Source: Lentisphaerota bacterium (lineage in GTDB: Bacteria; Verrucomicrobiota; Kiritimatiellia; RFP12; JAAYLN01). From it: a stretch of 57,269 nucleotides of DNA. Below are positions 1 through 57,269 of the stretch, one piece after another. The DNA lies in contig JAAYLN010000204.1 in assembly GCA_012521875.1 (NCBI GenBank), forward strand, positions 1-57,269, written 5' to 3'. Positions within the stretch are counted from its first letter, which is position 1. Each line of letters begins with the position of its first letter. Made by a program: the position numbers and the translations under genes. The notes beneath the pieces were generated by a model. The model was not told where the DNA came from. It ran no database searches and was given only the letters and a program-made list of their open reading frames with translations.

Positions 1-240
1 ATTTACACCTACGTGTTAACGCGTGACGAGAGGCATCTGAACATCCGCGCCTTCACGCCCGCTCAGAAGCGCAGCGCATACGAGCGCCAGAAGGGCAAAT
101 GCACCATCTGCCGCAAGCCGTTCCAGGAGGCGGAGATGGAGGCCGATCACATCACGCCCTGGAGCGAGGGCGGCCGCACGGAACCCAGAAACTGCCAGAT
201 GCTTTGCCGCGAATGCAACCGCCGCAAGGGCGCGAGGTAA
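1..240 (+). CDS. HNH endonuclease domain; C-terminal end of a gene that begins left of the window (5' partial)
   Basis: Frame open from nt 1 (IYTYVLTRDE...). HNH signature CTICRKPF..EADHITPWSEGG..NCQMLCRECNRRKG. TAA at 238-240. Such tails are common on DUF262/GmrSD-like proteins, but the N-terminus is not visible. Confidence 0.75.
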   Translation: MYTYVLTRDERHLNIRAFTPAQKRSAYERQKGKCTICRKPFQEAEMEADHITPWSEGGRTEPRNCQMLCRECNRRKGAR

Positions 241-1088
241 TACGTCTTAAGAGAGGAGAGCTGGCCGAGGGGGGAGTAGGCGGCGGTGAAGACGCTTTCG
301 CCGCCGGAGACGAGGCTGGTCAGGGCGCCGTTGCCGTCGTAGAGGTAGGTCTCGGAGATGGCGGCGTTGGTGTGCGAGCCGTAGCGCACCTGCGCCGCCA
401 CCAGGCGGTCGGCGGCGTCGAAGGTGTTGGTGGCGTACCGAACGAAGGCAGGCGCGGGGTGCGGTCCGGCGGTGATATCCTCGCGGGTCTTGAGTCCCGC
501 CGCGTCGCGGGTGACGGTGCGTCCGGCCAGCGTGCCGATGGACCACGCTTCGAGACGCCCCGCCGCGTCGTAGCGGTTGGTGGCGGCGATGCCGCCGGGC
601 GACGTGCCGCCGGTGGGCTTGCCCGCGCCGTCCCAGGCAAAGTGCCACGTGTGGCCGAGCCAGTCGGAGAGGGATACCAGCCGCCCGTCGGCATCGTAGG
701 TGCGCGCGACGCTCCTGCCGGGGGCGTACATCAGGTTGGTGACCAGCCCGCCCGCGTCGCGGGCGTAGGCGGCGGTGAAAACGGCATTTGAGAGGGTGGT
801 CGTGGCGGCGGTCAGCCGGTCCATCACGTCGTAGCCGAACGACAGGCTCGCCGTTGCGTTCGAGGCGGTCAGCAGATTACCCACCGCATCGTAGGCGAAG
901 GTTGCGTGTTTTTCGTGCCTTTCGTGGTTGAAGACATCCCGCGCCACCAGCCGGTCGAGCGCGTCGAAGGCATCCCAGTTGTCCAGATGCTCCACCGCAG
1001 AGACAGGCAGGGATGCGGAGACGGCACCGAGTGCCGCCATCAGGCAGATTGTGTAGAAGCCGTGCCGTGGTCGTCGGGTTTGTCGCAT
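147..1088 (-). pseudogene. RHS/YD-repeat protein, N-terminal fragment with signal peptide; 3'-truncated near nt 245
   Basis: ATG at 1088 gives MRQTRRPRHGFYTICLMAALGAVSASLPVSA (signal-like). Repeated YD motifs follow (FAYDAVGNLL, FGYDVMDRL, YDADGRLV, RYDAAGRL, YLYDGNGAL). YD-like coding stops about 5 nt from the HNH stop. The ORF tail 147-240 is only antisense read-through of the HNH gene. Confidence 0.65.
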
Positions 1089-1292
1089 GTCATGGACCAC
1101 TTGTCTCTAGTTGCCGCCGCCGGTGCGGCGGGCGGCGGCCTTGCTGGACATGTGGCAATCATAATCCTACAGGCGCCGGTGCGTCAAGCAACGCCATCTC
1201 CGTCAGCAAGCAAGCCCCCGGCCTACCTTGTTAAATTCAACAGCAGCATCTGCGCTAATCTGCGTCATCTGCGGTTACATCATTGCTGCGGT

Positions 1293-1492
1293 TCGCCCTA
1301 CCCTTCGGTTCGCTGTACCGTGAGCTTGTGCTGCGAGGCTGACGGTACATGCGTGGCGAATGCGAACAGGGCAGCCGGAATGTGGAGACCTCTGTCCCCC
1401 GGCGGGAACGTTCGCTAATCATGCGCCGCATCAGTACACCGCGGAGACCGCGGGCTCCAGTGCGCATCCGAAGCGAACGGGATGCCGGAACG
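1293..1492 (+). repeat. Element B, short form (hairpin-rich intergenic repeat)
   Basis: Aligns by eye with 19034-19244, and in reverse with 37484-57576-type copies at 37484-37576 and 40536-40825, and forward with 50423-50705. Contains GTACCGT...ACGGTAC and CCGCGG-AGA-CCGCGG hairpins. Confidence 0.8.
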
Positions 1493-1612
1493 TGGGGACG
1501 AATGGGACGCCGGGGACGCAGGTGTGCAACTCACCACTCACTTCCCTTGGCGTACTTGGCGCCTTGGCGGTTCAATCTCTTTCGAGGGCGAGGGCGAACC
1601 GTCCAGACTGCT

Positions 1613-2735
1613 TCAGAAGCGCCAGATGCGGACTTCGCGGGGGGCGAGTGTCTCGCTGAAGATGCCGGGCGTGATCGTGAGCGCGGCATCCTCGAGGATG
1701 GTCTTGCCGTCCCTGTCCTTCATCTCCTTGCCGTCCTTGTCCTTCTTTGGAATCCTCTGCTGCGGCAGGAAGACCGTCCTGATGCCCTTTAGTTCCGGAA
1801 TGGCGAGACCGCCTTCGGCATCGGGCGCGGCCTTTGCATTCTCGTTGACGTTGAGTACGATCAGGTAGCGCTGTCCGGGATGATCGCCGCCGACAATGCC
1901 GTGCAGGTCGCCCGCCTCGAAGCAGCGGCGCTGTACCGATGTGATGCCGGGCTGCACCGTCTTGATGAGCGGCAGGAGTTCCTTGTAGATGGCCTGCTTT
2001 TCGGGCTTGTCCCAGATGCCGACGCCGCTGGGACCGCCGCCGACCTGGCTCCAGCAATACCAGATGATGCCGCGGGCATCATGCACGATGGCGATCCAGG
2101 CCTGGAATGGGATGTCCCCGGGCTTGGAGTCGGCCCACGGTATGACGACCACCGGCTTGTGCAAATCCCCGGCGACCTCCTTCTGGGCGCGCCGGCACCA
2201 CTCGAGCGCCTGCGCGCTCGAGGTGTAGGGATCCATGGCGAAAACATCCGCGAACGAGGCGTGCATCTTGAAGAGGTCGGGGCGGCAACTGGCGATGAAG
2301 GTGGGGTGGTGCTTGTCGAAGGCGTGGCGCCAGGCGTTGTGATCGCGCAGCTCCCTGGCCTGCCCCTCGTTCGGCTCGTCCCAGAGATACCACATCAGCA
2401 TGGCGGGGTTGTCCGCATAGCGCCGCGCCTGGTCGCGGTAGATGCTCTCGCCGCGGTGGTTGGCCTCGAAGAGGCAGCGGAGCCCGTTGCCCATGGCGCG
2501 GTACATCTGGATGGGCACGTTGTACTCGTCGCCGCCGCCGTGCCACGCCCAGAACTGGATTGTGTTGAAGCCGATCTCCTTGAGCTGCTCGTAGCTGTCC
2601 GGGGGCGCATGGTAGATGCCGAGCGGGAAGAACGGCTTGCCGTTTACCAGGAAGGTGCCGTCCTCGTCTAGGACGCACTGCGCCTCGCGCGGAGCGATGA
2701 GCTCAAACGGCGCGGAGGCAAGCGCGTTGACCGGG
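1613..2735 (-). CDS. Glycoside hydrolase domain (clan GH-A-like TIM barrel); no usable start codon, probably the C-terminal part of the upstream LRR ORF
   Basis: LDEDGTFLVNGKPFFPLGIY ... WYLWDEPNE (Asn-Glu acid/base-type motif). The only ATG/GTG/TTG in the open frame is GTG at 2518, yet clearly protein-like sequence continues upstream to about 2730. Confidence 0.6.
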
Positions 2736-4068
2736 CGGGTTCCGCCGCGCCGATCTGCTGCGGGACGCCGTCGATGGTCAGGGTGTTCTGTCCTGCAAGC
2801 GGATTCCAGGTCAGCAGATACTGGCGGGCGCTTTCACGCGGCTTCCACATCCCGACCGGCAGCGGGTCGCCGGGATAGGCGGCAAGATAGGCGTTGGTCT
2901 CGGCGGCGGTCATGGCCGAGAATCCCGCGCCCGTGGCCATGAACTCCTCCCAGCTTGCATTGCCCAGCGGCGCGTAGAAGCGCACCAGCCCGGCGTTTAC
3001 GCCGGCCAGTGGCCCCCAGCCAATGGAGGTGGGGAAGTCGCAGTTCCAGAATATCTCCTTTTGGGTGGCGACAGCCTCGAACATCCGCGAGCCGAACGCC
3101 GTGTTGGCGGGCCCGAAGTAGACGCGCCGTATGCCCGGGCACCGGCTGAACGCACCCTCCGAATACGCGCAACTGGCGGTGTTGGCCAGATAGAGGTCGC
3201 CCGCCACACCGGTGCTTTCGAACGTGTAGTAACCGACACTTGTGACGGACTCCGGCAGGAACGGCACGACATTGGTCAGGGCGCTGCAGTAGCGGAAGGC
3301 TTGTCCCGCCAAGGTGGTGACAGTATCAGGCAGGCGCAGCTCCTTGAGTGCCGTGTTGCCGCTAAAGCCGCCGATGGCTGTGATGACGCCGCTGTTGGAG
3401 ATGGGCGGCGTGAGGTCGAGCAGCCCGCTGGCGCCGTTTGTCGCGACGCCGCTGATCGTGAGCGTGGCGGTACCGCTGACCGTGAGCCACCAGTCGCCGT
3501 TGTTGATGGTGGCCGGTTTGCCCGGCGTGTAGACCCAGTCGCGCCGGAACTCGGGGGTGATTGTGCGCGGGCGGTCCATGGTGACCGTGAGCGGGTTGGC
3601 CGTCTCCTGTCCGGCAGGCACGTCGCCATGCCAGCGCACGAAGGTGCTGGCCGGCGGCTGCGTGGCCGCGTTGGCCGTGAGCGTCACCTGCGTCCCCGCC
3701 GTGTAGTGACTGGCCATGTCCGGCTGGCAGGAGAAGGTTATGGTCTCGCTGCCGCCTTCCGGGGCCGCCACAAGCCGGTAGGCTACCGGTTCCCAGAGCC
3801 ATGTCAGCCGTCCGGCGGCGGTTCCGTGCGTGTATGTGAGGGAGGTGGCGGTGTTGGTGACGGGATTCACCCATGTCGCGCCGGAGAGCGTTTCCAGCAC
3901 GTGGCCGGCCACGGTGTAGAGGGTGCCGCCGGCTGTGGCGGGGCCGGATGCCGCGCAGGCCACGGTGTCGCCCTGCGCCAGCCCGTTGGTCGTCCCGTAG
4001 TCCGGCACGACGGTTCCCAGCGGAAGGGGATGCCCGGCCACAAGCAGGCTGTCGGCTGCCGATGGCAA
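2668..4068 (-). CDS. BspA-like leucine-rich-repeat (LRR_5-type) protein with N-terminal beta-rich repeats; probably frameshift-separated from the GH domain
   Basis: ITAIGGFSGNTALKELRLPDTVTTLAGQAFRYCSALTNV..VTSVGYYTFES..AYSEGAFSRCPGIRRVYF. Candidate starts are TTG at 4068 or GTG at 4041. The last 25 aa or so of the ORF (AEPARSTRLPPRRLSSSLRARRSAS) look out of frame. Confidence 0.6.
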   Translation of the reverse strand: MPSAADSLLVAGHPLPLGTVVPDYGTTNGLAQGDTVACAASGPATAGGTLYTVAGHVLETLSGATWVNPVTNTATSLTYTHGTAAGRLTWLWEPVAYRLVAAPEGGSETITFSCQPDMASHYTAGTQVTLTANAATQPPASTFVRWHGDVPAGQETANPLTVTMDRPRTITPEFRRDWVYTPGKPATINNGDWWLTVSGTATLTISGVATNGASGLLDLTPPISNSGVITAIGGFSGNTALKELRLPDTVTTLAGQAFRYCSALTNVVPFLPESVTSVGYYTFESTGVAGDLYLANTASCAYSEGAFSRCPGIRRVYFGPANTAFGSRMFEAVATQKEIFWNCDFPTSIGWGPLAGVNAGLVRFYAPLGNASWEEFMATGAGFSAMTAAETNAYLAAYPGDPLPVGMWKPRESARQYLLTWNPLAGQNTLTIDGVPQQIGAAEPARSTRLPPRRLSSSLRARRSAS

Positions 4069-4464
4069 CTCGCCTTTGCGCGCCTGCTGCGTCTGCCGCT
4101 GGCCGCGCTCTACCAGGAGTATGCCCGCATCCTGGCCTCGCGCCACACACCGAGCGCCTCGAATGCCCACGACATCGTCGACCTGATCGTCAGCCGCATC
4201 GAGCACATGCGCGGACGCGACTGCTCGCTCGACCAGATCGCGCGCTATGCGGGCTACAGCCGGTACCGCGTGGCGCATCTCTTCAAGGCGCGCACGGGGA
4301 TGAGCATCGGCAGCTACATCAACCGCATCCGCGCCCAGTATCTCGAGCAGGCGCGCATTCTTGACATACCGGCGAAGCAGGTGGCCGCCGAGCTGGGCTT
4401 CCAGTCCACGACCGCCTTCTACAACTGGCGCCGCAAGTACCAGGCGGCAACCCGCACCCCGTGA
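4030..4464 (+). CDS. AraC/XylS-family HTH domain protein lacking an N-terminal sensor domain
   Basis: IVDLIVSRIEHMRGRDCSLDQIARYAGYSRYRVAHLFKARTGMSIGSYINRIRAQYLEQARIL..KQVAAELGFQSTTAFYNWRRKY (two HTH units). First in-frame ATG is 4030; the domain starts about 4160. Confidence 0.6.
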   Translation: MPGHKQAVGCRWQLAFARLLRLPLAALYQEYARILASRHTPSASNAHDIVDLIVSRIEHMRGRDCSLDQIARYAGYSRYRVAHLFKARTGMSIGSYINRIRAQYLEQARILDIPAKQVAAELGFQSTTAFYNWRRKYQAATRTP

Positions 4465-4483
4465 TGTTGCAGCATGACCTTCG

Positions 4484-4723
4484 CACCTTGACTCCACAAC
4501 ACCTTGTCTCCACAACACCTTGTCCCCACACCTTGTCGGCTACGCTTCGTCTCCACACTCTGTCCCTACGCTTCGTCAAAAGCTAAAGAGTAAGCGGGTG
4601 GAGTAAGCGTACCGATTAAGAGTGAGATTAAGAGAGGGTTTAAGTGGAGCTCTGCACCTACTCACCTTGTCTCCACACTTAGTAGCTATACACTTAGTCC
4701 CCGCACTTAGTCGAAAGCTAAAG
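4484..4723 (+). repeat. TTAAG/CTTTGTC composite element, copy T1 (array - TTAAG module - variant array)
   Basis: CTTGTC/CTTCGTC units every 12-14 nt at 4484-4583. TTAAG module at 4585-4647. Second array with CTTAGTC variant units at 4660-4716. Confidence 0.85.
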
Positions 4724-4815
4724 ACAGGGCGACTGGTGTGTGGCTGGTGTGGGCGGCAGCATTTCCGTCCTCGTCCTCGGTGCGCCAAGCGAAGATCGGC
4801 GCTTCTTCGATCCCA

Positions 4816-4874
4816 CCGGTACTGCCGTGCCTGCCGGTACTGCCGGTACTGCCGGTACTGCCGGTGGCTGCCGG
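4816..4874 (+). repeat. Tandem 9-mer array (CCGGTACTG)n
   Basis: Six to seven 9-bp units, with variants CCGTGCCTG and CCGGTGGCTG. The same array occurs at 7646-7700 and 33332-33378. Confidence 0.9.
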
Positions 4875-4907
4875 CACGAGGGGCAAGCGTCTGCTTGCCC
4901 GCGGAAC

Positions 4908-5100
4908 CGGACGAGCAGACGCTCGTCCCTCCCGGTGCTGCACTTGGCGGTATTTGCGGTGCCCTGTGCGCGGCTCGCCGGGACGGCTCGCCCTACCCTT
5001 CATGTGCTGGTGCGGGCACTTTCTCTGGCGCGGCTTCTGGCGGACGAGCAGACGCTCGTCCCTCCCGGTGCTGCGATCTTGGCGGTATTGGCAGTGCCCG
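4908..5100 (+). repeat. Element D (GGACGAGC-agac-GCTCGTCC hairpin module and flank), 1.5 tandem copies
   Basis: Hairpin at 4909-4928 and again at 5042-5061. The flank aligns with 19818-19950, and partly with 50243-50300 and 18990-19040. Confidence 0.75.
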
Positions 5101-5234
5101 GCGGTAGGCGGGGCGGTTTCGCATTGATTCGTCCATTCGCGGCTCCCCTTGGCGCTCTTGGCGTCTTGGCGGTGTATTACTCGCGTGGCGGCACGCTACT
5201 CACGCCAGCCAAACTTTAGAACTTTAGAACTTCA

Positions 5235-6305
5235 TCACCTGGCTTCCTGGCGGTTCAAACCCCTTCCCACCGTCCCCGCCAGCAGCCCGCAGGCGGCGCC
5301 GATATCGGCACCGCCGCTGTAGCGGCGCGCCACGGGTGCCCGCACCCGGCGGCGCAGGGAGTCGCGAAAGGCATTGCGCTCCGCCTCGTCCGGCGGCAGG
5401 AAGACCCCGTCGGGATCATTTACGTCTATCAGGTCTATACGCACGGGCAGGTCGCCGATCCAGTCGGCCAATTGCCGCGCATCCTCGTCGCGGGTGTTGA
5501 AACCGGCAATCATGACCCAGGCGAGCGTGACACGCACGCCAAGGGCGGCGCAGTAGCCGGCAAGGGCATCGCGCAGTTCATCCAGCGGATAGGTCGCCGC
5601 CCCGGGCATGATGGAGCGGCGCCGCCCGGGGTCGGCCGAGGTCAGCGAGACCACGAGGCGGTAGGGCTGCCGCTCGGCGCTGAAGCGCCGGATGGCCGGC
5701 ACAATGCCCGCCGTCGAGAAGCTGATGGCACGGGCGGCGATGGCGAGCCCCGAGGGCTCCGACATGATCTGCGCCGCAGTCAGCGCGGCCTCGTAGTTCA
5801 GAAAGGGCTCGCCCATGCCCATGAAGACCACGCCGCGCACCGGACTCGACGAGGCCTGCGCGACACGGATAACCTGGTCGACGATCTACCAGGTTGCCAG
5901 ATCGCGCTGCCAGCCAAGACGACCCGTGCGGCAGAAGGCACAGCCCAGACTGCAACCGGCCTGGCTGCTGACGCAGACGACGGTACGTTCCAGGGGAGTA
6001 CCGTGATAGAGCGGGATGCCGACACTCTCGAAAACCTCGGGCCCGTCACCTCGCAGCAGCAGACGCCGGAAGCCATCACGCGGCGAGACCGTCTGGCCCA
6101 GGCAGGTCAGTTCGGGGATGCGGGAGACGGACGCCACGCGTTCCAGCAGGGCGGCGGAGAGATCGGAACGGTCGAAGGGCAGAGTGCCGCGCCGCAGCAC
6201 GGAAGCCTGGATGCGCCGCGCCATCGAGGGAGTGACGCCCAGCGGTGCCAGCGCCTGGTATAGCGCGCCGGAAGGCAGTTGCTTGAGGTTGATGGTATCG
6301 CTCAT
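5235..6305 (-). pseudogene. rlmN: RlmN/Cfr-family radical-SAM rRNA/tRNA methyltransferase interrupted by an in-frame TAG
   Basis: GCSLGCAFCRTG (CxxxCxxC) ... RDLATW-TAG-IVDQV ... FMGMGEPFLN ... both halves in one frame. The stop at 5886-5888 lies where the family has a conserved Glu (GAG). Confidence 0.8.
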
Positions 6306-6366
6306 GGGAAGCTCAAATGCGGGCTGGCTCCTGGACTAAGGCAGCTCTGCCGCTTGCCCTCCCGCC

Positions 6367-6595
6367 TTCGACAAGGTGTAGGGACAAAGTGTGGGGACGA
6401 AGCGTATCCGACAAAGCGTGGGGACAAAGCGTGGGGACAAGGTGTAAGTGCGAAGCACCCACTCTAAACCCTTTCTTAAACTCACTCTTAATCGGCACAC
6501 TTACTCCACCCGCTTAATCCTTCACGTTCGACAATGATGGGACAAATGGGACGAATGAGACGAAGGGGGACAGAAGGGAGTGGAGACAAGGTGTA
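6367..6595 (-). repeat. TTAAG/CTTTGTC composite element, copy T2 (reverse), plus a degenerate GGGAC(A/G)A array
   Basis: GACAAAG/GACGAAG units at 6367-6445. GTGCGAAGCAC hairpin. Reverse TTAAG module at 6455-6520. 10-nt-period GGGACAAATG/GGACGAATGA units at 6531-6595. Confidence 0.85.
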
Positions 6596-6603
6596 TCTCT
6601 GAC

Positions 6604-6657
6604 CCATTCCAACTGCCACTGCCTACTGCCACTGCCGCCGCCCTGCAGGGCAGCGGC
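6604..6657 (+). repeat. (ACTGCC)n hexamer/heptamer array ending in a GC hairpin
   Basis: CCATTCCAACTGCCACTGCCTACTGCCACTGCC, then an imperfect 11-bp palindrome centred on TGCA. Same module at 7778-7812, 20588-20651 and 33452-33485. Confidence 0.85.
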
Positions 6658-6660
6658 AAT

Positions 6661-6812
6661 ACAGGTCTGAAACACCCCATCCCAATCCGCGAAATCCTTA
6701 GCTAAATCCCGCCGCGTAGCGGCCATCCAAAAAAATCCTGTAAATCCTGCACATCCTGAAATCCTGTCAAAAAAACGGAGCAGCTCCGGAAAATCCTGAA
6801 AATCGTGTCTCT
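6661..6812. repeat. Element C (AATCCTG array element)
   Basis: AAATCCTGTAAATCCTGCACATCCTGAAATCCTGTCAAAAAAA. Aligns by eye as an inverted copy of 37140-37275. Confidence 0.75.
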
Positions 6813-6841
6813 CGCCTGTTCCAGCCGCCCCACCGGGGCGG

Positions 6842-7273
6842 CTAGGCCTGCTCGGAGTCGAGCACCATGCGGTAGTGCTTGAGGAAGCAGTTGATGACGT
6901 CCCCGGAATTGATCTCCTCGAGCAGGGTGAGGGTGGGCGTATCGCGCAGGACGCTCTCGGTCTTGACGAGGCGCAGTCCCTTGCGCAGGCGCACCTCGGC
7001 GTAGGGCACCAGTCCGTTGGGCACGGAGCGCTTGAGGATGCGGAAGGCGATCTCCTCGACATCCCCGTAGCGCACCACAAGCTGCATGGCGGCGGGCAAT
7101 GTCCGGATCTGGGCATCGCGCCCGTGCCGTTCGAGCTCGGTGGCGAGTTCATTCAGCGCGGGGCCGGCCACATTCTGCAGGAATTCATCGAAGAGGGCAT
7201 TCTCCTGCTCGGCACGGCTTGCGCGCGTGCGTCTCTCTAAAATACCGCTAAGTTCTTTCCGCCAGTCCGCCAT
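6842..7273 (-). CDS. Hypothetical protein (143 aa)
   Basis: ORF with ATG at 7273 (MADWRKELSGILERR...). Balanced, protein-like composition with no recognisable motif. GC hairpin 6824-6842 overlaps the stop. Confidence 0.55.
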   Translation of the reverse strand: MADWRKELSGILERRTRASRAEQENALFDEFLQNVAGPALNELATELERHGRDAQIRTLPAAMQLVVRYGDVEEIAFRILKRSVPNGLVPYAEVRLRKGLRLVKTESVLRDTPTLTLLEEINSGDVINCFLKHYRMVLDSEQA

Positions 7274-7396
7274 GGTCGCTCTCCGTATCTCTGCTCCGCC
7301 TCCACCGGCCAATCACTAAATACCCGGTGAATGGAGTTCATCCATAGTGTAGCATGTCCCATGCCCAATCTCAACCCGCCGAATACCCCTTCAGGG

Positions 7397-7599
7397 CTTT
7401 TGTCAACTTTGTCGCGAGCTTTGTCGGTAACTTTGTCGCCTTCGTCGAACGCGAAAGAGTAAGCGGGTGGCTTAAGCGTGCCGATTAAGAGTGAGTTTAA
7501 GAAAGGGTTTGGAGTGTGCGCTTCGCACTTACACCTTGTCTCCACGCTTTGTCGGCTACGCTTCGTCTCGACACTTTGTCCCTACGCTTTGTCGAAAGC
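7397..7599 (+). repeat. TTAAG/CTTTGTC composite element, copy T3 (short-period CTTTGTC array + TTAAG module + hairpin + array)
   Basis: CTTTGTC units at 7397-7450. TTAAG module at 7455-7515. GTGCGCTTCGCAC hairpin. 13-nt-period CTT(T/C)GTC units to 7599. Confidence 0.9.
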
Positions 7600-7645
7600 G
7601 GAAGAGGAGCTGATGCGTGGATTTTCGCCTCGTCCTCGCCTGCCC

Positions 7646-7812
7646 CCGGTACTGCCGGTACTGCCGGTACTGCCGTGCCTGCCGGTACTGCCGGTGGCTG
7701 GCGCCACATACCCACCGCCATGCCGCATTAGAGCCCCGACATCCCATCACGCGGCGGGGACGCCGCGTCTACCAGCCGCCACTGCCTACTGCCACTGCCT
7801 ACTGCCACTGCC
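7646..7812 (+). repeat. Composite: (CCGGTACTG)n array, GCGGCG-GGGA-CGCCGC hairpin, (ACTGCC)n array
   Basis: 9-mers at 7646-7700. Hairpin about 7750-7767. ACTGCC units at 7778-7812 directly abut the stop of the giant ORF. The same module order occurs at 33332-33485. Confidence 0.85.
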
Positions 7813-10800
7813 CTACCGCCGCCGCCCGCGGCGGGCGGAGCCGAGCGCCAGGCGCAGCACTATCCCCGCGCCCGCAAACACCAGCAGCAGCGGCCAGTAG
7901 CCCAGCAGCCGCATCCATGCCGGACGCCGCTGCGCCTCGAAGACCACCCGCAGCGTACCGCCGCCAGTGTTGAGCAGGGCGCGGCTCAGGCAGATCTCGC
8001 GGCCATGCTCGGGCATGGCGATGCGGATCGCCGTCGCCGCCGAGGCCGCCTGCACCTGCTGCTCGACCATCTTGTCGGCCACGCGCTCGAGGTTGTCGCG
8101 GTCGGCGGCATCAAGCTGTTCCTCGACCTGCCGCACGTAGCGCTCGTCGAAGTTGCCGTTGTTCCAGCCGACCTGCGCCTGCGGCGCGCCCTCGTCGTAG
8201 ATGTTCTTCTCGGCGCGCAGCGCCTGGCGGCGGTTGACCAGTCCCATCTTGACCTGCTGGCGCACCACGTTGCGGAACTGGACGCGGGCGTCCTCGTTGA
8301 GCGCCTGCTCGCCCTGCGAGAGGTTGACCGCCTGCTGCAGCGCGTGGCGCGCATCGAGCTGTCGGCCGGCCTTGAGCAGGGTATCGAGCGACTGCAGGTT
8401 GCCGCGGGCCGCCGTCAGGCTGGCCGCCTGCGCCTGCTGTACCGCCGTCTCGTAGGCCGATTTGCCGAAGGAGCGCAGCATGTCGCTGTCCACAAGATCG
8501 AGGTCGCCGCCGCGCAGCCGCCAGCGGTACTCCGCCGGCACGAAGAGGCGCCACTGGATATCGCGCAGCGGCAGGTCGGGCAGACGCAGCGCCTGCAGCT
8601 CGCGGCATCCGTCCAGCCCCGCCTCCGGCAGGGCATCGGCATAGACCAGCGTGACGTGCGCCGGCTCCTCGCGCGCGACACCCTCGAGCGCGATGCTGAG
8701 CGTCTCGCCGCCGGCTCCCTTCTCGCGCGCCACAGGCGCCTCGCCGCCGTTGACCAGCGCCGACCAGAGCCGGTTGGACGGGCCCGGCAGGATCACGCGC
8801 AGATGGCGCAGGCTGCCCGGCTGCAGCGTGATCGTCGCCTGCGTCAGCAGCCGCCCGCTGCCGGAGAGCACGGTCACCAGGCGCACCTGCCTGACCTGTG
8901 CCGGCAGTACCGCCGCCGCGGCATGGCGCACCACCGAAAGCTCCAAACGGTAGTCGGGACGCAGCACGCGGTAGCAGCGCAGGGCGCCGGAGAGGTCGCC
9001 GGCACCGAAGCTGTCCGGCAACGCGCGGGCATCCTCGGGCTTCAACCCTGCCGGCTCGCCGCGCGGCTCCACCTGCACGCGGCCGCCGCCGGTAATCACC
9101 AGAAAGCCCGACTGGCGCGCCGTATCCAGCGGCTCGAACGGGCGGATGACCACCCCGCCGCCGGCCGGATCGTAGGGCTCCTGGTACTGACAGACCAGGC
9201 TGAAGCTGTCCTCGACCTTGCCGTGCAGCTCGATCTCCCAGATGCGCCCAGTGCCGTTCGAGACGGCGGCCGGCACATCGTCCAGCGGCCGCACGCGGGC
9301 GATGCCGCGGCCGCTCACCGTCACCGGCGCCTCGGCGACGGGGACGCGCACGCGGAAGACCTTGACCCCGGCATTCTCGATCCGGTAGCGCGCATGGATG
9401 CGGTGCAGCAGCATCCCCTCGGCCAGATCGACGCAGTGCAGCACCTCGGGCTTGAGCACCGGCGCCAGCACCTCGGTTTGCAGCCCGATCTGCCAGCCCG
9501 GCCGGAGCAGGTCGAAATGCAGCGCTCCGGCGGGGGCGCGCGTCTCGTCGCCGGGCCGGCGCGCCACGGCACCCTCGATCTGCCCGGTCACCAGCTTGAC
9601 GCCGCGCTCGGCCGCGACGGAGATCCGTCCCGAATGGCGCAGCGCCCCCCGCACCTGCACCCTCGGCACAGTGATCTGCGGCGGCACCCCGCGCTGCTGT
9701 TGCGATAGCACGAGGTTGAGCGAGGTCGTGTCCTGTACGCGGCGCGTCAGGAACACCTCCACCCCCTGCTGCCCGCCGCGCCGCGAGTCGTCCCAGTGGC
9801 TCACGTCGCGCCCGGTCAGCGACTCGATCTCGTAGCCCTCGGGCAGATCGAGATGCAGGGCGAAGAGTCCCGCCTTGGCCACGCTCACCTCCAGCGTGCC
9901 GCTCAGGATCGTGCGCTCGTCGCCGATGCTGAAGAGGCTGGCCTCGCTGACGCGGATTTCCGGCTGCACCTCCTCGGCGTGCAGGGCGATCCGCACGGCG
10001 GCGGGGTCGTCGTAGCGGAAGGCGCGGCGCAGCGTGGTGACGGACGACGCGCGCTCGGCCGCGAAGGCCGCCAGGCTGAAGTCGTCGGTATCTATGGGCG
10101 ACACTCCCTGCACATCGCCGATCCGCGCCAGGATGTCCTCGGGCGCCGCGAGGGCGATGCGTCCGCGCTGGCGCCCGACGCCGATGGCCGCGGGCACGCC
10201 GAGCGTGCCGTCATACGGCAGACCGCCGCAGGGCGACTGGAGTATCACGGTCAGCGTCAGTGTGCCGCTCGCCGGACGCGACAGTGTCATCCCCAGGCTC
10301 CGGTCGGCGGGATCGAAGCGCCAGGTGGCCAGCAACGGCCCCGCCACCGCGGTCACGGTCATGCCGGCGGGCGCGGTCAACGCGAACTCGCGCGTCTCGC
10401 CCTGCACGATCGTGAAGCTTACGAGCGACTGCATCTCGATGACCCCGGGGCGCAGGCGCGCGAGGCTGGCCACATCGGCATAGACCACGGCGGTCTCCAT
10501 CCGCGTATCGCGCGCGCGCGGTTTCCAGGCTATCTCAACCCAGTCGGTGGCCGTCAGGGTCGCCTCCACGCGTGTCGCGCCGTCGGCGCTCTCCAGATCG
10601 AGGCTCGCGGCAGAAGGAATCTCCACCTCCATGTCGGTGGTGGGAATCGTCAGCGCGAGGCGGTTGATCAGGTTCGACGGCCAGGGCAGCAGCAGCCTCC
10701 GTCCGCCGTCGCGCTCCCAGACCTGCTCGCGGGTCGTGATTTCAAGGCGGTGCTCGCCGGCCTTGAGGATGTCGAGCTGCACCCCGCTCCTGTGCGATAC

Positions 10801-13800
10801 CAGCCGCAGGCGCGCGGCATCGGCACGGAAGCCGGCCACGACGCTGCCGGGCGGCAGCAGCAGCCGCCTGCCGGGCGCATCGGCACGGAAGACCAGCGTC
10901 CAGCGCACCTCCGCCACCGGCTCGGCCTCCGGCGTGGCCGGTGGCGCCTCGATTTCCACCTCCAGCCGGTCGGCGGCCAGCGCGGGCGGCAGCGCAACGG
11001 CCGCGGGGAGCGCGGGCCGGACTTGCGGCCCGTCCGGCGCGACCGCTGCCGGTGCCTCGGTACGGGGAGCCGCCTCCGTCTCCGCCTTGAGCGTACCGAA
11101 CCCCGCCAGCAGCAGCGACGCCAGCGCGGCAAGCAGGATGAGGAAGAGCGGCGAAATCGAGCCTTCGGTTGAGGTGTCGCCGGGCGCGGCGTCGTCTGCG
11201 GGGGCGGCGTCCGGTTCCGGTTCGGGCACGAGGGGGGGCGGCGGTACGCGGGATGTCTTGCCCTTGCGCTCCCGCCGTTCACGTGGCGACCGGTTATTTA
11301 GGCGGGCGATACCGCGCGCAATGGCCGCGATCAGGGCTACCGCCGTGCCGACGGTACCGGCTATGACCACACCAATGAGCCCGGGTTGCGTCTGGGCCGC
11401 CGCCAGCGCCAGCAGGGTCAGCGCCAGCGCAAGCCAGAAGCGGCGGCGCAGCACGAGACCGATCAGCAGGGCCGCCAGCCCCGCCGCGCCCGCGACCACC
11501 ATCCGCCGCGGCGAGCCGCCGGCCATCCAGCTTGGCAGCAGTTCGACCGTCACGCGGAGACTCTCCTCGTCGGCGAGGTTGGCGGTACGGTAGAAGCTGA
11601 CGGTACGCGCGCGGCGAGCGCAGGGCGAGGCCCACGGCCAGCGTCCGGCCGTTCCGGCCTCCGGCGTCAGATTGCCGCCCGCGGCACCGATGGCGCGGTT
11701 GTCGTCGGCCGTCACCTCCCAGCGGGTGAAGGTGGCGGGGGTGTCGCTCAGTTGCGGCGCCGTGAGCCCGACGCGCAGCGGACGCTGCCGCACCGCCGGG
11801 GCGGGCTGCGCATAGACAATCTCGATCGGCACGGCCTGGTTGGGATCACGCAGCCGCGCCACCGGAATCAGCAGGCGCTCGCCGTCCTGCTGGGCGGGCA
11901 GGTCGCGCGCGTTGGCCTCCAGTCCCTGGCGCACGCTCCAGAGCTTGGCGCCGGCGGGCAGGCGCGCCTCGAGGTACTGGCGCGAGGCGTTCTTGACGTG
12001 GCAGGTGGCGCGTGTGACCGACTCGCCGTCGCGCCCGATGCGCGAGGAGAGCGCGAAGTAGTCAACAACCTGATCAATCGGCCGCTGGGTCTCGAGGGTC
12101 GTGACCCGCAGCGTGGCGGCATGCGGACGGCGCGTGTACTTGTAGACGGCCAGCAGGGGGGCGGTGACGGTGGCGGCGTAGCCGGCCGGCAGCTCGTCGC
12201 GCGGGATGCGGATCAGGCCGGGCGGCAGGGGAGCGGTCTCCTCGAGGCGCAGGCCGGCACCGGAGGCCACGGCCATGAAGCCCATCTCGCTGGCGGTACC
12301 GACCGCCTCGATCCCCCCGATCCGCAGCTCCGCGCCGTCGTAGCCGAGCGGCTGGTCGTAGGTGATCAGCAGGGTGGTGTGGCCCATGGTGCGGCTGGCA
12401 AGCTGCACGCGGCAGAGGTCGTTGCTGCGCGACCAGTTGTCGATCCCCGCGCCGACGATCTCCAGGCTCGCGCCCGCGTCCGGAACGCGGAAGGCGAGCG
12501 TCTGCACCGGCGCGCCGCTGATGTGGCAGTTGACCGCCGCCGAGACATAGACCACACCCGCGCCGAGCGAGAGCAGATGGAAAATCTCGGTATGGATGGC
12601 CGATTGCGCCCATTCGAGCCCCAGATCGAGCTTCCAGCCCGGCTCGCGGAAGCGGTAGGCGAGCTGCGCCCCCTCGGCGCGGAAGGGGGTCGAGCCGGTA
12701 TGCACATCGCGCAGGTTCTCGGCGGCGCGCGGCACGAGGCGGATACCGCGCTCGGCCGCCGCCACGATGCAGCCGCGCTGCGTGCGCGCCCCGGGCAGCG
12801 ACACCGAGGGTACAGTGAAGGCGTCGCGCGCCAGCCCCAGCGGCAGCTCCATGCGCAGGTTCAGCAGCGTCTGGCCCTCGACCGGCTGACGGAACGGAAC
12901 GAGGATCTCGCGCCGGCCACCCTCCGCCCGGACATCCACATCGCTCTCGATAACCGGCTTGCCGGTCACGCCGATCAGCGTCCAGCGCGGATCGGCATCC
13001 GCCACGAGCTTCACCTCGCGCACCGGCGCGTCGCGCACGTCGAGCCGGATGGCGGCGTCGAGCGCCAGCCGTCCCTCGGCAACGTTGACCAGCAGGTCGA
13101 TCTCGCCGCTCAGCGCGGGGACAACGTGATCCGCGCCCAGCGTCAGCGCGTAGGGCAGCGCGGCGTACTGGTAGGTGAAGACGCTGCGGGTGGGTAGCGT
13201 GCGCGCATAGCCATCGCGCAGCGGTGCCGGTTGCGCGAAGGCAGCCTGGTCGATCTGCGTGATGCCGCTCGCCGCCGCAACCTGCAGCTTGACGGCGCTG
13301 TCCGTCCCGAGCAGCAACTGCCCGCCGGCGCGGATCACGCCCTGCGGCGCGAGCACCGGCAGCCCGAGCGTGCAGGGAAAGGCCGGCAGGGCACGGTCGT
13401 ACTCGACCTGCAGGCGGTACTCCCCGCGCTGCGGACGCCCCAGCGTGATGCGCAGGCGCGGTGCGGCGGATTCGGTACGGTCGATCCGCCAGTCCTGGAT
13501 GTCGGCACCGGTAACCCGCAGGATATTGACGTCCGGCAGGGTGAGGCTCAGCTCGCTCATCTGACCCTGCGCGATGCTGTAGGCGTAGATCGAGTCGAAC
13601 CGCAGCATGCCGGGACTGGCCGTGACAATCGTGTTGATGTCGCACGTGGCGACCAGTTCGGAGGCCACGCGGCGGATTTCCGGCTTCCAGAAGACCTCGA
13701 AGAGGGGATTTGTGTCGAGGTGTACCGTTACGGTATCGCGCCCGTCCGCGTCCGGCTGCCGCTGCAGACCGCGTCCGCCGGGGAAGCGGATCTCGAGACC

Positions 13801-14205
13801 AGGGCGGTCGGCCGTGACGGCGACGGAGCGTACCGGCAGCACGGGCACGCGGAACTGCGCCTGGCGCCAGTCGCCGTCGGCCACGGTACGCACGGCGAAG
13901 GCGAGGCGCACGCGGCCCTCGCCCGCGCGCCAGCCGCCGGTGCGCACGATGCGGAAGGCATCCCCGTCACGGCGCAGCTCGGTATGCCGCGGCAACCTGG
14001 CCTCGGTCAGGGCGACCTCGCCACGCAGCACCTCGAGACTCTCGCCCCGCGCCAGATCGGCATAACCGATCTCCAGCTCGAAGCGGATATTCTCGCCATC
14101 AATCCTGCCTTTCAGGTCAAAACTCCGCGGCACTACCGCCGCTAACAACGCAACGTGCGCAAAAAGCAGGAACAGCAGACTTATATGCGTTCTACATGTT
14201 TTCAT
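7813..14205 (-). CDS. Giant (2130 aa) membrane protein: two paralogous beta-rich modules of about 900 aa, a central TM cluster, and a C-terminal coiled coil plus TM anchor
   Basis: Uninterrupted ORF. N-terminal signal MKTCRTHISLLFLLFAHVALLAAV. GGAG Shine-Dalgarno 7-11 nt upstream. Hydrophobic cluster at aa 902-966 and 1017-1037. C-terminal WMRLLGYWPLLLVFAGAGIVL. No family name assignable without a search. Confidence 0.85.
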   Translation of the reverse strand: MKTCRTHISLLFLLFAHVALLAAVVPRSFDLKGRIDGENIRFELEIGYADLARGESLEVLRGEVALTEARLPRHTELRRDGDAFRIVRTGGWRAGEGRVRLAFAVRTVADGDWRQAQFRVPVLPVRSVAVTADRPGLEIRFPGGRGLQRQPDADGRDTVTVHLDTNPLFEVFWKPEIRRVASELVATCDINTIVTASPGMLRFDSIYAYSIAQGQMSELSLTLPDVNILRVTGADIQDWRIDRTESAAPRLRITLGRPQRGEYRLQVEYDRALPAFPCTLGLPVLAPQGVIRAGGQLLLGTDSAVKLQVAAASGITQIDQAAFAQPAPLRDGYARTLPTRSVFTYQYAALPYALTLGADHVVPALSGEIDLLVNVAEGRLALDAAIRLDVRDAPVREVKLVADADPRWTLIGVTGKPVIESDVDVRAEGGRREILVPFRQPVEGQTLLNLRMELPLGLARDAFTVPSVSLPGARTQRGCIVAAAERGIRLVPRAAENLRDVHTGSTPFRAEGAQLAYRFREPGWKLDLGLEWAQSAIHTEIFHLLSLGAGVVYVSAAVNCHISGAPVQTLAFRVPDAGASLEIVGAGIDNWSRSNDLCRVQLASRTMGHTTLLITYDQPLGYDGAELRIGGIEAVGTASEMGFMAVASGAGLRLEETAPLPPGLIRIPRDELPAGYAATVTAPLLAVYKYTRRPHAATLRVTTLETQRPIDQVVDYFALSSRIGRDGESVTRATCHVKNASRQYLEARLPAGAKLWSVRQGLEANARDLPAQQDGERLLIPVARLRDPNQAVPIEIVYAQPAPAVRQRPLRVGLTAPQLSDTPATFTRWEVTADDNRAIGAAGGNLTPEAGTAGRWPWASPCARRARTVSFYRTANLADEESLRVTVELLPSWMAGGSPRRMVVAGAAGLAALLIGLVLRRRFWLALALTLLALAAAQTQPGLIGVVIAGTVGTAVALIAAIARGIARLNNRSPRERRERKGKTSRVPPPPLVPEPEPDAAPADDAAPGDTSTEGSISPLFLILLAALASLLLAGFGTLKAETEAAPRTEAPAAVAPDGPQVRPALPAAVALPPALAADRLEVEIEAPPATPEAEPVAEVRWTLVFRADAPGRRLLLPPGSVVAGFRADAARLRLVSHRSGVQLDILKAGEHRLEITTREQVWERDGGRRLLLPWPSNLINRLALTIPTTDMEVEIPSAASLDLESADGATRVEATLTATDWVEIAWKPRARDTRMETAVVYADVASLARLRPGVIEMQSLVSFTIVQGETREFALTAPAGMTVTAVAGPLLATWRFDPADRSLGMTLSRPASGTLTLTVILQSPCGGLPYDGTLGVPAAIGVGRQRGRIALAAPEDILARIGDVQGVSPIDTDDFSLAAFAAERASSVTTLRRAFRYDDPAAVRIALHAEEVQPEIRVSEASLFSIGDERTILSGTLEVSVAKAGLFALHLDLPEGYEIESLTGRDVSHWDDSRRGGQQGVEVFLTRRVQDTTSLNLVLSQQQRGVPPQITVPRVQVRGALRHSGRISVAAERGVKLVTGQIEGAVARRPGDETRAPAGALHFDLLRPGWQIGLQTEVLAPVLKPEVLHCVDLAEGMLLHRIHARYRIENAGVKVFRVRVPVAEAPVTVSGRGIARVRPLDDVPAAVSNGTGRIWEIELHGKVEDSFSLVCQYQEPYDPAGGGVVIRPFEPLDTARQSGFLVITGGGRVQVEPRGEPAGLKPEDARALPDSFGAGDLSGALRCYRVLRPDYRLELSVVRHAAAAVLPAQVRQVRLVTVLSGSGRLLTQATITLQPGSLRHLRVILPGPSNRLWSALVNGGEAPVAREKGAGGETLSIALEGVAREEPAHVTLVYADALPEAGLDGCRELQALRLPDLPLRDIQWRLFVPAEYRWRLRGGDLDLVDSDMLRSFGKSAYETAVQQAQAASLTAARGNLQSLDTLLKAGRQLDARHALQQAVNLSQGEQALNEDARVQFRNVVRQQVKMGLVNRRQALRAEKNIYDEGAPQAQVGWNNGNFDERYVRQVEEQLDAADRDNLERVADKMVEQQVQAASAATAIRIAMPEHGREICLSRALLNTGGGTLRVVFEAQRRPAWMRLLGYWPLLLVFAGAGIVLRLALGSARRGRRR

Positions 14206-14232
14206 TGGCGACTCCTGTCTACGTAGCCTTGA

Positions 14233-14692
14233 TTAATCAGGAACTCAAGAACTCATGAAATTTGTTTTGCTATCTCCCGGCCAACCCGCTTGACGGTGAG
14301 CGGCATGGCGGCAAAGTTGAGTAGAAGTCCGGAATCGACATTGACGGCATTCATATAGGAACGGACTATGGAAAAATGTATGGGCTCGAAAGCCTTGATC
14401 GCCTTGAGCTCCACGACCACGCGAGTATCGACCAGCAAATCGAGACGATGTTCCCCAATGGGAAATCCACGATAAGTCAGATGGACAACCTTTTGTCTTT
14501 CAAACGGGATGTTCTGAGAGGTCAACTGGATACAAAGCGCCTCTTCGCAAATCGATTCCAGGAAGCCCGGCCCCAGAGCTTTATGAACAGCAATGGCTGC
14601 CGCTATGATCTCCGCCGTGATCTCCTTGTCCGGCATTTCGAGCCGATCCTCTTCCATAAGCATCCTTCCTGAGTTCATGAGTTCCTGATTAA
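14233..14692 (-). mobile_element. Miniature cassette: a single GxxExxY-family ORF bounded by a 22-bp inverted repeat (21/22), inserted in an operon junction
   Basis: Left arm TTAATCAGGAACTCAAGAACTC (14233-14254). The right-arm reverse complement is TTAATCAGGAACTCATGAACTC (14671-14692). Both termini carry TTAA. Removing it leaves a 34-nt gap between the anti-sigma stop and the giant-gene start. Confidence 0.55.
14253..14678 (-). CDS. GxxExxY-family protein (PD-(D/E)XK nuclease fold superfamily)
   Basis: EIIAAAIAVHKALGPGFLESICEEALCIQL..IPFERQ..GEHRLDLLVDTRVVVELKAIKAF..SIVRSYMNAVN..GLLLNF matches the family layout. The motif position is G-F-L-E-S-I-C, so Tyr is replaced by Cys. Confidence 0.8.
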   Translation of the reverse strand: MNSGRMLMEEDRLEMPDKEITAEIIAAAIAVHKALGPGFLESICEEALCIQLTSQNIPFERQKVVHLTYRGFPIGEHRLDLLVDTRVVVELKAIKAFEPIHFSIVRSYMNAVNVDSGLLLNFAAMPLTVKRVGREIAKQIS

Positions 14693-14699
14693 AAAGACC

Positions 14700-17306
14700 T
14701 TAATCACTAATAGCCCCCGCCAATTCCACTAATCTCACCAATTCCGCCACTCGTGTATCGAGTTTCATCTCCAGAGCCACCGGGCGCAGCAGACGTGATA
14801 CATCGGCGAAGCGGCTGCCGGCGGCATGGGGACTGCGGCGCAGCAATTCGGCAAATTCGGCGGCGCAGGCCGCCAGCCGCAGCCCGGGCCGCGCGGCCTC
14901 GATGCGCGGTACGAAATCGCGCGGCAGGATCGGACGCTCGATCTCCTCGATGGCCTGCGTATCAACCCGGCGGTAGCGCACCCGCACCCACCCCAGCGGC
15001 TGATCGCGCGGTGCCGGCTCGACGCGCTCGAACTCGTAGAGCGCGGTGACCGACTGCCCCGAGCCGACCTCGCCGGCATCCACTGTATCATCGCGGAACT
15101 GCTCCTTCGTGAGGGCGCGGTTCTCGTAGCCAAGCTGGCGGTAGCGGCTCACGGACGCGGGCGACCATTCCACCTGGATCTTGACATCCATGGCGATGGT
15201 ATTGAGCGTGGCGGCCAGATCGTCCACGAAGGCGCGCCGCACCTCGGCGGGCGAGTCGAGGAAACGGTAGGAGCCATCGCCGCGGTTGGCCAGTTCCTCC
15301 AGCATGCGGTCGTTGTAGGCGCCGCGTCCGACGCCATAGACGGTGCAGGTGATCCCCTGGCGGCGGTAGGCGTCGATCCGCGCGAGAATATCGGCGGCGG
15401 AGTCGGTGCCGAGGTTGGCCACGCCGTCGGAGATCAGGATGACGCGGTTCTCGCCGCCGGGGACGAAGGCGCGCGCGGCCTGCGCGTAGGCCATGCGCAT
15501 GCCCTCCTCCAGATTGGTCGAGCCGCGGCACTGCAGACGGTCGAAGGCGGCAAGGATGGCGGCACGCTCGGTGGCCGGCGTCGCATCGAGCAGCAGGCGC
15601 GCGTGGTCATCGAAGGCGATCAGTTGCAGGCGGTCGTGCGGGGCGAGCTGCTCCAGCAGCAGCGCCAGCGCCCCGCGCGCGAGGCCGATGCGGTCGGGCT
15701 GGGCCATCGAGCCCGAGGCGTCGACGAGGAAGGTCAGCATGGCCGGGCGCTGCTCCTCGCGGCCGAGGCGGCGTCCCTTGACCCCGATACGCACGAGTTC
15801 GAGCCCGGCGCCGAAGGGGGCGGGCGCGCCCTCGACATAGACGCGGAAGACGGCGGTATCGGGAGCGCGGTCGCCATAGTCGAAGGCGTTGACGATCTCC
15901 TCGGTACGGACCGCCTCGGGATCGGGCAGCGCGCGGTTCTCGAGCGACTGGCGCGTGCGGGTATAAGAGGCGGTATCAACATCTATGGCGAAGGTCGAGA
16001 AGGGATTGGCACGCGTCTCGACGAAGGGGTGGTGCGCGGCGGGGACACGCGCGGCGGGCGGCGCTTCATCCTTAGCCTTCATTCGCTGGATGGTTTGTTC
16101 CTCGGGCAGCAATCCGGTTTCCTCACGCTCCTCGGCGTCAGCCGCCGGCTCTGTCGGCGGCACGGCCTGGCGCGTACCGCCAGCCACAACCTGCCCGCTA
16201 GCATGGCCGACGGCGGCCGGGGAATCCGTCTGCTCCGAAAGGATGACTTCCACGGCTATGTCATCGTCTTTGGACGCAGTGTCTTTGCTCGTCTCCGATG
16301 CACCCCCTGCCGCTACCATCATTCCCCTTATTTTCGCCCTGCGAGGTGTGCCGTAGATGTTGCGCAGGATGACCGGCGATTTGACTTGCATGGCAGTATC
16401 ACGAGCCTGCGGTTTGGGGCTTGCCATTGCGCGGGGGGCCGGGGGTAGCGGCGGTTGTGGCGGAGCAGCAGCCACGGCGCTTTCGGGCGCGGGTTCAAGC
16501 CGACGGGAACGCACCGGCATCCGCGGCCCAGGGGCGGCAGCCATTTCAGGCGCGGGGGCAGGCGCGGCCGGCTTGCGAGGGGCATCGGCTCTAGTTACGC
16601 CTTCATCAAGGCAGACTTCCACGACTATGTCGTCGTCTGTGTACGAGGTGTCTTTGCGCCCCGCCGACGCACCAGTCTCTCTGCTCTCTGCCCCTCCACT
16701 AGCGCCGTCGGCCCAGCCATGCATGATGAGCGGTGATTTGATCTGCATGACAGTCTCAAATGCCTGCGGTTTGGGACTTAGCGGCTCGGGTGGCGGCCGG
16801 GGAGAGAGGGAGAAATCGGGTGTGAAGGCCGGAACTTCCGGCTGGCGCATAGCATCGACAGCGGGGGGCGCCACCTCTTCGAGTTCGGCGACCTCCTCCA
16901 GACATTCCACAGAATCAGCGTAAGGATAATACATGGGGGCTCTTGCCGCGCGTTTGGCGCGATAGGAGAAGGCGGGCATAAGCGCCATCCAGGCAAAGCC
17001 CACCACCAGTGCCAGCGAGGCCGCCAGGCGGAGCATGGGGTGGGTTCCGCGCCACCAGCGGCGGAAGCGGCTCTGGTAGGGTGTCGCGAGTACCTGGCGG
17101 CGCCTGGACGGGTAGAGCCGCAGCGGTTTGGCGGGTTCCTCCGACAGCCCCTGCCGCAGGGCGGCGACGACCGGTTCGAGCTCGCCTGCCAGAGCGCGGC
17201 AGGCGCCGCACTCCGCCACGTGGCGGCGGATGGTCTCGGCCTCGGCCGGCGGGAGGTCGCCCAGCAGCCAGGAGGTCAGGCGGTCTTCATAGGCGCAGTG
17301 CTTCAT
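14700..17306 (-). CDS. Anti-sigma factor (zf-HC2) with one TM, a duplicated Pro/Ala-rich linker and a C-terminal YfbK-like VWA domain
   Basis: MKHCAYEDRLTSWLLGDL..IRRHVAECGACRAL (H-x3-C-x2-C). TM LRLAASLALVVGFAWMALM. NPFSTFAIDVDTASY. MIDAS motif FLVDASGSM. ATGA start/stop overlap with the sigma gene at 17303-17306. Confidence 0.85.
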   Translation of the reverse strand: MKHCAYEDRLTSWLLGDLPPAEAETIRRHVAECGACRALAGELEPVVAALRQGLSEEPAKPLRLYPSRRRQVLATPYQSRFRRWWRGTHPMLRLAASLALVVGFAWMALMPAFSYRAKRAARAPMYYPYADSVECLEEVAELEEVAPPAVDAMRQPEVPAFTPDFSLSPRPPPEPLSPKPQAFETVMQIKSPLIMHGWADGASGGAESRETGASAGRKDTSYTDDDIVVEVCLDEGVTRADAPRKPAAPAPAPEMAAAPGPRMPVRSRRLEPAPESAVAAAPPQPPLPPAPRAMASPKPQARDTAMQVKSPVILRNIYGTPRRAKIRGMMVAAGGASETSKDTASKDDDIAVEVILSEQTDSPAAVGHASGQVVAGGTRQAVPPTEPAADAEEREETGLLPEEQTIQRMKAKDEAPPAARVPAAHHPFVETRANPFSTFAIDVDTASYTRTRQSLENRALPDPEAVRTEEIVNAFDYGDRAPDTAVFRVYVEGAPAPFGAGLELVRIGVKGRRLGREEQRPAMLTFLVDASGSMAQPDRIGLARGALALLLEQLAPHDRLQLIAFDDHARLLLDATPATERAAILAAFDRLQCRGSTNLEEGMRMAYAQAARAFVPGGENRVILISDGVANLGTDSAADILARIDAYRRQGITCTVYGVGRGAYNDRMLEELANRGDGSYRFLDSPAEVRRAFVDDLAATLNTIAMDVKIQVEWSPASVSRYRQLGYENRALTKEQFRDDTVDAGEVGSGQSVTALYEFERVEPAPRDQPLGWVRVRYRRVDTQAIEEIERPILPRDFVPRIEAARPGLRLAACAAEFAELLRRSPHAAGSRFADVSRLLRPVALEMKLDTRVAELVRLVELAGAISD

Positions 17307-17884
17307 ACGCCCTCCTGTTTTTGGATGGTGGCGGCGAGTTTCCTGACGGCCTGGTGCAGCAGGGTGCCGACATAGCCGCTGGAGCGGCCGGTCACGTCGG
17401 CAATCTCCGCATAGCTCAGCCCCTCCTGCAGGCGTAAAAGGATCACCTGGCGCTCGGGCAGGCTGAGCGTGTCGAGGGAGCGCATGACGAGGGCGACGCG
17501 CTCGTCGGGCTGCGGGTCGCAGTGGACGCCGTCGGGGCAGCCGATGGCGGCATCGGCGGCCCGGAGGTCGTGGTGACGGCGGCGGCGCTCCTCGGCGCGG
17601 ATCAGATCGACGGCCTCGTTGTGCGTGACGCGGTAGAGCCAGGCCTTGAGGCGCGCATCGGCCTGCATGCCCTCCGGCCACTGCCGGAAGAGCTTGATAA
17701 AGGCGTTCTGTACTACATCCTGGGCCATGACGGTGTTCCGCAGCAGCCGGGCGGCATAGCGCAGCAAAGGCGTCTCAAAGGCGGCCACGACGGCTTCAAG
17801 CCGTTCATTGCGCCTCACGCGTGGAGACTTGTCCTGCGCTGGGTTATCAACCATTTCCGCTCCCGGGATCGAGGAACCTTTCAT
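17303..17884 (-). CDS. ECF-type RNA polymerase sigma-70 factor
   Basis: Region 2 LLRYAARLL..AQDVVQNAFIKLF..WLYRVTHNEAVDLIR. Region 4 LPERQVILLRLQEGLSYAEIADVTGRSSGYVGTLLHQAVRKL. Confidence 0.9.
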   Translation of the reverse strand: MKGSSIPGAEMVDNPAQDKSPRVRRNERLEAVVAAFETPLLRYAARLLRNTVMAQDVVQNAFIKLFRQWPEGMQADARLKAWLYRVTHNEAVDLIRAEERRRRHHDLRAADAAIGCPDGVHCDPQPDERVALVMRSLDTLSLPERQVILLRLQEGLSYAEIADVTGRSSGYVGTLLHQAVRKLAATIQKQEGV

Positions 17885-17935
17885 GGCTTATACGTCTGCC
17901 GCGGCAACTTTCTTTGCCGCGCAGTAATTTTCAGG

Positions 17936-18370
17936 CTAAGGCATGACCCGCAAGCCGGCTGCGGCGGCCAGAGCCTTCTGCCGCGTGTCGAAGGAAAGAA
18001 AGAGCGTGGCGCCGAGCGCGGCGGCGGTAGCAACATGCAGGATATCTGCGGCACGTGTTCCGAGGGTTTCAGTGTGAGCCGCACTTAGCTCCTCGGCAAC
18101 GTCGTACACCTCCGCCCATGCAACAGGGGTCTCCGCTAACACACCTGAACGCTTGTCCATCTCGATGGCAGCAAGGACAGCCTGGCATTCAGGCGCCGTA
18201 ATCTCTCTGCGGAAACACGCCAACCGAACGGCGTTACGAGCCTCATGGCGTTGAAACGGCGTGTAGATCAGCGGGGTTTCGAACTCCATGACAAGCGTCT
18301 GAGCGCGAGCGCTGTTAGTATCGCGGCCATACAGCGAGACCAGGAAGCTCGTGTCGGCGTAGATTACCAC
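17936..18370 (-). CDS. vapC: PIN-domain toxin (VapC-like)
   Basis: GTG start overlaps the antitoxin stop. VIYADTSFLVSLY...ADILHVATAAALGATLFLSFDTRQ carries the typical PIN acidic positions. Confidence 0.8.
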   Translation of the reverse strand: MVIYADTSFLVSLYGRDTNSARAQTLVMEFETPLIYTPFQRHEARNAVRLACFRREITAPECQAVLAAIEMDKRSGVLAETPVAWAEVYDVAEELSAAHTETLGTRAADILHVATAAALGATLFLSFDTRQKALAAAAGLRVMP

Positions 18371-18612
18371 CTGCCCTGCTCCCGTTCTTCCAGCACGATA
18401 TCGGTGAAGCTTGTCGTCTTCTCCCCGAAGATCGCCTTCGCACGCGCAGCGAAATCGGGCATCCTGACCTTGGCCGGAGGTTGCGGGCGGGGCGGCAGGA
18501 TGCGTGCCACGGGGCGCTTGCGGTTGAGCACCGTGATCTCCTCGCCCGCAGCAACCCAAGCCAGCACGGAGCCGAGGTCGTGGCGCACTTGTCGAATGGT
18601 GACGGTTTTCAT
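18364..18612 (-). CDS. Phd/YefM-type antitoxin
   Basis: MKTVTIRQVRHDLGSVLAWVAAGEEITVLNRKRPVARILP. A 7-nt overlap with vapC. An alternative ATG lies at 18621. Confidence 0.75.
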   Translation of the reverse strand: MKTVTIRQVRHDLGSVLAWVAAGEEITVLNRKRPVARILPPRPQPPAKVRMPDFAARAKAIFGEKTTSFTDIVLEEREQGRW

Positions 18613-18619
18613 GGTATAC

Positions 18620-18648
18620 ATTATGTGTCACATCAATGCCGGCGTCAA
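18620..18648 (-). promoter_or_regulatory. Sigma-70-like promoter for the antitoxin-toxin pair; implies a leaderless or near-leaderless mRNA
   Basis: Minus strand reads TTGACG-17 nt-CATAAT-GTATACC-ATG(18612). Confidence 0.4.
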
Positions 18649-18833
18649 GCGCAGAGGGGGCGCAGAGGGGGGGGGCGGCTAGCGACAGGGGAGGGGATCA
18701 TACGGACCAAGTCGTATGATCGATGAGGATACAAGGGAAAGGGAGCGGAGGGTAAATGGAGTGTCCGCGTCCTCGTCCCCGGAAGAGATTGCACCGACAG
18801 GACGCCAAGGTCGCCAAGGGGAATCGCGCTGGT

Positions 18834-18978
18834 CTTAAGCCACCCGCCCCATCTTTCGCTTTCGACAAAGCGTAGGGACAAAGTGTGGAGACGAAGCGTA
18901 GCCGACAAAGCGTGGAGACAAGGTGCATGGACAAAGTGTGAGCGCGAAGCACCCACTTAAACCCTCTCTTAAACTCAC
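18834..18978 (-). repeat. TTAAG/CTTTGTC composite element, copy T4 (reverse, TTAAG module split and partly deleted)
   Basis: CTTAAGCCACCCGC fragment. GACAAAG/GACGAAG units at 18861-18938. GCGCGAAGCAC hairpin. CCACTTAAACCCTCTCTTAAACTCAC. Confidence 0.85.
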
Positions 18979-19033
18979 ATCATGCGGTTGGCGGCTCGCC
19001 GGTCACGCCGCGTAGCGGCATGACAGGGACGGC

Positions 19034-19244
19034 TCGCCCTACCCTTCGGTTTGCTGTACCGTGAGCTTGGCCTGGCGCGGCGACCGGGGGCTGACGGTAC
19101 GGATGGGGACTGGGCGAACGGAGAGGCCGGAACGCTGGAGCCCGCCGTCCCCGGCGGTACCGTTCGCTATTCATGCGCCGCATCAGTACACCGCGGAGAC
19201 CGCGGGCTCCATAGCGCATCTGAAGTGAACGGGATGCCGGAACG
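19034..19244 (+). repeat. Element B, short form
   Basis: Co-linear with 1293-1492 by eye, with the same hairpins. Confidence 0.8.
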
Positions 19245-19355
19245 CTGGAGAGAACGTTCCCCCATGCTTGACATCGTGCATCCGTCCGGGCAAACTGGGC
19301 ACATGGGCAATGTGTTCCATCACAAAGCCGGAACCAGTGCTATAGTGGGGTTTGC

Positions 19356-19703
19356 ATGGTGACAATCGCATCCATTTTACGACTAACTCTAGCCTCGCTG
19401 CTCTTTATTGTGGCATGGTTGCCAAAACCATCCGTCATAAGCCCTGATAAACCCCTTATTGTTGGCGAGAACGTGGTAAATTTAAGGGTTGAATATGGGG
19501 TGCTGTGGAAATATGCGCACCATAATCTGGCTGTTGTAGCAGTGGGAGACCGTTCAACGCCGATTGTTGACAAATCATTAGGGGTGGGCGTGATGACTTT
19601 TGAGCCGTCGGGGCTGCTCAAGTCGATATTGCTTACTGTTGTTGGGGTTTTGCTAATCGTAGGCGGAAAACGGCCTGGCCACTTGAAGAAACCAGTTGCA
19701 TAG
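19356..19703 (+). CDS. Orphan small membrane protein (115 aa) in a locally AT-richer patch
   Basis: Hydrophobic N-terminus (IASILRLTLASLLFIVAWL) and C-terminus (LLKSILLTVVGVLLIVGG). Visibly lower GC than the surroundings. No recognisable family. The overlapping minus-strand ORF looks less protein-like. Confidence 0.4.
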   Translation: MVTIASILRLTLASLLFIVAWLPKPSVISPDKPLIVGENVVNLRVEYGVLWKYAHHNLAVVAVGDRSTPIVDKSLGVGVMTFEPSGLLKSILLTVVGVLLIVGGKRPGHLKKPVA

Positions 19704-19817
19704 GAGCGGGTGACAGGTCGGGCTTTCAGCCCGCGTTTACCCAATTCGCCGGCAGTCCTAGGGCTGCGTCGCCCTTTCATGCGCTGATGCATGTGCTTTA
19801 GCAGGTGCCTCCTCTTG

Positions 19818-19950
19818 CGGACGAGCAGACGCTCGTCTCCCGTGGCTGCGGGCGTGGCGTTAATTGCGGTGCCCTGCGCGCGGCTAGCCGGGACGGCTTC
19901 GCCCCACCTGTGCTGGCGCGCTTCAGCAGGGGCTTTCCAGAAGCTCGACT
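19818..19950 (+). repeat. Element D copy
   Basis: CGGACGAGCAGACGCTCGTC hairpin, then GCGGTGCCCTGCGCGCGGCTAGCCGGGACGGC..., aligning with 4908-5035. Confidence 0.75.
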
Positions 19951-19974
19951 ACATTCGACGACAGCGGACTTGCC

Positions 19975-20046
19975 GAGGACGAGGACGAGGACGAGGACGA
20001 GCGGAGCACAACCAATCACAAATCACAAATCTAAAATCACAAATAC
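19975..20046. repeat. (GAGGAC)n hexamer array followed by an (AATCACA)n array
   Basis: GAGGACGAGGACGAGGACGAGGACGAGC. CACAACCAATCACAAATCACAAATCTAAAATCACAAATAC has an inverted copy at 39731-39768. CGTCCTCG runs also occur at 4765-4780 and 49835-49870. Confidence 0.8.
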
Positions 20047-20388
20047 CCCTTGGCGTTCGTGGCACCTTGCCTGCTTCCTCATCTGCGCGGGCCAGGTCCC
20101 GCGGTAGAAAGCGCGTCCGGGGCCGCGCACTCAAACCGCTTGCGCACGTAGTGCGCCGCGCGGGGTGATCGAATAAGCCGTATAGCTGAAATACCGGGCG
20201 TCTGGCTGATAGGGGGCCGCGTGCGGACGGAGCTCAAGCGAAAGCCGCAGGGTAGGGCTGCAAGCCCACAACTGCAAGGCTCCACACTCCATCACTGCGG
20301 CTACCCCTGCCATTTTCGCGTTAATTGGCGTCCATTCGCGGTTACATCTCTTGGCGTTCTTGGCGTCTTGGCGGTTCAAATCGCTGCG

Positions 20389-20437
20389 CTGTACCGTGAG
20401 CTTGTGCCGGGGCGGCGGGCGGGGTGGTTCGGTACAG
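20389..20437 (+). repeat. Isolated SL1 hairpin module of Element B
   Basis: CTGTACCG-33 nt-CGGTACAG. The same module is reversed at 37787-37845 and 39640-39689, and lies inside the long Element B copies. Confidence 0.75.
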
Positions 20438-20532
20438 GTGGGAGAAAACCGTTTGCGACACAACCCAGTTGTATCGCAGAAGAGGGTAAAAGAGCGTGGA
20501 AAGCCGCGCCTTCGCGTGAGCTAATCTGTTGC

Positions 20533-20651
20533 TTTCGACGAAGGCGACAAAGTTTCCGACAAAGCTCGCGACAAAGTGGGTTTTCGGCCCATTCCAACTG
20601 CCTACTGCAACTGCCTACTGCAACTGCCGCTGCCCCCGCAGGGGCAGCGGC
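20533..20651. repeat. Short-period GACAAAG array, then an (ACTGC[CA])n array ending in a perfect 11-bp hairpin
   Basis: TTTCGACGAAGGCGACAAAGTTTCCGACAAAGCTCGCGACAAAG. CCATTCCAACTGCCTACTGCAACTGCC.... GCCGCTGCCCC-cgca-GGGGCAGCGGC at 20626-20651. Confidence 0.85.
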
Positions 20652-20665
20652 GCGACTGAACCGGC

Positions 20666-20710
20666 ACAAAAAAGGCTGAAGGTCCAACCTGTTGGGAAGT
20701 GCCTTCAGCC
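20666..20710 (-). terminator. Rho-independent terminator downstream of pnp
   Basis: Minus strand reads GGCTGAAGG-loop-CCTTCAGCC followed by TTTTTTG, about 50 nt after the pnp stop. Confidence 0.7.
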
Positions 20711-20759
20711 TCTCTAGTGCCGTTCTGTGACGGGCGGCGCGGTTAAGCCGCCACAGGCA

Positions 20760-22877
20760 TTACTTATCCTCGGCGGCGGCCTTGTCGCGGTCGCGCATGG
20801 CCTCGCGGCGGCTGAGCTTGACGCGGCCGCGGTCGTCGATGGCGATGACCTTGACCCAGATCTTGTCGCCGATGTTGCAGACATCCTCGACCGCGCGGAT
20901 GCGCGTATCGGCCAGCTCGCTGATGTGGCAGAGGCCGTCCTGGCCGGGGAGAATCTCGACGAAGGCGCCGAAATCCTTGATGCCGGTGACGGTACCCTCG
21001 TAGATGCGGCCCTCCTCGGGCTCCATCGAGATGGCCTCGACCTCGCGCACGGCCATCGCCATCGCCTCGCCGTTGGTGGCGAAGATCGAGACGGTGCCGT
21101 CGTCATCGATGTCGATCTGCGCGCCCGTGAGATCGGTGATGCGGCGGATGTTCTTGCCGCCGGGGCCGATCAGGCCGCCAATCTTGTCGACGGGGATGAC
21201 GAGCGTGGTGATGCGCGGCGCATGCGGCGAGAGCTCGCCGCGGGGCTCGGCGATGATGCCCTCCATGAAGTCGAGGATCGCCAGGCGGCCTGCGCGGGTC
21301 TGGCGCAGCGCCTCCTCGACGATGTCCCAGGTGAGGCCGCGGATCTTGAGGTCGACCTGGAAGCCGGTGATGCCCTTGCGGGTGCCGGAGACCTTGAAGT
21401 CCATGTCGCCGCAGTGATCCTCGGCGCCGAGGATGTCGGTGACGACGACCTTTTTAGACTGGTCGGCACTGGTGAAGAGTCCGGCTGAGATGCCCGCCAC
21501 GGGGGCCTTGATGGGCACACCGGCATCCATCAGCGCGAGCGTGCCGACGCAGACGCTGGCCATCGAGGAGGAGCCGTTGGAGCCCGTGATATCCGAGACG
21601 ACGCGGATGGTGTAGGGATAGTCGGTGGGGATGACCGGGCGCAGGGAGCGCTCGGCCAGGGCACCGTGGCCGATCTCGCGGCGGCCGGGGCCGGTGATGC
21701 GGCGCACCTCGCCGACCGAGTAGGGCGGGAAGTTGTAGTGCAGCATGAAGCGCTTCTCCTTCTCGCCGCCGGCGATGGCGTCCAGCTCCTGGACATCCTG
21801 CCCGGTGCCGAGGGTGACGGTACCGAGCGACTGCGTCTCGCCGCGGTTGAAGAGCGCCGAGCCGTGGGCGCGCGGGATCAGGCCGACCTGCGCGGCAAGG
21901 GGGCGCACCTCCTCCGCGGCGCGTCCGTCGATGCGTGCGCCGTGGTCGAGCACGTTGCTGCGGACAGTCTCGATCTCCAGCGCGTCGAAGAGGCGCATGA
22001 AGTCGTTATCCGTGGAGTCGGGCGAGGCCTCGGCCAGCTTGGCGCGCAACGCCGTCTTGATCTCGGTGACCTTCGACTGGCGCTCGAGCTTGCCGGGAAT
22101 GCGCAGGGCGGCGCGCAGCTCGTCGCCGGCGGCCTGACGCAGGATGTCCATCAGCTCGTTGCTGGGCGGCGTCTCGACGATGACCTTGTCGGGGAGGCCG
22201 AGCTTGCGGCGCAGCTCGATCTGCAGGTCGACCAGCTTGACGACCTCCTCCTGGGCGGCCTTCATGGCGGCCAGGAAATCCTCGTCGGCGATCTCGTCGG
22301 CTCCGCCCTCCATCATCAGGAAGCGGTCACGCGTGCCGGCGTACATCAGGTCGAGGTCGCTCTTCTCGCGCTGCTCGTTGGTCGGGTTGATGACCCAGGC
22401 ACCGTCGATGCGTCCGATGCGCACGGCGGCGATCGGCCCGTAGAAGGGGATTTCGGAGAGGTGCAGCGAGGCGCTGGCGGCGATCACGCTCAGGACGTCG
22501 GGATCATTCTCCCCGTCGGCGGAGAGCAGCATGTTCATGATCTGGACGTCGTTGTAGTAGCCCTCGGGGAAGAGGGGGCGGATCGGGCGGTCGGTCAGGC
22601 GGGCGATGAGCGTCTCGCGGTCGCTCGGCCGGGACTCGCGCTTGAAGTATCCGCCGGGAAAGCGTCCGGCGGCGTAGTACTTCTCGCGGTAGTCGACCTG
22701 GAGGGGGAAGTAGTCGATACCCTCACGCGGGGTATCGGTATTGCAGACCGTCGACAGGAGAATGGTGTCGGCCAGCCGCACGGTGACGGAGCCCGCAGCC
22801 TGTAGAGCGAGCAGCCCGGTCTCGATGGTGATCGTTTGGCCGCCGATTTCGGCGGAAACGGAGGTTACCTGATTCAT
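20760..22877 (-). CDS. pnp: Polyribonucleotide nucleotidyltransferase (PNPase)
   Basis: 705 aa. Two RNase PH-like halves, then KH and S1 domains ([33 protein letters not shown]). Lies directly downstream of rpsO, as is typical. Confidence 0.95.
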
Positions 22878-23029
22878 GTGTGTCCTTTCTGGACAGAGCG
22901 TGCCGGGGGCACTGCAAGGCCGCGGTAGCCTACCGCGAAACTGCCGTCTCCCTCCCAGGCTGCCCCATCGGGGAACAGCCCGCCCAAACCGTGGGCGACG
23001 AGTGGGATAGCGGCGCGGGCCGCCGGTGG

Positions 23030-23293
23030 CTAGCGACGGATGCCGAGTTCCTTGATCAGACTCTGGTAGCGCGGCTCGTTCTTGCGCTTCAGGTAGTCAA
23101 GGAGGCGGCGTCGGGCGCTGACCATGCGGATCAGGCCATACCGGGAGCTGACGTCCTTCTTGTGGCTCTTGAGGTGCTCGGTAAGCGCCTCAATCTTCTT
23201 GGTCAGCACGGCGATCTGCACTTCGCTCGATCCAGTGTCAGTCTCATGACGCTGGAAGGCCTTGCGGATCGCGTTCTTGTCGATTTGGCTCAT
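23030..23293 (-). CDS. rpsO: 30S ribosomal protein S15
   Basis: [74 protein letters not shown] at 23293. Confidence 0.95.
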
Positions 23294-23582
23294 GTTTCGG
23301 CTCGGAGTCCTTAACCCAGCTTGCTTTGTCGTTACTCTCGTCGTTGTTTTACGGCGTCGAATATGCCTTTCCCGTCCGGAAAAGTCAAGCGGGTTCGATC
23401 TCCGGCGTGGCTGGAGAACACGCGAAGGCCAAAGCCGCAACGGGGAGACCAGCTCCAGACACGCCGCAGGTGATGCGGGATACCTTACCGGAAAACCGCC
23501 CCCGTGTGCAAGCCTATTCCTGCCTATCTTTTTCTGTTGTGCCACAGGCAGCAAGTTTGATATAGTAGAGAACGTGAACGCC

Positions 23583-24869
23583 ATGAATACACTTGCTAAG
23601 CAAACCATACAGATTCCCGAAGCTCTTGAGAGCTTCCCCATCGCCGACTGCCGCTTCCGGCGGCGCATCCAGAAAGCCCTGGCAAACTACAAGCTCCTGG
23701 GCGAGCTGCAGGGATTGAAATATGACAGCCTCTTCGATCTGGATACGCCGGAAGGCGAACGCTCGGCCCTGTCACTGGCCAACCGGCTCGACGCCCTGGC
23801 GCAGGATGCCAAGGAGCGCAAGACCGATTGGACGAAGGCGCTGTCCGGCAAGCGCGCATCGCGCACGGTGGACGACGTGCCGATGGTCGGCGGCCCGCAG
23901 CCGGACGCCCTCGACTGGTTCATGCTGGACGATCTGCTCAAGGCGGCTCCGGCGGAACTTGACGATCTGGAAGTGCGGCTGATCCCCCACGCGACCTGCA
24001 TCAACGCCTTCCTCTCGCGCAACAAAATCAAAACCATCGGCGATCTCAAGGCCTTCGACTTCACCAGATCCAACTGGGGCCTGGGGCGCCTGAAGCTCAA
24101 CTCGCTGATCGATCTCGTCCGCCGCGCGCAGGATGAGAACCGCCAGGCCGATGTGACGAGCGCGTCCGAGGCGGCTTGCCTGATCGTCAAGACCGTGGAC
24201 ACCTTCATGAAGCTTCCGGACAGGGAAGATGCCAACCGCATGCTGCGCCTGCGCATGTGCGGCGAGGCCGAGGGCGACAAGCCCTGGACGCTGGAGCGCA
24301 TCGGGCAGTCGTTCAAGCTCACGCGCGAGCGCATCCGGCAGATCATTGATGAGAACCAGTTCCCCGGACTGGCCAGCTTCGGCGGCGTGCGCTTCAACAA
24401 GGCCCTGCTCCGCCTGGGCGAGGCCTGCGAGAAGCCGCTGCTTCCGCTGACCGAGGCCCGCTTCGCGAAGTGGCTGGGCAACACCGCCCGCGACTACCCG
24501 CTCCCGTTCTATCTGGCGCTGGCCGAGACCCTGGCTCCGGCGGATACGCTGCCGGTATGGGTCGAGACGCCATTCTATAATTATGGCAACAGCCAGAAGG
24601 TATGCCAGGCGCGCCGCCGGCTGAAGTCCCTCCGGATTAAGAGCGGGACACCGCTCACGTTTGACGAGGTGTTCGCCCAGCTCCGCCGCCGTCTGCCATC
24701 GCTTACGAAGAAGGTCTTCTTCGCCGCCCTCTTCAACAACCCCCTCTTCGAGGTGGATGCCGAGGCGGGCACACTTACACGCCTCGCCAGCTCGTCTGGC
24801 ACCCGGCCGCGTGCCGTCAGCCGACCACCAGCGCGGTGCGCGCCGGCAGGTAGATGCGGATGCGGGTGA
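23583..24869 (+). CDS. Hypothetical DNA-binding protein with a sigma-70 region-4-like HTH and RNAP-alpha-CTD-like helix-hairpin-helix segments
   Basis: [20 protein letters not shown] (region-4-like). [25 protein letters not shown] and [20 protein letters not shown] (HhH-like). The 3' end overlaps convergent glgB by 53 nt. Confidence 0.55.
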
Positions 24870-26823
24870 CGCGCTCCGAACCCTCGACCTCGTCGTAGAC
24901 GGGGTACTCCTGGTTCTCCTGGATGCGTCCCTGTCCGCCGTAGATCTCGCTGTCGCTGTTCAGCAGGCCGCGGTAGCGGCGTCCCGGCGGAACCAGCAGC
25001 GGATAGCCGGCCACCGAATTGGTGGCGTGGAAGTTGAGAATCACGACCATGCCGCCGCGCCCGAAGGCCAGCAGCTTGGTGGCATCGTCGATCAGCAGCC
25101 GCTGCGGCGCGGAGGTCTCCAGCGCGCGGCGTTCGGCGAAGAGGCGGATCATGGCGGCGTCGAACTCGCCCAGACAGTAGAAGTAGAGCGCCGGATCGTC
25201 GCGCAGGTGCCACTGGCGGCGCGCATGGTGGTAGGAGTAGTTGTTGCCCTCGCGCGGGAAATCGATCCATTCGGGATGGCCGAACTCGTTGCCCATGAAG
25301 TTCAGGTAGCCATGCCCCGCAGTGGCCAGCGTCGCGAGCCGGATCAGCTTGTGCAGCGCGACACCGCGCTCGGTGGTCAGCGATGGCGTGCCGCGGCACA
25401 TGGTGTCGTAGATCGCCGCATCAAGCATCTCGAAGAGCAGGGTCTTGCCGCCCACCAGCGACTGGTCGTGGCACTCGACGTAGTTGACGGTCCGCTCGTC
25501 CGCGCGGCGGTTGGTCAGCTCGTGCCACAGGAAGCCGACGTTCCAATCCTCGTCGCGGACATCGCGCACGAGCTTGAACCAGCACTCGGGCACGCCCATC
25601 GCCATGCGGTAGTCGAAGCCGGCGCCGCCCTCGGCCAGCGGCGCGGCCAGTCCGGGCATGCCGCTGACGTCCTCGGCGATCGTCAGCGCGTCGGGCCGCA
25701 GCTCGTGGATCATCTCGTTGGCCAGCGCGCAGTAGATCCAGGCGTCCTCGTCCACCTCGCTGCCGAAGTACTGCCCATAATCGGTGAAGTCCACCCCCAG
25801 ACCGTGGTGCAGGTAGAGCATGCTGGTGACGCCGTCGAAGCGGAAGCCGTCGAAGTGGAACTCGTCGAGCCAGTAGTGGCAGTTCGAGAGCAGGAAGTGG
25901 AGAACGTCGGTCTTGCCGTAGTCGAAGCAGCGCGAGTCCCAGGCCTCGTGCCAGCCGCGCGAGCCGCCGTGGAAGTACTGGGTGGTGGTGCCGTCGAAGC
26001 ACGAGAGGCCATCGCGCTCGTTGCGGACGGCGTGGGAGTGGATCAGGTCCATCACGACCGCGATACCGGCGGCGTGGGCGTCGTCGATCAGTGCCTTGAG
26101 CTCCTCCGGCGTGCCGAAGCGCGAGCTGGCGGCGAAGAAGCTGCCCACCTGGTAGCCGAACGAGCCGTAGTAGGGATGCTCCATGATCGCCATCAACTGC
26201 AGCGTGTTGTAGCCGCCGTCTATGATGCGCGGCAGCACCAGGCGGCGGAACTCGTCGTAGGTACCGATGCCGGGACGTTCCTGCGCCATTCCGATGTGCG
26301 CCTCGTATATCAGCGGCGCCCGCTGCGGCACACGCCAATCCGGGTGCTTCCAGACGTAGGGCTCGGGCGGGTTCCAGACCTGCGCCGAGAAGAGGTTGGT
26401 CCCGGGATCCTGCACCACACGGCGCGCGTAGGCCGGCAGGCGCTCGCCCTGTCCGCCCTCCCACGAAATCAGCAGGTGGTAGCGCTGGCCGTGCCTTATG
26501 CGCTCCAGAGGCCACGAGCCCTCCCATACCGCACGTCCGGGGAGGCGCCTGAGCGTGAAGAGCGGCTGAGGGCGCCAGTTGCTGAAGTCGCCCACCAGAC
26601 AGATCCCGGTGGCGTTGGGAGCCCATTCGCGGAAGACCCAGCGGTCCGCCAGGCGCTTCAAGCCGTAGTACTCGTGGGCGTTGGCGAACTCGCCCAGCGA
26701 GCCCGGCCCCGCCACCAGCTCCCGCCGCCGCCGCTCCTTCAGCTCCTGCCGCCGCCGGATCACGCCCAGATAGGGCGCCAGGTAGGGGTCGTCCGCCAGA
26801 GGTACCGGTAGATGCGTCTTCAT
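24817..26823 (-). CDS. glgB: 1,4-alpha-glucan branching enzyme (GH13)
   Basis: GH13 conserved regions VVMDLIHSH, GFRFDGVTSM, IAEDVSG and YVECHD. Confidence 0.9.
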   Translation of the reverse strand: MKTHLPVPLADDPYLAPYLGVIRRRQELKERRRRELVAGPGSLGEFANAHEYYGLKRLADRWVFREWAPNATGICLVGDFSNWRPQPLFTLRRLPGRAVWEGSWPLERIRHGQRYHLLISWEGGQGERLPAYARRVVQDPGTNLFSAQVWNPPEPYVWKHPDWRVPQRAPLIYEAHIGMAQERPGIGTYDEFRRLVLPRIIDGGYNTLQLMAIMEHPYYGSFGYQVGSFFAASSRFGTPEELKALIDDAHAAGIAVVMDLIHSHAVRNERDGLSCFDGTTTQYFHGGSRGWHEAWDSRCFDYGKTDVLHFLLSNCHYWLDEFHFDGFRFDGVTSMLYLHHGLGVDFTDYGQYFGSEVDEDAWIYCALANEMIHELRPDALTIAEDVSGMPGLAAPLAEGGAGFDYRMAMGVPECWFKLVRDVRDEDWNVGFLWHELTNRRADERTVNYVECHDQSLVGGKTLLFEMLDAAIYDTMCRGTPSLTTERGVALHKLIRLATLATAGHGYLNFMGNEFGHPEWIDFPREGNNYSYHHARRQWHLRDDPALYFYCLGEFDAAMIRLFAERRALETSAPQRLLIDDATKLLAFGRGGMVVILNFHATNSVAGYPLLVPPGRRYRGLLNSDSEIYGGQGRIQENQEYPVYDEVEGSERVTRIRIYLPARTALVVG

Positions 26824-26830
26824 GGCTGGG

Positions 26831-28405
26831 CTAGAAGGGCTTTACCAGTTTACGGCGCAGCATCTTCTCGTAGATGTCGATGTAGTGCTGGGCGCAGACG
26901 TTGTGATTGAAGCGTGCCTTGCCGTCAAGCATGATGCGCGTTACCTCCCGCGCGCGGACTTCGGCGGGCTCCTGCCAGAAGCGCATGGCCTCGTCGATGG
27001 CCCAGGCGAGGCCCTCGTTGCTGTAGCGGCGGAAGACGAAGCCGTTGCCGGTTCCCGCCTTCAGGTTGATGTGCTCGACCGTATCGTGCAGACCGCCCGT
27101 GTCGTGAACCAGCGGCAGCGAGCCGTAGATCACGCCGATCATCTGCGGCAATCCGCAGGGCTCGAAGCGCGAGGGCATCAGCAGGAAGTCGGACGAGGCA
27201 TAGGCCTGGCGCGAGAGGCGCTCGTCGAAATCGCAGACCGAGAGGCGCCCGTAGAGGTCGTGCATCTGCAGAATGTCGCGGAAGTGGCGCTGGTAGGCGC
27301 CATTCGCCACCAGCACCAGTTGCATGTTCTGCTTGTGGTACTTCTCCAGCGTTTTGTAGAGGATGTTGGTCAGCAGTTCGGGACCCTTCTGCACCGGATC
27401 GAGGCGCGACGGCCAGAAGAAGAGCGGCGCGTCCGGATCAACCGTAAGCCCGACCTTCTCCTGGAAGACGCGCTTGTTCTCGCGCTTGGCGGCGGCGGCG
27501 TTCTCCGCATCGTAGCGCTGCGTCAGCACGTCGTCCACGGCCGGGTCGTAGGAGAAGTCGGGCGCGTTGAGGATGCCCACGGCGCAGTCGGCCAGCCGCT
27601 TGCTGACCATCTCGCTGCGCTGGTTGCGCGGCACGAAGCTGTGTTCGCCGCGGACGATCTCCTCGAGGAAGGTGGGGCTGACCGTGTTGATGAAGTGCGC
27701 GGCGAAGACACCGCTGGTCTGCAGGTCAACGGGGTTGGTGCTGCGCGTCTCCTCGTAGTTGTACGGCACACGGCTGTAGTAGAGGTACTTCCAGAACTCG
27801 GCGGCATCGATGCCCGCATCCTCCATCCGCGCCAGAGTCACGTCGTAGGTGTGGATGTTGTGTACCGTGAAGAGGCTCGGGATGCCCAGCCGGCGCGCCG
27901 CCGCCGGAATCAGCCCGGTCATCCAGTCGTTGCAGTGGATCAGGTCGGGATTGACCGTCGGGATGATGTGGTTGATGATCTCGCGCTGGAAGGCCAGCGC
28001 CAGCAGCGGGTTCTCCTCGTAGTCGTTGCTATAGACGGCGTCGCGGTAGTAGAAGCAGCGATCCTCGGCCAGATGGATGCGCGAATCGGTGAGGCGGTTC
28101 TTGTAGACGCGCAGCTCGTTGCTAATCAGCCGCCCCACGTCCATGTGGAACATGCGCCGGTAGTGCGGTAGCGCGACGTGGACGTCGGCCCCCAGCTCGA
28201 AGAGCGCGGAGACCAGCGAGGCGGAGACGTCCGCCAGACCTCCCGCCTTGGCGTTGGTCGCCTGCGCCAGGTTGCCCATCCCCGGCGGCAGGTAGGTGAT
28301 CTCCGGCGTGACGATCAGGATACGCGGCTTGCGTGGGCGCCTGATGCTGATACTGTGGCCATTGCCATTGTCGTTACCGTTGCTGTTCTGCACCATTATT
28401 GCCAA
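26831..28405 (-). CDS. glgA: Glycogen/starch synthase (GT5)
   Basis: RILIVTPEITYLPPGMG..AKAGGLADVSASL (K-x-GGL motif). C-terminal ..MPSRFEPCGLPQMIGVIYGSLPLV. Confidence 0.9.
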   Translation of the reverse strand: MAIMVQNSNGNDNGNGHSISIRRPRKPRILIVTPEITYLPPGMGNLAQATNAKAGGLADVSASLVSALFELGADVHVALPHYRRMFHMDVGRLISNELRVYKNRLTDSRIHLAEDRCFYYRDAVYSNDYEENPLLALAFQREIINHIIPTVNPDLIHCNDWMTGLIPAAARRLGIPSLFTVHNIHTYDVTLARMEDAGIDAAEFWKYLYYSRVPYNYEETRSTNPVDLQTSGVFAAHFINTVSPTFLEEIVRGEHSFVPRNQRSEMVSKRLADCAVGILNAPDFSYDPAVDDVLTQRYDAENAAAAKRENKRVFQEKVGLTVDPDAPLFFWPSRLDPVQKGPELLTNILYKTLEKYHKQNMQLVLVANGAYQRHFRDILQMHDLYGRLSVCDFDERLSRQAYASSDFLLMPSRFEPCGLPQMIGVIYGSLPLVHDTGGLHDTVEHINLKAGTGNGFVFRRYSNEGLAWAIDEAMRFWQEPAEVRAREVTRIMLDGKARFNHNVCAQHYIDIYEKMLRRKLVKPF

Positions 28406-28420
28406 GTCCCATCACGTTTG

Positions 28421-28447
28421 AAAAACCATCCGGCGGCTTACGCCGCC
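28421..28447 (-). terminator. Terminator-like hairpin between the 738-aa gene and glgA
   Basis: Minus strand reads GGCGGC-gtaa-GCCGCC-ggatgg-TTTTTC. Confidence 0.45.
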
Positions 28448-28459
28448 AATTGTTTAAAT

Positions 28460-30676
28460 TTAGGGTAGCATAACCCCGGCGCATTGGCAAACATTAGACT
28501 TCCAGCGCAGCAACCGTACACTGCCCGCGGCCATGGGCGCGAGCGGTTCAACGCTCTCCCGTCCCGGCTCGGCGGCCGATTCCAGCGTGTAGCCCGGCAC
28601 CTCCAGCGTGAACGGTGCCACTTCATGGGTTGGATTCCAGATTGCCACGCCGAACCGGTCGCCGGCGGCAAACCCCTTGGCCACGAGATCCTTGCCGGCC
28701 AGGGTGAAGCCCTCGCTGTCCGTAAAACGGCCGTGCCAGAAAAACGCCGCGTTTGCACGCTGGAAGTCAATCGCCGCCTTCAGGTAGCGCGTGGCCTCGT
28801 CGGGCGGCGTGGACTGCATCATCACCACATCCGGCTTGCCGACCACATGCGTGTAGTCGTCCATTTCCGGCACGCGGCCGTGCAGCAGGTAGGCCACATC
28901 CGGCCCGTAGCGCGACTCGAGCTCGTAGCGCATCCCGTACACGCAGGTGTAGTTCACCATGTCGCGGTCCATCATCGGCGTCGGAATGCGTACCGTGCTT
29001 ATCACCTCCGGAAAGGTGGTGCGGAAGAGCTCGGGGAAGGTATCCGCCACCCGGTCGGCGCGCAGGCGCGCCAGCATTTCCGCTGCGCACACGTAGAAGG
29101 TGCCCACCGTGCAGCCATGGAACATCGCCACCGCATCCAGCGCACAGTCGTACAGCCCCTCGGTCATCACAATAAACTCGGGGTTGATGCGGCGCATGTG
29201 GTCGGCGATGCGCTTCAGGAAGACCGGACGCTCCACCTCATGCACCATGCAGGGCACCGGGTGGCCGTGGCCTGCGCCATGGCAGGCCATCGGCGGCATC
29301 ATCGCCAACTGGTCGTAGAGGATGCCGTCCGCCCCCAGCGCGCTGGCCTGTTCGGCCAGCGCCAGCATGCGGTCATACCAGGCCTGCGCATGGAGGCATC
29401 CCAGATCAAAGCGGTAAACCGGGATGTTGCCGTACTTGTGGTAGGTATGCTGGTAGGTGGTGCCGTCGCGCTGCGTGATGGCGATGTCCCTGCCTACCGT
29501 GCGCCAGAATTCGGTGGCCTCGCGCTCCTGAAGCTGGCCGTTGGCGTAGATGATCGTGCGCTTGCCCCGCCGCCGGGCCTCCTGCAAGCCCCTTTTCAGC
29601 GCCTCCGCGCCGCCCATCGCGGGACAGGGGTGATAGTCGGGATAGAGGTGATCATGACCGCCGTGCGCCCAGCCGAACAGCCCGATCATATCCAGCCCGC
29701 GGGCATCGGCCACGTCGCACAGCTTGTCCAGCGCGGTGTAGAGCCACATGATCTCGCCATTCTGCTGCTTCAGGATCGCGAGCAGCCAGCCCGATATCCC
29801 GCGCACCCACGCCGGCCCCTCGCGCAGCCTGCCTACCGTATTGAACCAGGCACGGTAGAGGCGCGCCGCCACATGCCTGGTGCCCGCATACGGCCGGAGC
29901 ACAACCGGCGCCAGTTCCACGCTTTCACCGCTGCGGCAGAAGAAGTCGTGGCGCACCGCCATGCCGAAGCGTTTCGTGGCGGGATCGTAGCGCAGACTCA
30001 GCCGCTTGGCGCGGTGCAGCGGGTCATGGCTGCCGACATAGAGGCCGCCCTTGCGGCCCGCGAGCGCGAACCACTGCATGGTGCCGTGTGCGCAGGGATA
30101 GGCCACCCCCGTTTCATAGCCGTCACCCAGCCGCTGCCAGCCCCCCTGCTCCTCGCCGGGCGCCGGGACGCGGTTGATGCGCTTGCCGAACCCCTCCGGC
30201 AGCAGTGCCGGGGAGTCGGCCAGATCCGCCCCGATCCCGTTCAGCACCGGCCCCGTGAAGCCGGTCAGCAGCCAGCCGCGCGCCTCATGCGTGACCGCCC
30301 CCGTCACCGTGAAGCCATCGCCCGAGGCATGGAACTCCAGCGTCAGCCCGATTCTGAAGACCCGTCCGCCGTCCGTCAGCCGCTCATAGACCAGCCGCGC
30401 GCCACCATCCGGCAGCGCCTCCCGCCGTGCCGCGTCCTGTCTGAGGCTGGTGATCACCACCGCCTCCCCCTGCGCCGCCGGCACTGTGTCCGGCTCCAGC
30501 GTCAGGCTCCAGAACGGCTCACCCGTCGCCCGGCTTGCCGGACACCCCGCCACCGACGGCGTCAGGCTGAGCCCCTTGGCACCCACCGACAACCTGCCCT
30601 TGCCCGCTGTGATGGTAACGTCGCCGGAGTCGTTCGAGGTGTTTCTATTAGAGGAGTTCATGTGTAAGTCAGTCAT
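28460..30676 (-). CDS. Hypothetical 738-aa protein, possibly carbohydrate-active, at the head of the glycogen gene block
   Basis: Long protein-like ORF. ATG at 30676 is preceded by AGAGG. Segments such as GLFGWAHGGHDHLYPDYHP and IIYANGQLQ resemble TIM-barrel glycosidase-like proteins. No family could be named by eye. Confidence 0.6.
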   Translation of the reverse strand: MTDLHMNSSNRNTSNDSGDVTITAGKGRLSVGAKGLSLTPSVAGCPASRATGEPFWSLTLEPDTVPAAQGEAVVITSLRQDAARREALPDGGARLVYERLTDGGRVFRIGLTLEFHASGDGFTVTGAVTHEARGWLLTGFTGPVLNGIGADLADSPALLPEGFGKRINRVPAPGEEQGGWQRLGDGYETGVAYPCAHGTMQWFALAGRKGGLYVGSHDPLHRAKRLSLRYDPATKRFGMAVRHDFFCRSGESVELAPVVLRPYAGTRHVAARLYRAWFNTVGRLREGPAWVRGISGWLLAILKQQNGEIMWLYTALDKLCDVADARGLDMIGLFGWAHGGHDHLYPDYHPCPAMGGAEALKRGLQEARRRGKRTIIYANGQLQEREATEFWRTVGRDIAITQRDGTTYQHTYHKYGNIPVYRFDLGCLHAQAWYDRMLALAEQASALGADGILYDQLAMMPPMACHGAGHGHPVPCMVHEVERPVFLKRIADHMRRINPEFIVMTEGLYDCALDAVAMFHGCTVGTFYVCAAEMLARLRADRVADTFPELFRTTFPEVISTVRIPTPMMDRDMVNYTCVYGMRYELESRYGPDVAYLLHGRVPEMDDYTHVVGKPDVVMMQSTPPDEATRYLKAAIDFQRANAAFFWHGRFTDSEGFTLAGKDLVAKGFAAGDRFGVAIWNPTHEVAPFTLEVPGYTLESAAEPGRESVEPLAPMAAGSVRLLRWKSNVCQCAGVMLP

Positions 30677-30717
30677 GGGCGCCTCTTGCAAGAGCCTCAT
30701 TGAAATCAACATGCCGT

Positions 30718-31521
30718 TCACGGTAGCTGGAGCAGCGTTTCCAGGTTTTCGCGATCAATCAGGGCTACATCCTGCGGCCTCTCCAGGAAGGGGCCGACAT
30801 CGTCGCGCACGGCCTTGAAGTCCAATGTGGCCACCTTTTCACACACAAGCCGGCGCCAGGATTGCGCGTTAACGTTATCGGTTCCCTGCGTCTGATCCAG
30901 CGCGTTTTGCAGCAAGGGCAGATTCGGTTCCACGGGAGGTCGTTGTGAAAGGTACCAGATCAGGTCGTACCAGTCCCGTCCCTTGACATACTTGCGGGTG
31001 AGGACGGCGTGGAGCTTGCCCGCCATAAGCGAGGGTCTGTCGTAAAACTGCGCCAGAAAAGTCAGGTGCCGGGTGACGATGCGCCTCTCGCAATGCGCCC
31101 CCGCGGGCGGTCGCGAGTCGATCTCCACCTTGATGGCCAGCTTTTCTGTGGGCTGCCCCGACAGCCCTGCCTCATATAGGATGCCTGCGATGCGCACCCA
31201 GCCGGTATGCACCGTTTTGCGATCATTCCAGGTCGCCTCCGGCTCAAAGCCCGCCAACGCCAAGTCCCGCTTCACCTTGGCCATCCACTCCCGGCCTGCG
31301 TATCCTTCACCCGCCACAAGCGAGAAGTCCAGATCTTCCGAGAATCGCGGAAGGTTGTGCAAAAAGCGCAGTGCCGTGCCCCCGACAAAAGCCAGCGGCC
31401 GGAACACCTCGCTCTCGTGGAACGAGCGCAGCACGAAGGCCTGCAGATATTCCCGCAGCCGGTTCAGAGCTTGCCCCGGATCGGACAGGCCTTGGATCAA
31501 TGCCAGAGCTTCCTCTTTCAT
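30718..31521 (-). CDS. abiEii: AbiEii/AbiGii-family nucleotidyltransferase toxin (type IV TA)
   Basis: LREYLQAFVLRSF..PLAFVGGTALRFLHNLPRFSEDLDFSLV. A 4-nt overlap with the upstream antitoxin gene. Confidence 0.85.
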   Translation of the reverse strand: MKEEALALIQGLSDPGQALNRLREYLQAFVLRSFHESEVFRPLAFVGGTALRFLHNLPRFSEDLDFSLVAGEGYAGREWMAKVKRDLALAGFEPEATWNDRKTVHTGWVRIAGILYEAGLSGQPTEKLAIKVEIDSRPPAGAHCERRIVTRHLTFLAQFYDRPSLMAGKLHAVLTRKYVKGRDWYDLIWYLSQRPPVEPNLPLLQNALDQTQGTDNVNAQSWRRLVCEKVATLDFKAVRDDVGPFLERPQDVALIDRENLETLLQLP

Positions 31522-32159
31522 AACGTCTCCGTTCCATGGTCAGCGTCAGCCGCCAGCCTAAGCCAGCGCTCAACCGCCCTGCCGAGGCGTGGACTCCGGA
31601 ACCGTTCGGCATAGCGCATGAGCTGCTCCGCCTTAACCTGTGCGACATGCTGGTACCGCATCTCATCAAGCCGTTCCGCCGTCCACTCCCCTGCCGTCAG
31701 ATACCAGTGATCCAGCAAGGCCTTCTCCGGCTCCGCGATCAGGAATTTCTGCTCGCCGACATCAACAGCCCGGAATCCGAAGAAGTAGTCCTGCTTGATG
31801 CTGCGGTAGTCGAAAGTGCCGTAAGGATTCTCAAAGCAGCGCGGCACGCGCGGCGTCACGCTGGTGTACCGGACAACGCGCTCCGGGATCAGGTCATAAT
31901 ACCCCAGTGCCCACAGGCTGCTGAGGTATGAGGGCCGGTACAATGCGTTCGCGAGCACAGCGGGGTTCACCGGAGCGCGCCTGAAGGCCTCGGGAAGCGT
32001 GTACATCCCGCGCCTAAGCCCGATGACCTTGCCCTGCGTCATCCAGCGTGAGAGCTGTACCAGGATCACATCCCGCCGGTCATTAAACGCCTGCGTCAGC
32101 AGCGCCAGATCAAAACATGGCATGGCGCTGGTCAGCTTGACAACATTTGCGTAATCCAT
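31518..32159 (-). CDS. abiEi: AbiEi-family antitoxin/transcriptional regulator
   Basis: LSRWMTQGKVIGLRRGMYTL...YRPSYLSSLWALGYYDLIPERV...LIAEPEKALLDHWY. Confidence 0.8.
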   Translation of the reverse strand: MDYANVVKLTSAMPCFDLALLTQAFNDRRDVILVQLSRWMTQGKVIGLRRGMYTLPEAFRRAPVNPAVLANALYRPSYLSSLWALGYYDLIPERVVRYTSVTPRVPRCFENPYGTFDYRSIKQDYFFGFRAVDVGEQKFLIAEPEKALLDHWYLTAGEWTAERLDEMRYQHVAQVKAEQLMRYAERFRSPRLGRAVERWLRLAADADHGTETL

Positions 32160-32163
32160 ATGC

Positions 32164-32184
32164 GTAACATAACAAAACTGTTAC
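32164..32184 (-). promoter_or_regulatory. Operator-like inverted repeat in the AT-rich stretch upstream of abiEi
   Basis: GTAACA-9 nt-TGTTAC, 5-25 nt upstream of the ATG at 32159. AbiEi proteins are known autorepressors that bind inverted repeats. Confidence 0.3.
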
Positions 32185-32361
32185 TTATTGTAAATAGATT
32201 GCAAAGCCTTGCAGTTGTGGGCTTGCAGTCTGGCCCAGCAGCTTTCTTTCCAGCCCCATCCGCACGCGGCGGGGACGCCGCGTCCGCGATACTTTGTCGA
32301 AAGCAACAGGGAAAACCCACGCGAAGGCACGAAGAATAGGAAACCGCGAATGCACGAAAGC

Positions 32362-32526
32362 GAAAGATTAAGCAGGTGGTTTAAGCGTGCCGATTAAGTG
32401 TTTAAGAGAGGGTTTAAGACCAGTGGGTGCTGCGCTCTAACACTTTGTCTCCGCTCTTTGTCTCCACGCTTTGTCGGGTACGCTTCGTCCCCTCACTTTG
32501 TTCCTACGCTTTGTCGAAAGCTAAGG
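32362..32526 (+). repeat. TTAAG/CTTTGTC composite element, copy T5
   Basis: GAAAGATTAAGCAGGTGGTTTAAGCGTGCCGATTAAGTGTTTAAGAGAGGGTTTAAG, then CTTTGTC units ending GCTTTGTCGAAAGC. Confidence 0.85.
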
Positions 32527-32546
32527 ATGGGGACAGCGTTTCCATC

Positions 32547-33206
32547 CTATCCAGCATTTCCAATCACTCCCTTCAATCCTTGCAGATAGGCGCTAACGCG
32601 CCGGCTGCGGAGACTCGCCAGAATCTCATCCAAGTCCTCAAACGAGAGTTCCCGCAGATCCTCCTCCTCGATGCGCAGCGATTCAGTCAGGTAGCTCAAG
32701 CAGTTCCCTTTCCAAGTGATGGACTTGTTGAGATAGACCAGATCGGCGATGGCGCGCAAGGGCGATGCAATGAACGCCCAGGCGTTTCGGGCAACCTCCA
32801 CGGCTTCGACGCCCGCGCGCGGTGCCAGTGCCGGAACACGCTGGAAGATGAACACCCCCAGCGGGGTCGCGAATTCCCGGCTGCGCGCGACCGTCACGCT
32901 GCTGACCTGATAGACCGCCTCGGGGATCAGCCCGTGATGCGCCAGGGCGGATTCGAGGCTGACATGCGATGGCGCGTGCAGGCAGGCGGCCAGTACAAAC
33001 GGATGCGGCTCGGTTTTACGATAAGGCGGCGCCAGCACATAGAGCCCCGGCTTCAGGCGATGGATTTCACCGGCCTGCACCGCCCGGTGTACCAGCAAAG
33101 TGCGGGCACCCGGGCTGGCATCCGGGAACAGGTTCGTAATGACGGTTGTGTCAAAAATCCCGCCCGGCGGCATCAGTTTGAAAACCCTATCCGTTAGCGT
33201 CTGCAT
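32547..33206 (-). CDS. Orphan AbiEi-like antitoxin paralog (no adjacent toxin)
   Basis: ATG at 33206. HRAVQAGEIHRLKPGLYVL...HAPSHVSLESALAHHGLIPEAV...IASPLRAIADLVYL has the same layout as the AbiEi at 31518-32159. Confidence 0.7.
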   Translation of the reverse strand: MQTLTDRVFKLMPPGGIFDTTVITNLFPDASPGARTLLVHRAVQAGEIHRLKPGLYVLAPPYRKTEPHPFVLAACLHAPSHVSLESALAHHGLIPEAVYQVSSVTVARSREFATPLGVFIFQRVPALAPRAGVEAVEVARNAWAFIASPLRAIADLVYLNKSITWKGNCLSYLTESLRIEEEDLRELSFEDLDEILASLRSRRVSAYLQGLKGVIGNAG

Positions 33207-33331
33207 TTGTGCGGCTACCTTACGCTTTTCGTAATCTGATTGCAAGAATATCGTTTTGGCCTCGCATTCGGCTGGCCGCAGGGGGGGGAGCACGAAGCCT
33301 TGCAGTTGTGGGCTTGCAGTCTTCCGGCCAC

Positions 33332-33485
33332 CCGGTACTGCCGGTACTACCGGTACTACCGGGACTACCGGTACTGCCATGAGCCGCAGCCCCCAGCCCC
33401 CTTTCGCCCCCTTTGTGCACACGGCATGCCGTGCGCCTATTGAGCCCGCGTCCACTGCCACTGCCTACTGCCACTGCCTACTGCT
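33332..33485 (+). repeat. Composite (CCGGTACT[GA])n ... (ACTGCC)n, co-linear with 7646-7812
   Basis: 9-mers at 33332-33378. ACTGCC units at 33452-33485. Confidence 0.85.
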
Positions 33486-33493
33486 ACGTCCCC

Positions 33494-33521
33494 GCGCGCC
33501 GCCGCCCCGGCGGCGGCGCGC
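33494..33521. terminator. Perfect 13-bp GC palindrome (bidirectional terminator-like or insulator hairpin)
   Basis: GCGCGCCGCCGCC-cc-GGCGGCGGCGCGC, between the orphan abiEi-like gene and metH. No U-tract. Confidence 0.4.
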
Positions 33522-33583
33522 ACTTGCCCCCCACCCCCCGCTAAGTGTACACTGCGGGAGTAAGCACAGAGAAAAGCAACACC

Positions 33584-36500
33584 ATGTCCGCACATCCTCT
33601 CCACACCCTCGCCGCCTCCCGCGTCCTCGTCCTCGACGGTGCCATGGGCACCATGCTGCAGCGCCTCGGCCTGCCGGAGGAGGCCTTCCACGCCCCCGGC
33701 ATCCCCGAAAACATTGCGCAGAAGGGCAACAACGACGTCCTCTGCCTCTCGCGCCCCGACGCCATCGCCGCCATCCACCGCCAGTATCTCGAGGCCGGGG
33801 CCGACCTCGTCTCCACCAACACCTTCAACGCCAATGCCATCTCCCAGCATGAGTACGGTACCGAGGCCCTCGTTTACGACATCAGCAAGGCCGGTGCCGC
33901 CATCGCCCGGCGCGAGGCCGACGCCTTCTCCACGCCGGAGCGCCCGCGCTTCGTCTGCGGCAGCATCGGCCCCACCGGCAAGTCGGCCTCGCTGCCGCCC
34001 GACGCCGACGACCCCGCTCATCGCGACATCCGCTTCCGTGAACTAGCCGAAGCCTACCGCACGCAAATCCGCGGCCTGCTCGATGGCGGTGCCGACGTGC
34101 TGCTCGTCGAGACGGTCTTCGACGCGCTCAACGCCAAGGCCGCGCTCTACGCGGCGGCGGTCGAGTCCGGGACCCGTGGCACGGTGGCACCTGTCATCGT
34201 CTCCGCCTCCCTCGCCAGCGCCGACCGCCTGCTTACCGGCCAGACCGTCGAGGCCTTCTGTACCGCCGTCGCCCACGCCCCCGGCCTGCTGGCCATCGGC
34301 CTCAACTGCGGCTTCGGCGCCGCGCAGCTCGCCCCCGTCCTGCGCCGCCTCAAGGCGGTCGCCCCCTGTCACGTCAGCGCCCACCCCAACGCCGGCCTTC
34401 CCGACGCCTTCGGCAACTACACCCAGACGCCGGCGCAGATGCGCCGCGAGCTCGATCCCCTGCTGCGCGACGGCGTTCTCGCCATCGTCGGCGGCTGCTG
34501 CGGCACCACCCCCGACCACATCCGCGCCATCGCCGGGGCCGTGCGCGCCATCAACACCCCGCCGCACGCCCCGCAGCCGCCGTCCGCCGCCGCCTTCTCC
34601 GGCCTCGAACGCCTCGCAATCCCGTCCGGCCCGCACGCGCTCGTCGAGGTGGGCGAGCGCACCAACGTGGCGGGCTCGCGGCGCTTCCTGCGCCTCATCA
34701 AGGAGGAGGATCACGCGCAGGCCGTCGAGGTCGCCCGCGCCCAGGTCGTCGCCGGGGCCGCGATCATCGATGTCAACATGGACGACCCCCTGCTCGACGC
34801 CCCCGCCGCCATGCGCGGCTTCCTCAACCGCTGCGCCGCCGAGCCGACGCTCGCCGATGTCCCCGTGATGGTAGATTCCTCGAACTGGGAGACGCTCGTC
34901 GCCGGCCTCGAATGCCTGCAAGGCCGCGGCATCGTCAACTCCATCAGCCTCAAGGATGGCGAGGAAACCTTCCTCGGCCATGCCCGCGAAATCCACCGCC
35001 TCGGCGCCTGCCCGCTCGTGATGTGCTTCGACGAGAAGGGCCAGGCCGACACCCTCGAACGGCGTTGCGAGATCGCCGTGCGCAGCTACCGCCTGCTCGT
35101 CGCGGCCGGCATCCCGCCCGCGGAGATCATCATAGACGCCAACGTCTTTGCCATCGCCACGGGCATCGCCGGCCACGACCGCCTCGCCCTGGACTTCATC
35201 GAGGCTGTGCGCTGGATCAAGGCCAACCTGCCCGGCGCCCTCACCAGCGGCGGCATAAGCAACGTCTCGTTCGCCTTCCGCGGCAACAACACCCTGCGCG
35301 AATGGATCCACTCCGTCTTCCTGCACCACGCCGTCGCGGCCGGCCTCGACATGGCCATCGTCAACCCCGCCGCGATGGTCGCCTACGACGAGATTCCCGC
35401 CGAATCCCGCCGGGTCGTCGAGGACGCCGTCCTCTGCCGCACCCCCGACGCCGCCGCGCGCCTTGCCGAGCTGGCCGTCGCCACCATGGCGACCGCCCCC
35501 GCCGCCGCGCCCGCCGCCAAGGGCGGCACCGAGAAGAGCGCGCCGCCGCAGGAGCGCCTCAAGAGCGCCGTGGCCACCGGCAGCGCCGCCGGACTCGCTG
35601 CCGCCGTCACCGAGGCTATCGAGGAGTTGCGCCAGGCCGGGCGCGGCGACGCCGATGCCGCGCTGGCGCTGCTCGAGGGGCCGCTGATGGACGGGCTGGC
35701 GGTGGTCGGCGAGGCCTTCGGCGCCGGACGCCTCTTCCTGCCGCAGGTGCTCAAGAGTGCGCAGGTCATGAAGCAGGCCTCGGCGCTGCTCGAGCCCTTC
35801 ATGGCCGCAGGCTCCTCCGGGGCCGGCACTGCCGCGGCACGCAAGCCTAAGATGCTCATCGCCACCGTCAAGGGCGACGTACACGACATCGGCAAGAACA
35901 TCGTCGCCACCGTGATGCGCTGCAACGGCTGGGATGTGGCCGACCTCGGCGTGATGGTCGAGCGCGAGCGCATCCTGGCGCACGCCCGCAAGCACAATGT
36001 GGATGTCGTCGGCCTCTCCGGCCTCATCACCCCCTCGCTCGACGAGATGGTGCGCGTGGCGCAGGTCTTCGAGGAGGCGGGGCTCGACATTCCGCTGGTC
36101 GTCGGCGGCGCGGCGGTTTCGGAACTGCACACTGCGGTCAAGATCGCGCCGGCCTATTCCGGCATCGTCGCCTGCGGCGGCGACGCCTCCTCGATGCCCG
36201 GCCTCTGCGCCTCGCTGCTCCCCGGCCCGGGGCGGCGCGTCGCCACCGCAGCACATGCGGCACGCCACGAGGAGCTGCGCCAACAGTACGACCGGTCGCG
36301 CCAGCCGCGCATCTCCCTCGGGACGGCACGGCAGCGCGCCGCCGCGGCGGGGCGTCCCGCCCCATGCCTCACCGTGCCGCGCGATCCCGCGGTGCATGTC
36401 TTCCGCGACATCCCGCACGCCGAACTCGGGCCGCTGATCCCCTGGGCGATGCTGCTGGGCAGCTTCGGCTTCAGGAGCGCGGCGGAAAAACGCACGCCCG

Positions 36501-37084
36501 AGGCTCAGGAACTGCTGCGCGACGCCAAGGCCCTCCTCGCCGGCCTGCCGCTGGCGGACGGCGCGACGCTCGCCGTCCATGGCGTCTCCGGCATCTTTCC
36601 CGCCTGGGCGGAGGACGAGACCATTTTCGCCAAGGTAGATGGTACCGAGGTGGCCTTGCCGGTGGCGCGCGATCTGTCGGAAACGGGAGCGGGCTACAGC
36701 CTGGCCGACCACCTGCCGCCGAAGGACGCGCCTGCGCACGGCTGGATCGGGATGCAGGCGGTCAATGCCGGCTCGGGTCTGGATGCGGTGGTCGAGGCGC
36801 TGGGAGAGTCGCGCGGCGGCTACCTTGCGATTCTCGCGGCGGTACTGGCCAACTGCCTGGCCGAGGCCGGCGCCGAGTGGCTGCACCGCGAGACCGTCGG
36901 GAGCTACTGGGGCGGCGAAGGGCTGGGCAAGCGCCCCGCGCCCGGCTACCCCGCCTGCCCCGACCATGCGCTCAAGCGCGCGATCTTCGATGCCCTCGGC
37001 GCCGAGAGCGCCATCAACGCCCGCCTTACCAGTTCCCACATGATCGTCCCCGAAGCCGCCACCTGCTGCTTCATCATCCGCTGA
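33584..37084 (+). CDS. metH: Cobalamin-dependent methionine synthase
   Basis: Homocysteine-binding, pterin-binding, B12-binding (GDVHDIGKNIV, DxHxxG) and AdoMet-activation domains, in order. ATG at 33584. Confidence 0.95.
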   Translation: MSAHPLHTLAASRVLVLDGAMGTMLQRLGLPEEAFHAPGIPENIAQKGNNDVLCLSRPDAIAAIHRQYLEAGADLVSTNTFNANAISQHEYGTEALVYDISKAGAAIARREADAFSTPERPRFVCGSIGPTGKSASLPPDADDPAHRDIRFRELAEAYRTQIRGLLDGGADVLLVETVFDALNAKAALYAAAVESGTRGTVAPVIVSASLASADRLLTGQTVEAFCTAVAHAPGLLAIGLNCGFGAAQLAPVLRRLKAVAPCHVSAHPNAGLPDAFGNYTQTPAQMRRELDPLLRDGVLAIVGGCCGTTPDHIRAIAGAVRAINTPPHAPQPPSAAAFSGLERLAIPSGPHALVEVGERTNVAGSRRFLRLIKEEDHAQAVEVARAQVVAGAAIIDVNMDDPLLDAPAAMRGFLNRCAAEPTLADVPVMVDSSNWETLVAGLECLQGRGIVNSISLKDGEETFLGHAREIHRLGACPLVMCFDEKGQADTLERRCEIAVRSYRLLVAAGIPPAEIIIDANVFAIATGIAGHDRLALDFIEAVRWIKANLPGALTSGGISNVSFAFRGNNTLREWIHSVFLHHAVAAGLDMAIVNPAAMVAYDEIPAESRRVVEDAVLCRTPDAAARLAELAVATMATAPAAAPAAKGGTEKSAPPQERLKSAVATGSAAGLAAAVTEAIEELRQAGRGDADAALALLEGPLMDGLAVVGEAFGAGRLFLPQVLKSAQVMKQASALLEPFMAAGSSGAGTAAARKPKMLIATVKGDVHDIGKNIVATVMRCNGWDVADLGVMVERERILAHARKHNVDVVGLSGLITPSLDEMVRVAQVFEEAGLDIPLVVGGAAVSELHTAVKIAPAYSGIVACGGDASSMPGLCASLLPGPGRRVATAAHAARHEELRQQYDRSRQPRISLGTARQRAAAAGRPAPCLTVPRDPAVHVFRDIPHAELGPLIPWAMLLGSFGFRSAAEKRTPEAQELLRDAKALLAGLPLADGATLAVHGVSGIFPAWAEDETIFAKVDGTEVALPVARDLSETGAGYSLADHLPPKDAPAHGWIGMQAVNAGSGLDAVVEALGESRGGYLAILAAVLANCLAEAGAEWLHRETVGSYWGGEGLGKRPAPGYPACPDHALKRAIFDALGAESAINARLTSSHMIVPEAATCCFIIR

Positions 37085-37139
37085 TGGTCGCCGGTCGCCA
37101 GTTGGAACAGGCCAGAGACGCCACTTTGTCCTCGCTGCA

Positions 37140-37275
37140 TTAATTTGACAGGATTTCCTGCTTCGCAGGCGCATATTAACATGATTAACATGATTTTCAG
37201 GATTTTTTTGGCCGCTACGCGGCAGGATTTAGCTACGGATTGCGCGGATTGGTGTAGGGTGTCTCAGACTAGTCG
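37140..37275. repeat. Element C, inverted copy of 6661-6812
   Basis: GACAGGATTTCCTG...ATTTTCAGGATTTTTTTGGCCGCTACGCGGCAGGATTTAGCTACGGATTGCGCGGATTGG is the reverse complement, with indels, of the copy near 6690-6775. Confidence 0.75.
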
Positions 37276-37286
37276 GGTCAGAGCCC

Positions 37287-37461
37287 CACTTTGTCGGTAA
37301 CTTTGTCGAAAGCAAAAGATGAAGCGGATGGATTAAGTGTGCCGATTAAGAACGAGCTTAAGTGAGGGGCTTAAGTATGTGCTTCGCACTTACACCTTGT
37401 CCCCGCACCTTGTCTCTTTACGCTTCGTCTCCGCACTTTGTCCCTACGCTTTGTCGAAAGC
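37287..37461 (+). repeat. TTAAG/CTTTGTC composite element, copy T6
   Basis: CACTTTGTCGGTAACTTTGTCGAAAGC. TTAAG module at 37313-37377. GTGCTTCGCAC hairpin. Array to GCTTTGTCGAAAGC. Confidence 0.85.
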
Positions 37462-37483
37462 GAAAGCGAAAGAGCAAGCGAAT

Positions 37484-37576
37484 GTTCCGGCCTCCCGTTC
37501 GCTTCGGATGCGCTTTGGAGCCCGCGGTCTCCGCGGTGTATTGATGCGGCGCATGATTGGCGAACGTTACCGCCGG
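37484..37576 (-). repeat. Element B, 3' half only (reverse)
   Basis: GTTCCGGCCTCCCGTTCGCTTCGGATGCGCTTTGGAGCCCGCGGTCTCCGCGGTGTATTGATGCGGCGCATGATTGGCGAACG. Confidence 0.75.
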
Positions 37577-38085
37577 AGATTCGCAAAGCAGGCACTTCAC
37601 CGCTAGAACGCCAAGAGCGCCAAGATAGGTAACCGCTAATGGACGAATCTACGCGAATCGCCCGGGCCTTTGCCATGGCACTGGATGGGAATATTGACTG
37701 CGCGCGGCTCCGCGCGCTTTCTTCTCGCCGCCTGCGGCAGGCAAAACCAGCGTCCTAATGAATGGCGGCCTATCCCGCCATTGCCACCCGTACCGAACCA
37801 CCCCGCCCGCTGTCCCAGCGCAAGCTCACGGTACAGCAACCGGAAGGTGCGGCAAGCGGGACGCTTGCCCCAGTGATGGAGCGTGGAGCCAAGCTTTTCG
37901 AAAGAATCGAAAGAGTCGATGGATTCGCGTGATTCGATTCGCTCGATTCTTTCGACTCTCTCGATTCCTTCGACCGCCCCCGCCTCGCCACACCGTCGGT
38001 GCTGTCGCTTGCAAGCCCCGATTGTCGTCGCCTGTCGTTGAGTTTTGGAGTAAGCGGGTGGAGTAAGACAAGCGTTCACGCACCC

Positions 38086-39222
38086 TTACACCCTCTTTCG
38101 AAGCCAAAGTCCGAAGAAGCGGTCGTAGACAAAATATTTTCCCGACTCGCCCTTCAAAACGAGCGCCTTGTTCTCAAGCGCTTTCAAGGCCTGTCGAACG
38201 CTGCTTGCAGCCCCCAGGCGATGTTTGGCGAGGAAAGAGCCTTTAAACGGTTCCGCGACCCCGCGTTCGACCGCCAGCGCTTTCAAAACGGCCAGTTGGC
38301 CGCGAGGCAGCATTTCGCAGAAGGCCTTGTAGGTTGCGTCTTCACATGCAATCGCCGCGTCTATGGCTTCCTGCGCGTCGCTGACCGCAGTGGTTTTCCG
38401 TCCCGAGGCAAAAATCCGGTTCAACGCCATTTGGACATACCACGTATGGCCGGAGAGTTCGTTGTAGATCCAGTCGAATGCCTCAGGCTCGAGAACCCGG
38501 TTTGCCTTGGCAAAGAGACCGGTGGCAAACGTTCGGTAGGGCTCAAGCTGGATTTCCCCGAGCGCGATTTTCTGGGTGCTCTGGTAAAACGGGCGTTTCG
38601 CAGACGAAAACATTTCCTCCATCAAATGCTTCTTGCTTCCTGAAAAGACAAGGCCGGCGTTTGGAAGGAACTGCGCGTGGGATCTCAGATCCGCTTCGAC
38701 CCCCTTGTCGGGATATTCCAGGATTTGCTGAAACTCGTCGATGGCGATGACACACCGCTTCCCCGATTCCCGGATGTAGTCAAAGACTTCGGAAAGGCTC
38801 CGCCTTGTCTCGGATGGCTTGATGTCAAACGAAAGCGTTGGCGCGCCGGTCTGGGAATCAAATGAGAACGTCGGGCGAAAGCTCTTGAAGAAAGAGCCGA
38901 TGCGACGGAGCGCGGCTTCGGAATGGTCGTCGAGCCGCCCGACAACCGCCCGCGCCAGCATGGTCGTGAAGTCGTGCAGGTTCTGGGTTGAGAAGATGTC
39001 GATGTAAAAGCGGCATCGCACCGAAGGGATCGTGGCGTCGAGGCGGTTGAAAAGATGGAGAATCAGTCCCGTCTTCCCCATGCGGCGCGGGCTGACGAGG
39101 CAGACGTTGCGCCCGTTGGCAAGAGCCGAAGCGAGTTCTTCCGTCTCCTTTTCACGATCGCAGAAATAATCGGGGCCTTGGTAGCCGGAAACGAGAAATG
39201 GATTGGCGGGTTTTGCTTTCAT
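38086..39222 (-). CDS. ATP-binding protein, Arch-ATPase/DUF234-like (AAA+ plus C-terminal wHTH-like region)
   Basis: ATG at 39222. FCDREKETEEL..VCLVSPRRMGKTGLI (Walker A). VIAIDEFQ (Walker B). Confidence 0.8.
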   Translation of the reverse strand: MKAKPANPFLVSGYQGPDYFCDREKETEELASALANGRNVCLVSPRRMGKTGLILHLFNRLDATIPSVRCRFYIDIFSTQNLHDFTTMLARAVVGRLDDHSEAALRRIGSFFKSFRPTFSFDSQTGAPTLSFDIKPSETRRSLSEVFDYIRESGKRCVIAIDEFQQILEYPDKGVEADLRSHAQFLPNAGLVFSGSKKHLMEEMFSSAKRPFYQSTQKIALGEIQLEPYRTFATGLFAKANRVLEPEAFDWIYNELSGHTWYVQMALNRIFASGRKTTAVSDAQEAIDAAIACEDATYKAFCEMLPRGQLAVLKALAVERGVAEPFKGSFLAKHRLGAASSVRQALKALENKALVLKGESGKYFVYDRFFGLWLRKRV

Positions 39223-39829
39223 GGAGACGAAGCCTACCAAATTACATAAAACATGTAACGCAAATTGTGTAATGAGAGCGTAATCGGTCAGTCGCCGGGG
39301 GCTAGTCGCTAGTGCCGAATCGGGCATGTTGATGCCGGGCGGATTGACCCCACCGCCACGATCTCGGCCAGCGGGAAGTCGGGGCCGTTAGCGTTATCGG
39401 CATAGGTTGTGTGATGGAATTCCATCGCCGTTCTACGTCTTCAGATCAGGGAAGAGGGACCTGGGTTATCTCAAAAGCGCATCCACTGGTCCCCTGTGTC
39501 ACGTCGCAAGCTGGCAGTCATTGTACTGTACAAATGCATGGCTTGCAATCACGTCTTCGGAACCCTTCATACCTGGAGACGCCCGTGGCGGGTGCTATGT
39601 TTGAGCACCTCGAAATTATTTGCCACAGTTTGGCCGGCGCCTGTACCGAACCACCCCGCCCGCCGCCCCGGCACAAGCTGACGGTACGGGCACTGATTTG
39701 AACCGCCAAGACGCCAAGAGCGCAAAGAAAATTTGTAATTTTCGATTTGTGATTTGTGATTGGTTGTGCTTCGCTCAAGACGCCTGGAGCGCAAAGCATA
39801 TAAGCCATATTATGACTAGCCGCCACGGC

Positions 39830-39987
39830 CGGAGTACCGCCTTCAGGCGGAAGTGGTTCAGGGGCTTCAGCCCCTGAACCATGACCCCTTTTTTTCAAGC
39901 AAAAAAGGGCTTCGCGGGCCTGAAGGCCCTTGTTGACTTCCGGCTGAAGCCGGTACTCCGACGCGACTGAGACCCCCACGCAGGGGG
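39830..39987. other. Cluster of six hairpins closed by a 10-bp long-range stem; contains opposing stem plus T-run terminator-like units
   Basis: CGGAGTACCG (39830-39839) pairs with CGGTACTCCG (39951-39960). Inner stems are GGTTCAGGGGC-ttca-GCCCCTGAACC, CCCTTTTTT-..-AAAAAAGGG, GGGCC-tgaa-GGCCC, CCGGC-tgaa-GCCGG and CCCCC-acgca-GGGGG. Confidence 0.6.
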
Positions 39988-40069
39988 CTGTACCGCGTGA
40001 TTTGCCAAGACCGTGCCGCAAATTACGTACCGTGCCATGTCATCGGAATGCAACGGCATTTCCCTGGCA

Positions 40070-40156
40070 CTATGTCCCGCCCCTTCAGGGCTAGTCGTTA
40101 TTTTGCCTATTCCCCAGGGCGTTGCCCTGGGCTGGCATATCGCGCCCTTTCAGGGC
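40070..40156 (+). repeat. Element E (CCCAGGGC-gtt-GCCCTGGG hairpin flanked by CTTCAGGGC motifs)
   Basis: Inverted copy at 50013-50100. An internally deleted copy lies at 51205-51226. Confidence 0.8.
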
Positions 40157-40246
40157 GCAGGGGCGTTTTTTTGGATGGACCATTATTGCGACCACTCAGT
40201 GGCTCGCAATTTAGAGGGTAAAAGCGCTGCGCTGCCCTTGCGCTGC

Positions 40247-40825
40247 GAAAGATTAAGCGGGTGAAGTAAGCGTGCCGATTAAGAGTGAGATTAAGAGTGG
40301 GTTTAAGTGGGTGCTTCGCACTTACACCTTGTCCCCGCACCTTGTCTCCACGCTTTGTCGGATACGCTTCGTCTCCACACTTCGTCCCCACGCCTTGTCG
40401 GATACGCTTCGTCTCCACACTTCGTCCCTACGCTTTGTCGAAAGCGGCGGGTGGGAGAAGACCGTTTGCGAAACAACCCAGTTGTATCGCAGAAGAGGGT
40501 AAAAGGGTGGGGAGCGCGCTTATCCCTGGTCTTGGCCTTCCGTTCACTTCGGATGCGCTTTGGAGCCCGCGGTCTCCGCGGTGTACTGGGGAGCGCATGG
40601 GGTGGCGAACGTTTCCGCCGAGGACGGCGGGCACCAGCGTTCCGGCCTTCCCCGTTCGCCCAGTCCTCGTCTGTACTGACAGCCTCCTGCACCGCACGCG
40701 TTCGCATAGTAGACGCGGCGTTCTGCGCGCAGGTCTCCCGTCCCCGTCCCTGTCCCCTGTCTCCTGTCCCCCGCCCGTACCGAACCACCCCGCCCGCCGT
40801 CCCGGCACAAGCTGACGGTACAGCG
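40247..40825 (+). repeat. About 580-bp composite X1: TTAAG/CTTTGTC copy T7 + GCGAAACAAC hairpin module + long Element B (reverse)
   Basis: Co-linear by eye with the reverse complement of 50423-51012. T7 carries an internal 40-bp tandem duplication (40353-40392 / 40393-40432). Confidence 0.85.
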
Positions 40826-40868
40826 AACCGGAGGGGTGACTGTGGCGGGGGTGGCTCAGACTAGGGAT

Positions 40869-42014
40869 TCAGGGTTTTCTTGCCGCATGGTCAACGGGCT
40901 GGAAGAAGGTGTGTTCGTCGGGCTCGCCTGCGGTGAGCACGCTGAATTCGGGTATGGTGTAGCGGTCTCCCGCGAGTTTCTGCAGCTCCCGGTAGCTTGC
41001 GCGGGCGCCTTCGGTGTCGCCGCTTTCCGACTGCCGCAGGATGGCGATGGCCAGGAAGCGCGCCATGAGGCTGGTCTCGTTGTCGTAGAGACGCACGGTT
41101 TCGCGCAGGAAGCGCGTGGTGGCCGGGATCAGGGCGAGGTTGGGCGCCGTCGTATAGCGGCCGGCCGCGAGATCGCCCGTGAAGCTGCCGCGCTCGATGA
41201 GCGCGAAGAGGTTCTGGTGGATCATGCGGCGCAGGGCCTGGTGCTCGAAGCCGCTGGCATGGGGCAGTCCGGCGGCGGCCCAGTAGATGCCGTGGCTCTC
41301 GGGCAGGCGCCAGTCGAGCGGCGCGAGCTTTTCGCCGATGGTGTGCATCAGGGTGCTATCGAGCCGGTATTCGTGCAGCAGGCGTTCGGCATCCCGGCTG
41401 CCGGCGGCGGGGGGCGCGCCACCGGGGCCGAGCATGGGGGCCATCTCCAGGGCGAGTGCCAGCTTGTAGTGCTGGTGCGCGGGATCCATGGCGTCGCCGA
41501 TCTTGTTCTGGTAGAGCCACCCCAGCTCGCGGTAGAGGCGCGCGTCGGCGGGGTTGGCGGGGATGGCGCGGTCGCGCAGCAGCGCGACGCCGGCCTGCAC
41601 CCAGGTGATGCGGTCCTCGTGGCGCGGCATCATGGCGCTGATGTTGTAGGCCAGGTTCCAACTGTTGAAGACCCAGGCGTCGGTGGCGCGCGGATCGAGG
41701 GCGGTGATCCAGTCGGCCAGTTGCACCTGCTCGAAGTAGCGTCCCTGCTCCTGCAGCCGGCCGGCGCGCATCCAGAGCGCTTCCGCGACAACGCCGCGGA
41801 AACCCCCGAGGCCGATCATGACATACTGCACCCAGAGCGGCTGTCCCTCGGTGGCGTGCGCCGCCGGCGCGAGCCGACGCAGGCGCGCCTCGCGCAGGGC
41901 GGTCTCGAGCGGGAGCGCCACCGCCAGGGCCGCCGCGAGGCAGACGAGGGGCCAGGCCGCGCGCCAGCGGGCTAACGGGGGACGGCGGAGGGGCCTTGGC
42001 GACGGCATGCTCAT
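40869..42014 (-). CDS. Membrane-anchored hypothetical protein (381 aa), helical-repeat-like; last gene of the ABC cluster
   Basis: ATGA overlap with the upstream permease stop. N-terminal anchor WRAAWPLVCLAAALAVAL. Helix-rich body (..ARLYRELGWLYQNKIGD..). Confidence 0.65.
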   Translation of the reverse strand: MSMPSPRPLRRPPLARWRAAWPLVCLAAALAVALPLETALREARLRRLAPAAHATEGQPLWVQYVMIGLGGFRGVVAEALWMRAGRLQEQGRYFEQVQLADWITALDPRATDAWVFNSWNLAYNISAMMPRHEDRITWVQAGVALLRDRAIPANPADARLYRELGWLYQNKIGDAMDPAHQHYKLALALEMAPMLGPGGAPPAAGSRDAERLLHEYRLDSTLMHTIGEKLAPLDWRLPESHGIYWAAAGLPHASGFEHQALRRMIHQNLFALIERGSFTGDLAAGRYTTAPNLALIPATTRFLRETVRLYDNETSLMARFLAIAILRQSESGDTEGARASYRELQKLAGDRYTIPEFSVLTAGEPDEHTFFQPVDHAARKP

Positions 42015-43351
42015 GCGGCCAGCTCCCGCCGCCGCAGGGCGGCGGCCGCCAGCAGGCCGCAACCGGCCGGCAGCAGCAGGGCGTTGACGAGCAGCGAGCG
42101 CCGCAGCTCGCGCAGCGGTATCAGCTCGGCGGCCACCAACTGCTGCAGCGGGGCCGGCTCGACGGCCGGTGCCGTCAGGCGCATGATCGTCCGCGTGGTT
42201 CCCGCCGCCACGGTGGTGACAAGCTGCTGTACCGGGCCATGTTCCCCTTCCTCGAAATCGGCGAACGCATCCGGATCGCCGGCGACGAAGAGGCTGATCA
42301 GGGTGGCGAGCACGATGCCCGTGGCGCAGAAGGCGGCCACGGGAAGCGAGAAGAGGGCGCCCAGCGAGAGGCCGAGGGCGGCGACCAGGGCCAGCAGGGA
42401 GAACTGCACCACGGCGGCGCGCAGCATGTTGCGGGCGAGCGGCACGCGCGGTACGAGCAGGTCGAGCCCCTGCCGGGGCTGCAGCATCAGCGGGCCGGTC
42501 GACTCGTCGCCGGTGTGCCGCATGGAGAGGGTGAAGCGCGTGTCGCCGCCGAAGGTGGCGGCGTCGAGCGGCACCTCGAAGCGGCGCGTCGAGAAGTCGT
42601 CGAGATCGAAGGCGACGTGGGTGCCGCCGGGGGTGCCGGTCAGGCGGCACTCGGCCTTGACGATGGCGCGCGTATAGGCGTCGGTATCGAACTGGAAGCG
42701 CAGCCAGAGCGGCTGCCGCGGATCCGGCGGGGTGCCGGTCGAGAAGTGCCAGCTCCACTGCTGCCCGCGCTCGAGGGCGGCCGGCTGGAAGGGCAGCTCG
42801 CGGCGCAGGCGGCGGCGCAGCTCGCGCTGCTCGGCGGCTTCGAGGGTGTCGCCGCCGACCTGCTTGAAGACCTCGCTAATCTGGCGTTCGAGGGGGGGCA
42901 GGTCGGGCTTGATCTTCTGGCGGGCGGTGCGCAGGTGGCTGGTCGCAGCGGGCGCCTGCCGCATCTGGTGGCAGACGGCGAGTCCGGTGGCGGCATAGAT
43001 GCCGGCCAGGAAGAGCAGATCCAGCAGCAGCAGGCCGAGCCACTTGCCGAGCCAGAGGCGCCAGGTGGAGACGGGCTTGACGCGGGTGAGCTCGAGTGTG
43101 CGCGTGGTGATGTCGCCCGAGATCAGCGCGCAGCCGGTCCAGAGCGTGGCGAGCAGCAGGAGCCCGAAGGCCGTGCCGAGGGTGTAGCCGAGCGTCATGC
43201 GCACGAGTCCGGCCGGTGTGCCGTCGCCCTTCAGGAGCGCCGGCAGCCCGAAGACGACCGCCGCGAGCAGCAGTCCGAAGCTGATGACGATCCGCGAGCG
43301 CAGCGCCTCGCGGAGGGTCAGGCGGGCAATGGCCGGGACGGCACGGTTCAC
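42011..43351 (-). CDS. ABC-2-type membrane protein with a large extracytoplasmic loop
   Basis: Multiple TM segments at both ends (IVISFGLLLAAVVFGLPALL, LGLLLLDLLFLAGIYAATGL, VVQFSLLALVAALGLSLGALF). A 4-nt overlap with the upstream ATPase gene. Confidence 0.65.
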   Translation of the reverse strand: MNRAVPAIARLTLREALRSRIVISFGLLLAAVVFGLPALLKGDGTPAGLVRMTLGYTLGTAFGLLLLATLWTGCALISGDITTRTLELTRVKPVSTWRLWLGKWLGLLLLDLLFLAGIYAATGLAVCHQMRQAPAATSHLRTARQKIKPDLPPLERQISEVFKQVGGDTLEAAEQRELRRRLRRELPFQPAALERGQQWSWHFSTGTPPDPRQPLWLRFQFDTDAYTRAIVKAECRLTGTPGGTHVAFDLDDFSTRRFEVPLDAATFGGDTRFTLSMRHTGDESTGPLMLQPRQGLDLLVPRVPLARNMLRAAVVQFSLLALVAALGLSLGALFSLPVAAFCATGIVLATLISLFVAGDPDAFADFEEGEHGPVQQLVTTVAAGTTRTIMRLTAPAVEPAPLQQLVAAELIPLRELRRSLLVNALLLPAGCGLLAAAALRRRELAA

Positions 43352-44280
43352 GGGGCCGCTCCAGTGCCGGCATCATCGCCGAGCAGGAAGGGGGCCGCCG
43401 GCATGCCTTGCGGCTCCGCACCGGCGGCATCGGCAGCCGCGACCACCTGCAGGAAGAAGGTCTCGAGGCTTATGCGGGGGTGGGTGCAGGTGACAGGGCG
43501 GTTGGTGCGGCGGGAGAGCTCGCTGCGCAGCTCCTCGATCTGGGCGGGGGTGAGTCCCTCGAGCGTCAGGCTGACGGCGTCGGGCTGCTGCAGCAGCTCT
43601 TCCACGCGTCCCTCGGCGCGCACCTGCCCCTCGCAGAGGATGGCGATACGGTCGCAGATGTCCTCGACATCGGCCAGCAGGTGCGAGGTCATGAGGACGG
43701 TCTTGCCCGCGGCGGCCAGGCGGCGCACCCACTCCTTGACCTCGTGGCAGGCCACGGGGTCGAGCCCCGAGGTGGGCTCGTCGAGTATGAGCAGGTCGGG
43801 GTTGTTGATCAGCGCCTGCGCGAGTCCCACGCGCCGCGCCATGCCCTTCGAGAACTCGCCTACCGGGCGGTGTGCCGCGTCCCCGAGGCCGACCATGCGC
43901 AGCAGGGCCTCGGTACGGGCGCGGGTGGCGGGGCCGTCGAGCCCGAAGAGGCCGGCGTAGTAGTGGAGGGTCTCGACGGGGGTCAGGAACTTGTGGAGGC
44001 AGGTGACCTCGGGCAGGTAGCCGATGCGGGCCTTGGTGGCGGTATCGCGGGGATCGGCACCCAGCACGCGGATCGTGCCGGCGGTGGGGCGCAGCAGGCC
44101 CAGCAGCACCTTGATCGTGGTGCTCTTGCCGGAGCCGTTGGGCCCGAGCAGCCCGAAGACCTCGCCCTGGCCGACCGTCAGATCGAGGCCGCGCACGGCC
44201 CTGGCGGTCGGGCGGCGCCAGAAGTCGCGGAAGGTCTTGTGCAGGCCGCGGATTTCGATGATCGGTTCAGAAGTCTTCAT
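43348..44280 (-). CDS. ABC transporter ATP-binding protein
   Basis: Walker A GPNGSGKST. Signature-like FSKGMARRVGLAQAL. Walker B LLILDEPTSGLD. H-loop TSHLL. Confidence 0.9.
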   Translation of the reverse strand: MKTSEPIIEIRGLHKTFRDFWRRPTARAVRGLDLTVGQGEVFGLLGPNGSGKSTTIKVLLGLLRPTAGTIRVLGADPRDTATKARIGYLPEVTCLHKFLTPVETLHYYAGLFGLDGPATRARTEALLRMVGLGDAAHRPVGEFSKGMARRVGLAQALINNPDLLILDEPTSGLDPVACHEVKEWVRRLAAAGKTVLMTSHLLADVEDICDRIAILCEGQVRAEGRVEELLQQPDAVSLTLEGLTPAQIEELRSELSRRTNRPVTCTHPRISLETFFLQVVAAADAAGAEPQGMPAAPFLLGDDAGTGAAP

Positions 44281-44283
44281 GTC

Positions 44284-45306
44284 TCAGAAGATATCGCATT
44301 TGCGGAAGGCCAGCACGCCGAGGGAGAGCATCACGAGGCACCAGGCCGCAGCGCAGACGCAGGCGCCGGCCACATAGGCGGGGGAGACGGTGCCGCCGCC
44401 GGTCAGGGCATCGCAGAGCCAGAAGGACTGGACGTTGGGGAGCAGGCGGGCGGCCAGACGGACGGGGAACGGGTTGGCCGGGTTAAGGAGCGGATCAACC
44501 GCCAGTCCGAGGGCCAGCAGCAGGCCGCTGATGATGAGCGTGGGGCCGCTGCCCAGGCGGGTCGAGAGCGCCGTGGCCAGCGCGGCGAAGGGCATCAGCA
44601 CGGCGAGGATCAGCAGCGAGACCGGCACGATGCGCAGGTCGAGGTTGGCCGGCGAGGGGTTCCAGGCGCCGTGGCGGTCGAAGGCCAGGGCCGCCAGCAG
44701 GCCGAGGGTCAGGAGCGCCAGCAGGCCGCGCTGGGCCGCGATGCAGAAGCGCACGCGGCGCCGGTTGTCGAGGACGGCGGCTATGGCCAGGGCAACGGGC
44801 GCGACCAGCAGAAGGAAGACCTGTGCCCGGATATCGGTGGTGCCGACGGGCTCCGGGGCGTCCGGCGGGATGCGGTAGGCGACGCGCTCGGCCAGCAGCA
44901 TGGCGGCCAGCAGCGCGTACCAGAAGCGGAGCAGCATGCGCGCCACGCCGAGGAACTTGCCGATGACGAAGGCGTCGCGGGGCAGGGGCTTGCTGAGCGC
45001 CGCCGAGGCCGTGCCGCTGGCGATCTCGCGGCGTATGGCGGCGGAGGCGGTCACGACGGCCAGCGCCAGGCCGAGGGTAAGCTGGTAGGCCAGGGCACCG
45101 TCGCGCGCCAGGCGGCCGGGCTCGCCGAATTCGTGGAACTGCAGCAGCGGGATGAGCGCGGTGGCGACGACCCCGGCGAGCGTCAGCAGCAGCACGGCGG
45201 GCTGCTGCATGCTCTCGACGAGCGTGGTTTGCGCCAGGGCGGCCAGCGGGCGCAGTCGTGAGACGCGCGCGGTTGAAGACCGGTTTTGAGGCGCAGCAGG
45301 GTTCAT
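44284..45306 (-). CDS. ABC-2-type permease-like membrane protein
   Basis: 340 aa with 6 or more hydrophobic segments, immediately upstream of the ATPase gene. Confidence 0.65.
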   Translation of the reverse strand: MNPAAPQNRSSTARVSRLRPLAALAQTTLVESMQQPAVLLLTLAGVVATALIPLLQFHEFGEPGRLARDGALAYQLTLGLALAVVTASAAIRREIASGTASAALSKPLPRDAFVIGKFLGVARMLLRFWYALLAAMLLAERVAYRIPPDAPEPVGTTDIRAQVFLLLVAPVALAIAAVLDNRRRVRFCIAAQRGLLALLTLGLLAALAFDRHGAWNPSPANLDLRIVPVSLLILAVLMPFAALATALSTRLGSGPTLIISGLLLALGLAVDPLLNPANPFPVRLAARLLPNVQSFWLCDALTGGGTVSPAYVAGACVCAAAWCLVMLSLGVLAFRKCDIF

Positions 45307-45350
45307 CTCACACGGACGTTGATATAGGAGATGGCGTCGTATTGCATGGT

Positions 45351-46592
45351 TTACGCAAGCGCCTTCAGCGCGATGCAGGCGTTGTGGCCGCCGAAGCCGA
45401 GGGAGTTGTTGAGGCAGGCGCGGATGGTGGCGGTGCGGGCTGTGTTGGGCACATAGTCCAGATCGCAGTCTGGATCGGGATCGTCGTAGTTGATTGTCGG
45501 CGGCACCACGCCATGCTGCATGGCGAGGACACAGGCGATGGTCTCGAAGCCGCCGGCGGCGCCGAGCATGTGGCCGGTCATGGACTTGGTCGAGGAGACC
45601 ATCACGCGCCGGGCGTGCTCCGCGCCGAGGGCGCCCTTGATGGCCAGCGTCTCGATCTTGTCGTTAAGCGGCGTGCTGGTGCCGTGGGCGTTAATGTAGT
45701 CGATATCGGCGGGGGCGAGTCTGGCGTCGGCCATGGCGAGGGCCATGGCGCGGCGCGCGCCGTCGCCGTCGTCGCGCGGGGCGGTCATATGGAAGGCATC
45801 GGCGGTCATGCCGAAGCCGGCGACCTCGGCATGGATGCGCGCGCCGCGGGCCAGGGCGTGCTCGAGGCTCTCGAGGACGACGATGCCGGCCCCCTCGGCA
45901 ATCACGAAGCCGTCGCGGCCGCGGTCGAAGGGGCGGCTGGCGGCGGTGGGGGCGTCATTGCGCGTGCTGAGCGCATGCATGGCGGTGAAGCCGGCCAGGG
46001 CCAGGGGCGCGACGCAGGCCTCCGCGCCGCCGGCGACCATGATGTCGCACTCGCCGTGGCGGATGGAGCGCGCGGCGAGGCCGATCGAGTGCAGCCCGCT
46101 GGCGCAGGCGGTGACCGGCGCGTAGTTGGGCCCCAGCAGGTGGTGCTCGATGGCGATGAGCCCGGCGCTGATGTTGGGGATCATGGCCGGGATGGTGAAG
46201 GGCGAGACGCGCCGCGGTCCCTTTTCCATGAGCGTTTTGACCTGCTCGCCGAGCGTCTCCAGTCCGCCGATGCCGGCGGAGACCACGCAGCCGCCGCGCA
46301 TGGGATCCTCCCGCGCGAAGTCGATGCCGGAATCCTGTACCGCCAGCTTGGCGGCGGCCAGGGCGTACCAACTGTAGCGGTCGATACGCCGCTGCTCCTT
46401 GGGGGGGATGAAGGCGTTGACGTCGAATTCAAGCACCTGCCCGGCGATCTTCACGCCGTAGTCGGCGGTATCGAACCGGTCGATGAGGCTTATGCCGGAC
46501 GTCCCGGCGGTCAGCCGCTGCCAGATGGCCCCGAGCTGACAGCCGAGGGGTGAGATGGCGCCCATGCCAGTTATGACAACACGTCTCGTCAC
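45351..46592 (-). CDS. fabF: 3-oxoacyl-ACP synthase II
   Basis: Active-site Cys context [30 protein letters not shown]. Confidence 0.95.
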
Positions 46593-46646
46593 AGATAAGC
46601 CTCGTTGGTTTGGTTGGTGTGTTTGTGTGCGGATAGTTTACCAGAC

Positions 46647-47533
46647 CTACTTGGTTTCGGCCATTTCCTGCATGGTCTTGGCGGCGGCCTCTTCAGCCTC
46701 CCTGGCCTGGGCGGCCTTGCGGGCCTCCTCCTCAGCCTTGCGGGCGGCCTCTTCGGCCTTGCGGGCCTCGGCACGCTTCCTGGCGGCCTCGGCTTCGGCC
46801 AGCTTGTCCCAGATCTCGGTGGCCTTGGCAAGCTGCGCGTCGTCGAGTCCCATGGTGCGCAGCAGGCACGTGGCCATCATGCGGTTGCCCTGCTGGTTCA
46901 TGTGGACGCCGTCACCCGTGAGGGTGTTGCCCTTGGTGCCGGCCTCGCGGGCGGCCTTGACCCTGGCGATCATGTCCGCGCTGGTGTCGGCCACACGGCA
47001 CTTCTTTTCGGCTGCCAACTCGCGCAGGAAGTCGTTGTAGCCGGCCAGCTTGGCGTTGTTGGCATTGCCGGGATCCTCGCCGATCATTGTGGCGGTCATG
47101 ATGATGACCTCGATGCCGGCGGCCTGGGCCTGCTCGACGATGGCCGTGATGTTGGTGCGGTAGGCCGGGAGGGCACGCCGTTCTTGCCGTGCCAGACGTC
47201 GTTCACGCCGCAGCTCAGGGTCATTATGGTTGGCTTGTGGCGCAGCACATCGCGCTCCAGACGCGCCAGCATGTTGTTGGACTTGTGGCCGCTGATGCCG
47301 GCCTTGATGCCCTTCACCTGGATGCCGTTGGCCTCGAGCCCCTTGAGGACGAGCGTGACATAGCCGAGCGGACCGGCGCCCTGCTGCGTGATCGAGTCGC
47401 CCAGGAAGGCGATCGAGGCATCCGGCTTGGCCAGTGCCGGGATCGTCTCGCCCGCGGCCCGGCGCGGGGCAAGGCCGGTGGCCAGCAGGCCGGCAAGGGC
47501 GATGGCGGAGAGAAAACGCGTTTTACTTTTCAT
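46647..47533 (-). pseudogene. SGNH/GDSL hydrolase with signal peptide and Glu/Lys/Ala-rich C-terminal helix; split by a 1-nt frameshift
   Basis: Block I FLGDSIT, block II GISGHKS and block III SCGVNDVW are in one frame. PAYRTNITAIVEQAQAAGIEVIIMT...DGVHMN (block V) is in the next frame. The switch is at 47163-47176 (mRNA GTGCCCTCCCGGCC). Confidence 0.75.
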
Positions 47534-47673
47534 TATGAGGCTCCATTCTACTAAGCTATGGGGGTGTCCGGCCATGGGACAACCCGATGACCGGATACTC
47601 CGGGGCTAAAACAGAAATAGCCGAGGAGGCGCGGTATATCGCCTCTTCGGCTATCGACAGGACTTCGATGCGG

Positions 47674-47922
47674 CTATTCCTTGTCGAAGCCCTTGCTCTT
47701 CAGGTAGTCGAGTACCGCGCCGACCGTGGTCAGCTTCTCGGCGTCCTCGTCCGGGATCTCCGCGCCGAACTCTTCCTCGAACGCCATGATCAGCTCGACG
47801 GTGTCGAGCGAGTCGGCGCTAAGGTCGTTGACGAAGGAGGCTTCGGGGGTTACCTGGTCGGCGTTGACGCCGAGGCGCTCCACGATGATCTCCCTGACGC
47901 ATTCTTCGAGCTTGCTTGCCAT
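47674..47922 (-). CDS. acpP: Acyl carrier protein
   Basis: [42 protein letters not shown] (the DSL motif Ser is the phosphopantetheine site). Confidence 0.95.
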
Positions 47923-47971
47923 AATGTTTACTCCTGAGTTGTTAACCTTCACTCGCCCGTATGGGCACTCG

Positions 47972-48715
47972 TCACATTACCATGCCGCCGTTCACGCTCA
48001 GCACCTGACCCGTCACGTAGGACGCGTCTTCACTGGCCAGGAACACAACGGCATTCGCAATATCCTCGCCTGTGCCGAAGCGGCCAAGGGGTATTTCCCC
48101 CAGCATCCTCGTGCGCAGTTCCTCGGGTAGTGCGTCCGTCATCTGTGACACGATGAATCCCGGCGCAACCGCATTCACGCGGATGTTCCGGGATGCCAGC
48201 TCTTTCGCCATTGACTGGGTCAGGGCGATAAGGCCTGCCTTGGAAGCAGCATAATTACATTGTCCGGCGTTCCCAATCAAGCCAATAATCGAGCTGATCT
48301 GGATAATCGAGCCCGCGCGTTGCTTCATCATGGGGCGTGCAACGGCCTTGCTGAAGAGGAAGGCGCCCTTCAAATTGGTGGTCAGAACCTCGTCCCACTG
48401 CTCCTCCGTCATGCGGATCAGCAGGTTGTCGCGCGTGATGCCGGCGTTGTTGACGAGGATGTCGACGCGCCCGAACTCCTTGACGACCGTATCGACGAAC
48501 TCCTGCACGGCCTCGCCGCGCGAGACGTCCACGGAGAGCGCCAGCGCGCGCCGTCCCAGCGCCTCGACCTGGCGGACGGTCTCCTGGAGCGGCTCCAGGC
48601 GCCGGCCGCAGAGGGCCACATGGCAGCCTTCGCGTGCCAGAGAGAGGGCGATTGACTGGCCTATGCCGCTACCGCCGCCGGTCACGATGGCAATCTTGTC
48701 GTCCAACTTTCCCAT
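47972..48715 (-). CDS. fabG: 3-oxoacyl-ACP reductase (SDR)
   Basis: [25 protein letters not shown]. Position between fabD and acpP. Confidence 0.9.
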
Positions 48716-48752
48716 GTCTAACTCTACTCTTCTGGGGCGGTCTCCGCCGCGC

Positions 48753-49670
48753 CTATGCGTTGGCGAGCTCCGCCACGGTCTCAAGCGTGGCCGCATCCCG
48801 CACGTTGGCCACCTGGTTCTGACGGTCAATGCGCTTGATAAGTCCCGACAACACCTTGCCGGGGCCGAATTCGATAAAGGTCTGTGCCCCGGCCGCGCGC
48901 ACGCAGCTCATCCAGTGGACGGGCTCGGTGATCTGGCGCAGCATGGTCTCGCGGATCGTCGCGCCGTCCATCGCGTGGGGCGCACCCGTCACGTTGGAGA
49001 GCACGGGCAGCGAGGGGGTGGCAAACTCGATATCCTTGAGCATGGCCGCCAGCCGCTCGCGCGCCGAGGCCATCAGGGGCGAGTGGAAGGCACCCGCCAC
49101 GTTGAGCACGATGGCCTTGCCGCCGGCCTCGAGCGCCGCGCGCTCGGCCTCCGCAACGGCCTCCCTGGTGCCCGAGAGGACGATCTGCGACTCGGAGTTC
49201 AGGTTGGCCATGGTGGTTCCGGTGGCCGCGCAGATCTCCCGCACCTTCTCGAAGGGGAGGGTCATCACACTCACCATGCCGCCGGGCGTCTCGTTGCAGG
49301 TCTCCTGCATGAAGCGTCCGCGGGCCTCGAGAACGCGTACCGTCGTCTCGAAATCCAGCACACCGGCCACATGCAGGGCGGTCCATTCGCCCAGGCTGAG
49401 GCCGGCCGCCGCCGTGAAGGTGCAGTCCGGATAACGGTTGCGGAACGCCTGCCAGCAGGCCACGCTCACGACGAAGATGGCCGGCTGGCAATGGTTCGAC
49501 TGCGTCAGGCTCTCGGCCGGCCCCTCGAAACAGACCTCTTTAAGGTCGAAATCCAGCACCGCGTTGGCACGGTCGAACAGGCGGGCGATGTCGTTATCGA
49601 CCGCCAGATCCTTGCCCATGCCTACGTACTGGGCGCCTTGTCCGGCAAAAACTGCTACTTTTGGAATCAT
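48753..49670 (-). CDS. fabD: Malonyl-CoA:ACP transacylase
   Basis: FAGQGAQYVGMG. GLSLGEW (active-site Ser). AFHSPLM. ATG at 49670. Confidence 0.9.
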   Translation of the reverse strand: MIPKVAVFAGQGAQYVGMGKDLAVDNDIARLFDRANAVLDFDLKEVCFEGPAESLTQSNHCQPAIFVVSVACWQAFRNRYPDCTFTAAAGLSLGEWTALHVAGVLDFETTVRVLEARGRFMQETCNETPGGMVSVMTLPFEKVREICAATGTTMANLNSESQIVLSGTREAVAEAERAALEAGGKAIVLNVAGAFHSPLMASARERLAAMLKDIEFATPSLPVLSNVTGAPHAMDGATIRETMLRQITEPVHWMSCVRAAGAQTFIEFGPGKVLSGLIKRIDRQNQVANVRDAATLETVAELANA

Positions 49671-49867
49671 GGTACTCCCGTCGTCAAACGCCATCATCCG
49701 GCGGGATAAAATGGCGTCAACCGCGTCATCTTCACCGATTTGAGCCCCATCTGTCAATCAAAAGCGACAACATGCCCGTAATCGGCCAGCGACAGGGATG
49801 CGCATGAAGAGTTGATCGAATGCAGATGGATCGTCCTCGTCCTCGTTCTCGTTCTCGTTCTCGATTC

Positions 49868-50004
49868 AGCAGACAAGGTGTGGGGACGAGGTGCAAGCGC
49901 GAAGCGCACACTTAAACCCACACTTAATCCCACTCTTAATCGGCACACTCCACCCGCTTAATCTTTAGCTTTCGACAAAGTTGCCGACAAAGCTCGCGAC
50001 AAAG
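49868..50004 (-). repeat. TTAAG/CTTTGTC composite element, copy T8 (reverse; shortened array) plus a short-period GACAAAG array
   Basis: GACAAGGTGTGGGGACGAGG. GCGCGAAGCGCAC hairpin. CTTAAACCCACACTTAATCCCACTCTTAATCGGCACACTCCACCCGCTTAATC. TTTCGACAAAGTTGCCGACAAAGCTCGCGACAAAG. Confidence 0.85.
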
Positions 50005-50012
50005 TTGATGAA

Positions 50013-50100
50013 AGCCCTGAAAGGGCGTGATATACCAGCCCAGGGCAACGCCCTGGGGAACTGAGCCAAAAACTGGCTAGTCCTGAAGGGGCGGGACATA
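50013..50100 (-). repeat. Element E, inverted copy
   Basis: GCCCTGAAAGGGCGTGATATACCAGCCCAGGGCAACGCCCTGGGG...CCTGAAGGGGCGGGACATAG is the reverse complement of 40070-40156, with indels. Confidence 0.8.
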
Positions 50101-50422
50101 GTCATGGAAGGGGTGCCCATCCGCTACCTGAATCGGGCGGGCCTTCAGCCCTCTTTATCTTTTGCTATTGGTTTCCTAGGCTTCACCCTAGGCTGGGATG
50201 GGGCGCGCCGTTGGCACTTTTTCGCTCCATCGCTCCATCGCTGCGGCTAGCCGGGACGGCGTCGCCCCACCTGTGCTTGCGCGCTTGTGCGGTAGCTTCC
50301 CCGCCCAATGTGGCACGGACATTCCTGTCTGCGCGCGTCTTCGAGGGCAGACAGGAATGTCTGCCCCACCCTACCGCACTCCATCGCTGCGACAAGCGGG
50401 ACGCTTGCCCTACCTTCCAGAG

Positions 50423-51012
50423 GCTGTACCGTGAGCTTGTGCCGGGGCGGTGGGCGGGGTGGTTCGGTACAGGCGGGGAACAGGAGACAGGGGACAGGGG
50501 ACGGGAGACCTGCGCGCAGCGGAAACGCCGCGTCTACTACACGAACGCGTGCGATGCAGGAGGCTGTCGGTACAGACGAGGACTGGGCGAACGGAAAAGC
50601 CGGAACGCTGGAGCCCGCCGTCCCCGGCGGTAACGTTCGCCAATCATGCGCCGCATCAATACGCCGCGGAGATCGCGGGCTCCAAAGCGCATCTGAAGTG
50701 AACTGATGGCAAAGACCAGGGAAATGCGCACGCACCCCACCCTTTTACCCTCTTCTGCGATACAACTGAGTTGTTTCGCAAACGGTCTTCTCCCCCCCAC
50801 CGCTTTCGGCAAAGCTTAGGGACAAAGCGCAGGGACGAAGCGTAGCCGACAAAGTGTGGAGACAAGATGTGGGGGACCAGGTGTGGGTGACAAGGTGTAT
50901 CGCGACTAAGTGTGGAGACTAAGTGTGGGGACAAGGTGTAAGCGCGAAGCGCCACTTAAACCCTCTCTTAATCCCACTCTTAATCGGCACACTTAATCCA
51001 CCCGCTTACTCC
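50423..51012 (-). repeat. About 590-bp composite X2, inverted copy of X1 (long Element B + GCGAAACAAC hairpin module + TTAAG/CTTTGTC copy T9)
   Basis: Element B at 50423-50705. Hairpin module about 50735-50795. Array at 50803-50938, including GACTAAG variants at 50904-50923. Reverse TTAAG module at 50955-51012. Confidence 0.85.
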
Positions 51013-51322
51013 ATTTTCGCGTGCATACTCGCGCATTCGCGGCGCCCCTTTCGCGTTTTTCACGTTTTTCGCGGTTAAAAAAACACCATCTGTTCGCGTT
51101 CATACTCGTCCATTCGCGGTTCCGTTTCCCCGCGCCTCTGTGCCTCCGTGCCTCCGTGAGAGACCACCATCTGCGTTCGACAAAGGCGACAAAGGGTGAT
51201 GACAGCCCTGAAAGGGCGGGACATAGTGTCCGGCAAAAGGCGCGTAATGTCGGCGACGCTTTACATAAATGGCATCATAATGTAAAGTGGCACTTTACAC
51301 AAAGCGCGGAATATGGTTAATT

Positions 51323-52531
51323 ATGGGCATGGATACGGCTCCTATCATCGAAAGGGATCTTTGGCCTGTCTTGAAAAGGGAACTAGGCAGCAGGGAGATT
51401 CTCGTCATCACCGGCCCGCGCCAGGTGGGCAAGACCACCACCTTGAAATGGCTGATCGGGCAGGTGCCGGACAATGCGCTCTACCTTGATTTGACCCTTG
51501 TCAGTGCCCAGCGGCTCTTCGAGTCCGAGGACTTCGACGGCGTCGCGAACACCTTGCGCGGGTTCGGACTGGATCTTTCCCGCCGCGCCGTGGTTGCCAT
51601 TGACGAAATCCAGTACGTCAGGCAGAGCCCCCGCGTCATCAAATACCTGCATGACCACTACGGCATCAAGTTCATCCTTTCCGGCTCAAGCGCATTCTAC
51701 CTTAAAAACCATTTTGCGGAATCTCTGTCGGCGCGCAAGATAGTCTTCGATCTTCTGCCGCTTTCCTTCCGGGAGTTCCTCGCAATCAAGGGTGCCCGCT
51801 TCATCCCGCCGGCGGTGGACTTTGCCAGGCTTCCGGCAGCCAGGTTCGACACCTTTGCCTACGAGGCACTCACGGCACTCTACGAGGAGTACATCGCCTA
51901 CGGCGGGTTTCCCGCCGTGGCCTTGAGCGATACAGTCGAGCGCAAGCGTCGGATGCTTGATGTTATATACAGTTCCTACATCAATCTGGACGTCATGCAT
52001 CTCGCGGACTTCAAGTCCGTCGCCGATCTGAAGAAGCTTGTTGTCCTGCTTGCGGCGCGCGTCGGCTCGCGGCTGAACATTGATGAGCTGTCGAAAATCG
52101 TCGGCCTGTCGCGTCCGACGGTCATGAACCATATCGCATTTCTCGAGCAGACCTACCTGATCCGGCTTCTGCCGGCCTATTCGAAAAATCCGTCTGTCCG
52201 CCAACGCATCCCCAGAAAGGTGTATTTCGTCGACACCGGCATCGCCAACATCAACGCCGACTTGTCCGGCGGTGCCCAGTTCGAGAATGCACTCTGCCAC
52301 CAGCTCCGGCCCTACGGTGCCGTCGCCTTCTCCAGTGTGGGGGGCGAGATAGACTTTGTCCTCACCCGTGACGGACGCACCGTGGCGCTCGAGGCCAAGA
52401 TGACGCCTGTGGAGCGCAACCGCGCGGATCTTCAGAAACGCGCCGCGCAAATCGAGTCCGACGGCTTCGCCCTTGTGGGTCGCCATCCATCAGCGTCGTT
52501 TGACAACTGCCTGTGGGGCGGATGCCTCTAG
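51323..52531 (+). CDS. ATP-binding protein, AAA_14 + DUF4143-like
   Basis: MGMDTAPIIERDLWPVLKRELGSREILVITGPRQVGKTT (Walker A). VVAIDEIQ (Walker B). The C-terminal half is typical of DUF4143-type proteins (..KVYFVDTGIAN..GEIDFVL). Confidence 0.8.
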   Translation: MGMDTAPIIERDLWPVLKRELGSREILVITGPRQVGKTTTLKWLIGQVPDNALYLDLTLVSAQRLFESEDFDGVANTLRGFGLDLSRRAVVAIDEIQYVRQSPRVIKYLHDHYGIKFILSGSSAFYLKNHFAESLSARKIVFDLLPLSFREFLAIKGARFIPPAVDFARLPAARFDTFAYEALTALYEEYIAYGGFPAVALSDTVERKRRMLDVIYSSYINLDVMHLADFKSVADLKKLVVLLAARVGSRLNIDELSKIVGLSRPTVMNHIAFLEQTYLIRLLPAYSKNPSVRQRIPRKVYFVDTGIANINADLSGGAQFENALCHQLRPYGAVAFSSVGGEIDFVLTRDGRTVALEAKMTPVERNRADLQKRAAQIESDGFALVGRHPSASFDNCLWGGCL

Positions 52532-52602
52532 GCCATGATTTCGGCATGGAGTCCGGCAAGGCAAACTGATACGATGCCCATATTCTTTTGAACCTGATCA
52601 AG

Positions 52603-52696
52603 GCTCTTGCAAAACCCCTCGTGGCATGGGCGTCCCACCCATGCACACGGGCAGGATGCCCGTGCCACGTGTGCCTGCAAGGGGTTTTGCAAGGGC
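52603..52696. other. Long imperfect hairpin (about 19-bp outer stem plus about 12-bp inner stem)
   Basis: GCTCTTGCAAAACCCCTCG pairs with CAAGGGGTTTTGCAAGGGC (14 bp perfect at 52606-52619 / 52680-52693). Inner stem CGTGGCATGGGC...TGCCCGTGCCACG. Confidence 0.6.
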
Positions 52697-52778
52697 CTCC
52701 CTGATTTACATGGTGCGTTGCACGCGCCTCGGCCGGCGGAAAGGCCGGTCGCGGCCATCGGCCGCATGGAGAAGAGTC

Positions 52779-53375
52779 ATGTCAGAATGGAGCTTTATCA
52801 ACGAAGGCTGGTTTGTCTATACCGTGTTGCCGCTGCTGATCTTCTGTGCCCGCATCACGGATGTCACGCTGGGCACCATGCGGATCATCTTTGTCAACCG
52901 CGGCGGCAAGTTTGTGGCGCCGCTGCTCGGCTGTGCCGAGGCGCTGATCTGGGTGCTGGCCGCCTCGCAGGTCATGAAGCACCTTACAAACCCGCTCTGC
53001 TACCTATCCTATGGTGCCGGTTTCGCCACCGGCACCTATGTAGGCATGCTGATCGAGGAGCGCATGGCGATGGGGATGCTGACCGTGCGCATCATCCTTA
53101 ACCGCGGCAATAGCCATCTGCAGGCCGCGCTGCGGCAGGCGGGGCATGGGGTGACCGTGGTGGAGGGTCAGGGCGTCCGCGGTCCGGTGAACATGCTCTT
53201 CGTGGTGATCCGCCGCCGTCTGCTGCCCTCGGTCGTCAACCTGATCCACCAGCACGCGCCCGACGCCTTCTACTCGACGGAGGAGGTGCGCGCGGCGTCC
53301 GGCGGCACCCTGATGCAGCCTACGGGGCATGGCAGGCGCCGCTCCGCCCTGCGCCGCCCTGCCGGGCGCGTGTGA
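52779..53375 (+). CDS. UPF0316/DUF2179-like membrane protein
   Basis: MSEWSFINEGWFVYTVLPLLIFCARITDVTLGTMRIIFVNRGGKFVAPLLGCAEALIWVLA.., followed by a soluble C-terminal domain (..VTVVEGQGVRGPVNMLFVVIRR..). Confidence 0.7.
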   Translation: MSEWSFINEGWFVYTVLPLLIFCARITDVTLGTMRIIFVNRGGKFVAPLLGCAEALIWVLAASQVMKHLTNPLCYLSYGAGFATGTYVGMLIEERMAMGMLTVRIILNRGNSHLQAALRQAGHGVTVVEGQGVRGPVNMLFVVIRRRLLPSVVNLIHQHAPDAFYSTEEVRAASGGTLMQPTGHGRRRSALRRPAGRV

Positions 53376-53384
53376 GCTGCGCGC

Positions 53385-53717
53385 CTACCGCGGCAGGCAG
53401 CGGCCGATCACCCAGAGGGTAATGAAGAGGAGGAAGAGCCGCCAGACGGTGCCCTGGCCGTCGACCGGCTGCCGGCGGGCCTTCTGCTCGCGCATCTCGT
53501 GCCGCATGCCGCCGGCGCGGATGTAGTGGGTCAGCTTGCCCCGCGCGCCCACGCTGCTGTCGGAATAGGTGCCGCCACTCCGCGGCAGCCGTGCCGATGG
53601 CCGGTGCTCCGTATCAAGCCGCCAGCCCTTGCTGCTCTTGGCGTCATAGCTCCAGAGCTGGTCGGAGATGCCGGTCAGCCTGGGGGGGCGGCGGGACTTG
53701 CGCGAAAAGGGCCACAT
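53385..53717 (-). CDS. Small hypothetical protein with a C-terminal TM segment
   Basis: 110-aa ORF ending ..TVWRLFLLFITLWVIGRCLPR. Co-oriented 4 nt downstream of the preceding gene. Weak support. Confidence 0.4.
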   Translation of the reverse strand: MWPFSRKSRRPPRLTGISDQLWSYDAKSSKGWRLDTEHRPSARLPRSGGTYSDSSVGARGKLTHYIRAGGMRHEMREQKARRQPVDGQGTVWRLFLLFITLWVIGRCLPR

Positions 53718-53721
53718 GGCG

Positions 53722-54420
53722 TCAGGCTGGGTGCTTTAACAGGAAATAGATGGCGATCAGGATGCCGATCGTGATGATCAGCGGCAGGGTGAAGGCGAAT
53801 CCGGCCAGCAGCCAGCCGGTGAAGGAGCCCGGCTGTCCCCTCCGCCCGCGCGGCATCAGGCCATCCAGCGAGGCGGCATCATCCACCGGCGTCTTGCCGT
53901 CGGTGCGGCCCCAGCCCAGGGCATTGAGGCGGTTCATGGCGCGCTGGTACTCGGCGCTGGCGGCCTCGACCTGCGCCAGGGCCTGCGTCAGGCGCGCGTC
54001 GTACTCCTCCTCCGTCCAGCGCTCGGGGAAGAAGGTCTCCATCTCCTGGTGCAGCTTGGAGAAGAGCGCGCCGACCTCCCCGCAGAGCGCCGCCATGCGT
54101 CCGGCCTGCTCGCCCTCTCGGACGACGAGCACCGCGCTGCGGCGGAGCTTGTCGAGCATGTCGCGCCGGTTGTACTCGAAGGCCTCGATGCGCCGGCGCT
54201 GGTCCACCAGCTCCTGCTTGCGCCGCTCGAGGCTCTCCTGCCGCTGGCGCAGGCGCTCGATCTCGTCGCTGGCCTGGTTGACCTGCTCCGGCAGTTCGCT
54301 CTTCTTCCGGCTGTAGACCGACGGTGCCTCCTGCACGGCGTCGCCGTACGCGGACGGTGTCTCGTCGGTGCCTTCGGGACCGCGGTCGATGAGGTCGTCG
54401 TCAAAGAATGCTCTGGACAT
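53722..54420 (-). CDS. Coiled-coil protein with a C-terminal TM anchor
   Basis: SDEIERLRQRQESLERRKQELVDQRRRIEAFEY (coiled coil). C-terminal FTGWLLAGFAFTLPLIITIGILIAIYFLL. Confidence 0.6.
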   Translation of the reverse strand: MSRAFFDDDLIDRGPEGTDETPSAYGDAVQEAPSVYSRKKSELPEQVNQASDEIERLRQRQESLERRKQELVDQRRRIEAFEYNRRDMLDKLRRSAVLVVREGEQAGRMAALCGEVGALFSKLHQEMETFFPERWTEEEYDARLTQALAQVEAASAEYQRAMNRLNALGWGRTDGKTPVDDAASLDGLMPRGRRGQPGSFTGWLLAGFAFTLPLIITIGILIAIYFLLKHPA

Positions 54421-54440
54421 GCTGCCTCTCCTCTGCGCCG

Positions 54441-55250
54441 TTACGGGATTACCAGGACATCGCCGACCCGCACACGCTCGTTGTTCACCTTGTCGCGGTT
54501 GGCATCGCGGATGCGGGGCCAGAGCGACGGGTCGCCATAGACGAAATCGGCGATGCGGGAGAGCGAGTCCCCCTCGCGCACCTCGTAGGTGCGCGAGGCG
54601 GTCGCGCCGGGGGTCTCCCCAGCGGCGGTGGTCAGCAGCCGCCGCCCGGAAGAGCTGCCTTCTGATCCTGGCGAGGTCTGGAGGCGGTCGACCCAGCGCT
54701 CCAGCCGCTTGATGCGTCCGTTGAGGTCGGCAATCTCCTTCGCCTGCACCGCGTTGGTCTCCATCAGGCGCGTCTTCTCGGCCTCCGATTTCGCCAGGTT
54801 GGCGTTCAGCTTGTCGATCTGCTGCAGCAGGGCCACCTGTCCGCTGGGGTCGCTGGCGGAGAGCTTGCGGGCTGACTGCGTGGCCAGCAATTGCTCGGCC
54901 TTCTGGATGCGGCCGGTGATCATGGCCTGCTTCTCGGTCTTCGGACGCAGCGCCAGATAGCGCCGGTAGTGGTGGATCGCCTCGATGTAGTCGTTGGCGT
55001 GGTCGTGGTAGATCAGGGCCAGTTGCAGATGGGCCGAGGCGGTGGTGGGCGACTGCAGCAGCACCTCCTGGTAGAGGCTCAGCGCCCGGTTGAAGTCGCC
55101 GGCCTGCTCGCAGGCGCGCGCCTGGCGCAGGGTGGGGTGCTGGTGCTCGGCGGCCTCGATAGCGGCGACGGAACGGCGGCAGCCGGTAAGCGCCGGGAGA
55201 CCCGGCAGCAGCAGAAGCAGAAGGGAAAGATGGAAAATGGTGCGTTTCAT
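54441..55250 (-). CDS. Lipoprotein with TPR-like repeats, a coiled coil and a C-terminal LysM domain
   Basis: MKRTIFHLSLLLLLLPGLPALTGC (lipobox). YEVREGDSLSRIADFVYGDPSLWPRIRDANRDKV..VRVGDVLVIP (LysM). Confidence 0.75.
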   Translation of the reverse strand: MKRTIFHLSLLLLLLPGLPALTGCRRSVAAIEAAEHQHPTLRQARACEQAGDFNRALSLYQEVLLQSPTTASAHLQLALIYHDHANDYIEAIHHYRRYLALRPKTEKQAMITGRIQKAEQLLATQSARKLSASDPSGQVALLQQIDKLNANLAKSEAEKTRLMETNAVQAKEIADLNGRIKRLERWVDRLQTSPGSEGSSSGRRLLTTAAGETPGATASRTYEVREGDSLSRIADFVYGDPSLWPRIRDANRDKVNNERVRVGDVLVIP

Positions 55251-55397
55251 GGCGGTTGTGCGGCCGCCTTCGGGAGGCGGCCGGGGGTCAATAGGGTTCG
55301 GCCGGAATAGACGGTGCAATAGTGCGGGATAATGCCGCGAAAGTCAAACGCTAACGGTAACTAAATGTGATCGGCTAGTGACAGGGGGAGCAACAAT

Positions 55398-55543
55398 ACA
55401 CTTTGTCTCAACACTTTGTCTTCGCACTTTGTCCCTTTACGCTTCGTCCCCGCACTTTGGCTCCACGCTTTGTCGAAAATTTGGCGGCTGAAGTGATTCC
55501 GACAAAGCGTAGGGACAAAGTGTAGGGACAAAGTGATCGATCC
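55398..55543. repeat. CTTTGTC arrays as an inverted pair (copy T10, no TTAAG module)
   Basis: Forward units ACACTTTGTC... run to GCTTTGTCGAAAA (55398-55478). After a spacer, reverse units CGACAAAGCGTAGGGACAAAGTGTAGGGACAAAG occupy 55500-55543. Confidence 0.8.
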
Positions 55544-55595
55544 ATTCGGGAGCATCCCCTGTCACCAACCGATTACATGAAAAGCTGTAAAACAG

Positions 55596-55625
55596 TTGAC
55601 CGCATCGCAAGAATTGCTGTATAAT
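55596..55625 (+). promoter_or_regulatory. Sigma-70-like promoter of the second AAA_14/DUF4143 gene (near-leaderless)
   Basis: TTGACC-18 nt-TATAAT. The GTG start at 55633 is 7 nt after the -10 box. The -10 box lies in one arm of an 11-bp inverted repeat (55617-55627 / 55641-55651). Confidence 0.45.
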
Positions 55626-55632
55626 TTCGCAC

Positions 55633-56886
55633 GTGAACGCAAATTATACAGTTTCTCGATATTGCGAGACTCGCTTGCCGTCTCCGGATCAGAGGCGCAT
55701 CGTCATCCTCACCGGTGCCCGGCAGACCGGCAAGACGACGCTTCTGAAAAAGGTCTATCCGACCTTGAGGTATGTCAATCTCGACGTGCTGGAGAACCGG
55801 GAGTGGCTGCGCGGGCTCTCCGCCCTGAACTGGGCGGAGACGCTTGGCAAGGCTGTCATCGACGAGGCCCAGAAGGAACCCTCGGTCTTCGAGAAGGTCA
55901 AATACGCGTTCGATGAGCGAGCAGCCGATTTCACGGCGTTGTCGGGTTCGGCCCAGATTCTCCTGCTGTCGAAGGTCCGCGAGTCGCTGGCGGGACGGGC
56001 CTTCGTCTATGAGTTGTGGCCCCTGATGTTCAGCGAGGTGCTGGGCGGGTCGGAAGCCTTCCGGGAGCCGCTTTGTGCCCGGTTGGCCACCTGCGCCCGG
56101 GTGGGGGATGTGCTGGATGGCATTCCGCCGGAACTGCCGCCGGATGAGACCAACCGCAGGCGGCAGGTGATGAGACACCTTTTGAAGTGGGGCGGGATGC
56201 CGGAGCTGCTGGGGCTGAACGATGCGGACCGGCGTGACTGGCTGCGGTCGTATGAGGCAACGTATCTCGAGCGTGACCTCGGCGATCTGGCGCGGCTGTC
56301 CGATCTCGCGCCCTTCAGGAAACTCCAGCGCCTGACCGCCCTGCGCACGGCCTCGTTGCTCTCCTATTCGGAACTGGCCCGGGATGGTGGTTTCAGTGTG
56401 GACACGGCCCGGCGGTATCTGGAGTATCTGGGCTTGTCTTATCAGACATTTCTATTGCCGCCCTACCACGTAAACCTGACCAGCCAGGTGGTCAAGTCAC
56501 CCAAGGTGTTCTGGGCGGATGTCGGCCTTGCGCGGCAGGTAGGCGGCGTGGGCCGGGCCATGACAGGCGGGCTGTTCGAGACGTTCGTGGTCAGCGAACT
56601 TTACAAATGGGTTCGTTCCAGCGGGGCGGATATGCGCCTCTTCTACTACCGCACACGCTCGGGGCTTGAGGTTGACGTTATCATCGAGACGCCAAACGGG
56701 TTGATCGGGGTTGAAATCAAGATGCGCGAGAAGGCCGGGCATTCCGACGCCGCCGGTCTGCGGCGTGTGGCTGAGGGCGCGGGAAGCAGGTGGCTCGGAG
56801 GTCTCGTGGTTCATGGCGGCACGCGCCTTGAACCGCTTTGCGAGCCCGATATCTGGTCTGTCCCGGCCATTCGCCTGTTGGGATGA
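55633..56886 (+). CDS. ATP-binding protein, AAA_14 + DUF4143-like (second copy)
   Basis: RRIVILTGARQTGKTT (Walker A). AVIDEAQ (Walker B). C-terminal ..KVFWADVGLA..GLEVDVIIE... GTG start. Confidence 0.8.
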   Translation: MNANYTVSRYCETRLPSPDQRRIVILTGARQTGKTTLLKKVYPTLRYVNLDVLENREWLRGLSALNWAETLGKAVIDEAQKEPSVFEKVKYAFDERAADFTALSGSAQILLLSKVRESLAGRAFVYELWPLMFSEVLGGSEAFREPLCARLATCARVGDVLDGIPPELPPDETNRRRQVMRHLLKWGGMPELLGLNDADRRDWLRSYEATYLERDLGDLARLSDLAPFRKLQRLTALRTASLLSYSELARDGGFSVDTARRYLEYLGLSYQTFLLPPYHVNLTSQVVKSPKVFWADVGLARQVGGVGRAMTGGLFETFVVSELYKWVRSSGADMRLFYYRTRSGLEVDVIIETPNGLIGVEIKMREKAGHSDAAGLRRVAEGAGSRWLGGLVVHGGTRLEPLCEPDIWSVPAIRLLG

Positions 56887-57130
56887 ACGCGACCTGGTAC
56901 AAATCACCGAATATGCTTGCATTTTCCGCAGTTTGAGGGTGGTTCTGATACCTTGAAATCCAGTTTTGGGGCGGAGGCGGCGGGTTTTCCAGATGCGTCG
57001 CGCCTTGGTTCGGGTTGACGGGTTGCTCCACCCCGCAAGTGTTCCAGCCGGGGCCGCAGGCAAGGGCGGTCTTTTCATTGTACGGGGGACATCGCCGGGT
57101 CTGCCTCCCCACTTTTGAAAGGATTTTGCT

Positions 57131-57269
57131 ATGTGGTCGCTGGAACTTGTTTGTCTGGCCCTGCTGCTCGCCGCTGTCAGCGGTGTGCCGGGGCTCGGAC
57201 TGCGCCGCCATCTGGCGGGTGGCGAGCGTATCGCCGCCGTATTGATGGGCTGCGCCGCCCTCTGCGGGC
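57131..57269 (+). CDS. N-terminus of a polytopic membrane protein (3' partial; runs off the window)
   Basis: ATG at 57131 is preceded by GAAAGGA 8 nt upstream. MWSLELVCLALLLAAVSGVPGLGLRRHLAGGERIAAVLMGCAALCG stays open to the window end. It resembles N-termini of proton-pumping complex antiporter-like subunits, but that is a guess. Confidence 0.4.
   Translation, partial: MWSLELVCLALLLAAVSGVPGLGLRRHLAGGERIAAVLMGCAALCG

Follow-up and report, generated by a model that had tools for sequence, protein, structure and literature searches.

A lineage-restricted, high-copy intergenic foldback repeat built of phased 12-14-nt units in uncultured Kiritimatiellae

What is the composite of TTAAG and CTTTGTC motifs that recurs between the genes of an uncultured bacterium, and does it persist there as a tolerated repeat, as a set of binding sites or as an RNA? 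A sequence-only reading of the stretch of DNA analysed here, which is 57,269 nucleotides long and is called the window below, had named ten loci bearing such a composite and had offered a binding-site array or a structured or sponge RNA as its nature. According to our analysis it is a real high-copy intergenic repeat of an uncultured Kiritimatiellae host, found both in this 57-kb window and in metagenome loci. The host comes from digester and wastewater metagenomes; its exact PNPase is found on contigs of at least 49 collection blocks, and the best PNPase relatives that carry a name, about 79% identical, come from Kiritimatiellae MAGs. A scan of GTDB gave no multi-hit contig, so that the species is apparently missing from its set of representatives. 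The window is chromosomal, with pnp, rpsO, metH, glycogen genes and a fab cluster, and it also carries an ECF sigma/anti-sigma pair, toxin-antitoxin pairs and an RHS protein.

All ten loci bear the element, at essentially the positions first given for them, and its periodicity is well beyond chance: against dinucleotide-preserving shuffles CTTYGTC occurs 73 times where 12.1 are expected, phased KTAAG-N8-KTAAG 16 times where 0.07 are expected, and GCTTTGTCGAAAGC with at most one mismatch 9 times where 0.03 are expected. The three-part layout had also been described correctly, with 4-5 TTAAG units of 12-13 nt, a hairpin, and 5-9 CTT(T/C)GTC units of 13-14 nt ending in GCTTTGTCGAAAGC. The window holds nine full copies and several partial ones. 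A profile HMM made from the aligned cores, the kind of model scan that had been proposed, finds nine tip-containing copies, five on the forward and four on the reverse strand, together with array-only matches, so that both orientations are indeed used. To the loci first listed we add partial copies at 20522-20577 (a 12-nt array), 51178-51195 and 32291-32304 (short arrays), and a solo left-arm fragment at 38050-38067. The main features of the window are as follows, the parts of one copy being given first.

7386-7397, + strand: short hairpin ccccttcagggc, read from the sequence, of the 3' hairpin type of the Acido-Lenti-1 module
7405-7458, + strand: module M1, an array of 12-nt period (CTTTGTCgcgag / CTTTGTCggtaa / CTTTGTCgc / CTTCGTC), then the linker gaacgcgaaaga
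7459-7515, + strand: left arm, four (G/T)TAAG units of 12-13 nt
7516-7528, + strand: tip hairpin GTGCG-CTT-CGCAC, the centre of dyad symmetry
7534-7599, + strand: right arm, five CYTYGTC units of 13-14 nt, the last being GCTTTGTCGAAAGC
4484-4723, + strand: 1.5x copy, in which an array of right-arm type is followed by a left arm, a degenerate tip and a right arm with CTTAGTC variants
6350-6600, - strand: full copy, 45-60 nt upstream of rlmN and codirectional with it
18834-18978, - strand: copy whose left arm is truncated to two TTAAG units
20522-20577, - strand: solo 12-nt array of M1 type, in a repeat island starting just past the pnp terminator
32344-32532, + strand: full copy, with an M1 remnant at 32291-32304
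37284-37472, + strand: full copy including M1, about 200 nt downstream of metH; a second assembly (L116) has it in identical form
40245-40445, + strand: full copy with a 40-bp internal duplication and nine right-arm units
49868-50025, - strand: copy including M1, its right arm truncated, about 110 nt upstream of fabD
50800-51022, - strand: full copy with CTTAGTC variant units
55396-55535, no strand assigned: arrays-only variant, five CTTTGTC units converging on three GACAAAG units about a centre of about 27 nt
40113-40157, + strand: Acido-Lenti-1 (RF01687) two-hairpin module, upstream of the copy at 40245, from Rfam
50013-50057, - strand: Acido-Lenti-1 module, directly upstream on that strand of the M1 array of the copy at 49868-50025, from Rfam

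Along the sequence 7397-7606 the parts follow one another as the hairpin ccccttcagggc, the 12-nt array, the gaacgcgaaaga linker, the TTAAG arm, the tip and the CYTYGTC arm. TRF detects the period of 12 at 7405-7439, within M1. The hairpin type of 7386-7397 commonly sits ahead of a 12-nt array, and the junction gcccYttcagggc-N9-CTTTGTC recurs in many metagenome copies. The other peculiarities that had been noticed in single copies are there too: TRF gives a period of 40 (2.4 copies, 92% identity) at 40344-40440 for the 40-bp duplication, the CTTAGTC variants lie at 4693/4706 and 50904/50917, and the 1.5x arrangement at 4484-4723 is as it had been proposed.

Structurally, the core is a foldback of about 150 nt, in which the TTAAG array repeats the CTTTGTC array in inverted, diverged form and both arms meet at the tip, GTGC-TTC-GCAC. 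In unit logos, 139 CYTNGTC arrays yield the consensus yyACRCYTTGTC for the right arm, with a period of 13 nt in 409 of 565 intervals (14 in 82, 12 in 38 and 15 in 31), and 79 TTAAG arrays yield GWTTAAGnGtGnG for the left arm, with 12 nt in 116 intervals and 13 nt in 117; a core of 7-10 nt is invariant and recurs at a tight spacing, with variable spacers in between. Reverse-complemented, the right unit reads GACAARGyGTG and agrees with the left unit at all conserved positions except for a fixed change of CA to TT. Arm-to-arm alignments contain 2636 Watson-Crick matches versus 2188 in shuffled arms and pair flavour-matched units, for instance GCGTGCCGA facing TCGGCTACGC, with an imperfect complementarity of roughly 60-65%. 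In RNAfold predictions the TTAAG array pairs with the CYTTGTC array across the tip (-57.9 kcal/mol for 7440-7606; z-score -3.5 for 40240-40450), and this tip-bridging hairpin is the minimum free energy structure in 68 of the 76 unique copies, with a mean z of -2.2 and a median of 42 of 62 left-arm bases paired across the tip. The statement that the element has no terminal inverted repeats was thus wrong, as the arrays are themselves the inverted repeats. By its composition the element stands apart from the genes (GC 51% vs 67%), its right arm is rich in C and poor in G (38% and 16%), and the family takes up about 17% of the non-coding DNA of the window.

Outside the window, a probe for the junction of the tip with the first unit matched at least 116 loci in the metagenome scan; at least 110 distinct copies are present in the metagenome loci listed, and the profile HMM has at least 214 matches in 683 kb of them. 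The family is restricted to the host lineage: 35 kb from relatives whose PNPase is 85-90% identical contain neither an array nor an HMM match, where about 5-6 full copies would be expected at the density of the window. Canonical terminators are in use in the host lineage, and the intrinsic one downstream of pnp is kept in all lineages compared. Past it the relatives have the next gene at once, whereas in the host lineage a 2-kb repeat island begins; synteny with the relatives is lost beyond rpsO-pnp, and what can be seen there is the absence of the whole island. The relative with 89% identity carries micro-arrays of other kinds, namely (TTAAGCG)x4 and an 11-mer repeated four times, so that short intergenic arrays are a habit of the whole clade, with a rapid turnover.

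The cores are joined in variable mosaics to 12-nt CTTTGTC arrays and Acido-Lenti-1 hairpins, as well as to other short-period arrays (GTCCTC, CCGGTACTG, ACTGCCACTGCCT, CGCGAAA, CACGGAGG and GAATCGA), and these mosaics occupy enlarged intergenic regions. The copy at 40245-40445, for example, is part of a composite of 600 bp that is 84% identical to 51020-50423. Rfam searches, at the gathering threshold and then at E<=1, match Acido-Lenti-1 in the flanks, at the two window sites listed above and at five more in 148 kb of loci, and return nothing on the core. Acido-Lenti-1 resembles the element in adjoining two of its copies and in being multi-copy in the host, as it also is in its original genomes, with 89 representatives, some of them in tandem about 200 nt apart. 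However, it is a separate two-hairpin module to whose model the TTAAG/CTTTGTC core has no match, and in the flanks read of its original representatives no CTTTGTC arrays were found. An orphan Rfam motif appears here as one module of mosaic islands, and this bears on its status as an RNA gene. Plasmid and phage collections gave no match to the element, and nothing relevant came up in the literature searched, whether under the motif strings or under repeats of Kiritimatiellae, so the initial impression that no described family is matched still stands. On viral contigs, two matches to the junction were chance ones inside coding sequence, and more than 120 matches to the 12-nt-phased pattern were mostly CTTTGT hexamer microsatellites and other simple tandem or coding repeats unrelated to the element.

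Each arm behaves as a small VNTR that varies by whole units of 12-14 nt, independently of the other arm. The clearest case is a pair of strain loci (L034 and L114) whose flanks are 99.7% identical and which differ by exactly three GACAAGGtgtggg units, just the whole-unit gain or loss that had been suspected from the window. Arrays span 3-13 units, though these counts may be collapsed in places because all copies come from short-read metagenome assemblies, and the unit numbers of the left and right arms are uncorrelated (r = -0.01). Another pair (L033 and L076) differs by the presence or absence of other modules at one site; for the core itself no pair of filled and empty sites was found among the strain loci compared.

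As for the means of spread, the 12-nt flanks of a copy match each other at 3.9 of 12 positions versus 4.1 after permutation, a weak negative for target-site duplication, as the boundaries are blurred by mosaic neighbours. The occurrence of GAAAGCGAAAGA on both sides of the core was considered as such a duplication and rejected, being the family consensus and not specific to a copy. Clustering of the 570 ORFs in 740 kb of element-bearing loci returns ABC ATPases and metabolic enzymes as the only recurrent families, with no transposase or RAYT-like family among them. Neither kind is present among the ORFs of the window, where the unassigned ORFs beside copies either proved to be two halves of rlmN or had no match.

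The non-coding, intergenic character claimed for the element holds on a larger scale, with 104 of 108 distinct copies (96%) lying between genes. Its orientation relative to these genes is random: same versus opposite orientation is 34:28 for the upstream gene and 27:29 for the downstream one, and all four gene configurations occur. The window copies are likewise found in tandem, convergent and divergent intergenic regions at varying distances from the genes, and no common neighbouring gene was found across the copies. Like iterons and operators the element has phased repeats of a conserved core, but it has neither a fixed site at an origin or promoter nor an adjacent gene for a binding protein. 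No sigma-70-like promoter or intrinsic terminator was found to be tied to it.

From our analysis, we consider the element to be probably a lineage-specific, high-copy, non-coding interspersed repeat of foldback and mosaic structure, of the BOX/BIME/REPIN/NIME/MITE kind, which is selfish or neutral to its host. The family would have expanded recently in the host lineage, either by transposition through an enzyme acting in trans or by recombination and gene conversion between islands, and it would be tolerated solely between genes. The case for mobility is drawn from copy number and lineage restriction, since the comparisons above gave no target duplication, empty site or transposase. The 7-10-nt core, invariant and kept at a fixed phase, is probably recognised by a protein, and this putative protein might be a mobilising enzyme or a DNA-binding protein of the host. 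Long perfect palindromes are unstable in bacteria. The fixed change of CA to TT, which gives one T.G and one T.T mismatch in each stem unit, may keep the palindrome imperfect and hence stable; alternatively, these mismatches may be a recognition feature, as stem mismatches could be in IS200/IS605 and REP hairpins. Effects on neighbouring genes, if any, would be a by-product of hairpins in transcripts.

The pneumococcal BOX comes closest to the element in how it is built and how it behaves, followed by BIME/REPIN mosaics and MITEs. BOX of Streptococcus pneumoniae (boxA-boxBn-boxC) is a composite intergenic repeat whose tandem modules vary between strains, probably through slippage or unequal crossover; it has predicted stem-loops, occurs in both orientations and clusters with other repeat families, and its mobility is unproven (PMC3049150). 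The likeness, a composite with variable tandem modules and strain-variable length, is one of kind and not of homology. BOX has end modules of about 50 nt and a boxB of 45 nt, whereas the arms of our element are arrays of 12-14-nt units, and it is these variable units, with their strict 7-10-nt core, that form the stem. Homology in sequence to BOX is very unlikely given the host phylum (PVC) and the GC content (65%). With the proteobacterial REP/BIME/REPIN elements ours shares high copy number, imperfect palindromes confined to extragenic DNA and mosaics with other short motifs. REPs, however, are single palindromes of 20-40 nt, which are often paired as inverted doublets and flank a RAYT gene, and not phased 12-14-nt sub-repeats, and the REP/RAYT pair differs further in that the element has no GTAG-type guide motif and no RAYT/Y1 transposase was found in the 740 kb.

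MITEs are defined as small, non-coding, AT-rich, multi-copy and intergenic, with inverted-repeat arms and a highly paired structure (PMC3049150). The foldback core resembles BOX and foldback elements and, contrary to what the sequence-only reading had held, MITEs too: like MITEs, Correia and NIME elements it is small, non-coding and relatively AT-rich at 51% versus 67% GC, with inverted repeats at its ends and a tight, highly paired fold. It differs from MITEs in having no detected target-site duplication and no cognate IS with matching ends that we could find in the window or the 740 kb of loci, and its inverted repeats are tandem sub-repeats over the whole length in place of short terminal ones. 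Eukaryotic Foldback (FB) transposons also have long inverted arms of short tandem sub-repeats, with arms unequal in length and heterogeneous copies, but they are of kilobase scale and some copies are associated with a transposase, which makes the analogy an architectural one. Plasmid iterons and parC-type centromere arrays likewise repeat a short core directly and in phase, in some cases as two sets around a centre; they are single loci beside rep or par genes, whereas the element has hundreds of dispersed chromosomal copies and no cognate gene. The element is not a member of the Acido-Lenti-1, REP/RAYT or iteron systems.

New interspersed repeat families are not surprising in themselves. This one adds a clearly defined repeat family for Kiritimatiellota, for which we know of none described and found none in the literature searched. 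It is unusual for bacteria in having foldback arms that consist of phased 13-nt sub-repeats and differ from each other by two fixed bases; to our knowledge no bacterial family of this build, with foldback arms of phased sub-repeats, has been reported, and our literature search found none.

The second explanation takes the arrays for functional binding platforms of one or two DNA-binding proteins of the host, the copies being selected and not selfish. CTTTGTC(G) would be one type of site and GWTTAAG the second, with proteins polymerising along them at the 12-13-bp register; these might organise the nucleoid, silence intergenic islands or act in global regulation. The invariant core with its tight spacing and free spacers fits this idea, as does the gene-independent orientation, which is expected of sites in double-stranded DNA; the uncorrelated arm lengths suggest in addition that the hairpin itself may not be what is maintained.

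Arrays also occur in distant genomes. A scan of GTDB genomes with the rigid pattern CTTYGTC-N6-CTTTGTCGAAAG gave 10 matches where about 9 are expected by chance, of which we accepted as real the 5-6 loci that also have inverted arrays and further units in phase; they belong to Verrucomicrobiota, Kiritimatiellae and one unclassified MAG. These are convergent arrays of 2-5 CTTTGTC(G) and 2-5 GACAAAG units with a period of 12-13 nt, simpler in design than the composite and different from it in their spacers, and they lie between ordinary, unrelated genes, some of them adjoining Acido-Lenti-1-like hairpins. Three loci (L006, L008 and L009) have a second CTTTGTC site within 8 kb, a convergent array in the first and a one-sided array in the second. 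The same architecture is seen in the arrays-only locus of the window, 55396-55535, which lies between divergent genes, and the arrays-only form is also found at four metagenome loci (L016, L066, L086 and L093). The composite-core HMM has no match at the distant PVC loci, so that the phased array by itself is of greater age and wider distribution than the composite, and the common core and phase hint at a conserved host partner and so at a possible function.

Against selected binding platforms speaks their absence from the 35 kb of the relatives with 85-90% identical PNPase, unexpected for a conserved host system, and so do the different arrays of the 89% relative, the instability of unit number between strains, and a period of 12-13 bp which is out of phase with the DNA helix. 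Neither a candidate protein nor a consistent neighbouring gene came out of the loci. The proposal of a binding-site array is compatible with what we see, in that the core and phase are strict and recur in distant PVC MAGs, while no protein was identified and the relatives are without the family; as an explanation of the family as a whole we think it rather unlikely. With a similarly low expectation we may suggest that the CTTTGTC(G) array of 12-13-nt period, often convergent and beside hairpins of Acido-Lenti-1 type, is an ancient protein-recognition platform of PVC bacteria, common to Kiritimatiellota and Verrucomicrobiota, and the Kiritimatiellae family its runaway derivative. Such a derivative would be a bacterial counterpart of Foldback elements, spread by an enzyme that reads the sub-repeats, or a lattice for a nucleoid or silencing protein. 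If a protein partner of CTTTGTC arrays exists across PVC bacteria, the arrays are a handle to find it.

The third explanation, that the element acts as RNA read in the direction from TTAAG to CTTTGTC, either as a structured or sponge small RNA or as a cis-acting element of mRNA (a stabiliser, a processing site or a C-rich, 13-nt-phased Rho-loading array), appears to us quite improbable. It has in its favour that in 60 of 76 copies the forward strand of the element is the more stable one (mean difference 5.2 kcal/mol), that the common polymorphisms at paired tip positions are all changes between U-A and U.G or between G-C and G.U, compatible with wobble pairing on that strand, and that the neighbouring module is an Rfam small-RNA family. 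The right arm moreover combines its C-rich, G-poor composition with a 13-nt phase, and 13 nt is the site size of Rho per subunit. Yet compensatory double changes occur at none of the 10 consensus pairs, which are all that RNAalifold finds in 34 in-register copies, with one-sided variation, in a test whose power is low since the copies are young and similar. The asymmetry between G.U and A.C, considered as proof of an RNA strand, proved to be an effect of composition, as the G.U excess is matched by composition-shuffled arms with an equal bias (648:313 observed vs 714:392).

Arm lengths that vary independently also speak against an RNA fold. The random orientation to flanking genes, with tandem, convergent and divergent regions all in use, argues against a strand-specific role in mRNA as terminator, leader or Rho-loading site, and a general role as terminator or rut site was rejected on this ground in spite of the C-rich 13-nt phase. 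Nor is the element associated with a sigma-70-like promoter or an intrinsic terminator, even though the lineage has canonical ones of the latter. An RNA role is not supported, and the sponge or structured RNA that had been considered at the outset is disfavoured on these grounds.

Finally, that the family is an artefact of short-read assemblers, made of chimeric or collapsed repeats, can be practically dismissed, although many copies sit at contig ends, one locus (L055) has NN inside the element, another (L261) ends in poly-G junk and L116 seems chimeric outside the element, because four independent metagenome assemblies, made with different assemblers in different wastewater and digester projects of JGI and ENA, agree with the window at 99.88-99.93% identity over 10760-32883, 22 kb with three copies, and because the copy at 37284-37472 is identical in L116 and a single grammar is common to more than 100 distinct copies. 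A synteny breakpoint at the metH island had been considered by means of L116 and was dropped, since that contig looks chimeric. Among the listed matches many lie at contig ends, as expected for repeats that break assemblies. This breaking of short-read assemblies matters for MAG quality in studies of digesters and wastewater, and the arrays at the same time offer VNTR loci for strain typing.

The intergenic DNA of this lineage is a patchwork of micro-arrays, and in the window additional short-period tandem arrays were found repeatedly beside the foldback element:

4816-4874, 7646-7695 and 33332-33375, tandem array of CCGGTACTG, five to six units
6612-6636, 7778-7812, 20595-20628 and 33454-33484, tandem array of ACTGCCACTGCCT

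Arrays of GTCCTC, CGCGAAA, CACGGAGG, GAATCGA and GGGTATCGAC are further types, known from the metagenome copies. The relative with an 89% identical PNPase (L262) carries different micro-arrays in its intergenic DNA, both downstream and upstream of rpsO-pnp, namely (TTAAGCG)x4 followed by TTGGGCG units, and also (GGGATCGCCAGC)x4, which suggests that short tandem arrays are generated clade-wide and that their motifs turn over rapidly.

At least two more interspersed repeat families, with copies 80-95% identical, occupy the same intergenic islands as the element, and a 600-bp composite (40245-40824 against 51020-50423) is shared at 84% identity:

1289-1492, 19030-19244, 37484-37579, 40534-40686 and 50560-50703, further interspersed repeats, first coordinate group
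20388-20442, 37784-37847, 39638-39695, 40771-40835 and 50423-50477, further interspersed repeats, second coordinate group

The repeat islands of the host also contain Acido-Lenti-1 (RF01687) as a multi-copy module:

40113-40157, plus strand, Acido-Lenti-1
50013-50057, minus strand, Acido-Lenti-1

It frequently stands immediately upstream of the 12-nt CTTTGTC array, and in Lentisphaera it occurs in tandem repeats of about 200 nt, according to the alignment of the original paper. These features raise the question of whether Acido-Lenti-1 is a repeat-element module rather than a small-RNA gene. Outside the window, copies were seen in the scanned loci L025, L027, L034 and L057.

Some left arms of the element include a variant unit, (G/T)TAAGaccag...:

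L081, about 6560-6660; L016, L040, L046, L066 and L071; window 32405-32415, loci listed for the variant left-arm unit

In L081 an insert of about 75 nt, ending in ...accag, lies at the position of the variant unit, a hint that a second small element enters the TTAAG array or is excised from it.

Some genes of the window are interrupted or unmatched:

5235-6305, minus strand, rlmN
46647-47575, minus strand, GDSL lipase in two ORFs

Flanked on both sides by convergent element copies (4484-4723 and 6350-6600), rlmN has a single in-frame TAG (5886-5888; ...LATW*IVDQV...) at the usual Glu position of RlmN, and is either a pseudogene or the product of a sequencing error. The N-terminal (47096-47575) and C-terminal (46647-47099) halves of the lipase overlap by 4 nt; the split is probably a frameshift. 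An ORF of 2130 aa (7813-14205, minus strand) has a strong coding signal (GC3 0.89) and no match in Pfam.

The metagenome contig L116, which matches window 33721-39318 and is identical from 34480 onward, departs from it within the 5' end of metH, and beyond that point it encodes an ArsR-type regulator and a methyltransferase. The contig was probably assembled as a chimera across a conserved gene; that it is a recombinant is a less likely possibility. About 370 nt of the window (29010-29383), lying in the 5' portion of the DUF6259 gene, are absent from one (L013) of four assemblies that are otherwise 99.9% identical, and this difference is a strain-level indel.

Follow-up and report, generated by a model that had tools for sequence, protein, structure and literature searches.

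A candidate autoregulated ECF operon encoding a sigma factor, a VWA-domain anti-sigma factor and a giant membrane protein, conserved in the PVC superphylum

ECF sigma factors are a major route of signalling in bacteria, and most of their groups have no known input or output. In the FecI-FecR-FecA system, a sigma factor and a single-pass sigma regulator are combined with a large envelope protein, which acts as partner and target at once, while in RsgI/SigI of Clostridium thermocellum and in RsiV/SigV a large extracytoplasmic domain of the anti-sigma factor binds a ligand, which leads to sigma release. VWA domains with a MIDAS normally bind protein carboxylates via a metal ion; YfbK is a standalone protein of unknown function, and is not known as an anti-sigma factor.

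The described systems closest to the locus analyzed here are two catalogued sigma groups without any experimentally studied member, ECF226 and ECF289, whose anti-sigma factor, encoded at position +1, has one TM helix, a von Willebrand factor domain and DUF3520 (Casas-Pastor et al., 2021, NAR, PMC7826278; bioRxiv 10.1101/2019.12.11.873521). ECF226 is found in Acidobacteria, Planctomycetes and Verrucomicrobia, has ZAS among its anti-sigma types, and is reported by the authors with neither conserved context nor promoter, while ECF289 is 100% Proteobacteria, has other neighbours and a promoter of the form CCCAAGGA-Xn-CGTCTxA; only 2 Kiritimatiellaeota and 14 Lentisphaerae genomes were included in that data set (PMC7826278; 10.1101/2019.12.11.873521). 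The anti-sigma factor described below agrees with the common description of both groups in its +1 position, single TM helix, VWA domain and DUF3520. A previous sequence-only reading had considered the arrangement not to be a characterised system; this holds for experimental work, none of which was found in the literature on VWA anti-sigma factors, but not for the sigma/VWA-DUF3520 pair, already catalogued as ECF226 and ECF289.

The window (the whole stretch of DNA analyzed, 57,269 nucleotides) carries on its minus strand an ECF sigma gene, the gene of a single-pass anti-sigma factor of the ZAS type and a gene encoding a giant protein of 2130 aa. The three genes and the features attributed to them in the sequence-only reading were all recovered at the positions it had given. 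The features of the locus are as follows:

17889..17922, minus strand: predicted ECF-type autoregulatory promoter (PWM, conservation)
17303..17884, minus strand: ECF sigma gene, longest ORF 193 aa (Sigma70_r2 and r4_2)
14700..17306, minus strand: anti-sigma gene, 868 aa, ATGA-coupled to the sigma gene (zf-HC2, VWA, YfbK_C)
17199..17222, minus strand: ZAS motif H29-x3-C33-x2-C36 (zf-HC2, 6.6e-07)
16971..17027, minus strand: single TM helix of the anti-sigma factor, aa 94-112 (hydropathy scan)
16035..16970, minus strand: variable Pro/Ala-rich periplasmic linker, aa 113-424 (orthologue comparison)
14718..16034, minus strand: periplasmic sensor, vWF_A, VWA and YfbK_C (Pfam)
15789-16034, minus strand: vWF_A, aa 425-506 (Pfam)
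15261-15737, minus strand: VWA with MIDAS, aa 524-682, DASGS at 529-533 (Pfam)
14718-15212, minus strand: YfbK_C, aa 699-863 (Pfam, 2.8e-38)
14233..14692, minus strand: GxxExxY (PDDEXK_3) cassette, 460 bp, within the transcription unit (inverted repeats, domain match)
14253..14678, minus strand: GxxExxY/PDDEXK_3 gene of the cassette (Pfam, NCBIfam)
7813..14205, minus strand: giant membrane protein gene, 2130 aa, conserved third gene (synteny, promoter comparison)
11506..14127, minus strand: periplasmic beta-sandwich module 1 of the giant, aa 27-900 (paralogous to module 2)
11101..11505, minus strand: three TM helices (902-963), basic Pro-rich cytoplasmic loop and fourth TM helix (1017-1035) (hydropathy, positive-inside pattern)
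8473..11100, minus strand: periplasmic beta-sandwich module 2, aa 1036-1911 (AF2)
8047..8463, minus strand: periplasmic helical bundle, aa 1915-2053 (AF2, conservation)
7834..7890, minus strand: C-terminal TM anchor, aa 2106-2124, followed by a cytoplasmic RRGRRR tail (hydropathy, AF2)

The sigma factor showed Pfam matches to Sigma70_r2 (residues 35-100, 9e-14) and Sigma70_r4_2 (residues 133-183, 2e-12), with no region 1.1 or 3 and no further sigma domains, as in ECF (group IV) sigma factors. It scored 76.1 bits against TIGR02937 (sigma70-ECF; cutoff 42.9), while all NCBIfam equivalog models stayed under their cutoffs. Its true start is probably the ATG at 17854 (183 aa, RBS GGGAG), because the conserved -10 element ends 4 nt before the ATG at 17884 and because the orthologue in a relative (L001, 71% identical) begins at the position equivalent to M11. 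The sigma stop and the anti-sigma start share the ATGA overlap noted before, preceded by GGAGG, and the same -4 overlap is common to most orthologous loci. This overlap, along with the conserved promoter motif presented below, points to a co-transcribed anti-sigma gene and an autoregulated promoter of the CGT type, as is usual for ECF factors.

The N-terminal part of the anti-sigma factor matched zf-HC2 with 29.7 bits (cutoff 22.2), which together with the hydropathy scan agrees with the H-x3-C-x2-C zinc finger (class I ZAS) and single TM segment of the earlier description; H3/C4, located 25-26 residues before the motif, could provide a fourth ligand. Orthologues from Kiritimatiellia, Lentisphaeria and Planctomycetota keep the ZAS motif and those from Verrucomicrobiota have lost it, so that zinc does not seem to be essential to this anti-sigma family. 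Nearly all orthologues have one TM helix within residues 90-130. The linker that follows is of very uneven length, total anti-sigma length ranging from 662 to 1439 aa, and contains in the window two copies of a short motif, PKPxxF-D/E-xVxxxKSP[VI][IVM]..G; a DDDI.VEV tail is present only in these two copies, and the KSPVI-type motif recurs in 11 orthologues.

Residues 113-868 make up the extracytoplasmic part, for which a YfbK-type VWA domain with a MIDAS had been proposed. Consistent with this, vWF_A, VWA and YfbK_C all matched above the Pfam gathering scores (78.9, 52.9-61.6 and 132.3 bits, respectively, cutoffs 23.8-27), and the MIDAS residues D529, S531 and S533, together with the downstream T and D, are invariant in 45 homologues. 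A homologue of the sensor domain belongs to an isolate, Pontiellaceae bacterium B1224, and cultured PVC bacteria may include carriers of the module. The AF2 model of the sensor (pLDDT 88.7, pTM 0.86) gave Foldseek matches to ArnB, 4fx5, ITIH1, pilus-tip adhesins, integrin beta and BatB. The sensor is thus predicted, from sequence and model, to be a VWA domain of the protein-binding type.

Between the anti-sigma and giant genes lies the GxxExxY cassette, which is bounded by 27-nt inverted repeats (14233-14259 and 14666-14692) and sits in a low-GC part of the locus (GC 0.56 in the 1-kb window 14001..15000 versus approximately 0.70 on either side). The repeats, and its absence from L001, where only 25 bp separate the anti-sigma gene from the giant gene, support the earlier view that it is a secondary insertion and not part of the native module. 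A scan for sigma-70 promoters and terminators, otherwise uninformative for this region, found no terminator-like site on the coding (minus) strand inside the three-gene unit. A promoter or terminator of the cassette's own was considered in the same scan, and none was present on the coding strand. We assume that transcription of the giant gene in the window would pass through the cassette.

The giant protein begins with a signal or anchor at residues 8-26 and has TM helices at about 902-919, 923-937, 941-963, 1017-1035 and 2106-2124, according to hydropathy. Modules 1 and 2 are paralogous (BLASTP E = 5e-40, 25% identity over 765 aa), which identifies the protein, at the sequence level, as an internal duplication of an array of beta-sandwich domains of approximately 800 aa, and the TM cluster and loop between them are its least conserved part. 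In the AF2 model of residues 1036-2130 (pLDDT 88.6) the structure is all-beta through model residue 876. The two large beta-rich modules and TM cluster of the previous description are therefore borne out by paralogy and hydropathy, and for the long coiled coil it had mentioned the model shows a C-terminal helical region at approximately 1915-2053. The most conserved 30-residue stretch of the whole protein is the helix 1968-1997, which includes an invariant N1970-E-D-x-R1974 motif (NEDAR, 8284-8298) that is absent from distant relatives without the sigma/VWA partner.

HMM and structure checks matched the giant to no characterised family in Pfam, NCBIfam, PADLOC or the PDB. The window protein gave no family match in Pfam or NCBIfam, 21 diverse members gave none in Pfam at E up to 0.5, searching PDB sequences with a profile returned only noise (E around 0.5), and the anti-phage defence models of PADLOC matched none of the four proteins of the locus. 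Foldseek searches with residues 1036-2130 listed ribophorin I/OST1, integrin alpha chains (the leg domains of which are beta-sandwiches), PIG-T and complement C5, none with a TM-score above 0.30; no homology was read into these matches, all of them generic multi-domain beta-sandwich proteins.

A relative of the giant was encoded in 594 of 599 candidate stretches from a one-genome-per-species GTDB set, which places the carriers at no fewer than 594 species genomes, mostly of Kiritimatiellia, Lentisphaeria, Verrucomicrobiota and Planctomycetota. Members of the family have 2100-2600 aa and, when clustered at 50% identity, fall into 2320 groups. When single-module relatives were looked for with a profile, most of the matches were pieces of this same family, and some "split" versions (L089) may be assembly frameshifts.

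The sequence-only reading had treated the three genes as one conserved functional unit. Among the 61 loci with enough upstream DNA to look for it, a VWA-YfbK_C gene was present upstream of the giant on the same strand in 55 (within 700 bp in 37 of these), and a sigma gene was present at 44 of 48 loci; independent contigs showed the same three-gene order, and synteny held over at least four phyla, all of which sustains that view. Both outcomes that the sequence-only reading had named as refuting it, a lack of conserved synteny and a match of the giant to a well-characterised family with another role, were thus looked for, and neither occurred. The arrangement is, judging from these sequence comparisons, far beyond chance. 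Operon order can persist passively among related genomes, and a few loci (L043, L028) have no sigma/anti-sigma pair adjoining the giant, as would be expected if the genes were neighbours merely through shared ancestry and their adjacency had no functional meaning. However, the order is kept in Kiritimatiellia, Lentisphaeria, Verrucomicrobiota, Planctomycetota and Acidobacteriota-labelled MAGs at only 27-35% protein identity, the flanking genes were different in every locus compared, and the sigma promoter moves along with the giant gene, L043 included, which makes meaningless adjacency very improbable. Synteny by itself is silent on protein contact, since a vertically inherited operon would look alike with or without it.

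A search for an ECF-type promoter, as the earlier reading had proposed, located a conserved predicted site before the sigma gene, with a -35 element CAAAGAA (about 17916-17910), a 16-nt spacer and a -10 element CGTATA (17894-17889). The consensus is yGAAkAa-N16-aCGTaTc, and the motif was recovered upstream of sigma in 44 of 47 loci. Scored with a PWM built from 22 sigma-upstream sites of orthologous loci, the window excluded, the site obtained 27.1 bits, the best of all window positions on both strands, and no match in 50 shuffles reached this value. The same motif precedes other genes, namely displaced giant genes in related loci. Outside sigma-upstream regions only 11 matches of at least 18 bits were found in the 2.93 Mb scanned, and five of them were located 14-57 nt upstream of a displaced full-length giant (L011, L017, L019, L021, L043), with a further one before a module-2-only gene (L018). 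Weaker sites were present at L023 and L062, and strong sites of the Verrucomicrobiota type at L077 and L078, while no site of the Kiritimatiellia/Lentisphaeria type with 15 bits or more preceded the giant genes located within approximately 700 bp of the anti-sigma gene. This recurrence directly upstream of separated giant genes indicates that the giant is very probably the main target of the sigma factor, reached through the operon or, when displaced, through its own copy of the ECF promoter. A second site in the window (39576-39609, 20.6 bits), which precedes by 249 nt an AAA ATPase gene of a low-GC island, was indistinguishable from chance and was set aside.

The giant could instead serve mainly in co-regulation, as an RseB-like co-anti-sigma factor or protector or as a FecA-like transducer, with the real regulon elsewhere in the genome. 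Third genes that are conserved in ECF operons frequently encode signalling partners, as in FecIRA, RseAB and CnrYXH, and the second, weaker promoter-like site of the window could be read in the same direction. However, a regulator of 2100 aa with two large beta-sandwich arrays would come at a high cost, giant genes that have been displaced still carry a sigma-type promoter of their own, as targets typically do, and there is no other convincing promoter site in the window, so that we regard this role as rather unlikely.

Our preferred reading, in which we have moderate confidence, is that the three genes form an autoregulated ECF signalling operon that has been conserved across the PVC superphylum. 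A sigma-specific promoter would drive the sigma, the coupled anti-sigma and the giant genes as one unit. By sequence and comparison, the anti-sigma factor combines a zinc-finger domain in the cytoplasm with a single TM helix, a linker of variable length and, in the periplasm, a VWA/YfbK sensor with a complete MIDAS, and the giant is a five-TM inner-membrane protein exposing two paralogous beta-sandwich arrays and a helical bundle to the periplasm. By analogy with known ECF/anti-sigma pairs, the anti-sigma domain would sequester sigma in the resting state, a periplasmic event perceived by the VWA domain would lead to inactivation of the anti-sigma factor, probably by regulated proteolysis, and the freed sigma would increase expression of the operon and hence of the giant. 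As a tentative last step, the MIDAS might bind an acidic residue of the giant, the NEDAR helix being the best candidate, and the system would thus monitor its own product, like FecR/FecA. It is conceivable, if somewhat doubtful, that with this helix or another ectodomain of the giant held by the MIDAS in an integrin-like contact, sigma release would report the assembly, damage or ligand occupancy of an envelope structure specific to PVC bacteria and made of the twin beta-sandwich arrays of the giant.

A reading in which the giant is only the regulated output, with the VWA domain sensing some other periplasmic element (for instance a protein that is foreign or misfolded, an invading protease, a surface polymer, or divalent cations) without ever touching the giant, has a considerable chance of being correct, although we would not place it at even odds. 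It departs from the preferred explanation solely in the final speculative step. Related VWA-DUF3520 anti-sigma factors exist without a giant, both in ECF289 of Proteobacteria and at L090, where a tandem sigma/VWA pair with 48% ectodomain identity has no adjoining giant, and therefore the VWA sensor does not strictly need it; the promoter evidence, moreover, shows regulation and not contact. An alpha-2-macroglobulin (A2M) gene located upstream of the giant in five loci also points to a response to proteases or to an envelope breach. At L024, the only one of these loci with sequence reaching the anti-sigma gene, it lies between the anti-sigma and giant genes, and its product, easily detected by domain search, has MG2, A2M and bMG10 domains, a lipobox and a CAEQ motif; the presence of this lipoprotein gene in the operon of one subclade suggests a role of the output in envelope protection. 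An A2M gene was also considered in the window, where it is absent. Against a giant that is output only stand the nearly universal adjacency of the genes over long-diverged phyla and the loss of its invariant acidic helix in sigma-less relatives, neither of them decisive.

In the preferred reading, the orphan VWA-DUF3520 anti-sigma group gains a conserved output gene and a promoter motif. The giant family is invisible to Pfam and is present mainly in groups with poorly understood cell envelopes, and the periplasmic alpha-2-macroglobulin that occasionally accompanies it hints at a part in envelope defence. A VWA domain that did read the state of the giant would give bacteria a counterpart of integrin-type ligand sensing coupled to transcription; contact between the MIDAS and the giant would represent a self-monitoring ECF circuit without a described precedent, and a first function for the YfbK-type VWA sensor and for this unannotated family.

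Several known systems share parts of this design. Bacterial alpha-2-macroglobulins of the ECAM/YfhM type are, like the giant, large periplasmic beta-sandwich proteins anchored in the inner membrane, but the giant has five TM helices and a duplicated architecture instead; no MG, A2M, thioester or bMG10 domain was detected in the window protein and 20 diverse homologues at E up to 0.5, and its only fold match in the A2M family was complement C5, a weak one (probability 0.44). The Bat operon (BatA/BatB VWA proteins and BatD) also places a membrane-anchored periplasmic VWA domain beside a beta-rich membrane-anchored protein, but it has no sigma/anti-sigma pair, and the module lacks MoxR and DUF58 genes as well as any Pfam match to BatD or BatA_N. 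The sensor has a VWA fold followed by further beta-strand and helical segments, matching ArnB, 4fx5 and ITIH1, and it resembles YfbK, ITIH heavy chains, ArnB and integrin I-type VWA modules in its complete DxSxS...T...D MIDAS. The vWF_A, VWA and YfbK_C set is common to E. coli YfbK and the module anti-sigma factor, which differs in being fused to a TM helix and a ZAS domain and is thereby made a regulator. The sensors of RsgI and RsiV are carbohydrate-binding modules or a lysozyme-binding domain, whereas that of the module is a MIDAS VWA domain. The module resembles FecI-FecR-FecA in its three-gene logic only, with contact between sensor and partner being in our case only a proposal; unlike that system, the module has no FecR domain, TonB-dependent transducer or outer-membrane barrel, FecR, STN, Plug and TonB_dep_Rec having no match in the anti-sigma factor and the giant, and its partner is an inner-membrane protein. 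Relatives of the module, found in PVC bacteria and a few Acidobacteriota-labelled MAGs, fit the range of ECF226, to which they are likened by description. The ECF289 promoter, CCCAAGGA-Xn-CGTCTxA, resembles the module motif AAGAA/AAGGA ... CGT[AC]T, although all ECF289 members belong to Proteobacteria. The catalogue describes neither group with a giant, whereas the module has both a conserved promoter and a conserved giant gene at +2, and this third partner and the promoter are new relative to the published sigma-factor catalogue.

All genes of the module in the window (sigma, anti-sigma, cassette and giant, the last being the gene of the 2130-aa membrane protein) are carried on the minus strand, and their description in the sequence-only reading was correct with one adjustment, the start of the sigma gene. 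Their coordinates and the domains of the anti-sigma factor are as follows:

17303..17884, minus strand: sigma gene ORF, with Sigma70_r2 and Sigma70_r4_2 and no further domain
14700-17306, minus strand: anti-sigma gene (protein P0088, 868 aa), with ATG at 17306 in an ATGA overlap with the sigma stop and GGAGG before the ATG
14233-14692: cassette, with 27-nt terminal inverted repeats
14253..14678, minus strand: GxxExxY/PDDEXK_3 gene of the cassette, 141 aa
7813..14205, minus strand: giant gene ORF, 2130 aa
Anti-sigma H29-x3-C33-x2-C36: zf-HC2 domain, with H3 and C4 spaced suitably as candidates for the fourth ligand
Anti-sigma residues 94-112: single TM helix
Anti-sigma linker: 310 aa, Pro/Ala-rich
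Anti-sigma sensor: vWF_A at 425-506, VWA at 524-682 with the MIDAS (metal-ion-dependent adhesion site) DASGS, and YfbK_C at 699-863

The sigma product passes TIGR02937, the general ECF model. The gene most likely starts at ATG 17854 and not at 17884, since the conserved -10 element of its promoter ends 4 nt before 17884, and in L001, a locus that shares 71% identity with the window, the orthologue begins at the residue corresponding to M11. In that same locus the gap between the anti-sigma and giant genes is 25 bp, and this comparison of sequences proves that the cassette of the window, which sits in a low-GC stretch (GC 0.56 in the 1-kb interval 14001..15000), is an insertion. GxxExxY genes are found at the anti-sigma/giant junction in three unrelated lineages, represented by the window, L048 (one copy, 1396-1809) and L079 (two copies on the opposite strand, 5756-6085 and 6245-6577), which suggests a small mobile cassette that lands repeatedly at this intergenic spot.

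The orthologous anti-sigma factors retain the -4 ATGA overlap and one TM helix, while the zinc motif is missing from those of Verrucomicrobiota. Their total length ranges from 662 to 1439 aa, and that of the linker is highly variable. The linker encoded in the window contains two copies of a motif (SPKPQ..T.MQ.KSP.I ... DDDI.VEV; approximately 16230-16785, residues 175-235 and 294-358), and its KSP[VI][IVM] core, after P-K-P-A-E-F-D-S-V, was found again in the linkers of 11 orthologues; a role in docking, in cleavage or as a pseudo-ligand is conceivable. The protein-database entry for P0088 is a 517-aa product only, so the source gene call begins within the linker and drops the ZAS domain and the TM helix, by which the anti-sigma identity is hidden.

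A word-indexed protein search with the giant returned 73 clusters, about two thirds of them longer than 2070 aa, the named ones belonging to Kiritimatiellia, Phycisphaerae, Verrucomicrobiales and Planctomycetota. When 1.84 billion representatives were searched exhaustively with phmmer, 2320 clusters reached E <= 1e-3 and 449 reached <= 1e-30. The best 150 of the 2320 were mostly of 2.1-2.6 kaa with two matched stretches each, which indicates that the double-module form is the norm. In GTDB, with each species represented by a single genome, at least 594 relatives were confirmed.

A lack of conserved synteny in other genomes would, according to the sequence-only reading, have refuted the three-gene arrangement. 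The sigma, the anti-sigma N-terminus, the VWA region and the giant modules of the window were mapped by tblastn onto 87 fetched loci, and the order was clearly conserved, contrary to that condition: where the sequence extends 1.6 kb or more upstream of the giant, a VWA-YfbK_C gene precedes it on the same strand in 55 of 61 loci (within 700 bp in 37 of the 55), and where it extends 5 kb or more, the sigma gene is present in 44 of 48. The genes called on independent contigs keep the order sigma, anti-sigma, giant, with different flanking genes in each case. The order persists at 27-35% giant identity, and was also seen in two MAGs labelled Acidobacteriota (L077, L078). Exceptions include L028, with an IS-type insertion upstream of the giant, and L043, whose solitary giant has an RluA gene beside it. 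A distant branch consists of a gene pair, a single-module protein of about 1200 aa followed by one of 2480-2870 aa (L006, 6421-17452; L007, 6357-18430; L088, 10001-22340), the two genes overlapping in L006 and L007. The sigma gene and the VWA gene are both absent from these three loci, as is the NEDAR motif of the giant (N1970-E-D-x-R1974).

The ECF-type promoter that the sequence-only reading had suggested looking for was found both before the operon and before giants displaced from it. A Gibbs search of 47 sigma-upstream regions yielded a single motif in 44, with the form T-rich, then yGAAkAa, N16, aCGT[AC]T[CA] in Kiritimatiellia, Lentisphaeria and Planctomycetota, and TCTAAGAAA, N16, GTGTCAT in Verrucomicrobiota; by its sequence it is a typical ECF-type promoter, with CGT in the -10. 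With a PWM built from 22 sites, from which that of the window was left out, the site at 17922..17889 scored 27.1 bits, the top position of the window on both strands, equalled in none of 50 shuffles. The second-best match, at 39576-39609 on the minus strand (20.6 bits), is followed after 249 nt by an AAA/ATPase_2 gene (38086..39327) in a low-GC island, and may be due to chance or mark a second target.

When every fetched locus was scanned (2.93 Mb counting both strands, threshold 18 bits), 22 matches were located upstream of sigma genes, many of them training sites, and only 11 elsewhere. Five of these 11 are 14-57 nt upstream of a full-length giant apart from the sigma operon (L011, L017, L019, L021, L043); another precedes a module-2-only gene (L018) and another an anti-sigma gene (L038). 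Scanning the 250 nt before every giant added L023 (15.4 bits) and L062 (17.8 bits), as well as strong Verrucomicrobiota-type sites at L077 (25.6 bits) and L078 (29.0 bits). Where the giant is no more than about 700 bp away from the anti-sigma gene, that interval contained no Kiritimatiellia/Lentisphaeria-type site scoring at least 15 bits. When the giant gene is relocated, the promoter thus goes with it. The comparison of loci is strong evidence for the giant as a direct target of the sigma factor, and we consider it very probable that it belongs to the sigma regulon. In the window neither a promoter site of its own before the giant gene nor a terminator-like structure on the coding strand was found, and we infer that transcription from the sigma promoter reads through the co-oriented cassette.

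A PIN-domain gene (17936-18631, minus strand) precedes the promoter site, its end being separated from the first position of the site (17922) by 14 nt and from the -35 by about 20 nt. The adjoining 2.7 kb (18000-20700) has a lower GC (0.59-0.61) and small ORFs only; a toxin-antitoxin or mobile island may have been inserted here, immediately before the operon. In addition, a 29-nt repeat, GTAGGGACAAAGTGTGGGGACGAAGCGTA, is dispersed in 10 copies with up to 3 mismatches (4541, 6378, 7557, 18872, 32479, 37419, 40363, 40403, 50816 and 55438), with none expected by chance. Several copies are in gaps between longer ORFs, and one is located just downstream of the giant gene.

Searches of Pfam, NCBIfam and PADLOC gave no match for the giant, and structural matches did not go beyond the fold class. 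A BLASTP comparison shows its residues ~93-831 and 1148-1888 to be paralogous (E = 5e-40, 25% identity across 765 aa); the protein thus consists of a module of about 800 aa that has been duplicated in tandem. The topology predicted from hydropathy and the positive-inside pattern is as follows:

Residues 8-26: signal or anchor
Between signal/anchor and TM cluster: module 1, outside
Residues 902-963: TM helices 1-3, then a basic, Pro-rich cytoplasmic loop
Residues 1017-1035: fourth TM helix, then module 2, outside, and the helical region
Residues 2106-2124: last TM helix, with a cytoplasmic RRGRRR tail behind

An AlphaFold2 model of residues 1036-2130 (67-sequence alignment, mean pLDDT 88.6) is nearly all beta-strand as far as model residue 876, followed by helices at model residues 880-1018 (protein 1915-2053), a small beta element and the TM helix. 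Foldseek against PDB retrieved only multi-domain beta-sandwich proteins (ribophorin I/OST1, integrin alpha chains, PIG-T, complement C5), with TM-scores of at most 0.30, which we read as fold-class resemblance and not as homology. The 30 most conserved residues, 1968-1997 (ALNEDARVQFRNVVRQQVKMGLVNRRQALR), are within the periplasmic helical region, and N1970, E1971, D1972 and R1974 are invariant.

These residues bear on the proposal that the giant is the ligand of the VWA domain. More than 2700 homologues of the anti-sigma ectodomain (residues 420-868) reach E <= 1e-20, many of them with zf-HC2; their usual names are 'Ca-activated chloride channel family protein' or 'VWA domain-containing protein'. 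None of the five MIDAS residues varies among 45 aligned sequences. Its AF2 model (pLDDT 88.7, pTM 0.86) shows a VWA fold followed by extra beta-strands and C-terminal helices. The top structural matches were ArnB, the Catenulispora VWA protein 4fx5, ITIH1, the pilus-tip adhesins SpaC and PitA, alpha2delta subunits, integrin beta3 and BatB, many of them being protein-ligand-binding VWA modules; the closest solved VWAs by sequence are the Mg-chelatase D subunit, ITIH4 and the anthrax toxin receptor. A VWA domain of protein-binding type, the invariant acidic helix in the periplasmic bundle of the giant and the loss of its NEDAR motif in sigma-less relatives are all consistent with such an interaction. 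However, related VWA anti-sigma factors exist without a giant, in group ECF289 and in L090, a contig labelled Rhodothermales with VWA-YfbK_C, sigma and a second VWA-YfbK_C gene in tandem (2-4401) and no giant downstream; the first VWA protein of this contig, P0207, is 48% identical to the window ectodomain. VWA anti-sigma modules therefore occur also without the giant, and its role as ligand is speculative and rather doubtful.

As for function, a gene for a 1977-aa bacterial alpha-2-macroglobulin, a lipoprotein with MG2, A2M and bMG10 domains, an LSAC lipobox and a CAEQ motif, is located upstream of the giant in five loci of one subclade (L017, L019, L021, L023, L024). In L024, whose sequence reaches back to the anti-sigma gene, it lies between the anti-sigma and giant genes (756-6689). 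The giant has an ECF-type promoter of its own in the other four loci. As a hint only, the occurrence of this periplasmic protease-trapping protein in the L024 operon, and ahead of the giant in the other four loci, would point to envelope protection as the purpose that the giant output serves.

The module holds up as a genuine, conserved unit that amounts to more than its annotated parts taken one by one. Operon structure, domain architecture and topology, promoter conservation and promoter-linked regulation of the giant gene are what sequence comparison supports; following established ECF biology, the sigma factor would be sequestered by the ZAS domain and released upon a periplasmic signal, probably through regulated proteolysis, and would positively autoregulate. 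By the description of the groups, the sigma/VWA-anti-sigma pair resembles ECF226 and ECF289, for which the catalogue names no studied member (Casas-Pastor et al., 2021; PMC7826278; supplement bioRxiv 10.1101/2019.12.11.873521), and our literature search on VWA anti-sigma factors found no experimental paper. ECF226 is distributed in Acidobacteria, Planctomycetes and Verrucomicrobia, with anti-sigma factors of ZAS type and other types and one TM helix, and ECF289 is 100% proteobacterial, with the promoter CCCAAGGA-Xn-CGTCTxA (Casas-Pastor et al., 2021). The giant, by its distribution and upstream sites, is a previously unrecorded, PVC-wide target protein with a defined promoter, probably overlooked earlier because it lacks a Pfam domain and few PVC genomes were available at that time. 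The sigma/anti-sigma pair is thus of a known kind, to which this work adds the conserved giant partner and the promoter.

Follow-up and report, generated by a model that had tools for sequence, protein, structure and literature searches.

Introduction

Intervening sequences (IVS) that carry an open reading frame (ORF) occur in the 23S rRNA genes of Coxiella, Leptospira, and Brucella, with the S23p/four-helix-bundle protein (PF05635) as their cargo. Other short elements and genes with comparable traits include REPIN/RAYT systems, in which the gene for a REP-associated tyrosine transposase lies between inverted REP sequences; Correia/ERIC-type elements, which are 100-150 bp long, have no ORF, and show TA duplications, and whose transcripts, when the elements sit in operons, are cut by RNase III or RNase E; and free-standing homing endonuclease genes, which include PD-(D/E)XK types such as I-Ssp6803I.

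The IVS of Coxiella is 428-444 nt long and forms a 28-bp stem with one mismatch and a bulge; tandem heptamers precede its ORF, and its AG-rich ribosome-binding site is lost through the action of RNase III (PMC4990558). ORF-bearing 23S rRNA IVS are regarded as selfish, and the functionality and origin of IVS "remain unclear" (PMC4990558).

Here we analyze a stretch of 57,269 nt from a Lentisphaerota bacterium (hereafter the window: assembly GCA_012521875.1, contig JAAYLN010000204.1, positions 1-57,269, forward strand; GTDB lineage Bacteria; Verrucomicrobiota; Kiritimatiellia; RFP12; JAAYLN01), with a focus on a GxxExxY-family gene that is enclosed by an inverted repeat. GxxExxY is a very large family without an assigned function—our family search returned 12,429 clusters at 50% identity—and a literature search found no paper on the genomic anatomy of GxxExxY proteins. 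The best explanation for the locus as a whole is that positions 14233-14692 are a self-contained, horizontally mobile mini-cassette with IVS-like anatomy, inserted in an operon headed by an ECF-type sigma factor; we put the probability of this reading at roughly 0.7. The features on which the description draws are as follows.

17306..17884, minus strand: ECF-type sigma factor, the first gene of the operon; matches to Sigma70_r2 and Sigma70_r4_2.
14700..17306, minus strand: anti-sigma (zf-HC2) protein with vWF_A, VWA, and YfbK_C domain matches, 868 aa (the VWA gene).
14233..14692, minus strand: mini-cassette, 460 bp, made up of the 5' arm, ribosome-binding site, GxxExxY ORF, and 3' arm; delimited by the repeat boundaries, the GC contrast, its absence at the orthologous junction of relatives, and the tract of identity with locus L001 that starts at the 5' arm.
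14666..14692, minus strand: 5' arm (in gene orientation), TTAATCAGGAACTCATGAACTCAGGAA, with tandem 8-nt units GGAACTCA.
14663..14670, minus strand: Shine-Dalgarno-like AGGAAGGA of the cassette gene, half within the 5' arm and 6 nt before the Met8 ATG.
14253..14657, minus strand: GxxExxY-family PD-(D/E)XK nuclease gene, 134 aa from Met8.
14233..14259, minus strand: 3' arm, TTCATGAGTTCTTGAGTTCCTGATTAA, which takes in the final two codons together with the TGA stop (14255-14253).
7813..14205, minus strand: downstream giant gene, 2130 aa, no family match; in about 43 related loci it comes directly after the VWA gene.

The cassette resembles rRNA IVS in several respects. Both are about 430-460 nt in size (460 here, 428-444 in Coxiella), both have a terminal repeat that makes a 27-28-bp stem with one or two defects and holds the ORF in its loop, and both lie inside a transcribed unit, with an AG-rich ribosome-binding site in or beside the stem and short tandem repeats ahead of the ORF. 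The enclosing terminal stem of about 20-30 bp, with an optional small ORF in its loop, that characterizes IVS is represented here by 27 nt with 25 of 27 positions complementary. Unlike rRNA IVS, the cassette is found between protein-coding genes rather than in a helix of a 23S or 16S rRNA gene, its cargo is a PD-(D/E)XK nuclease, and its arms consist of repeated 8-nt units; a search of 184 loci for 23S signature motifs had no match. A direct link to rRNA IVS would therefore rest on the architecture and on the cargo family of an IVS-type cassette at the same junction in a related locus, L087.

Anatomy of the cassette and its gene

The two arms are 27 nt each and are separated by 406 nt, so the repeat reported in the preliminary description (22 bp, bracketing the ORF) is real and longer than claimed. 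Within the window, the 22-mer of the repeat has exactly two matches, which are the two arms, and neither further arm copies nor solo hairpins nor a second GxxExxY gene was found. The cassette has a GC content of 0.50; the window as a whole has 0.65 and the flanks about 0.70.

The start of the cassette gene needs some care. An upstream in-frame ATG at 14678 would make the protein 141 aa long; however, most homologues are 133-134 aa long, with a start corresponding to Met8 (14657), GGAAGG (14669-14664) is placed 6 nt ahead of the Met8 ATG, and the gene call in L001 agrees with a Met8 start. Given these homologue lengths, this spacing, and this gene call, translation probably begins at Met8, in which case the 5' arm holds part of the Shine-Dalgarno sequence and not, as had been proposed, the start codon. 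The companion proposal, that the other arm overlaps the stop codon, was correct: the TGA lies inside the 3' arm. This anatomy has consequences for annotation—gene callers carry the reading frame on into an arm, with N-termini such as MNLELRKSG as a result, and repeats of this kind are where assemblies tend to stop.

The longer ORF (14253-14678, minus strand) matches TIGR04256 (GxxExxY) at 1.8e-34, with 118.6 bits against a cut-off of 35, and PF13366 (PDDEXK_3) at 1.7e-33, with 115.9 bits against a cut-off of 22. Residues E34, E38, H70, R71, E83, and K85 are invariant in the homologue alignment and D73 is at least 90% conserved, and the PD-(D/E)XK core is present as D73, E83, and K85 (LDLLV...VELK). 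An AlphaFold model (pLDDT 90.1) has RecB/Cas4/lambda-exonuclease-like nucleases as its best PDB neighbours, with Foldseek matches to LHK-Exo, Cas4 SSO0001, MGME1, and lambda exonuclease; a PDB search with the protein sequence gave no match, and the similarity is at the level of the fold only. With its catalytic residues conserved and a predicted fold of this kind, the GxxExxY protein looks like a working nuclease.

The window copy itself departs from the name-giving motif G-x-x-E-x-x-Y, reading GFLESIC; the replacement of the family Tyr by Cys, noticed earlier, holds up, as 39 homologues show Tyr37 conserved to at least 90% and the 95%-identical orthologue (P0001, from L001) has it too. The protein is a member of the family by homology, and this motif-variant copy may be impaired or inactive because it has lost a near-invariant Tyr. 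The gene differs from its L001 orthologue by 6 synonymous and 7 non-synonymous changes, numbers that are uninformative. An exact-protein look-up found the window protein not to be on record, and a scan of viral contigs with the family alignment gave no confirmed relative. PADLOC and PHROGs had no match for either the GxxExxY or the four-helix-bundle cargo, and hence lend no support to a known defence or phage role for either one.

Insertion at a re-used operon junction

The stop codon of the VWA gene lies 7 nt before the cassette, and the cassette is followed by AGGAG (14216-14212) and the ATG of the giant gene, with 27 nt to the ATG. Without 14233-14692, the VWA stop (14700-14702) and the giant-gene ATG (14205) would be 7 + 27 = 34 nt apart, which is the residual spacer that the preliminary description had given, Shine-Dalgarno sequence included. 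The order of VWA gene and giant gene is kept in about 43 related loci that lack the GxxExxY gene there, many of them with gaps of only 2-40 nt, and a GxxExxY gene follows the VWA stop in none of 80 related anti-sigma-VWA loci. The insertion into a tight operon junction that had been suspected is thus matched by empty sites in many relatives; on this comparison of loci, the cassette is an insertion into the short spacer between the anti-sigma-VWA and giant genes.

Different hairpin elements are found at this junction again and again. Among the closest relatives, L001 has the same cassette; L005 has a diverged GxxExxY cassette, with an 83% identical protein and different arms; and L087 has a cassette that encodes a TIGR02436/PF05635 four-helix-bundle "23S rRNA IVS protein" within a perfect 21-nt repeat and a 401-nt loop. 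ORF-less hairpins with periodic arms are located at the junction in L141, L085, L105, L110, L113, L127, and L131, and of 38 strong hairpins across 704 kb, about 15 are placed no more than about 200 nt beyond the VWA stop. With the same junction hosting either a nuclease or an IVS-protein cassette, the decades-old question of where rRNA IVS come from becomes testable.

Comparison of the three GxxExxY-bearing loci points to recent movement. The giant gene is 82-85% identical in nucleotide sequence among the window, L001, and L005, and the host gene adjacent to the cassette is 84% identical between the window and L001; the cassette is 96.8% identical between these two and 84% identical in the other two pairs. 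Synonymous codon differences between the window and L001 number 6 of 135 in the cassette vs 61 of 271 in the giant gene. The tract of high identity sets in at the 5' arm and tails off about 100 nt beyond the 3' arm, with a 5' boundary that rests on little sequence, L001 having only 29 nt upstream of the cassette. We take the contrast between 96.8% for the cassette and 84% for the adjacent host gene to show that the cassette was recently exchanged between diverged hosts. Presence/absence polymorphism at a single site, spread between lineages, and co-conversion of the flank together make up a homing-type pattern.

GxxExxY cassettes across the family

Hairpin bracketing is a family-wide property: a flanking repeat with a score of at least 15 accompanies 46 of 65 non-redundant cassettes, compared with 0 of 258 random intervals of equal length (p = 3.5e-32). 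The elements have a median length of 465 nt (interquartile range 450-487 nt), and gene GC is below flank GC in 41/41 GxxExxY loci. The expectation that other GxxExxY genes would carry the same flanking repeat was right as to the presence of repeats and wrong as to their sequence; the arms differ widely between members, and what they share is a tandem 8-nt design, visible by autocorrelation as a lag-8 periodicity.

Pairs of cassette genes with 88-90% nucleotide identity occur without any flank homology, in unrelated contexts from metagenomes, and the four-helix-bundle arm AACCGCAGATTGACGAATGATGA is present in four unrelated operons. Low GC, same-site exchange between diverged hosts, and these related cassettes in unrelated contexts bear out the earlier view of the element as a selfish, horizontally moving unit. 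If, as these loci show, the usual setting of a GxxExxY gene is an IVS-like hairpin cassette of about 465 nt that travels from one operon junction to another, this large "hypothetical" family would find its explanation as part of a class of mobile elements. Identical copies of the proteins P0092 and P0104 were considered as signs of transposition and rejected: the copies come from different samples but all share a single pstS locus, and so give no evidence of recent transposition.

Predicted RNA stem and proposed mechanism

A scan of the cassette for sigma-70-type promoters and intrinsic terminators found none, which suggests that it is transcribed with the operon. In a 521-nt transcript the arms are predicted to pair with a probability of about 1.0 over the outer 22 bp, with a duplex energy of -34.7 kcal/mol, and the stem is also part of the minimum-free-energy structure of the region (z = -2.35). 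Folding therefore agrees with the mRNA stem that had been put forward as an alternative role for the arms, with a change of target: the predicted stem covers the ribosome-binding site and not the probable start codon. An Rfam scan of 13900-15000 returned a sub-threshold miRNA match only and no known RNA family, and the window contains no RNase III gene.

We propose that the cassette RNA is transcribed with the operon and that its arms form a 22-27-bp duplex in the transcript. Such a duplex would hide the ribosome-binding site of the cassette and would be the kind of substrate that RNase III cuts; the cassette RNA would therefore probably be clipped out of the operon mRNA, keeping nuclease expression low while the host genes are still expressed. 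Within the ECF-sigma operon of the host, the regulators would be separated from the giant gene by a strong RNA duplex, which may uncouple their expression. There is an analogy here with Correia/ERIC-type elements, in that inverted repeats would be co-transcribed with host genes and the arms are predicted to form an RNA hairpin; the cassette differs from those elements in having a gene and in lacking a duplication.

As DNA, the cassette may spread by a route akin to homing or recombination, with no duplication of the target and with one site used repeatedly. Its nuclease is an obvious candidate for the agent of mobility; however, the idea that the nuclease is simply the transposase is weakened by the unrelated four-helix-bundle cargo in the same bracket design at the same junction. 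Homing endonuclease genes offer a parallel, being small nuclease genes inserted between host genes, with presence or absence at one site and an exchange tract that runs into the flank. In contrast to these, GxxExxY members are found at many different sites and are bracketed by inverted repeats.

A wider form of the mini-cassette reading can be offered tentatively. GxxExxY nucleases and four-helix-bundle "IVS proteins" might be cargos of one widespread, undescribed class of hairpin-bracketed mobile mini-cassettes that insert in transcribed spacers, with the classic rRNA IVS as the rRNA-resident special case. Arms of tandem 7-8-nt units would then be the functional ends: the encoded protein would recognize them in hairpin or cruciform DNA and use them for homing or exchange that leaves no duplication, and in the RNA they would serve as an RNase III site at which the host transcript is freed of the element. 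Were this one-class reading true, rRNA IVS would gain both an origin and a mechanism of mobility.

Alternative explanations

The alternative that survives best, though we consider it doubtful, reverses the order of dependence: as in REPIN/RAYT systems, tandem-unit hairpins in intercistronic spacers would be the primary entities, maintained and dispersed by GxxExxY and, separately, by four-helix-bundle genes from within the hairpin loops. The resemblance lies in a single gene flanked by inverted copies of a short repeat, in repeats that also occur as ORF-less hairpins in intergenic spacers, and in the lack of target duplication, which is also what hairpin-directed non-DDE mechanisms would give. 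ORF-less hairpins of the same arm design are present in L002 (3685-3827, as two tandem copies whose arms are the same as those of the adjacent cassette), in L130, and in L093, where the same type of arm occurs twice within 4 kb, as well as at the junction in L105, L110, L113, and L127. The hairpin arms in L110 (GGTGTCAG units) match the arm type of the four-helix-bundle cassette in L191, and the copy number of arm units differs between strains. However, solo hairpins might just as well be what is left of decayed cassettes, the window has no second copy of its arm within 57 kb, the enzyme is a PD-(D/E)XK nuclease rather than an HUH/Y1 transposase, and the arms are tandem 8-mers and not REP palindromes. 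A resemblance to integron cassettes—a single promoterless ORF with an imperfect palindrome, dependent on an upstream promoter—does not extend to the position of the palindrome, whose halves are on both sides of the ORF here and downstream of the ORF in integrons; this reading was rejected, with no attC core, integrase, or array present.

A classical transposon with terminal inverted repeats, or a MITE-like element, moved into TTAA by its own or a trans-acting transposase, is unlikely. The terminal inverted repeats and the related cassettes in unrelated contexts would suit it, as would the TTAA at the cassette ends, which is read directly from the window and L001 copies. These TTAA termini, given in the preliminary description as a property of the element, are specific to that pair: other cassettes end in AATC[AT]GGAA or TAAGGAA, and TTAA is not a general terminus or target. 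A search for target-site duplications at the 46 cassettes gave adjacent direct repeats of length 0 in 29, 1 in 14, and 2 in 3. Since TTAA is not general and target-site duplication is absent, the element is not a classical transposon of this type, and a piggyBac-like insertion into TTAA was likewise discarded. Arms of widely differing tandem 8-nt units also speak against it, as does the lack of any transposase family among the matches of the cassette protein; re-use of the same junction by different cassettes fits homing or recombination better than random transposition.

More doubtful still is a fixed regulatory feature, in which the gene would be a normal member of the operon and its long-range stem would tune translation or mRNA stability. 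In its favour, prediction of the stem is strong, with the ribosome-binding site covered by it, and many relatives have an excess of hairpins directly behind the VWA stop, where they could be a selected processing or stability signal. This reading is contradicted by the empty sites in the roughly 43 syntenic relatives; a GC content 20 points below the host, a divergence between window and L001 that is five times less than in the neighbouring host gene, and the different cargos that occupy the site also count against it. Arm mismatches on the sense strand show no wobble bias either (43 G:U vs 43 A:C), which leaves selection for an RNA stem undemonstrated, since complementarity could be held at the DNA level. 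A regulatory role could survive only as a secondary, exapted function of the hairpin.

Finally, chance or low-complexity sequence as the source of the inverted repeat, to which the repetitive, GGAA-rich composition of the arms gives its one argument, is refuted by the 0 of 100 dinucleotide shuffles that match the 22-mer, by the repeats at 46 of 65 family members and none of the 258 control intervals, and by the identical repeat in the orthologous L001 copy.

Anatomy of the cassette

The element is an IVS-like hairpin cassette—comparable to the intervening sequences (IVSs) of rRNA genes—that carries a nuclease gene between octamer-repeat arms and lies within an mRNA operon. Brackets of this type occur across the family, apparently without earlier description, and are relevant to how rRNA intervening sequences originated. 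The following features, in order of transcription, were read from the sequence between the anti-sigma–VWA gene and the giant gene.

14702-14700 (-): TAA stop of the VWA gene, 7 nt from the 5' arm
14692-14666 (-): 5' arm, TTAATCAGGAACTCATGAACTCAGGAA
14657 (-): ATG (Met8) opening the ORF, preceded by GGA and ATGCTT after the 5' arm
14259-14233 (-): 3' arm, TTCATGAGTTCTTGAGTTCCTGATTAA
14255-14253 (-): TGA stop of the ORF, within the 3' arm
14205 (-): ATG of the giant gene (2130 aa), after 27 nt that include AGGAG

The preliminary description of an inverted repeat bracketing a GxxExxY ORF was confirmed: a repeat finder returns 27-nt arms, 93% complementary and 406 nt apart, and a 22-mer of the arm has two sites only in 57 kb—the arms themselves—and is absent from 100 of 100 shuffles. 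Family models clearly identify the ORF product as a GxxExxY/PDDEXK_3 protein, and this gene is the only one of its kind in the window (n = 1). GC content is 50% in the cassette segment, 65% in the window, and ~70% in the local flanks. The start codon had been placed within the arm; however, the in-frame ATG there (14678) is probably not the real start. Most of the ~2,700 homologues are 133-134 aa long with the alignment opening at Met8, the gene call on an orthologous contig (L001) opens there too, and a Shine-Dalgarno-like GGAAGG lies 6 nt 5' of the Met8 ATG. A Met8 start would leave part of the ribosome-binding site within the arm.

In the alignment of homologues (A1), database gene calls for many family members (P0004, P0007, P0011, P0050, P0059, P0102, and P0117) open inside the 5' arm, and their spurious extensions, such as MNLELRKSG and NQEIKKAGS, are translated GGAA-unit repeats; some longer proteins of 250-390 aa (P0245, P0253, P0260, P0262, P0275, and others) have two tandem GxxExxY domains, seen as two matched stretches. 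Elsewhere in the window, the gene immediately 5' of the ECF-sigma operon encodes a PIN-domain (VapC-like) protein (17939-18400, (-)), and a polynucleotide phosphorylase gene (20763-22877, (-)) lies farther upstream. Other short low-GC islands (0.47-0.51) occur at 19300-19500, 37100-37300, and 55300-55500; in these three, the tested ORFs matched no family, and GGAA-type arms were absent.

Hairpin brackets across the family

From a metagenome scan came another 80 loci, whose GxxExxY genes share 50-85% identity with the query. Bracketing was scored from the highest-scoring ungapped inverted repeat linking a 120-nt stretch around the start codon with a 125-nt stretch around the stop codon: scores had a median of 18.5 and reached at least 15 in 46 of 65 non-redundant cassettes, against a median of 7 and 0/258 such scores in random equal-length intervals from the same loci (Mann-Whitney p = 3.5e-32). 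The expectation that other GxxExxY genes would carry the same flanking repeat therefore holds for the bracket, but not for the arm sequence, which is not conserved. Tandem 8-nt units, two to four per arm, make up the arms, and their complement lies downstream (for example GGAACTCA, GGAAATCA, GGAAGGCA, GGAAGCCA, GAAACTCA, and CACGAAAG); on either side, arm autocorrelation is highest at lag 8, and in 49 of 60 cassettes the upstream arm is the purine-rich one. Elements have a median length of 465 nt (interquartile range 450-487), with medians of 16 nt from the 5' arm end to the start codon and 5 nt from the stop codon to the 3' arm. Gene GC is below flank GC in 41/41 loci, and the adjoining genes run in the same direction in ~70% of cases.

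Genes for the four-helix-bundle protein, the IVS-type cargo, are bracketed as GxxExxY genes are in all five examples examined, and one such arm, AACCGCAGATTGACGAATGATGA, accompanies its gene in four unrelated operons. Since non-nuclease cargo occurs in the same design, mobility may be the work of an enzyme other than the nuclease. One 2-hydroxyacyl-CoA dehydratase operon (L191) contains a pair of four-helix-bundle cassettes (2993-3672 and 4966-5408) that differ in arm type, one on each side of the HGD-D gene; arms of the first have a 7-nt period (GGTGTCAGGTGTCGGG...), a type shared by the solo hairpin that L110 has at its VWA junction. At another locus (L002), two tandem ~60-nt hairpins (3685-3744 and 3768-3827) lie immediately 5' of a GxxExxY cassette and consist of that cassette's two arms joined, without the ORF.

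The junction in relatives

Using the VWA C-terminus as query, with one genome per species, we retrieved 80 loci, mainly from Kiritimatiellia, Lentisphaerae, and other PVC MAGs. None of the 80 holds a GxxExxY gene, and in ~43 a giant-gene homologue directly follows the VWA gene, with spacers of 12-40 nt in six (L088, L114, L121, L125, L133, and L145) and only TAG, 8 nt, and ATG in L089. The proposed insertion into a tight operon junction is thus supported by empty sites in many relatives. Because the GxxExxY gene is missing throughout and spacers can be very short, the cassette-free operon is the common state and, by parsimony, ancestral; the cassette is an insertion.

The same junction is filled in other ways. 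GxxExxY cassettes occupy it in L001, a 1.3-kb contig from ENA, and in L005, a contig from JGI whose VWA C-terminus and giant N-terminus are 89.5% and 83% identical in protein, respectively; the L005 GxxExxY protein is only 83% identical to that of the window, and its arms differ (AATCGGGAACTCAGGAAAGCAGGAAGG and CCTTCCTGATTTCCTGAGTTCCAGATT). In L087 (VWA 76%), the orthologous junction holds an element (6440-6882) with a 121-aa four-helix-bundle ORF (6475-6840; TIGR02436, 2.8e-22; Pfam "23S rRNA-intervening sequence protein", 6.9e-13) flanked by an inverted repeat of 21 nt, free of mismatches, around a 401-nt loop. In L141 (VWA 73%), a 541-nt non-coding insert (6336-6876), with no ORF or family match, has outer arms (AACCGCAGAATAT / ATTCTGCGGTT) related to those of the L087 cassette, and two more nested inverted repeats, one of which has 55-nt arms rich in GGTTAAG / CTTAACC. 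L085 (VWA 84%) has a short solo hairpin, and in five more distant loci with enlarged gaps (L105, L110, L113, L127, and L131) ORF-less hairpins have arms of tandem 7-9-nt units. ORF-less hairpins with such arms lie just 3' of the VWA stop in many relatives, at the following positions.

L105: 5092-5926
L110: 6337-6483
L113: 2704-2787
L127: 4960-5071
L131: 6354-6742
L097: 6363-6463
L156: 6467-6538

The VWA–giant junction is a hotspot for hairpin elements: across 704 kb of VWA loci, ~15 of 38 strong short-loop hairpins fall within ~200 nt 3' of the VWA stop. Selection for an intercistronic RNA signal, or a preference for landing at this site, may explain the clustering. In L087, an arm-like remnant of GGAA type, TTATCAGGAGACAGGAAAGCC, also lies just 3' of the VWA stop. 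The closest species-representative relative (L086, CAZYRQ010000477.1; VWA protein 93% identical) has a contig that stops 48 codons before the VWA stop—an assembly break beside the junction that a repeat there would explain.

Exchange between lineages

Over its first 810 nt, the giant gene is 82-85% identical in every pairing of the window, L001, and L005, which makes divergence among the three hosts roughly equal. The cassette gene, however, is 96.8% identical between the window and L001 and 84% in both other pairs; synonymous codon differences between window and L001 number 6/135 in the cassette and 61/271 in the giant gene. In 50-nt bins, the high-identity tract opens at the 5' arm, spans the cassette, and fades ~100 nt past the 3' arm; upstream of the arm, L001 has several mismatches in the only 29 nt of sequence there. 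The stretch 3' of the cassette is unconserved in L005, so its similarity is due to co-transfer rather than constraint. Taken together, identity and tract boundaries show post-divergence exchange of the cassette between lineages, at one and the same site. In other comparisons (L045 vs L054/L055, L062/L057 vs L076), cassette genes are 88-90% nucleotide-identical with no detectable flank homology. The original proposal of a selfish nuclease-cassette insertion is supported in substance by low GC, empty sites, exchange, and unrelated flanks.

Proposed processing and spread

A sequence scan detected no sigma-70-type promoter or intrinsic terminator within the cassette, which should therefore be co-transcribed as part of the operon mRNA. 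The arms would then pair in the transcript and sequester the cassette's ribosome-binding site: the duplex has a predicted dG of -34.7 kcal/mol (-41 with six extra flanking pairs) and a predicted pair probability of ~1.0 over 22 bp, with one U-U mismatch, and the stem belongs to the minimum-free-energy fold (z = -2.35). The suggestion of a stem occluding the start codon stands as regards the stem, but the ribosome-binding site, not the probable start codon, is covered. The duplex is of RNase III-substrate size. In Coxiella, RNase III cuts an equivalent 28-bp stem of the 23S IVS, a cut that takes away an AG-rich ribosome-binding site, and the ORF follows a run of tandem heptamers (PMC4990558). 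Cassette RNA is, by analogy, likely to be excised from the operon mRNA; excision would limit nuclease synthesis and split the regulator transcript from the giant-gene transcript. Among arm mismatches, G:U and A:C are equally frequent (43 each), so RNA pairing is not singled out as the selected feature. At the DNA level, we infer homing or recombination-type spread rather than DDE transposition, because target duplications are lacking, different cassettes re-use the junction, and flanks are co-converted.

Relation to known systems

The ORF-bearing rRNA IVS is the closest described entity, sharing size, stem, ORF position, and repeat features, and its canonical cargo is present in the L087 cassette at this junction; however, the window cassette is not in rRNA, the location that defines an IVS. 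REPIN/RAYT systems are similar in that a gene lies between inverted copies of a repeat also found as solo hairpins, but the cassette's enzyme is of another class, and its hairpins are candidate dispersed repeats. As a homing-endonuclease gene the cassette would be atypical—family members lie at many sites, with inverted repeats. Nor is it an integron cassette. A classical TIR transposon, suggested by the terminal repeats and TTAA ends, is not supported: target duplication is lacking, the two TTAA ends are particular to this copy, and direct repeats are absent beside the arms of the family cassettes.

A survey of the PD-(D/E)XK superfamily lists PDDEXK_3 function as "Unknown". In our literature searches, neither the anatomy nor the function of GxxExxY genes was described, and no non-rRNA cassettes of the IVS protein family came up. 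The curators' notes for TIGR04256 and TIGR02436 may already mention, for both families, the multi-copy state and the rRNA intervening-sequence link.

The nuclease and a variable pstS locus

Acidic and lysine residues typical of PD-(D/E)XK nucleases are conserved in the GxxExxY protein, and its confident predicted model (pLDDT 90) resembles RecB, Cas4, and lambda-exonuclease-type nuclease domains (TM ~0.5). In the window copy, Tyr37 is replaced by Cys (TAC to TGC relative to L001), which may mark decay.

At the pstS locus of a freshwater population, flanks are 95-98% identical, the cassette is 85% identical and looks mosaic, and a unit of 70 nt, comprising 5' arm, ribosome-binding site, and start-like ATG, occurs in two to five tandem copies. 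Between L165 and L175 (genes 4001-4405 and 4001-4399), the 5' half of the gene is near-identical, the 3' half is diverged, and the downstream repeats are wholly different. Across L165-L171, the 70-nt unit 3' of the GxxExxY gene is present two, three, or five times depending on the sample (for example L165: 4405-4640; L169: 1651-2096), and in L166 the 3' arm is multiplied too—the pstS repeats form a hypervariable repeat nest.

Follow-up and report, generated by a model that had tools for sequence, protein, structure and literature searches.

The window analysed here is a stretch of 57,269 nucleotides from the chromosome of a bacterium whose closest named homologs are from Kiritimatiellae and whose habitat is anaerobic digesters and wastewater. 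It contains 12 long gene-free stretches with a combined length of 9,592 bp (16.7% of the window), close to the "about 10 kb" given in the preliminary description. Their neighbours are ordinary, diverse housekeeping genes spread over the chromosome, and no tRNA or tmRNA was found in the window. The stretch on which we focus, 49671-51322, separates fabD from a gene for an AAA_14/DUF4143 ATPase (Table 1). The stretches are real, although several of the boundaries first listed for them run into the ends of genes, by ~100 bp at most (39223-39327 and 55251-55319, for instance).

Table 1. Features of the focal spacer and of other mosaics in the window
Feature	Positions	Strand	Basis or remark
Nine other mosaics, same vocabulary as focal spacer	1101-1612, 4465-5234, 6306-6841, 7274-7812, 18622-19355, 19704-20759, 32160-32546, 33207-33583, 37085-38085 (span 1101..38085)	.	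module map and repeat cover per stretch
Best-preserved composite of the window	39600..40868	+	module map; independent contig L109 agrees at 99.97%
Native fabD upstream region, unique, outside mosaic	49674..49770	-	aligns with relative L033 up to 49770
Terminal inverted-repeat motif TAATCGGCCAGCGACAGGGA, outer end of mosaic facing fabD	49779..49798	+	4 window matches vs 0.02 expected
(TCGTYC)n hexamer array, GAGGAC family	49831..49863	.	TRF, 5.5 copies; module map
TTAAG/CTTGTC unit, short copy	49871..49966	-	module map; ~10 such units in window
(CGACAAAGNNNN)3 array, module M13	49973..50006	-	TRF; module map
Acido-Lenti-1 (AL1) two-hairpin module (Rfam RF01687)	50013..50057	-	42.1 bits vs gathering score 37
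Companion hairpin unit CTAGTCCTGAAGGGGCGGGACATAGTC (AL0)	50075..50102	.	repeats at 40069-40098, 51198-51228
Module GCGGCTAGCCGGGACGGC..CCACCTGTGCT (GCT)	50243..50286	+	95% identical to 19880-19923
Long inverted repeat GACATTCCTGTCTGC ... GCAGACAGGAATGTC (IRG)	50310..50369	.	hairpin listing
Hairpin CAAGCG-gga-CGCTTG	50393..50409	.	twin at 37851-37869
Module M4 (CTGTACCG...CGGTACAG, GC-rich inverted repeat), then (GGGGACA)n array	50423..50502	+	five window copies
Multi-hairpin module M1	50562..50703	+	five copies in window
Hairpin module M3 (GCGAAACAAC-yca-GTTGTATCGC plus AGAAGAGGGTAAAAG)	50738..50794	-	module map
TTAAG/CTTGTC unit, long copy	50800..51012	-	TRF; begins ~590-bp composite 51008-50423
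TTTTCGCG / ATTCGCGG units and (CCGTGCCT)n array	51015..51158	.	recur in 4-6 loci
Short CGACAAAG array plus partial AL0 hairpin	51176..51228	-	module map
Own upstream region of AAA_14/DUF4143 ATPase gene, palindrome TGTAAAGTggcACTTTACA	51229..51322	+	unique, outside mosaic
Complete ~205-bp element, inverted-repeat ends (TGATCGGCTAGTGACAGGGG ... CCCCTGTCACCAACCGATTA)	55368..55575	.	opposed CTTTGTC/GACAAAG arrays inside

What the gene-free stretches contain is repeats. Within the window, dispersed repeats found by blastn account for 52% of gene-free bases (31-67% in single stretches) versus 0.3% of the remainder, and ten dinucleotide shuffles gave 0 covered bases; the sharing of modules proposed at the outset is clearly above chance. 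Likewise, 14-mers with a distant second copy occupy 18.5% of gene-free positions versus 0.5% elsewhere in the window. Against ~0.44 Mb of other loci, metagenome DNA of the same or related organisms that was fetched with one module, repeat cover rises to 77% of the gene-free DNA (0.7% outside the stretches). Because 83% of the focal spacer recurs in these loci, the reading of the stretches as mosaics from one vocabulary is much stronger than could be seen at first. They had been said to consist "almost entirely" of reused modules, which holds except at the focal edges, where ~100 bp on the fabD side and ~120 bp on the other are unique promoter-proximal DNA. Module matches are nearly absent from the rest of the window. 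The arrays named in the preliminary description (CCGGTACTG, ACTGCC, CTTGGCG, AATCACA, GAGGAC, TCGATTC and TTTTCGCG/ATTCGCGG), its four named hairpins and the GCCTTGCAGTTGTGGGCTTGCAG repeat all lie where it had placed them.

The description of these stretches as devoid of convincing open reading frames agrees with their composition: in this genome (GC 65%) coding sequence is marked by GC3>GC1, and all ORFs of at least 80 aa inside the 12 stretches are without that signature. A Pfam search with the four longest ORFs in 49671-51322 gave no match. The length of the stretches is great for bacterial spacers, and accessory genes flank them (toxin-antitoxin pairs, AAA_14/DUF4143 ATPases, PDDEXK_3), as one might expect of degraded coding genes or prophage or plasmid remnants. 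This origin is very improbable, given not only the coding evidence but also the non-triplet indels between copies, the 77-83% share of short repeated modules and the lack of any match in 50,697 phage records; the plasmid search returned a single match type, to a short hairpin module. The single match to a viral contig was chance similarity inside a gene.

Read from fabD, the focal spacer begins with a native upstream region, 84.5% identical in nucleotides to that of relative L033, that carries a promoter-like TTGACG-16-GATGAT at 49720-49693 and has no match in the 0.44 Mb of module-bearing loci. Beyond the terminal motif and the hexamer array, the short TTAAG/CTTGTC unit is made of CTTGTC-type 13-mers, a GCGCGAAGCGC centre (49897-49907) and then TTAAG-type 12-mers. 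The GCT module and the IRG inverted repeat have 38 and 53 copies, respectively, in the window plus loci, and the (GGGGACA)n array that follows M4 was delimited by TRF at 50476-50502. M1 consists of GGCGAACG..CCGCCG-tccc-CGGCGG..CGTTCGCC followed by CCGCGG-aga-CCGCGGGCTCCA, and the hairpins within it are also found, in many cases as tandem copies, in Lentisphaerales and related MAGs; CCGCGG hairpins are widely distributed and also attract group II introns. M3 has a sister module, H2, with another inner stem and an identical tail. The ~590-bp composite at 51008-50423 is common to 40254-40824 (84.7% identity over 594 bp), with indels of 1-15 nt between the two copies, none of them a multiple of 3 in length. 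Toward the ATPase gene, 51176..51228 read on the + strand contains a promoter-like ATGACA-17-CATAGT pointing at that gene, whose own upstream region has no matches in other loci and includes a hairpin and a promoter-like site.

Across the window plus loci, ~24 module families follow a directional order: Acido-Lenti-1 hairpins, CGACAAAG units, a TTAAG array, a CTTGTC array and then one of two alternative endings, (GAGGAC)n-(CCGGTACTG)n or a multi-hairpin unit. The counts of neighbouring module pairs show this direction strongly (CTG-TTA 73, M13-TTA 30, GAG-CCG 24, CTG-GAG 23, M1-M4 18, GCA-H2 16, AL1-M13 14), M13 having the Acido-Lenti-1 module on one side and the TTAAG array on the other. In the best-preserved composite of the window, M4- is followed by CTTGGCG and AATCACA arrays, TGAA hairpins, AL0, AL1, H2, TTAAG, CTTGTC, M3, M1 and M4-, ending with CTCAGACTAG beside a stop codon. 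Modules hold one relative orientation along a composite, inverted pairs being exceptional (AL1-/AL1+ 3, TGA-/TGA+ 7). The modules are indeed reused, but their reuse "in different order and orientation" was overstated, as a preferred relative order and orientation is kept. Relative to flanking genes, the orientation of composites is mixed, and divergent, convergent and tandem spacers are all used.

In about half of the module families there is no structure beyond simple tandem repetition of short units of 6-14 bp; the 12-13-bp units are repeated 3-10 times, and many array units share with the termini a core GACARRG / CYYTGTC that is common to three array types. Hairpin modules have 15-76 copies each in the sampled DNA. 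The arrays run head to tail without spacers, unlike the 25-40-bp identical repeats with unique spacers of CRISPR. The density and the dominance of arrays had been called unusual, and at its core this reading holds: the gene-free stretches are non-coding mosaics from one lineage-specific module set, in preferred order and at unusually high density.

It is important that these structures recur in independently assembled DNA. The region 49600-51400 is found in 7 independent assemblies from different studies with 99.3-99.7% identity, gaps of at most 1 base and the same length and order, and other stretches recur in contigs L001-L006, L035 and L109 (6 + 1 + 1 contigs). It is thus almost inconceivable that the mosaics are collapsed or chimeric repeats created by metagenome assembly, although repeats do break short-read assemblies (an 18-mer of one module occurs in at least 115 stretches of metagenome DNA, and modules form the ends of many contigs) and although between assemblies the focal spacer has 2.5-6 mismatches per kb versus 0-2 for the genes on either side. 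That the mosaics evolve faster within the population was considered and set aside, the picture being mixed (0 to 6 mismatches per kb). As to whether mosaics are syntenic or variable between strains, both hold in part: among near-clonal assemblies (7-13) mosaic length is fully stable and no movement was seen, whereas other strain variants differ by whole repeat units, with exact array-unit indels of 13, 14, 6 and 9 nt and 6-nt units gained or lost in the GAGGAC-type array. One pair with 98% identity differs in module content, with the proviso that metagenome contigs can be chimeric at repeats.

The module vocabulary is essentially absent from related species. Upstream of fabD, relative L033 has a 143-bp spacer in which homology stops ~9 bp outside the terminal motif; three relatives with PNPases of 85-90% identity have 75-115-bp spacers after pnp with two weak short module matches only, and no dispersed repeats were found in 22 kb of relative L151. 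The neighbouring genes also differ at the fabD and pnp sites where related species are without the mosaic.

A ~20-bp inverted repeat, TAATCGGYTAGYGACAGGG, forms the ends of some units, and in ~25 loci this terminal motif marks the switch from unique DNA to modules. Four complete elements carry it inverted at both ends: the one in the window (55368-55575) and those in L038 (11495-12405, 910 bp), L072 (4342-4551) and L033 (4677-4923). These are 205-910 bp long and without ORFs, and the ~205-bp family has copies at three sites with unrelated flanks (window, L072 and L062). Only about a third of the window mosaics have the terminal motif, and the focal mosaic has it at one end only. The flanks of the four complete elements show no target-site duplication, that is, no direct repeat beyond bases possibly within the inverted repeat. 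An apparent autonomous element between two terminal motifs in L045 proved instead to be the his operon between two separate mosaics.

Genes for mobility were looked for in ~0.7 Mb of sampled DNA. In a Pfam scan of 237 neighbour proteins, the top 25 families listed per batch included no RAYT or other transposase (no Y1_Tnp), a crude motif screen of the same proteins gave no HUH-like motif, and the sample yielded neither a transposase with matching ends nor a parent insertion sequence with TAATCGGYTAGYGACAGGG-type ends. Multi-copy ORFs considered as transposase candidates were ABC ATPases only, plus spurious ORFs across arrays. An integron with attC sites, judged on the gene map alone, was rejected, as there is no integrase and housekeeping genes are interspersed.

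The explanation that we favour, and consider probable, is that non-autonomous composite elements of MITE-like type bloomed within one lineage of an uncultured, Kiritimatiellota-like bacterium of the PVC group from digesters. The basic unit would be a composite of 0.2-1 kb, bounded when complete by ~20-45-bp terminal inverted repeats ((G)TAATCGGYTAGYGACAGGG...) and containing a preferred series of REP-like GC hairpins, Acido-Lenti-1 included, and tandem arrays of 6-14-bp units. Their repeat nature, grammar, termini, lineage restriction, unit-number variation and absent coding capacity are established by the data. Such units would be neutral, and a transposase working in trans, with the termini and the GACARRG-type sub-repeats as its targets, would have placed copies of them between further operons. 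Diversification in place would have followed, through units gained or lost by strand slippage, internal deletion and recombination between copies, giving mosaics with a common vocabulary and order but differing in module presence, and successive adjacent insertions may have built 1-1.7 kb spacers such as 49771-51200. Against the bloom stand the missing target-site duplication, the lack of a matching transposase in the ~0.7 Mb sampled, the restriction of the terminal motif to about a third of the window mosaics and the lack of movement in near-clonal assemblies; in addition, function and not selfish spread could account for the fixed grammar and for the conservation of some hairpins across phyla.

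The mosaics are an unusually rich case of a known type of bacterial intergenic repeat, and it is worth considering how they compare with others of that type. The analogy with BIMEs drawn at the outset is apt in that both are mosaics of short intergenic repeats, and like REPs the hairpins here are high-copy, strictly extragenic, GC-rich imperfect palindromes of 20-40 bp, mixed with other short motifs, with species-specific vocabularies and at places where assemblies break. It fails in other respects. REP palindromes carry an unpaired GTAG or CGTC tag at one end and favour gene 3′ ends (PMC3733652), and in BIMEs the REPs are regularly spaced and alternate in orientation (PMC2817692); here, the flanks of 22 hairpins have no common tag and neither tag is enriched in gene-free DNA, units do not alternate, most modules are tandem arrays and not palindromes, no RAYT was found in the sampled DNA, and mosaics reach 1-1.7 kb and also occupy divergent promoter regions. 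MITEs, such as Correia/NEMIS of Neisseria and those of cyanobacteria (reviewed in PMC3184786), are matched in being non-coding, shorter than 1 kb and bounded by terminal inverted repeats, with internal secondary structure, numerous copies in unrelated intergenic positions and, at the orthologous sites of relatives, an apparent lack of the element. They differ in the points of target-site duplication and parent IS already given, in that the interior here is a long variable series of sub-modules with VNTR-like arrays and not one conserved core, and in that many mosaics have no recognisable ends. The BOX elements of Streptococcus pneumoniae are modular (boxA-boxBn-boxC, ~100-300 bp), with a fixed module order, variable tandem internal modules and no coding capacity, but they have three modules versus ~24 here and belong to another phylum, with no sequence relation. 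Heterocystous cyanobacteria have short tandemly repeated repetitive (STRR) sequences and small dispersed repeats; these too are many-copy intergenic arrays, with units on the 7-nt scale and nested with small repeats, although the units are unrelated and the arrays here are tied into a directional grammar with hairpins and inverted-repeat ends.

Several of the modules invite the suggestion that the mosaics act as RNA, that is, as UTRs or sRNAs with hairpins for transcription termination, for protection against 3′ exonucleases or for protein binding, in which case Acido-Lenti-1 would be a genuine multi-copy sRNA gene. Acido-Lenti-1 (RF01687), two hairpins with a conserved linker, was assigned by a covariance-model score of at least 37 bits, the gathering score; a second window copy at 40113-40157(+) scores 37.4 bits, and there are 18 further hits (37.1-46.8 bits) in 20 loci. 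The motif was rated probable RNA by Weinberg et al. 2010 (PMC2864571), the sister modules M3 and H2 have different inner stems that both pair, one strand of the TTAAG/CTTGTC units folds slightly better than the other (mean z = -1.6 vs -1.2, p = 0.009), and REPs are known as 3′-UTR elements (PMC3733652; 10.64898/2026.03.23.713779). The excess stability is modest, however, also in the long unit of the focal spacer (z = -2.2 and -2.7), and a long RNA hairpin for the TTAAG/CTTGTC unit was not upheld. In addition, composites lie in both orientations and in all types of spacer alike, terminator-like sites in the focal spacer do not exceed those in shuffles (2 vs 2.4), and about half of the families are unstructured. 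Stem mismatches (A:C 129 vs G:T 18, dominated by two inherited variants and modules of uncertain orientation) indicate no consistent transcribed strand. An RNA role for the mosaics is therefore unlikely. Other Rfam families, scanned by E-value in the window, gave only chance microRNA-like matches to palindromic arrays. Here Acido-Lenti-1 has a constant place as one module within a repeated composite and is not a stand-alone sRNA gene, and a Ca. Thiodictyon plasmid carries it in the form of inverted doublets to which the AL1+AL0 unit is 82% identical. This recasts the Rfam "sRNA" as a module of repeat elements and warns against calling every copy an sRNA gene.

Whatever their origin, the arrays might instead be functional DNA selected between operons, the GACARRG/TTAAG units and hairpins serving as landing pads for nucleoid-associated or regulatory proteins with roles in domain boundaries, supercoiling control or promoter insulation. 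The preferred module order and orientation, the shared core of the 12-13-bp units and the termini, and the occupation of nearly all inter-operon spacers in the window are consistent with this, and binding of IHF, gyrase and Pol I is established for the BIMEs of E. coli (PMC2817692, PMC3333891). Of the terminal motifs with a nearby called gene, 12/16 lie 20-200 bp upstream of its start, a bias that is not significant (about p = 0.08). We regard such a function as doubtful, in that related species with the same housekeeping genes manage without the modules, unit numbers and module content drift between strains, composite orientation relative to flanking genes is mixed and a 12-13-bp period does not fit the helical repeat. 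Likewise unlikely is that in Kiritimatiellota-like bacteria the composites form a modular element or chromosomal device of a class not described before, with a dedicated DNA-binding protein or transposase that reads the GACARRG arrays. Widespread hairpin modules (Acido-Lenti-1, CCGCGG) could then have been recruited as functional parts, and the grammar could be a working architecture, for example for operon insulation or as an RNA/DNA scaffold, and not the decay of selfish copies. Under the favoured bloom, too, an effect on neighbouring genes via putative hairpin terminators or outward promoter-like sites is possible.

The region described here indicates that ~17% of a stretch of bacterial chromosome can be non-coding repeat DNA built with a grammar from about two dozen modules, a repeat load far beyond that of E. 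coli BIMEs and one that arose within one lineage. The mosaics explain the strong fragmentation of MAGs in this group, and the system offers a natural setting in which to study the birth, combination and expansion of small repeats. Should the arrays turn out to be binding sites for proteins, this would point to an unknown mode of chromosome organisation in the PVC group.

The preliminary description held that some 10 kb of the window, in 12 gene-free stretches, lacks convincing ORFs and is built from short shared modules; this observation is confirmed, and in a stronger form than first stated. The stretches sum to 9,592 bp, none contains an ORF with the GC3>GC1 signature of this genome's real genes, and in the focal stretch (49671–51322, between fabD and an AAA_14/DUF4143 ATPase gene) a Pfam search with the longest ORFs gave no match. 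Module sharing is above chance: blastn places 52% of the gene-free stretches in dispersed repeats, versus 0.3% of the remaining window and none in ten dinucleotide shuffles, and 14-mers with a distant second copy occupy 18.5% of gene-free positions versus 0.5% elsewhere in the window. The arrays and hairpins named at the outset are all found in place. An assembly artefact is rejected for the focal region, as 49600–51400 occurs in 7 independent assemblies at 99.3–99.7% identity with a gap of at most 1 base; further stretches are confirmed by compared loci outside the window (L001–L006, L035, L109).

The mosaics lie in a 65% GC bacterial chromosome segment with housekeeping genes (rpsO-pnp, glgA/glgB, metH, fabD-fabG-acpP-fabF) and accessory genes (RHS, LRR, toxin-antitoxin pairs, PDDEXK_3, three AAA-type ATPases). 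Identical PNPase and ATPase proteins are found on contigs of many wastewater and anaerobic-digester metagenomes. The closest named homologs come from Kiritimatiellae MAGs (PNPase 79%, FabD 69%), and the organism is therefore an uncultured PVC-group member; its species was absent from the matches of one scan of GTDB representative genomes with the pattern of the M1 hairpin module. Accessory genes seem to occupy the same inter-operon islands as the mosaics, which also enclose small unknown ORFs and toxin-antitoxin genes between them. Separately, a GDSL lipase is divided into two ORFs and is possibly a frameshift or pseudogene, and part of the DUF6259 gene is missing in L003 and L006, strains otherwise 99.8–99.9% identical.

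Modules of the focal stretch, complete elements and other features (window positions unless a locus is named)
Feature	Position	Description
Focal module 1	51228 to 49831 (minus), modules 1–16	partial AL0 (companion hairpin)
Focal module 2		CGACAAAG units
Focal module 3		CGCGAAA-type units
Focal module 4		TTAAG array
Focal module 5		GCGCGAAGCGC centre
Focal module 6		CTTGTC array
Focal module 7		hairpin M3
Focal module 8		multi-hairpin M1
Focal module 9		M4
Focal module 10		long inverted repeat
Focal module 11		module GCT
Focal module 12		AL0
Focal module 13		Acido-Lenti-1
Focal module 14		CGACAAAG units, second occurrence
Focal module 15		TTAAG/CTTGTC unit
Focal module 16		(GAGRAC)n array
Terminal motif, focal stretch	49779–49798	pointing inward
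Complete element	55368–55575	~205 bp
Complete element	L072 4342–4551	homologous copy of the ~205-bp window element, unrelated site
Complete element	L038 11495–12405	910 bp, ~45 bp extended inverted repeat, full module set
Complete element	L033 4677–4923	different species, different cargo
Element and adjoining sequence	L033 4677–5350	250-bp element, same inverted-repeat ends
ATPase genes between mosaics	38086–39327, 51323–52531, 55633–56886	ATPase_2/AAA_16 and two AAA_14/DUF4143
Palindromic repeat	52599–52700	~95 bp, CTTGCAAAACCCCT...AGGGGTTTTGCAAG plus inner hairpins
PDDEXK_3 (PF13366) gene	14253–14678 (minus)	~23-bp inverted repeats TTAATCAGGAACTCAAGAACTCA / TGAGTTCATGAGTTCCTGATTAA (14232–14693)
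Long ORF	7813–14205 (minus)	2,130 aa, 72% GC, clear coding signature, zero Pfam matches
GDSL lipase	46647–47575 (minus)	N- and C-terminal halves of one Pfam family
DUF6259 gene, missing part	29010–29383	374 bp
Inverted doublet	L164 4001–4190	~190 bp, plasmid pTs485, between DUF1156 and DUF3780 genes
Group II intron	L044 ~800–2900 (minus)	RF00029, 55 bits; RT ORF with YADD

Mapping a library of 24 modules, built by hand, onto the sequence resolves the focal stretch into two minus-strand composites. About 590 bp of it (51008–50423) matches 40254–40824 at 84.7% identity, with indels of 1–15 nt. Across the window and loci, module adjacencies are strongly directional: AL1 (the two-hairpin Acido-Lenti-1 module) leads to the short array M13, optionally to CGA or AAC, and then to the TTAAG and CTTGTC arrays, after which come GAG (the GAGGAC array) with CCG and HGD, or M1 with M4, or else a short CTCAGACTAG end; the left side may instead consist of GCA and then H2. 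The mosaics therefore have a common order and not a vocabulary alone, and whole composites occur in both chromosomal orientations, in divergent, convergent and tandem spacers. Two further repeats were seen. The ~95-bp palindromic repeat between the ATPase and DUF5698 genes, missing from the preliminary list, occurs in 11 loci; both flanks of the PDDEXK_3 gene recur in 7–8 metagenome loci, which gives it the look of a small repeated cassette.

The boundary where unique DNA gives way to modules is marked by the motif (G)TAATCGGYTAGYGACAGGG, with 4 matches in the window versus 0.02 expected and ~30 in ~0.65 Mb. Four complete elements carry it, inverted, at both ends, and the ~205-bp element has a third copy in L062. 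At the focal stretch, alignment with the related species L033 (84.5% nt identity across fabD) extends to 49770, beyond which the two sequences diverge; the L033 spacer is 143 bp. At their core the termini read GACAGGG, close to the GACAAAG and GACAAGG units within the internal arrays, a likeness that would be expected of multiple sites for one binding protein. Like MITEs, the complete elements are small, non-coding and present in several copies, and their ends are inverted; they differ in target duplication, none being seen at the four. No parent IS came to light in the DNA sampled. The 250-bp element of L033 sits immediately upstream of an RNase P RNA-like sequence, and its cargo, a CGTCGTAGCC... 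palindrome, is found also in Lentisphaerales MAGs. The analogy with E. coli BIMEs drawn initially is only partly apt: REP/BIME units carry a GTAG/CGTC tag and alternate in orientation, whereas the window hairpins have no such tag and its modules do not alternate. No RAYT, the REP/BIME partner, was found among the families listed for 237 neighbour proteins (~0.7 Mb sampled).

It is worth considering whether the mosaics act as RNA. Weinberg et al. (PMC2864571), who list Acido-Lenti-1 (Rfam; 2 matches in the window, 18 in 20 loci) from Acidobacteria and Lentisphaerae, rate it as no more than a probable RNA; here it is a fixed-place module inside a repeat. The two strands of the TTAAG/CTTGTC units have mean folding z-scores of -1.6 and -1.2, only a modest gain over shuffles, stem mismatch counts identified no transcribed strand, and terminator-like sites in the focal stretch show no enrichment; we regard an RNA role as improbable. 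That the mosaics are functional DNA is a shade less doubtful, yet still unlikely. Where a gene lies near a terminal motif, the motif faces the gene's start in 12 of 16 cases, which is suggestive although not significant. None of these observations establishes a function for the mosaics. Promoter-like sites are enriched in the focal stretch (4 versus 0.6), one lying within AL0 and directed at the ATPase gene, and hairpins are only 2.3 times as dense in gene-free DNA as in genes.

Parts of the vocabulary extend to other bacteria. Inverted doublets that lie among anti-phage genes on a Ca. Thiodictyon plasmid match the unit of AL1 with its companion hairpin at 82% identity, and a gammaproteobacterium thus has the Acido-Lenti-1 module too; the doublet stands at 7 places on this plasmid (Ca. 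Thiodictyon syntrophicum pTs485). The M1 sub-hairpins CCCGCGG-aga-CCGCGGG-CTCCA and CCGCCG-tccc-CGGCGG recur in Lentisphaerales and related MAGs, often in tandem and directly after stop codons. In L044, a group II intron sits in an M1 module, 6–7 nt 3′ of a CCCGCGGAGACCGCGGG hairpin. Class C introns have target sites located after stem-loops, a placement that the L044 intron resembles; such insertion may explain why Acido-Lenti-1 reportedly occurs in proximity to group II introns.

At least 115 metagenome stretches, mostly from bioreactors, match an 18-mer located at one end of the TTAAG/CTTGTC unit, many of them at contig ends. In a comparison with 0.44 Mb of these loci, gene-free DNA of the window is covered to 77% and the focal stretch to 83%, versus 0.7% for the rest. 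Unique DNA in the focal stretch is confined to its edges (~100 bp on the fabD side, ~120 bp opposite), where fabD and the ATPase gene each have their native upstream region; ~49771 to ~51200 consists of repeat modules throughout. Relatives with 85–90% PNPase identity have post-pnp spacers of 75–115 bp with only two weak, short module matches, and L151, the one relative checked for dispersed repeats, has none in 22 kb. Near-clonal strains show no change in mosaic length, whole units of exactly 13, 14, 6 and 9 nt are gained or lost in the arrays between strain pairs at 95–99.6% identity, and the module content itself differs in one pair (98% identity), a difference for which chimeric assembly may account. 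Taken together, the spacer, strain and unit-indel evidence suggests a bloom specific to one lineage, with VNTR-like drift afterwards. The mosaics are probably the product of such a bloom of non-autonomous, MITE-like composite repeats, in which REP-like hairpins are combined with short tandem arrays.
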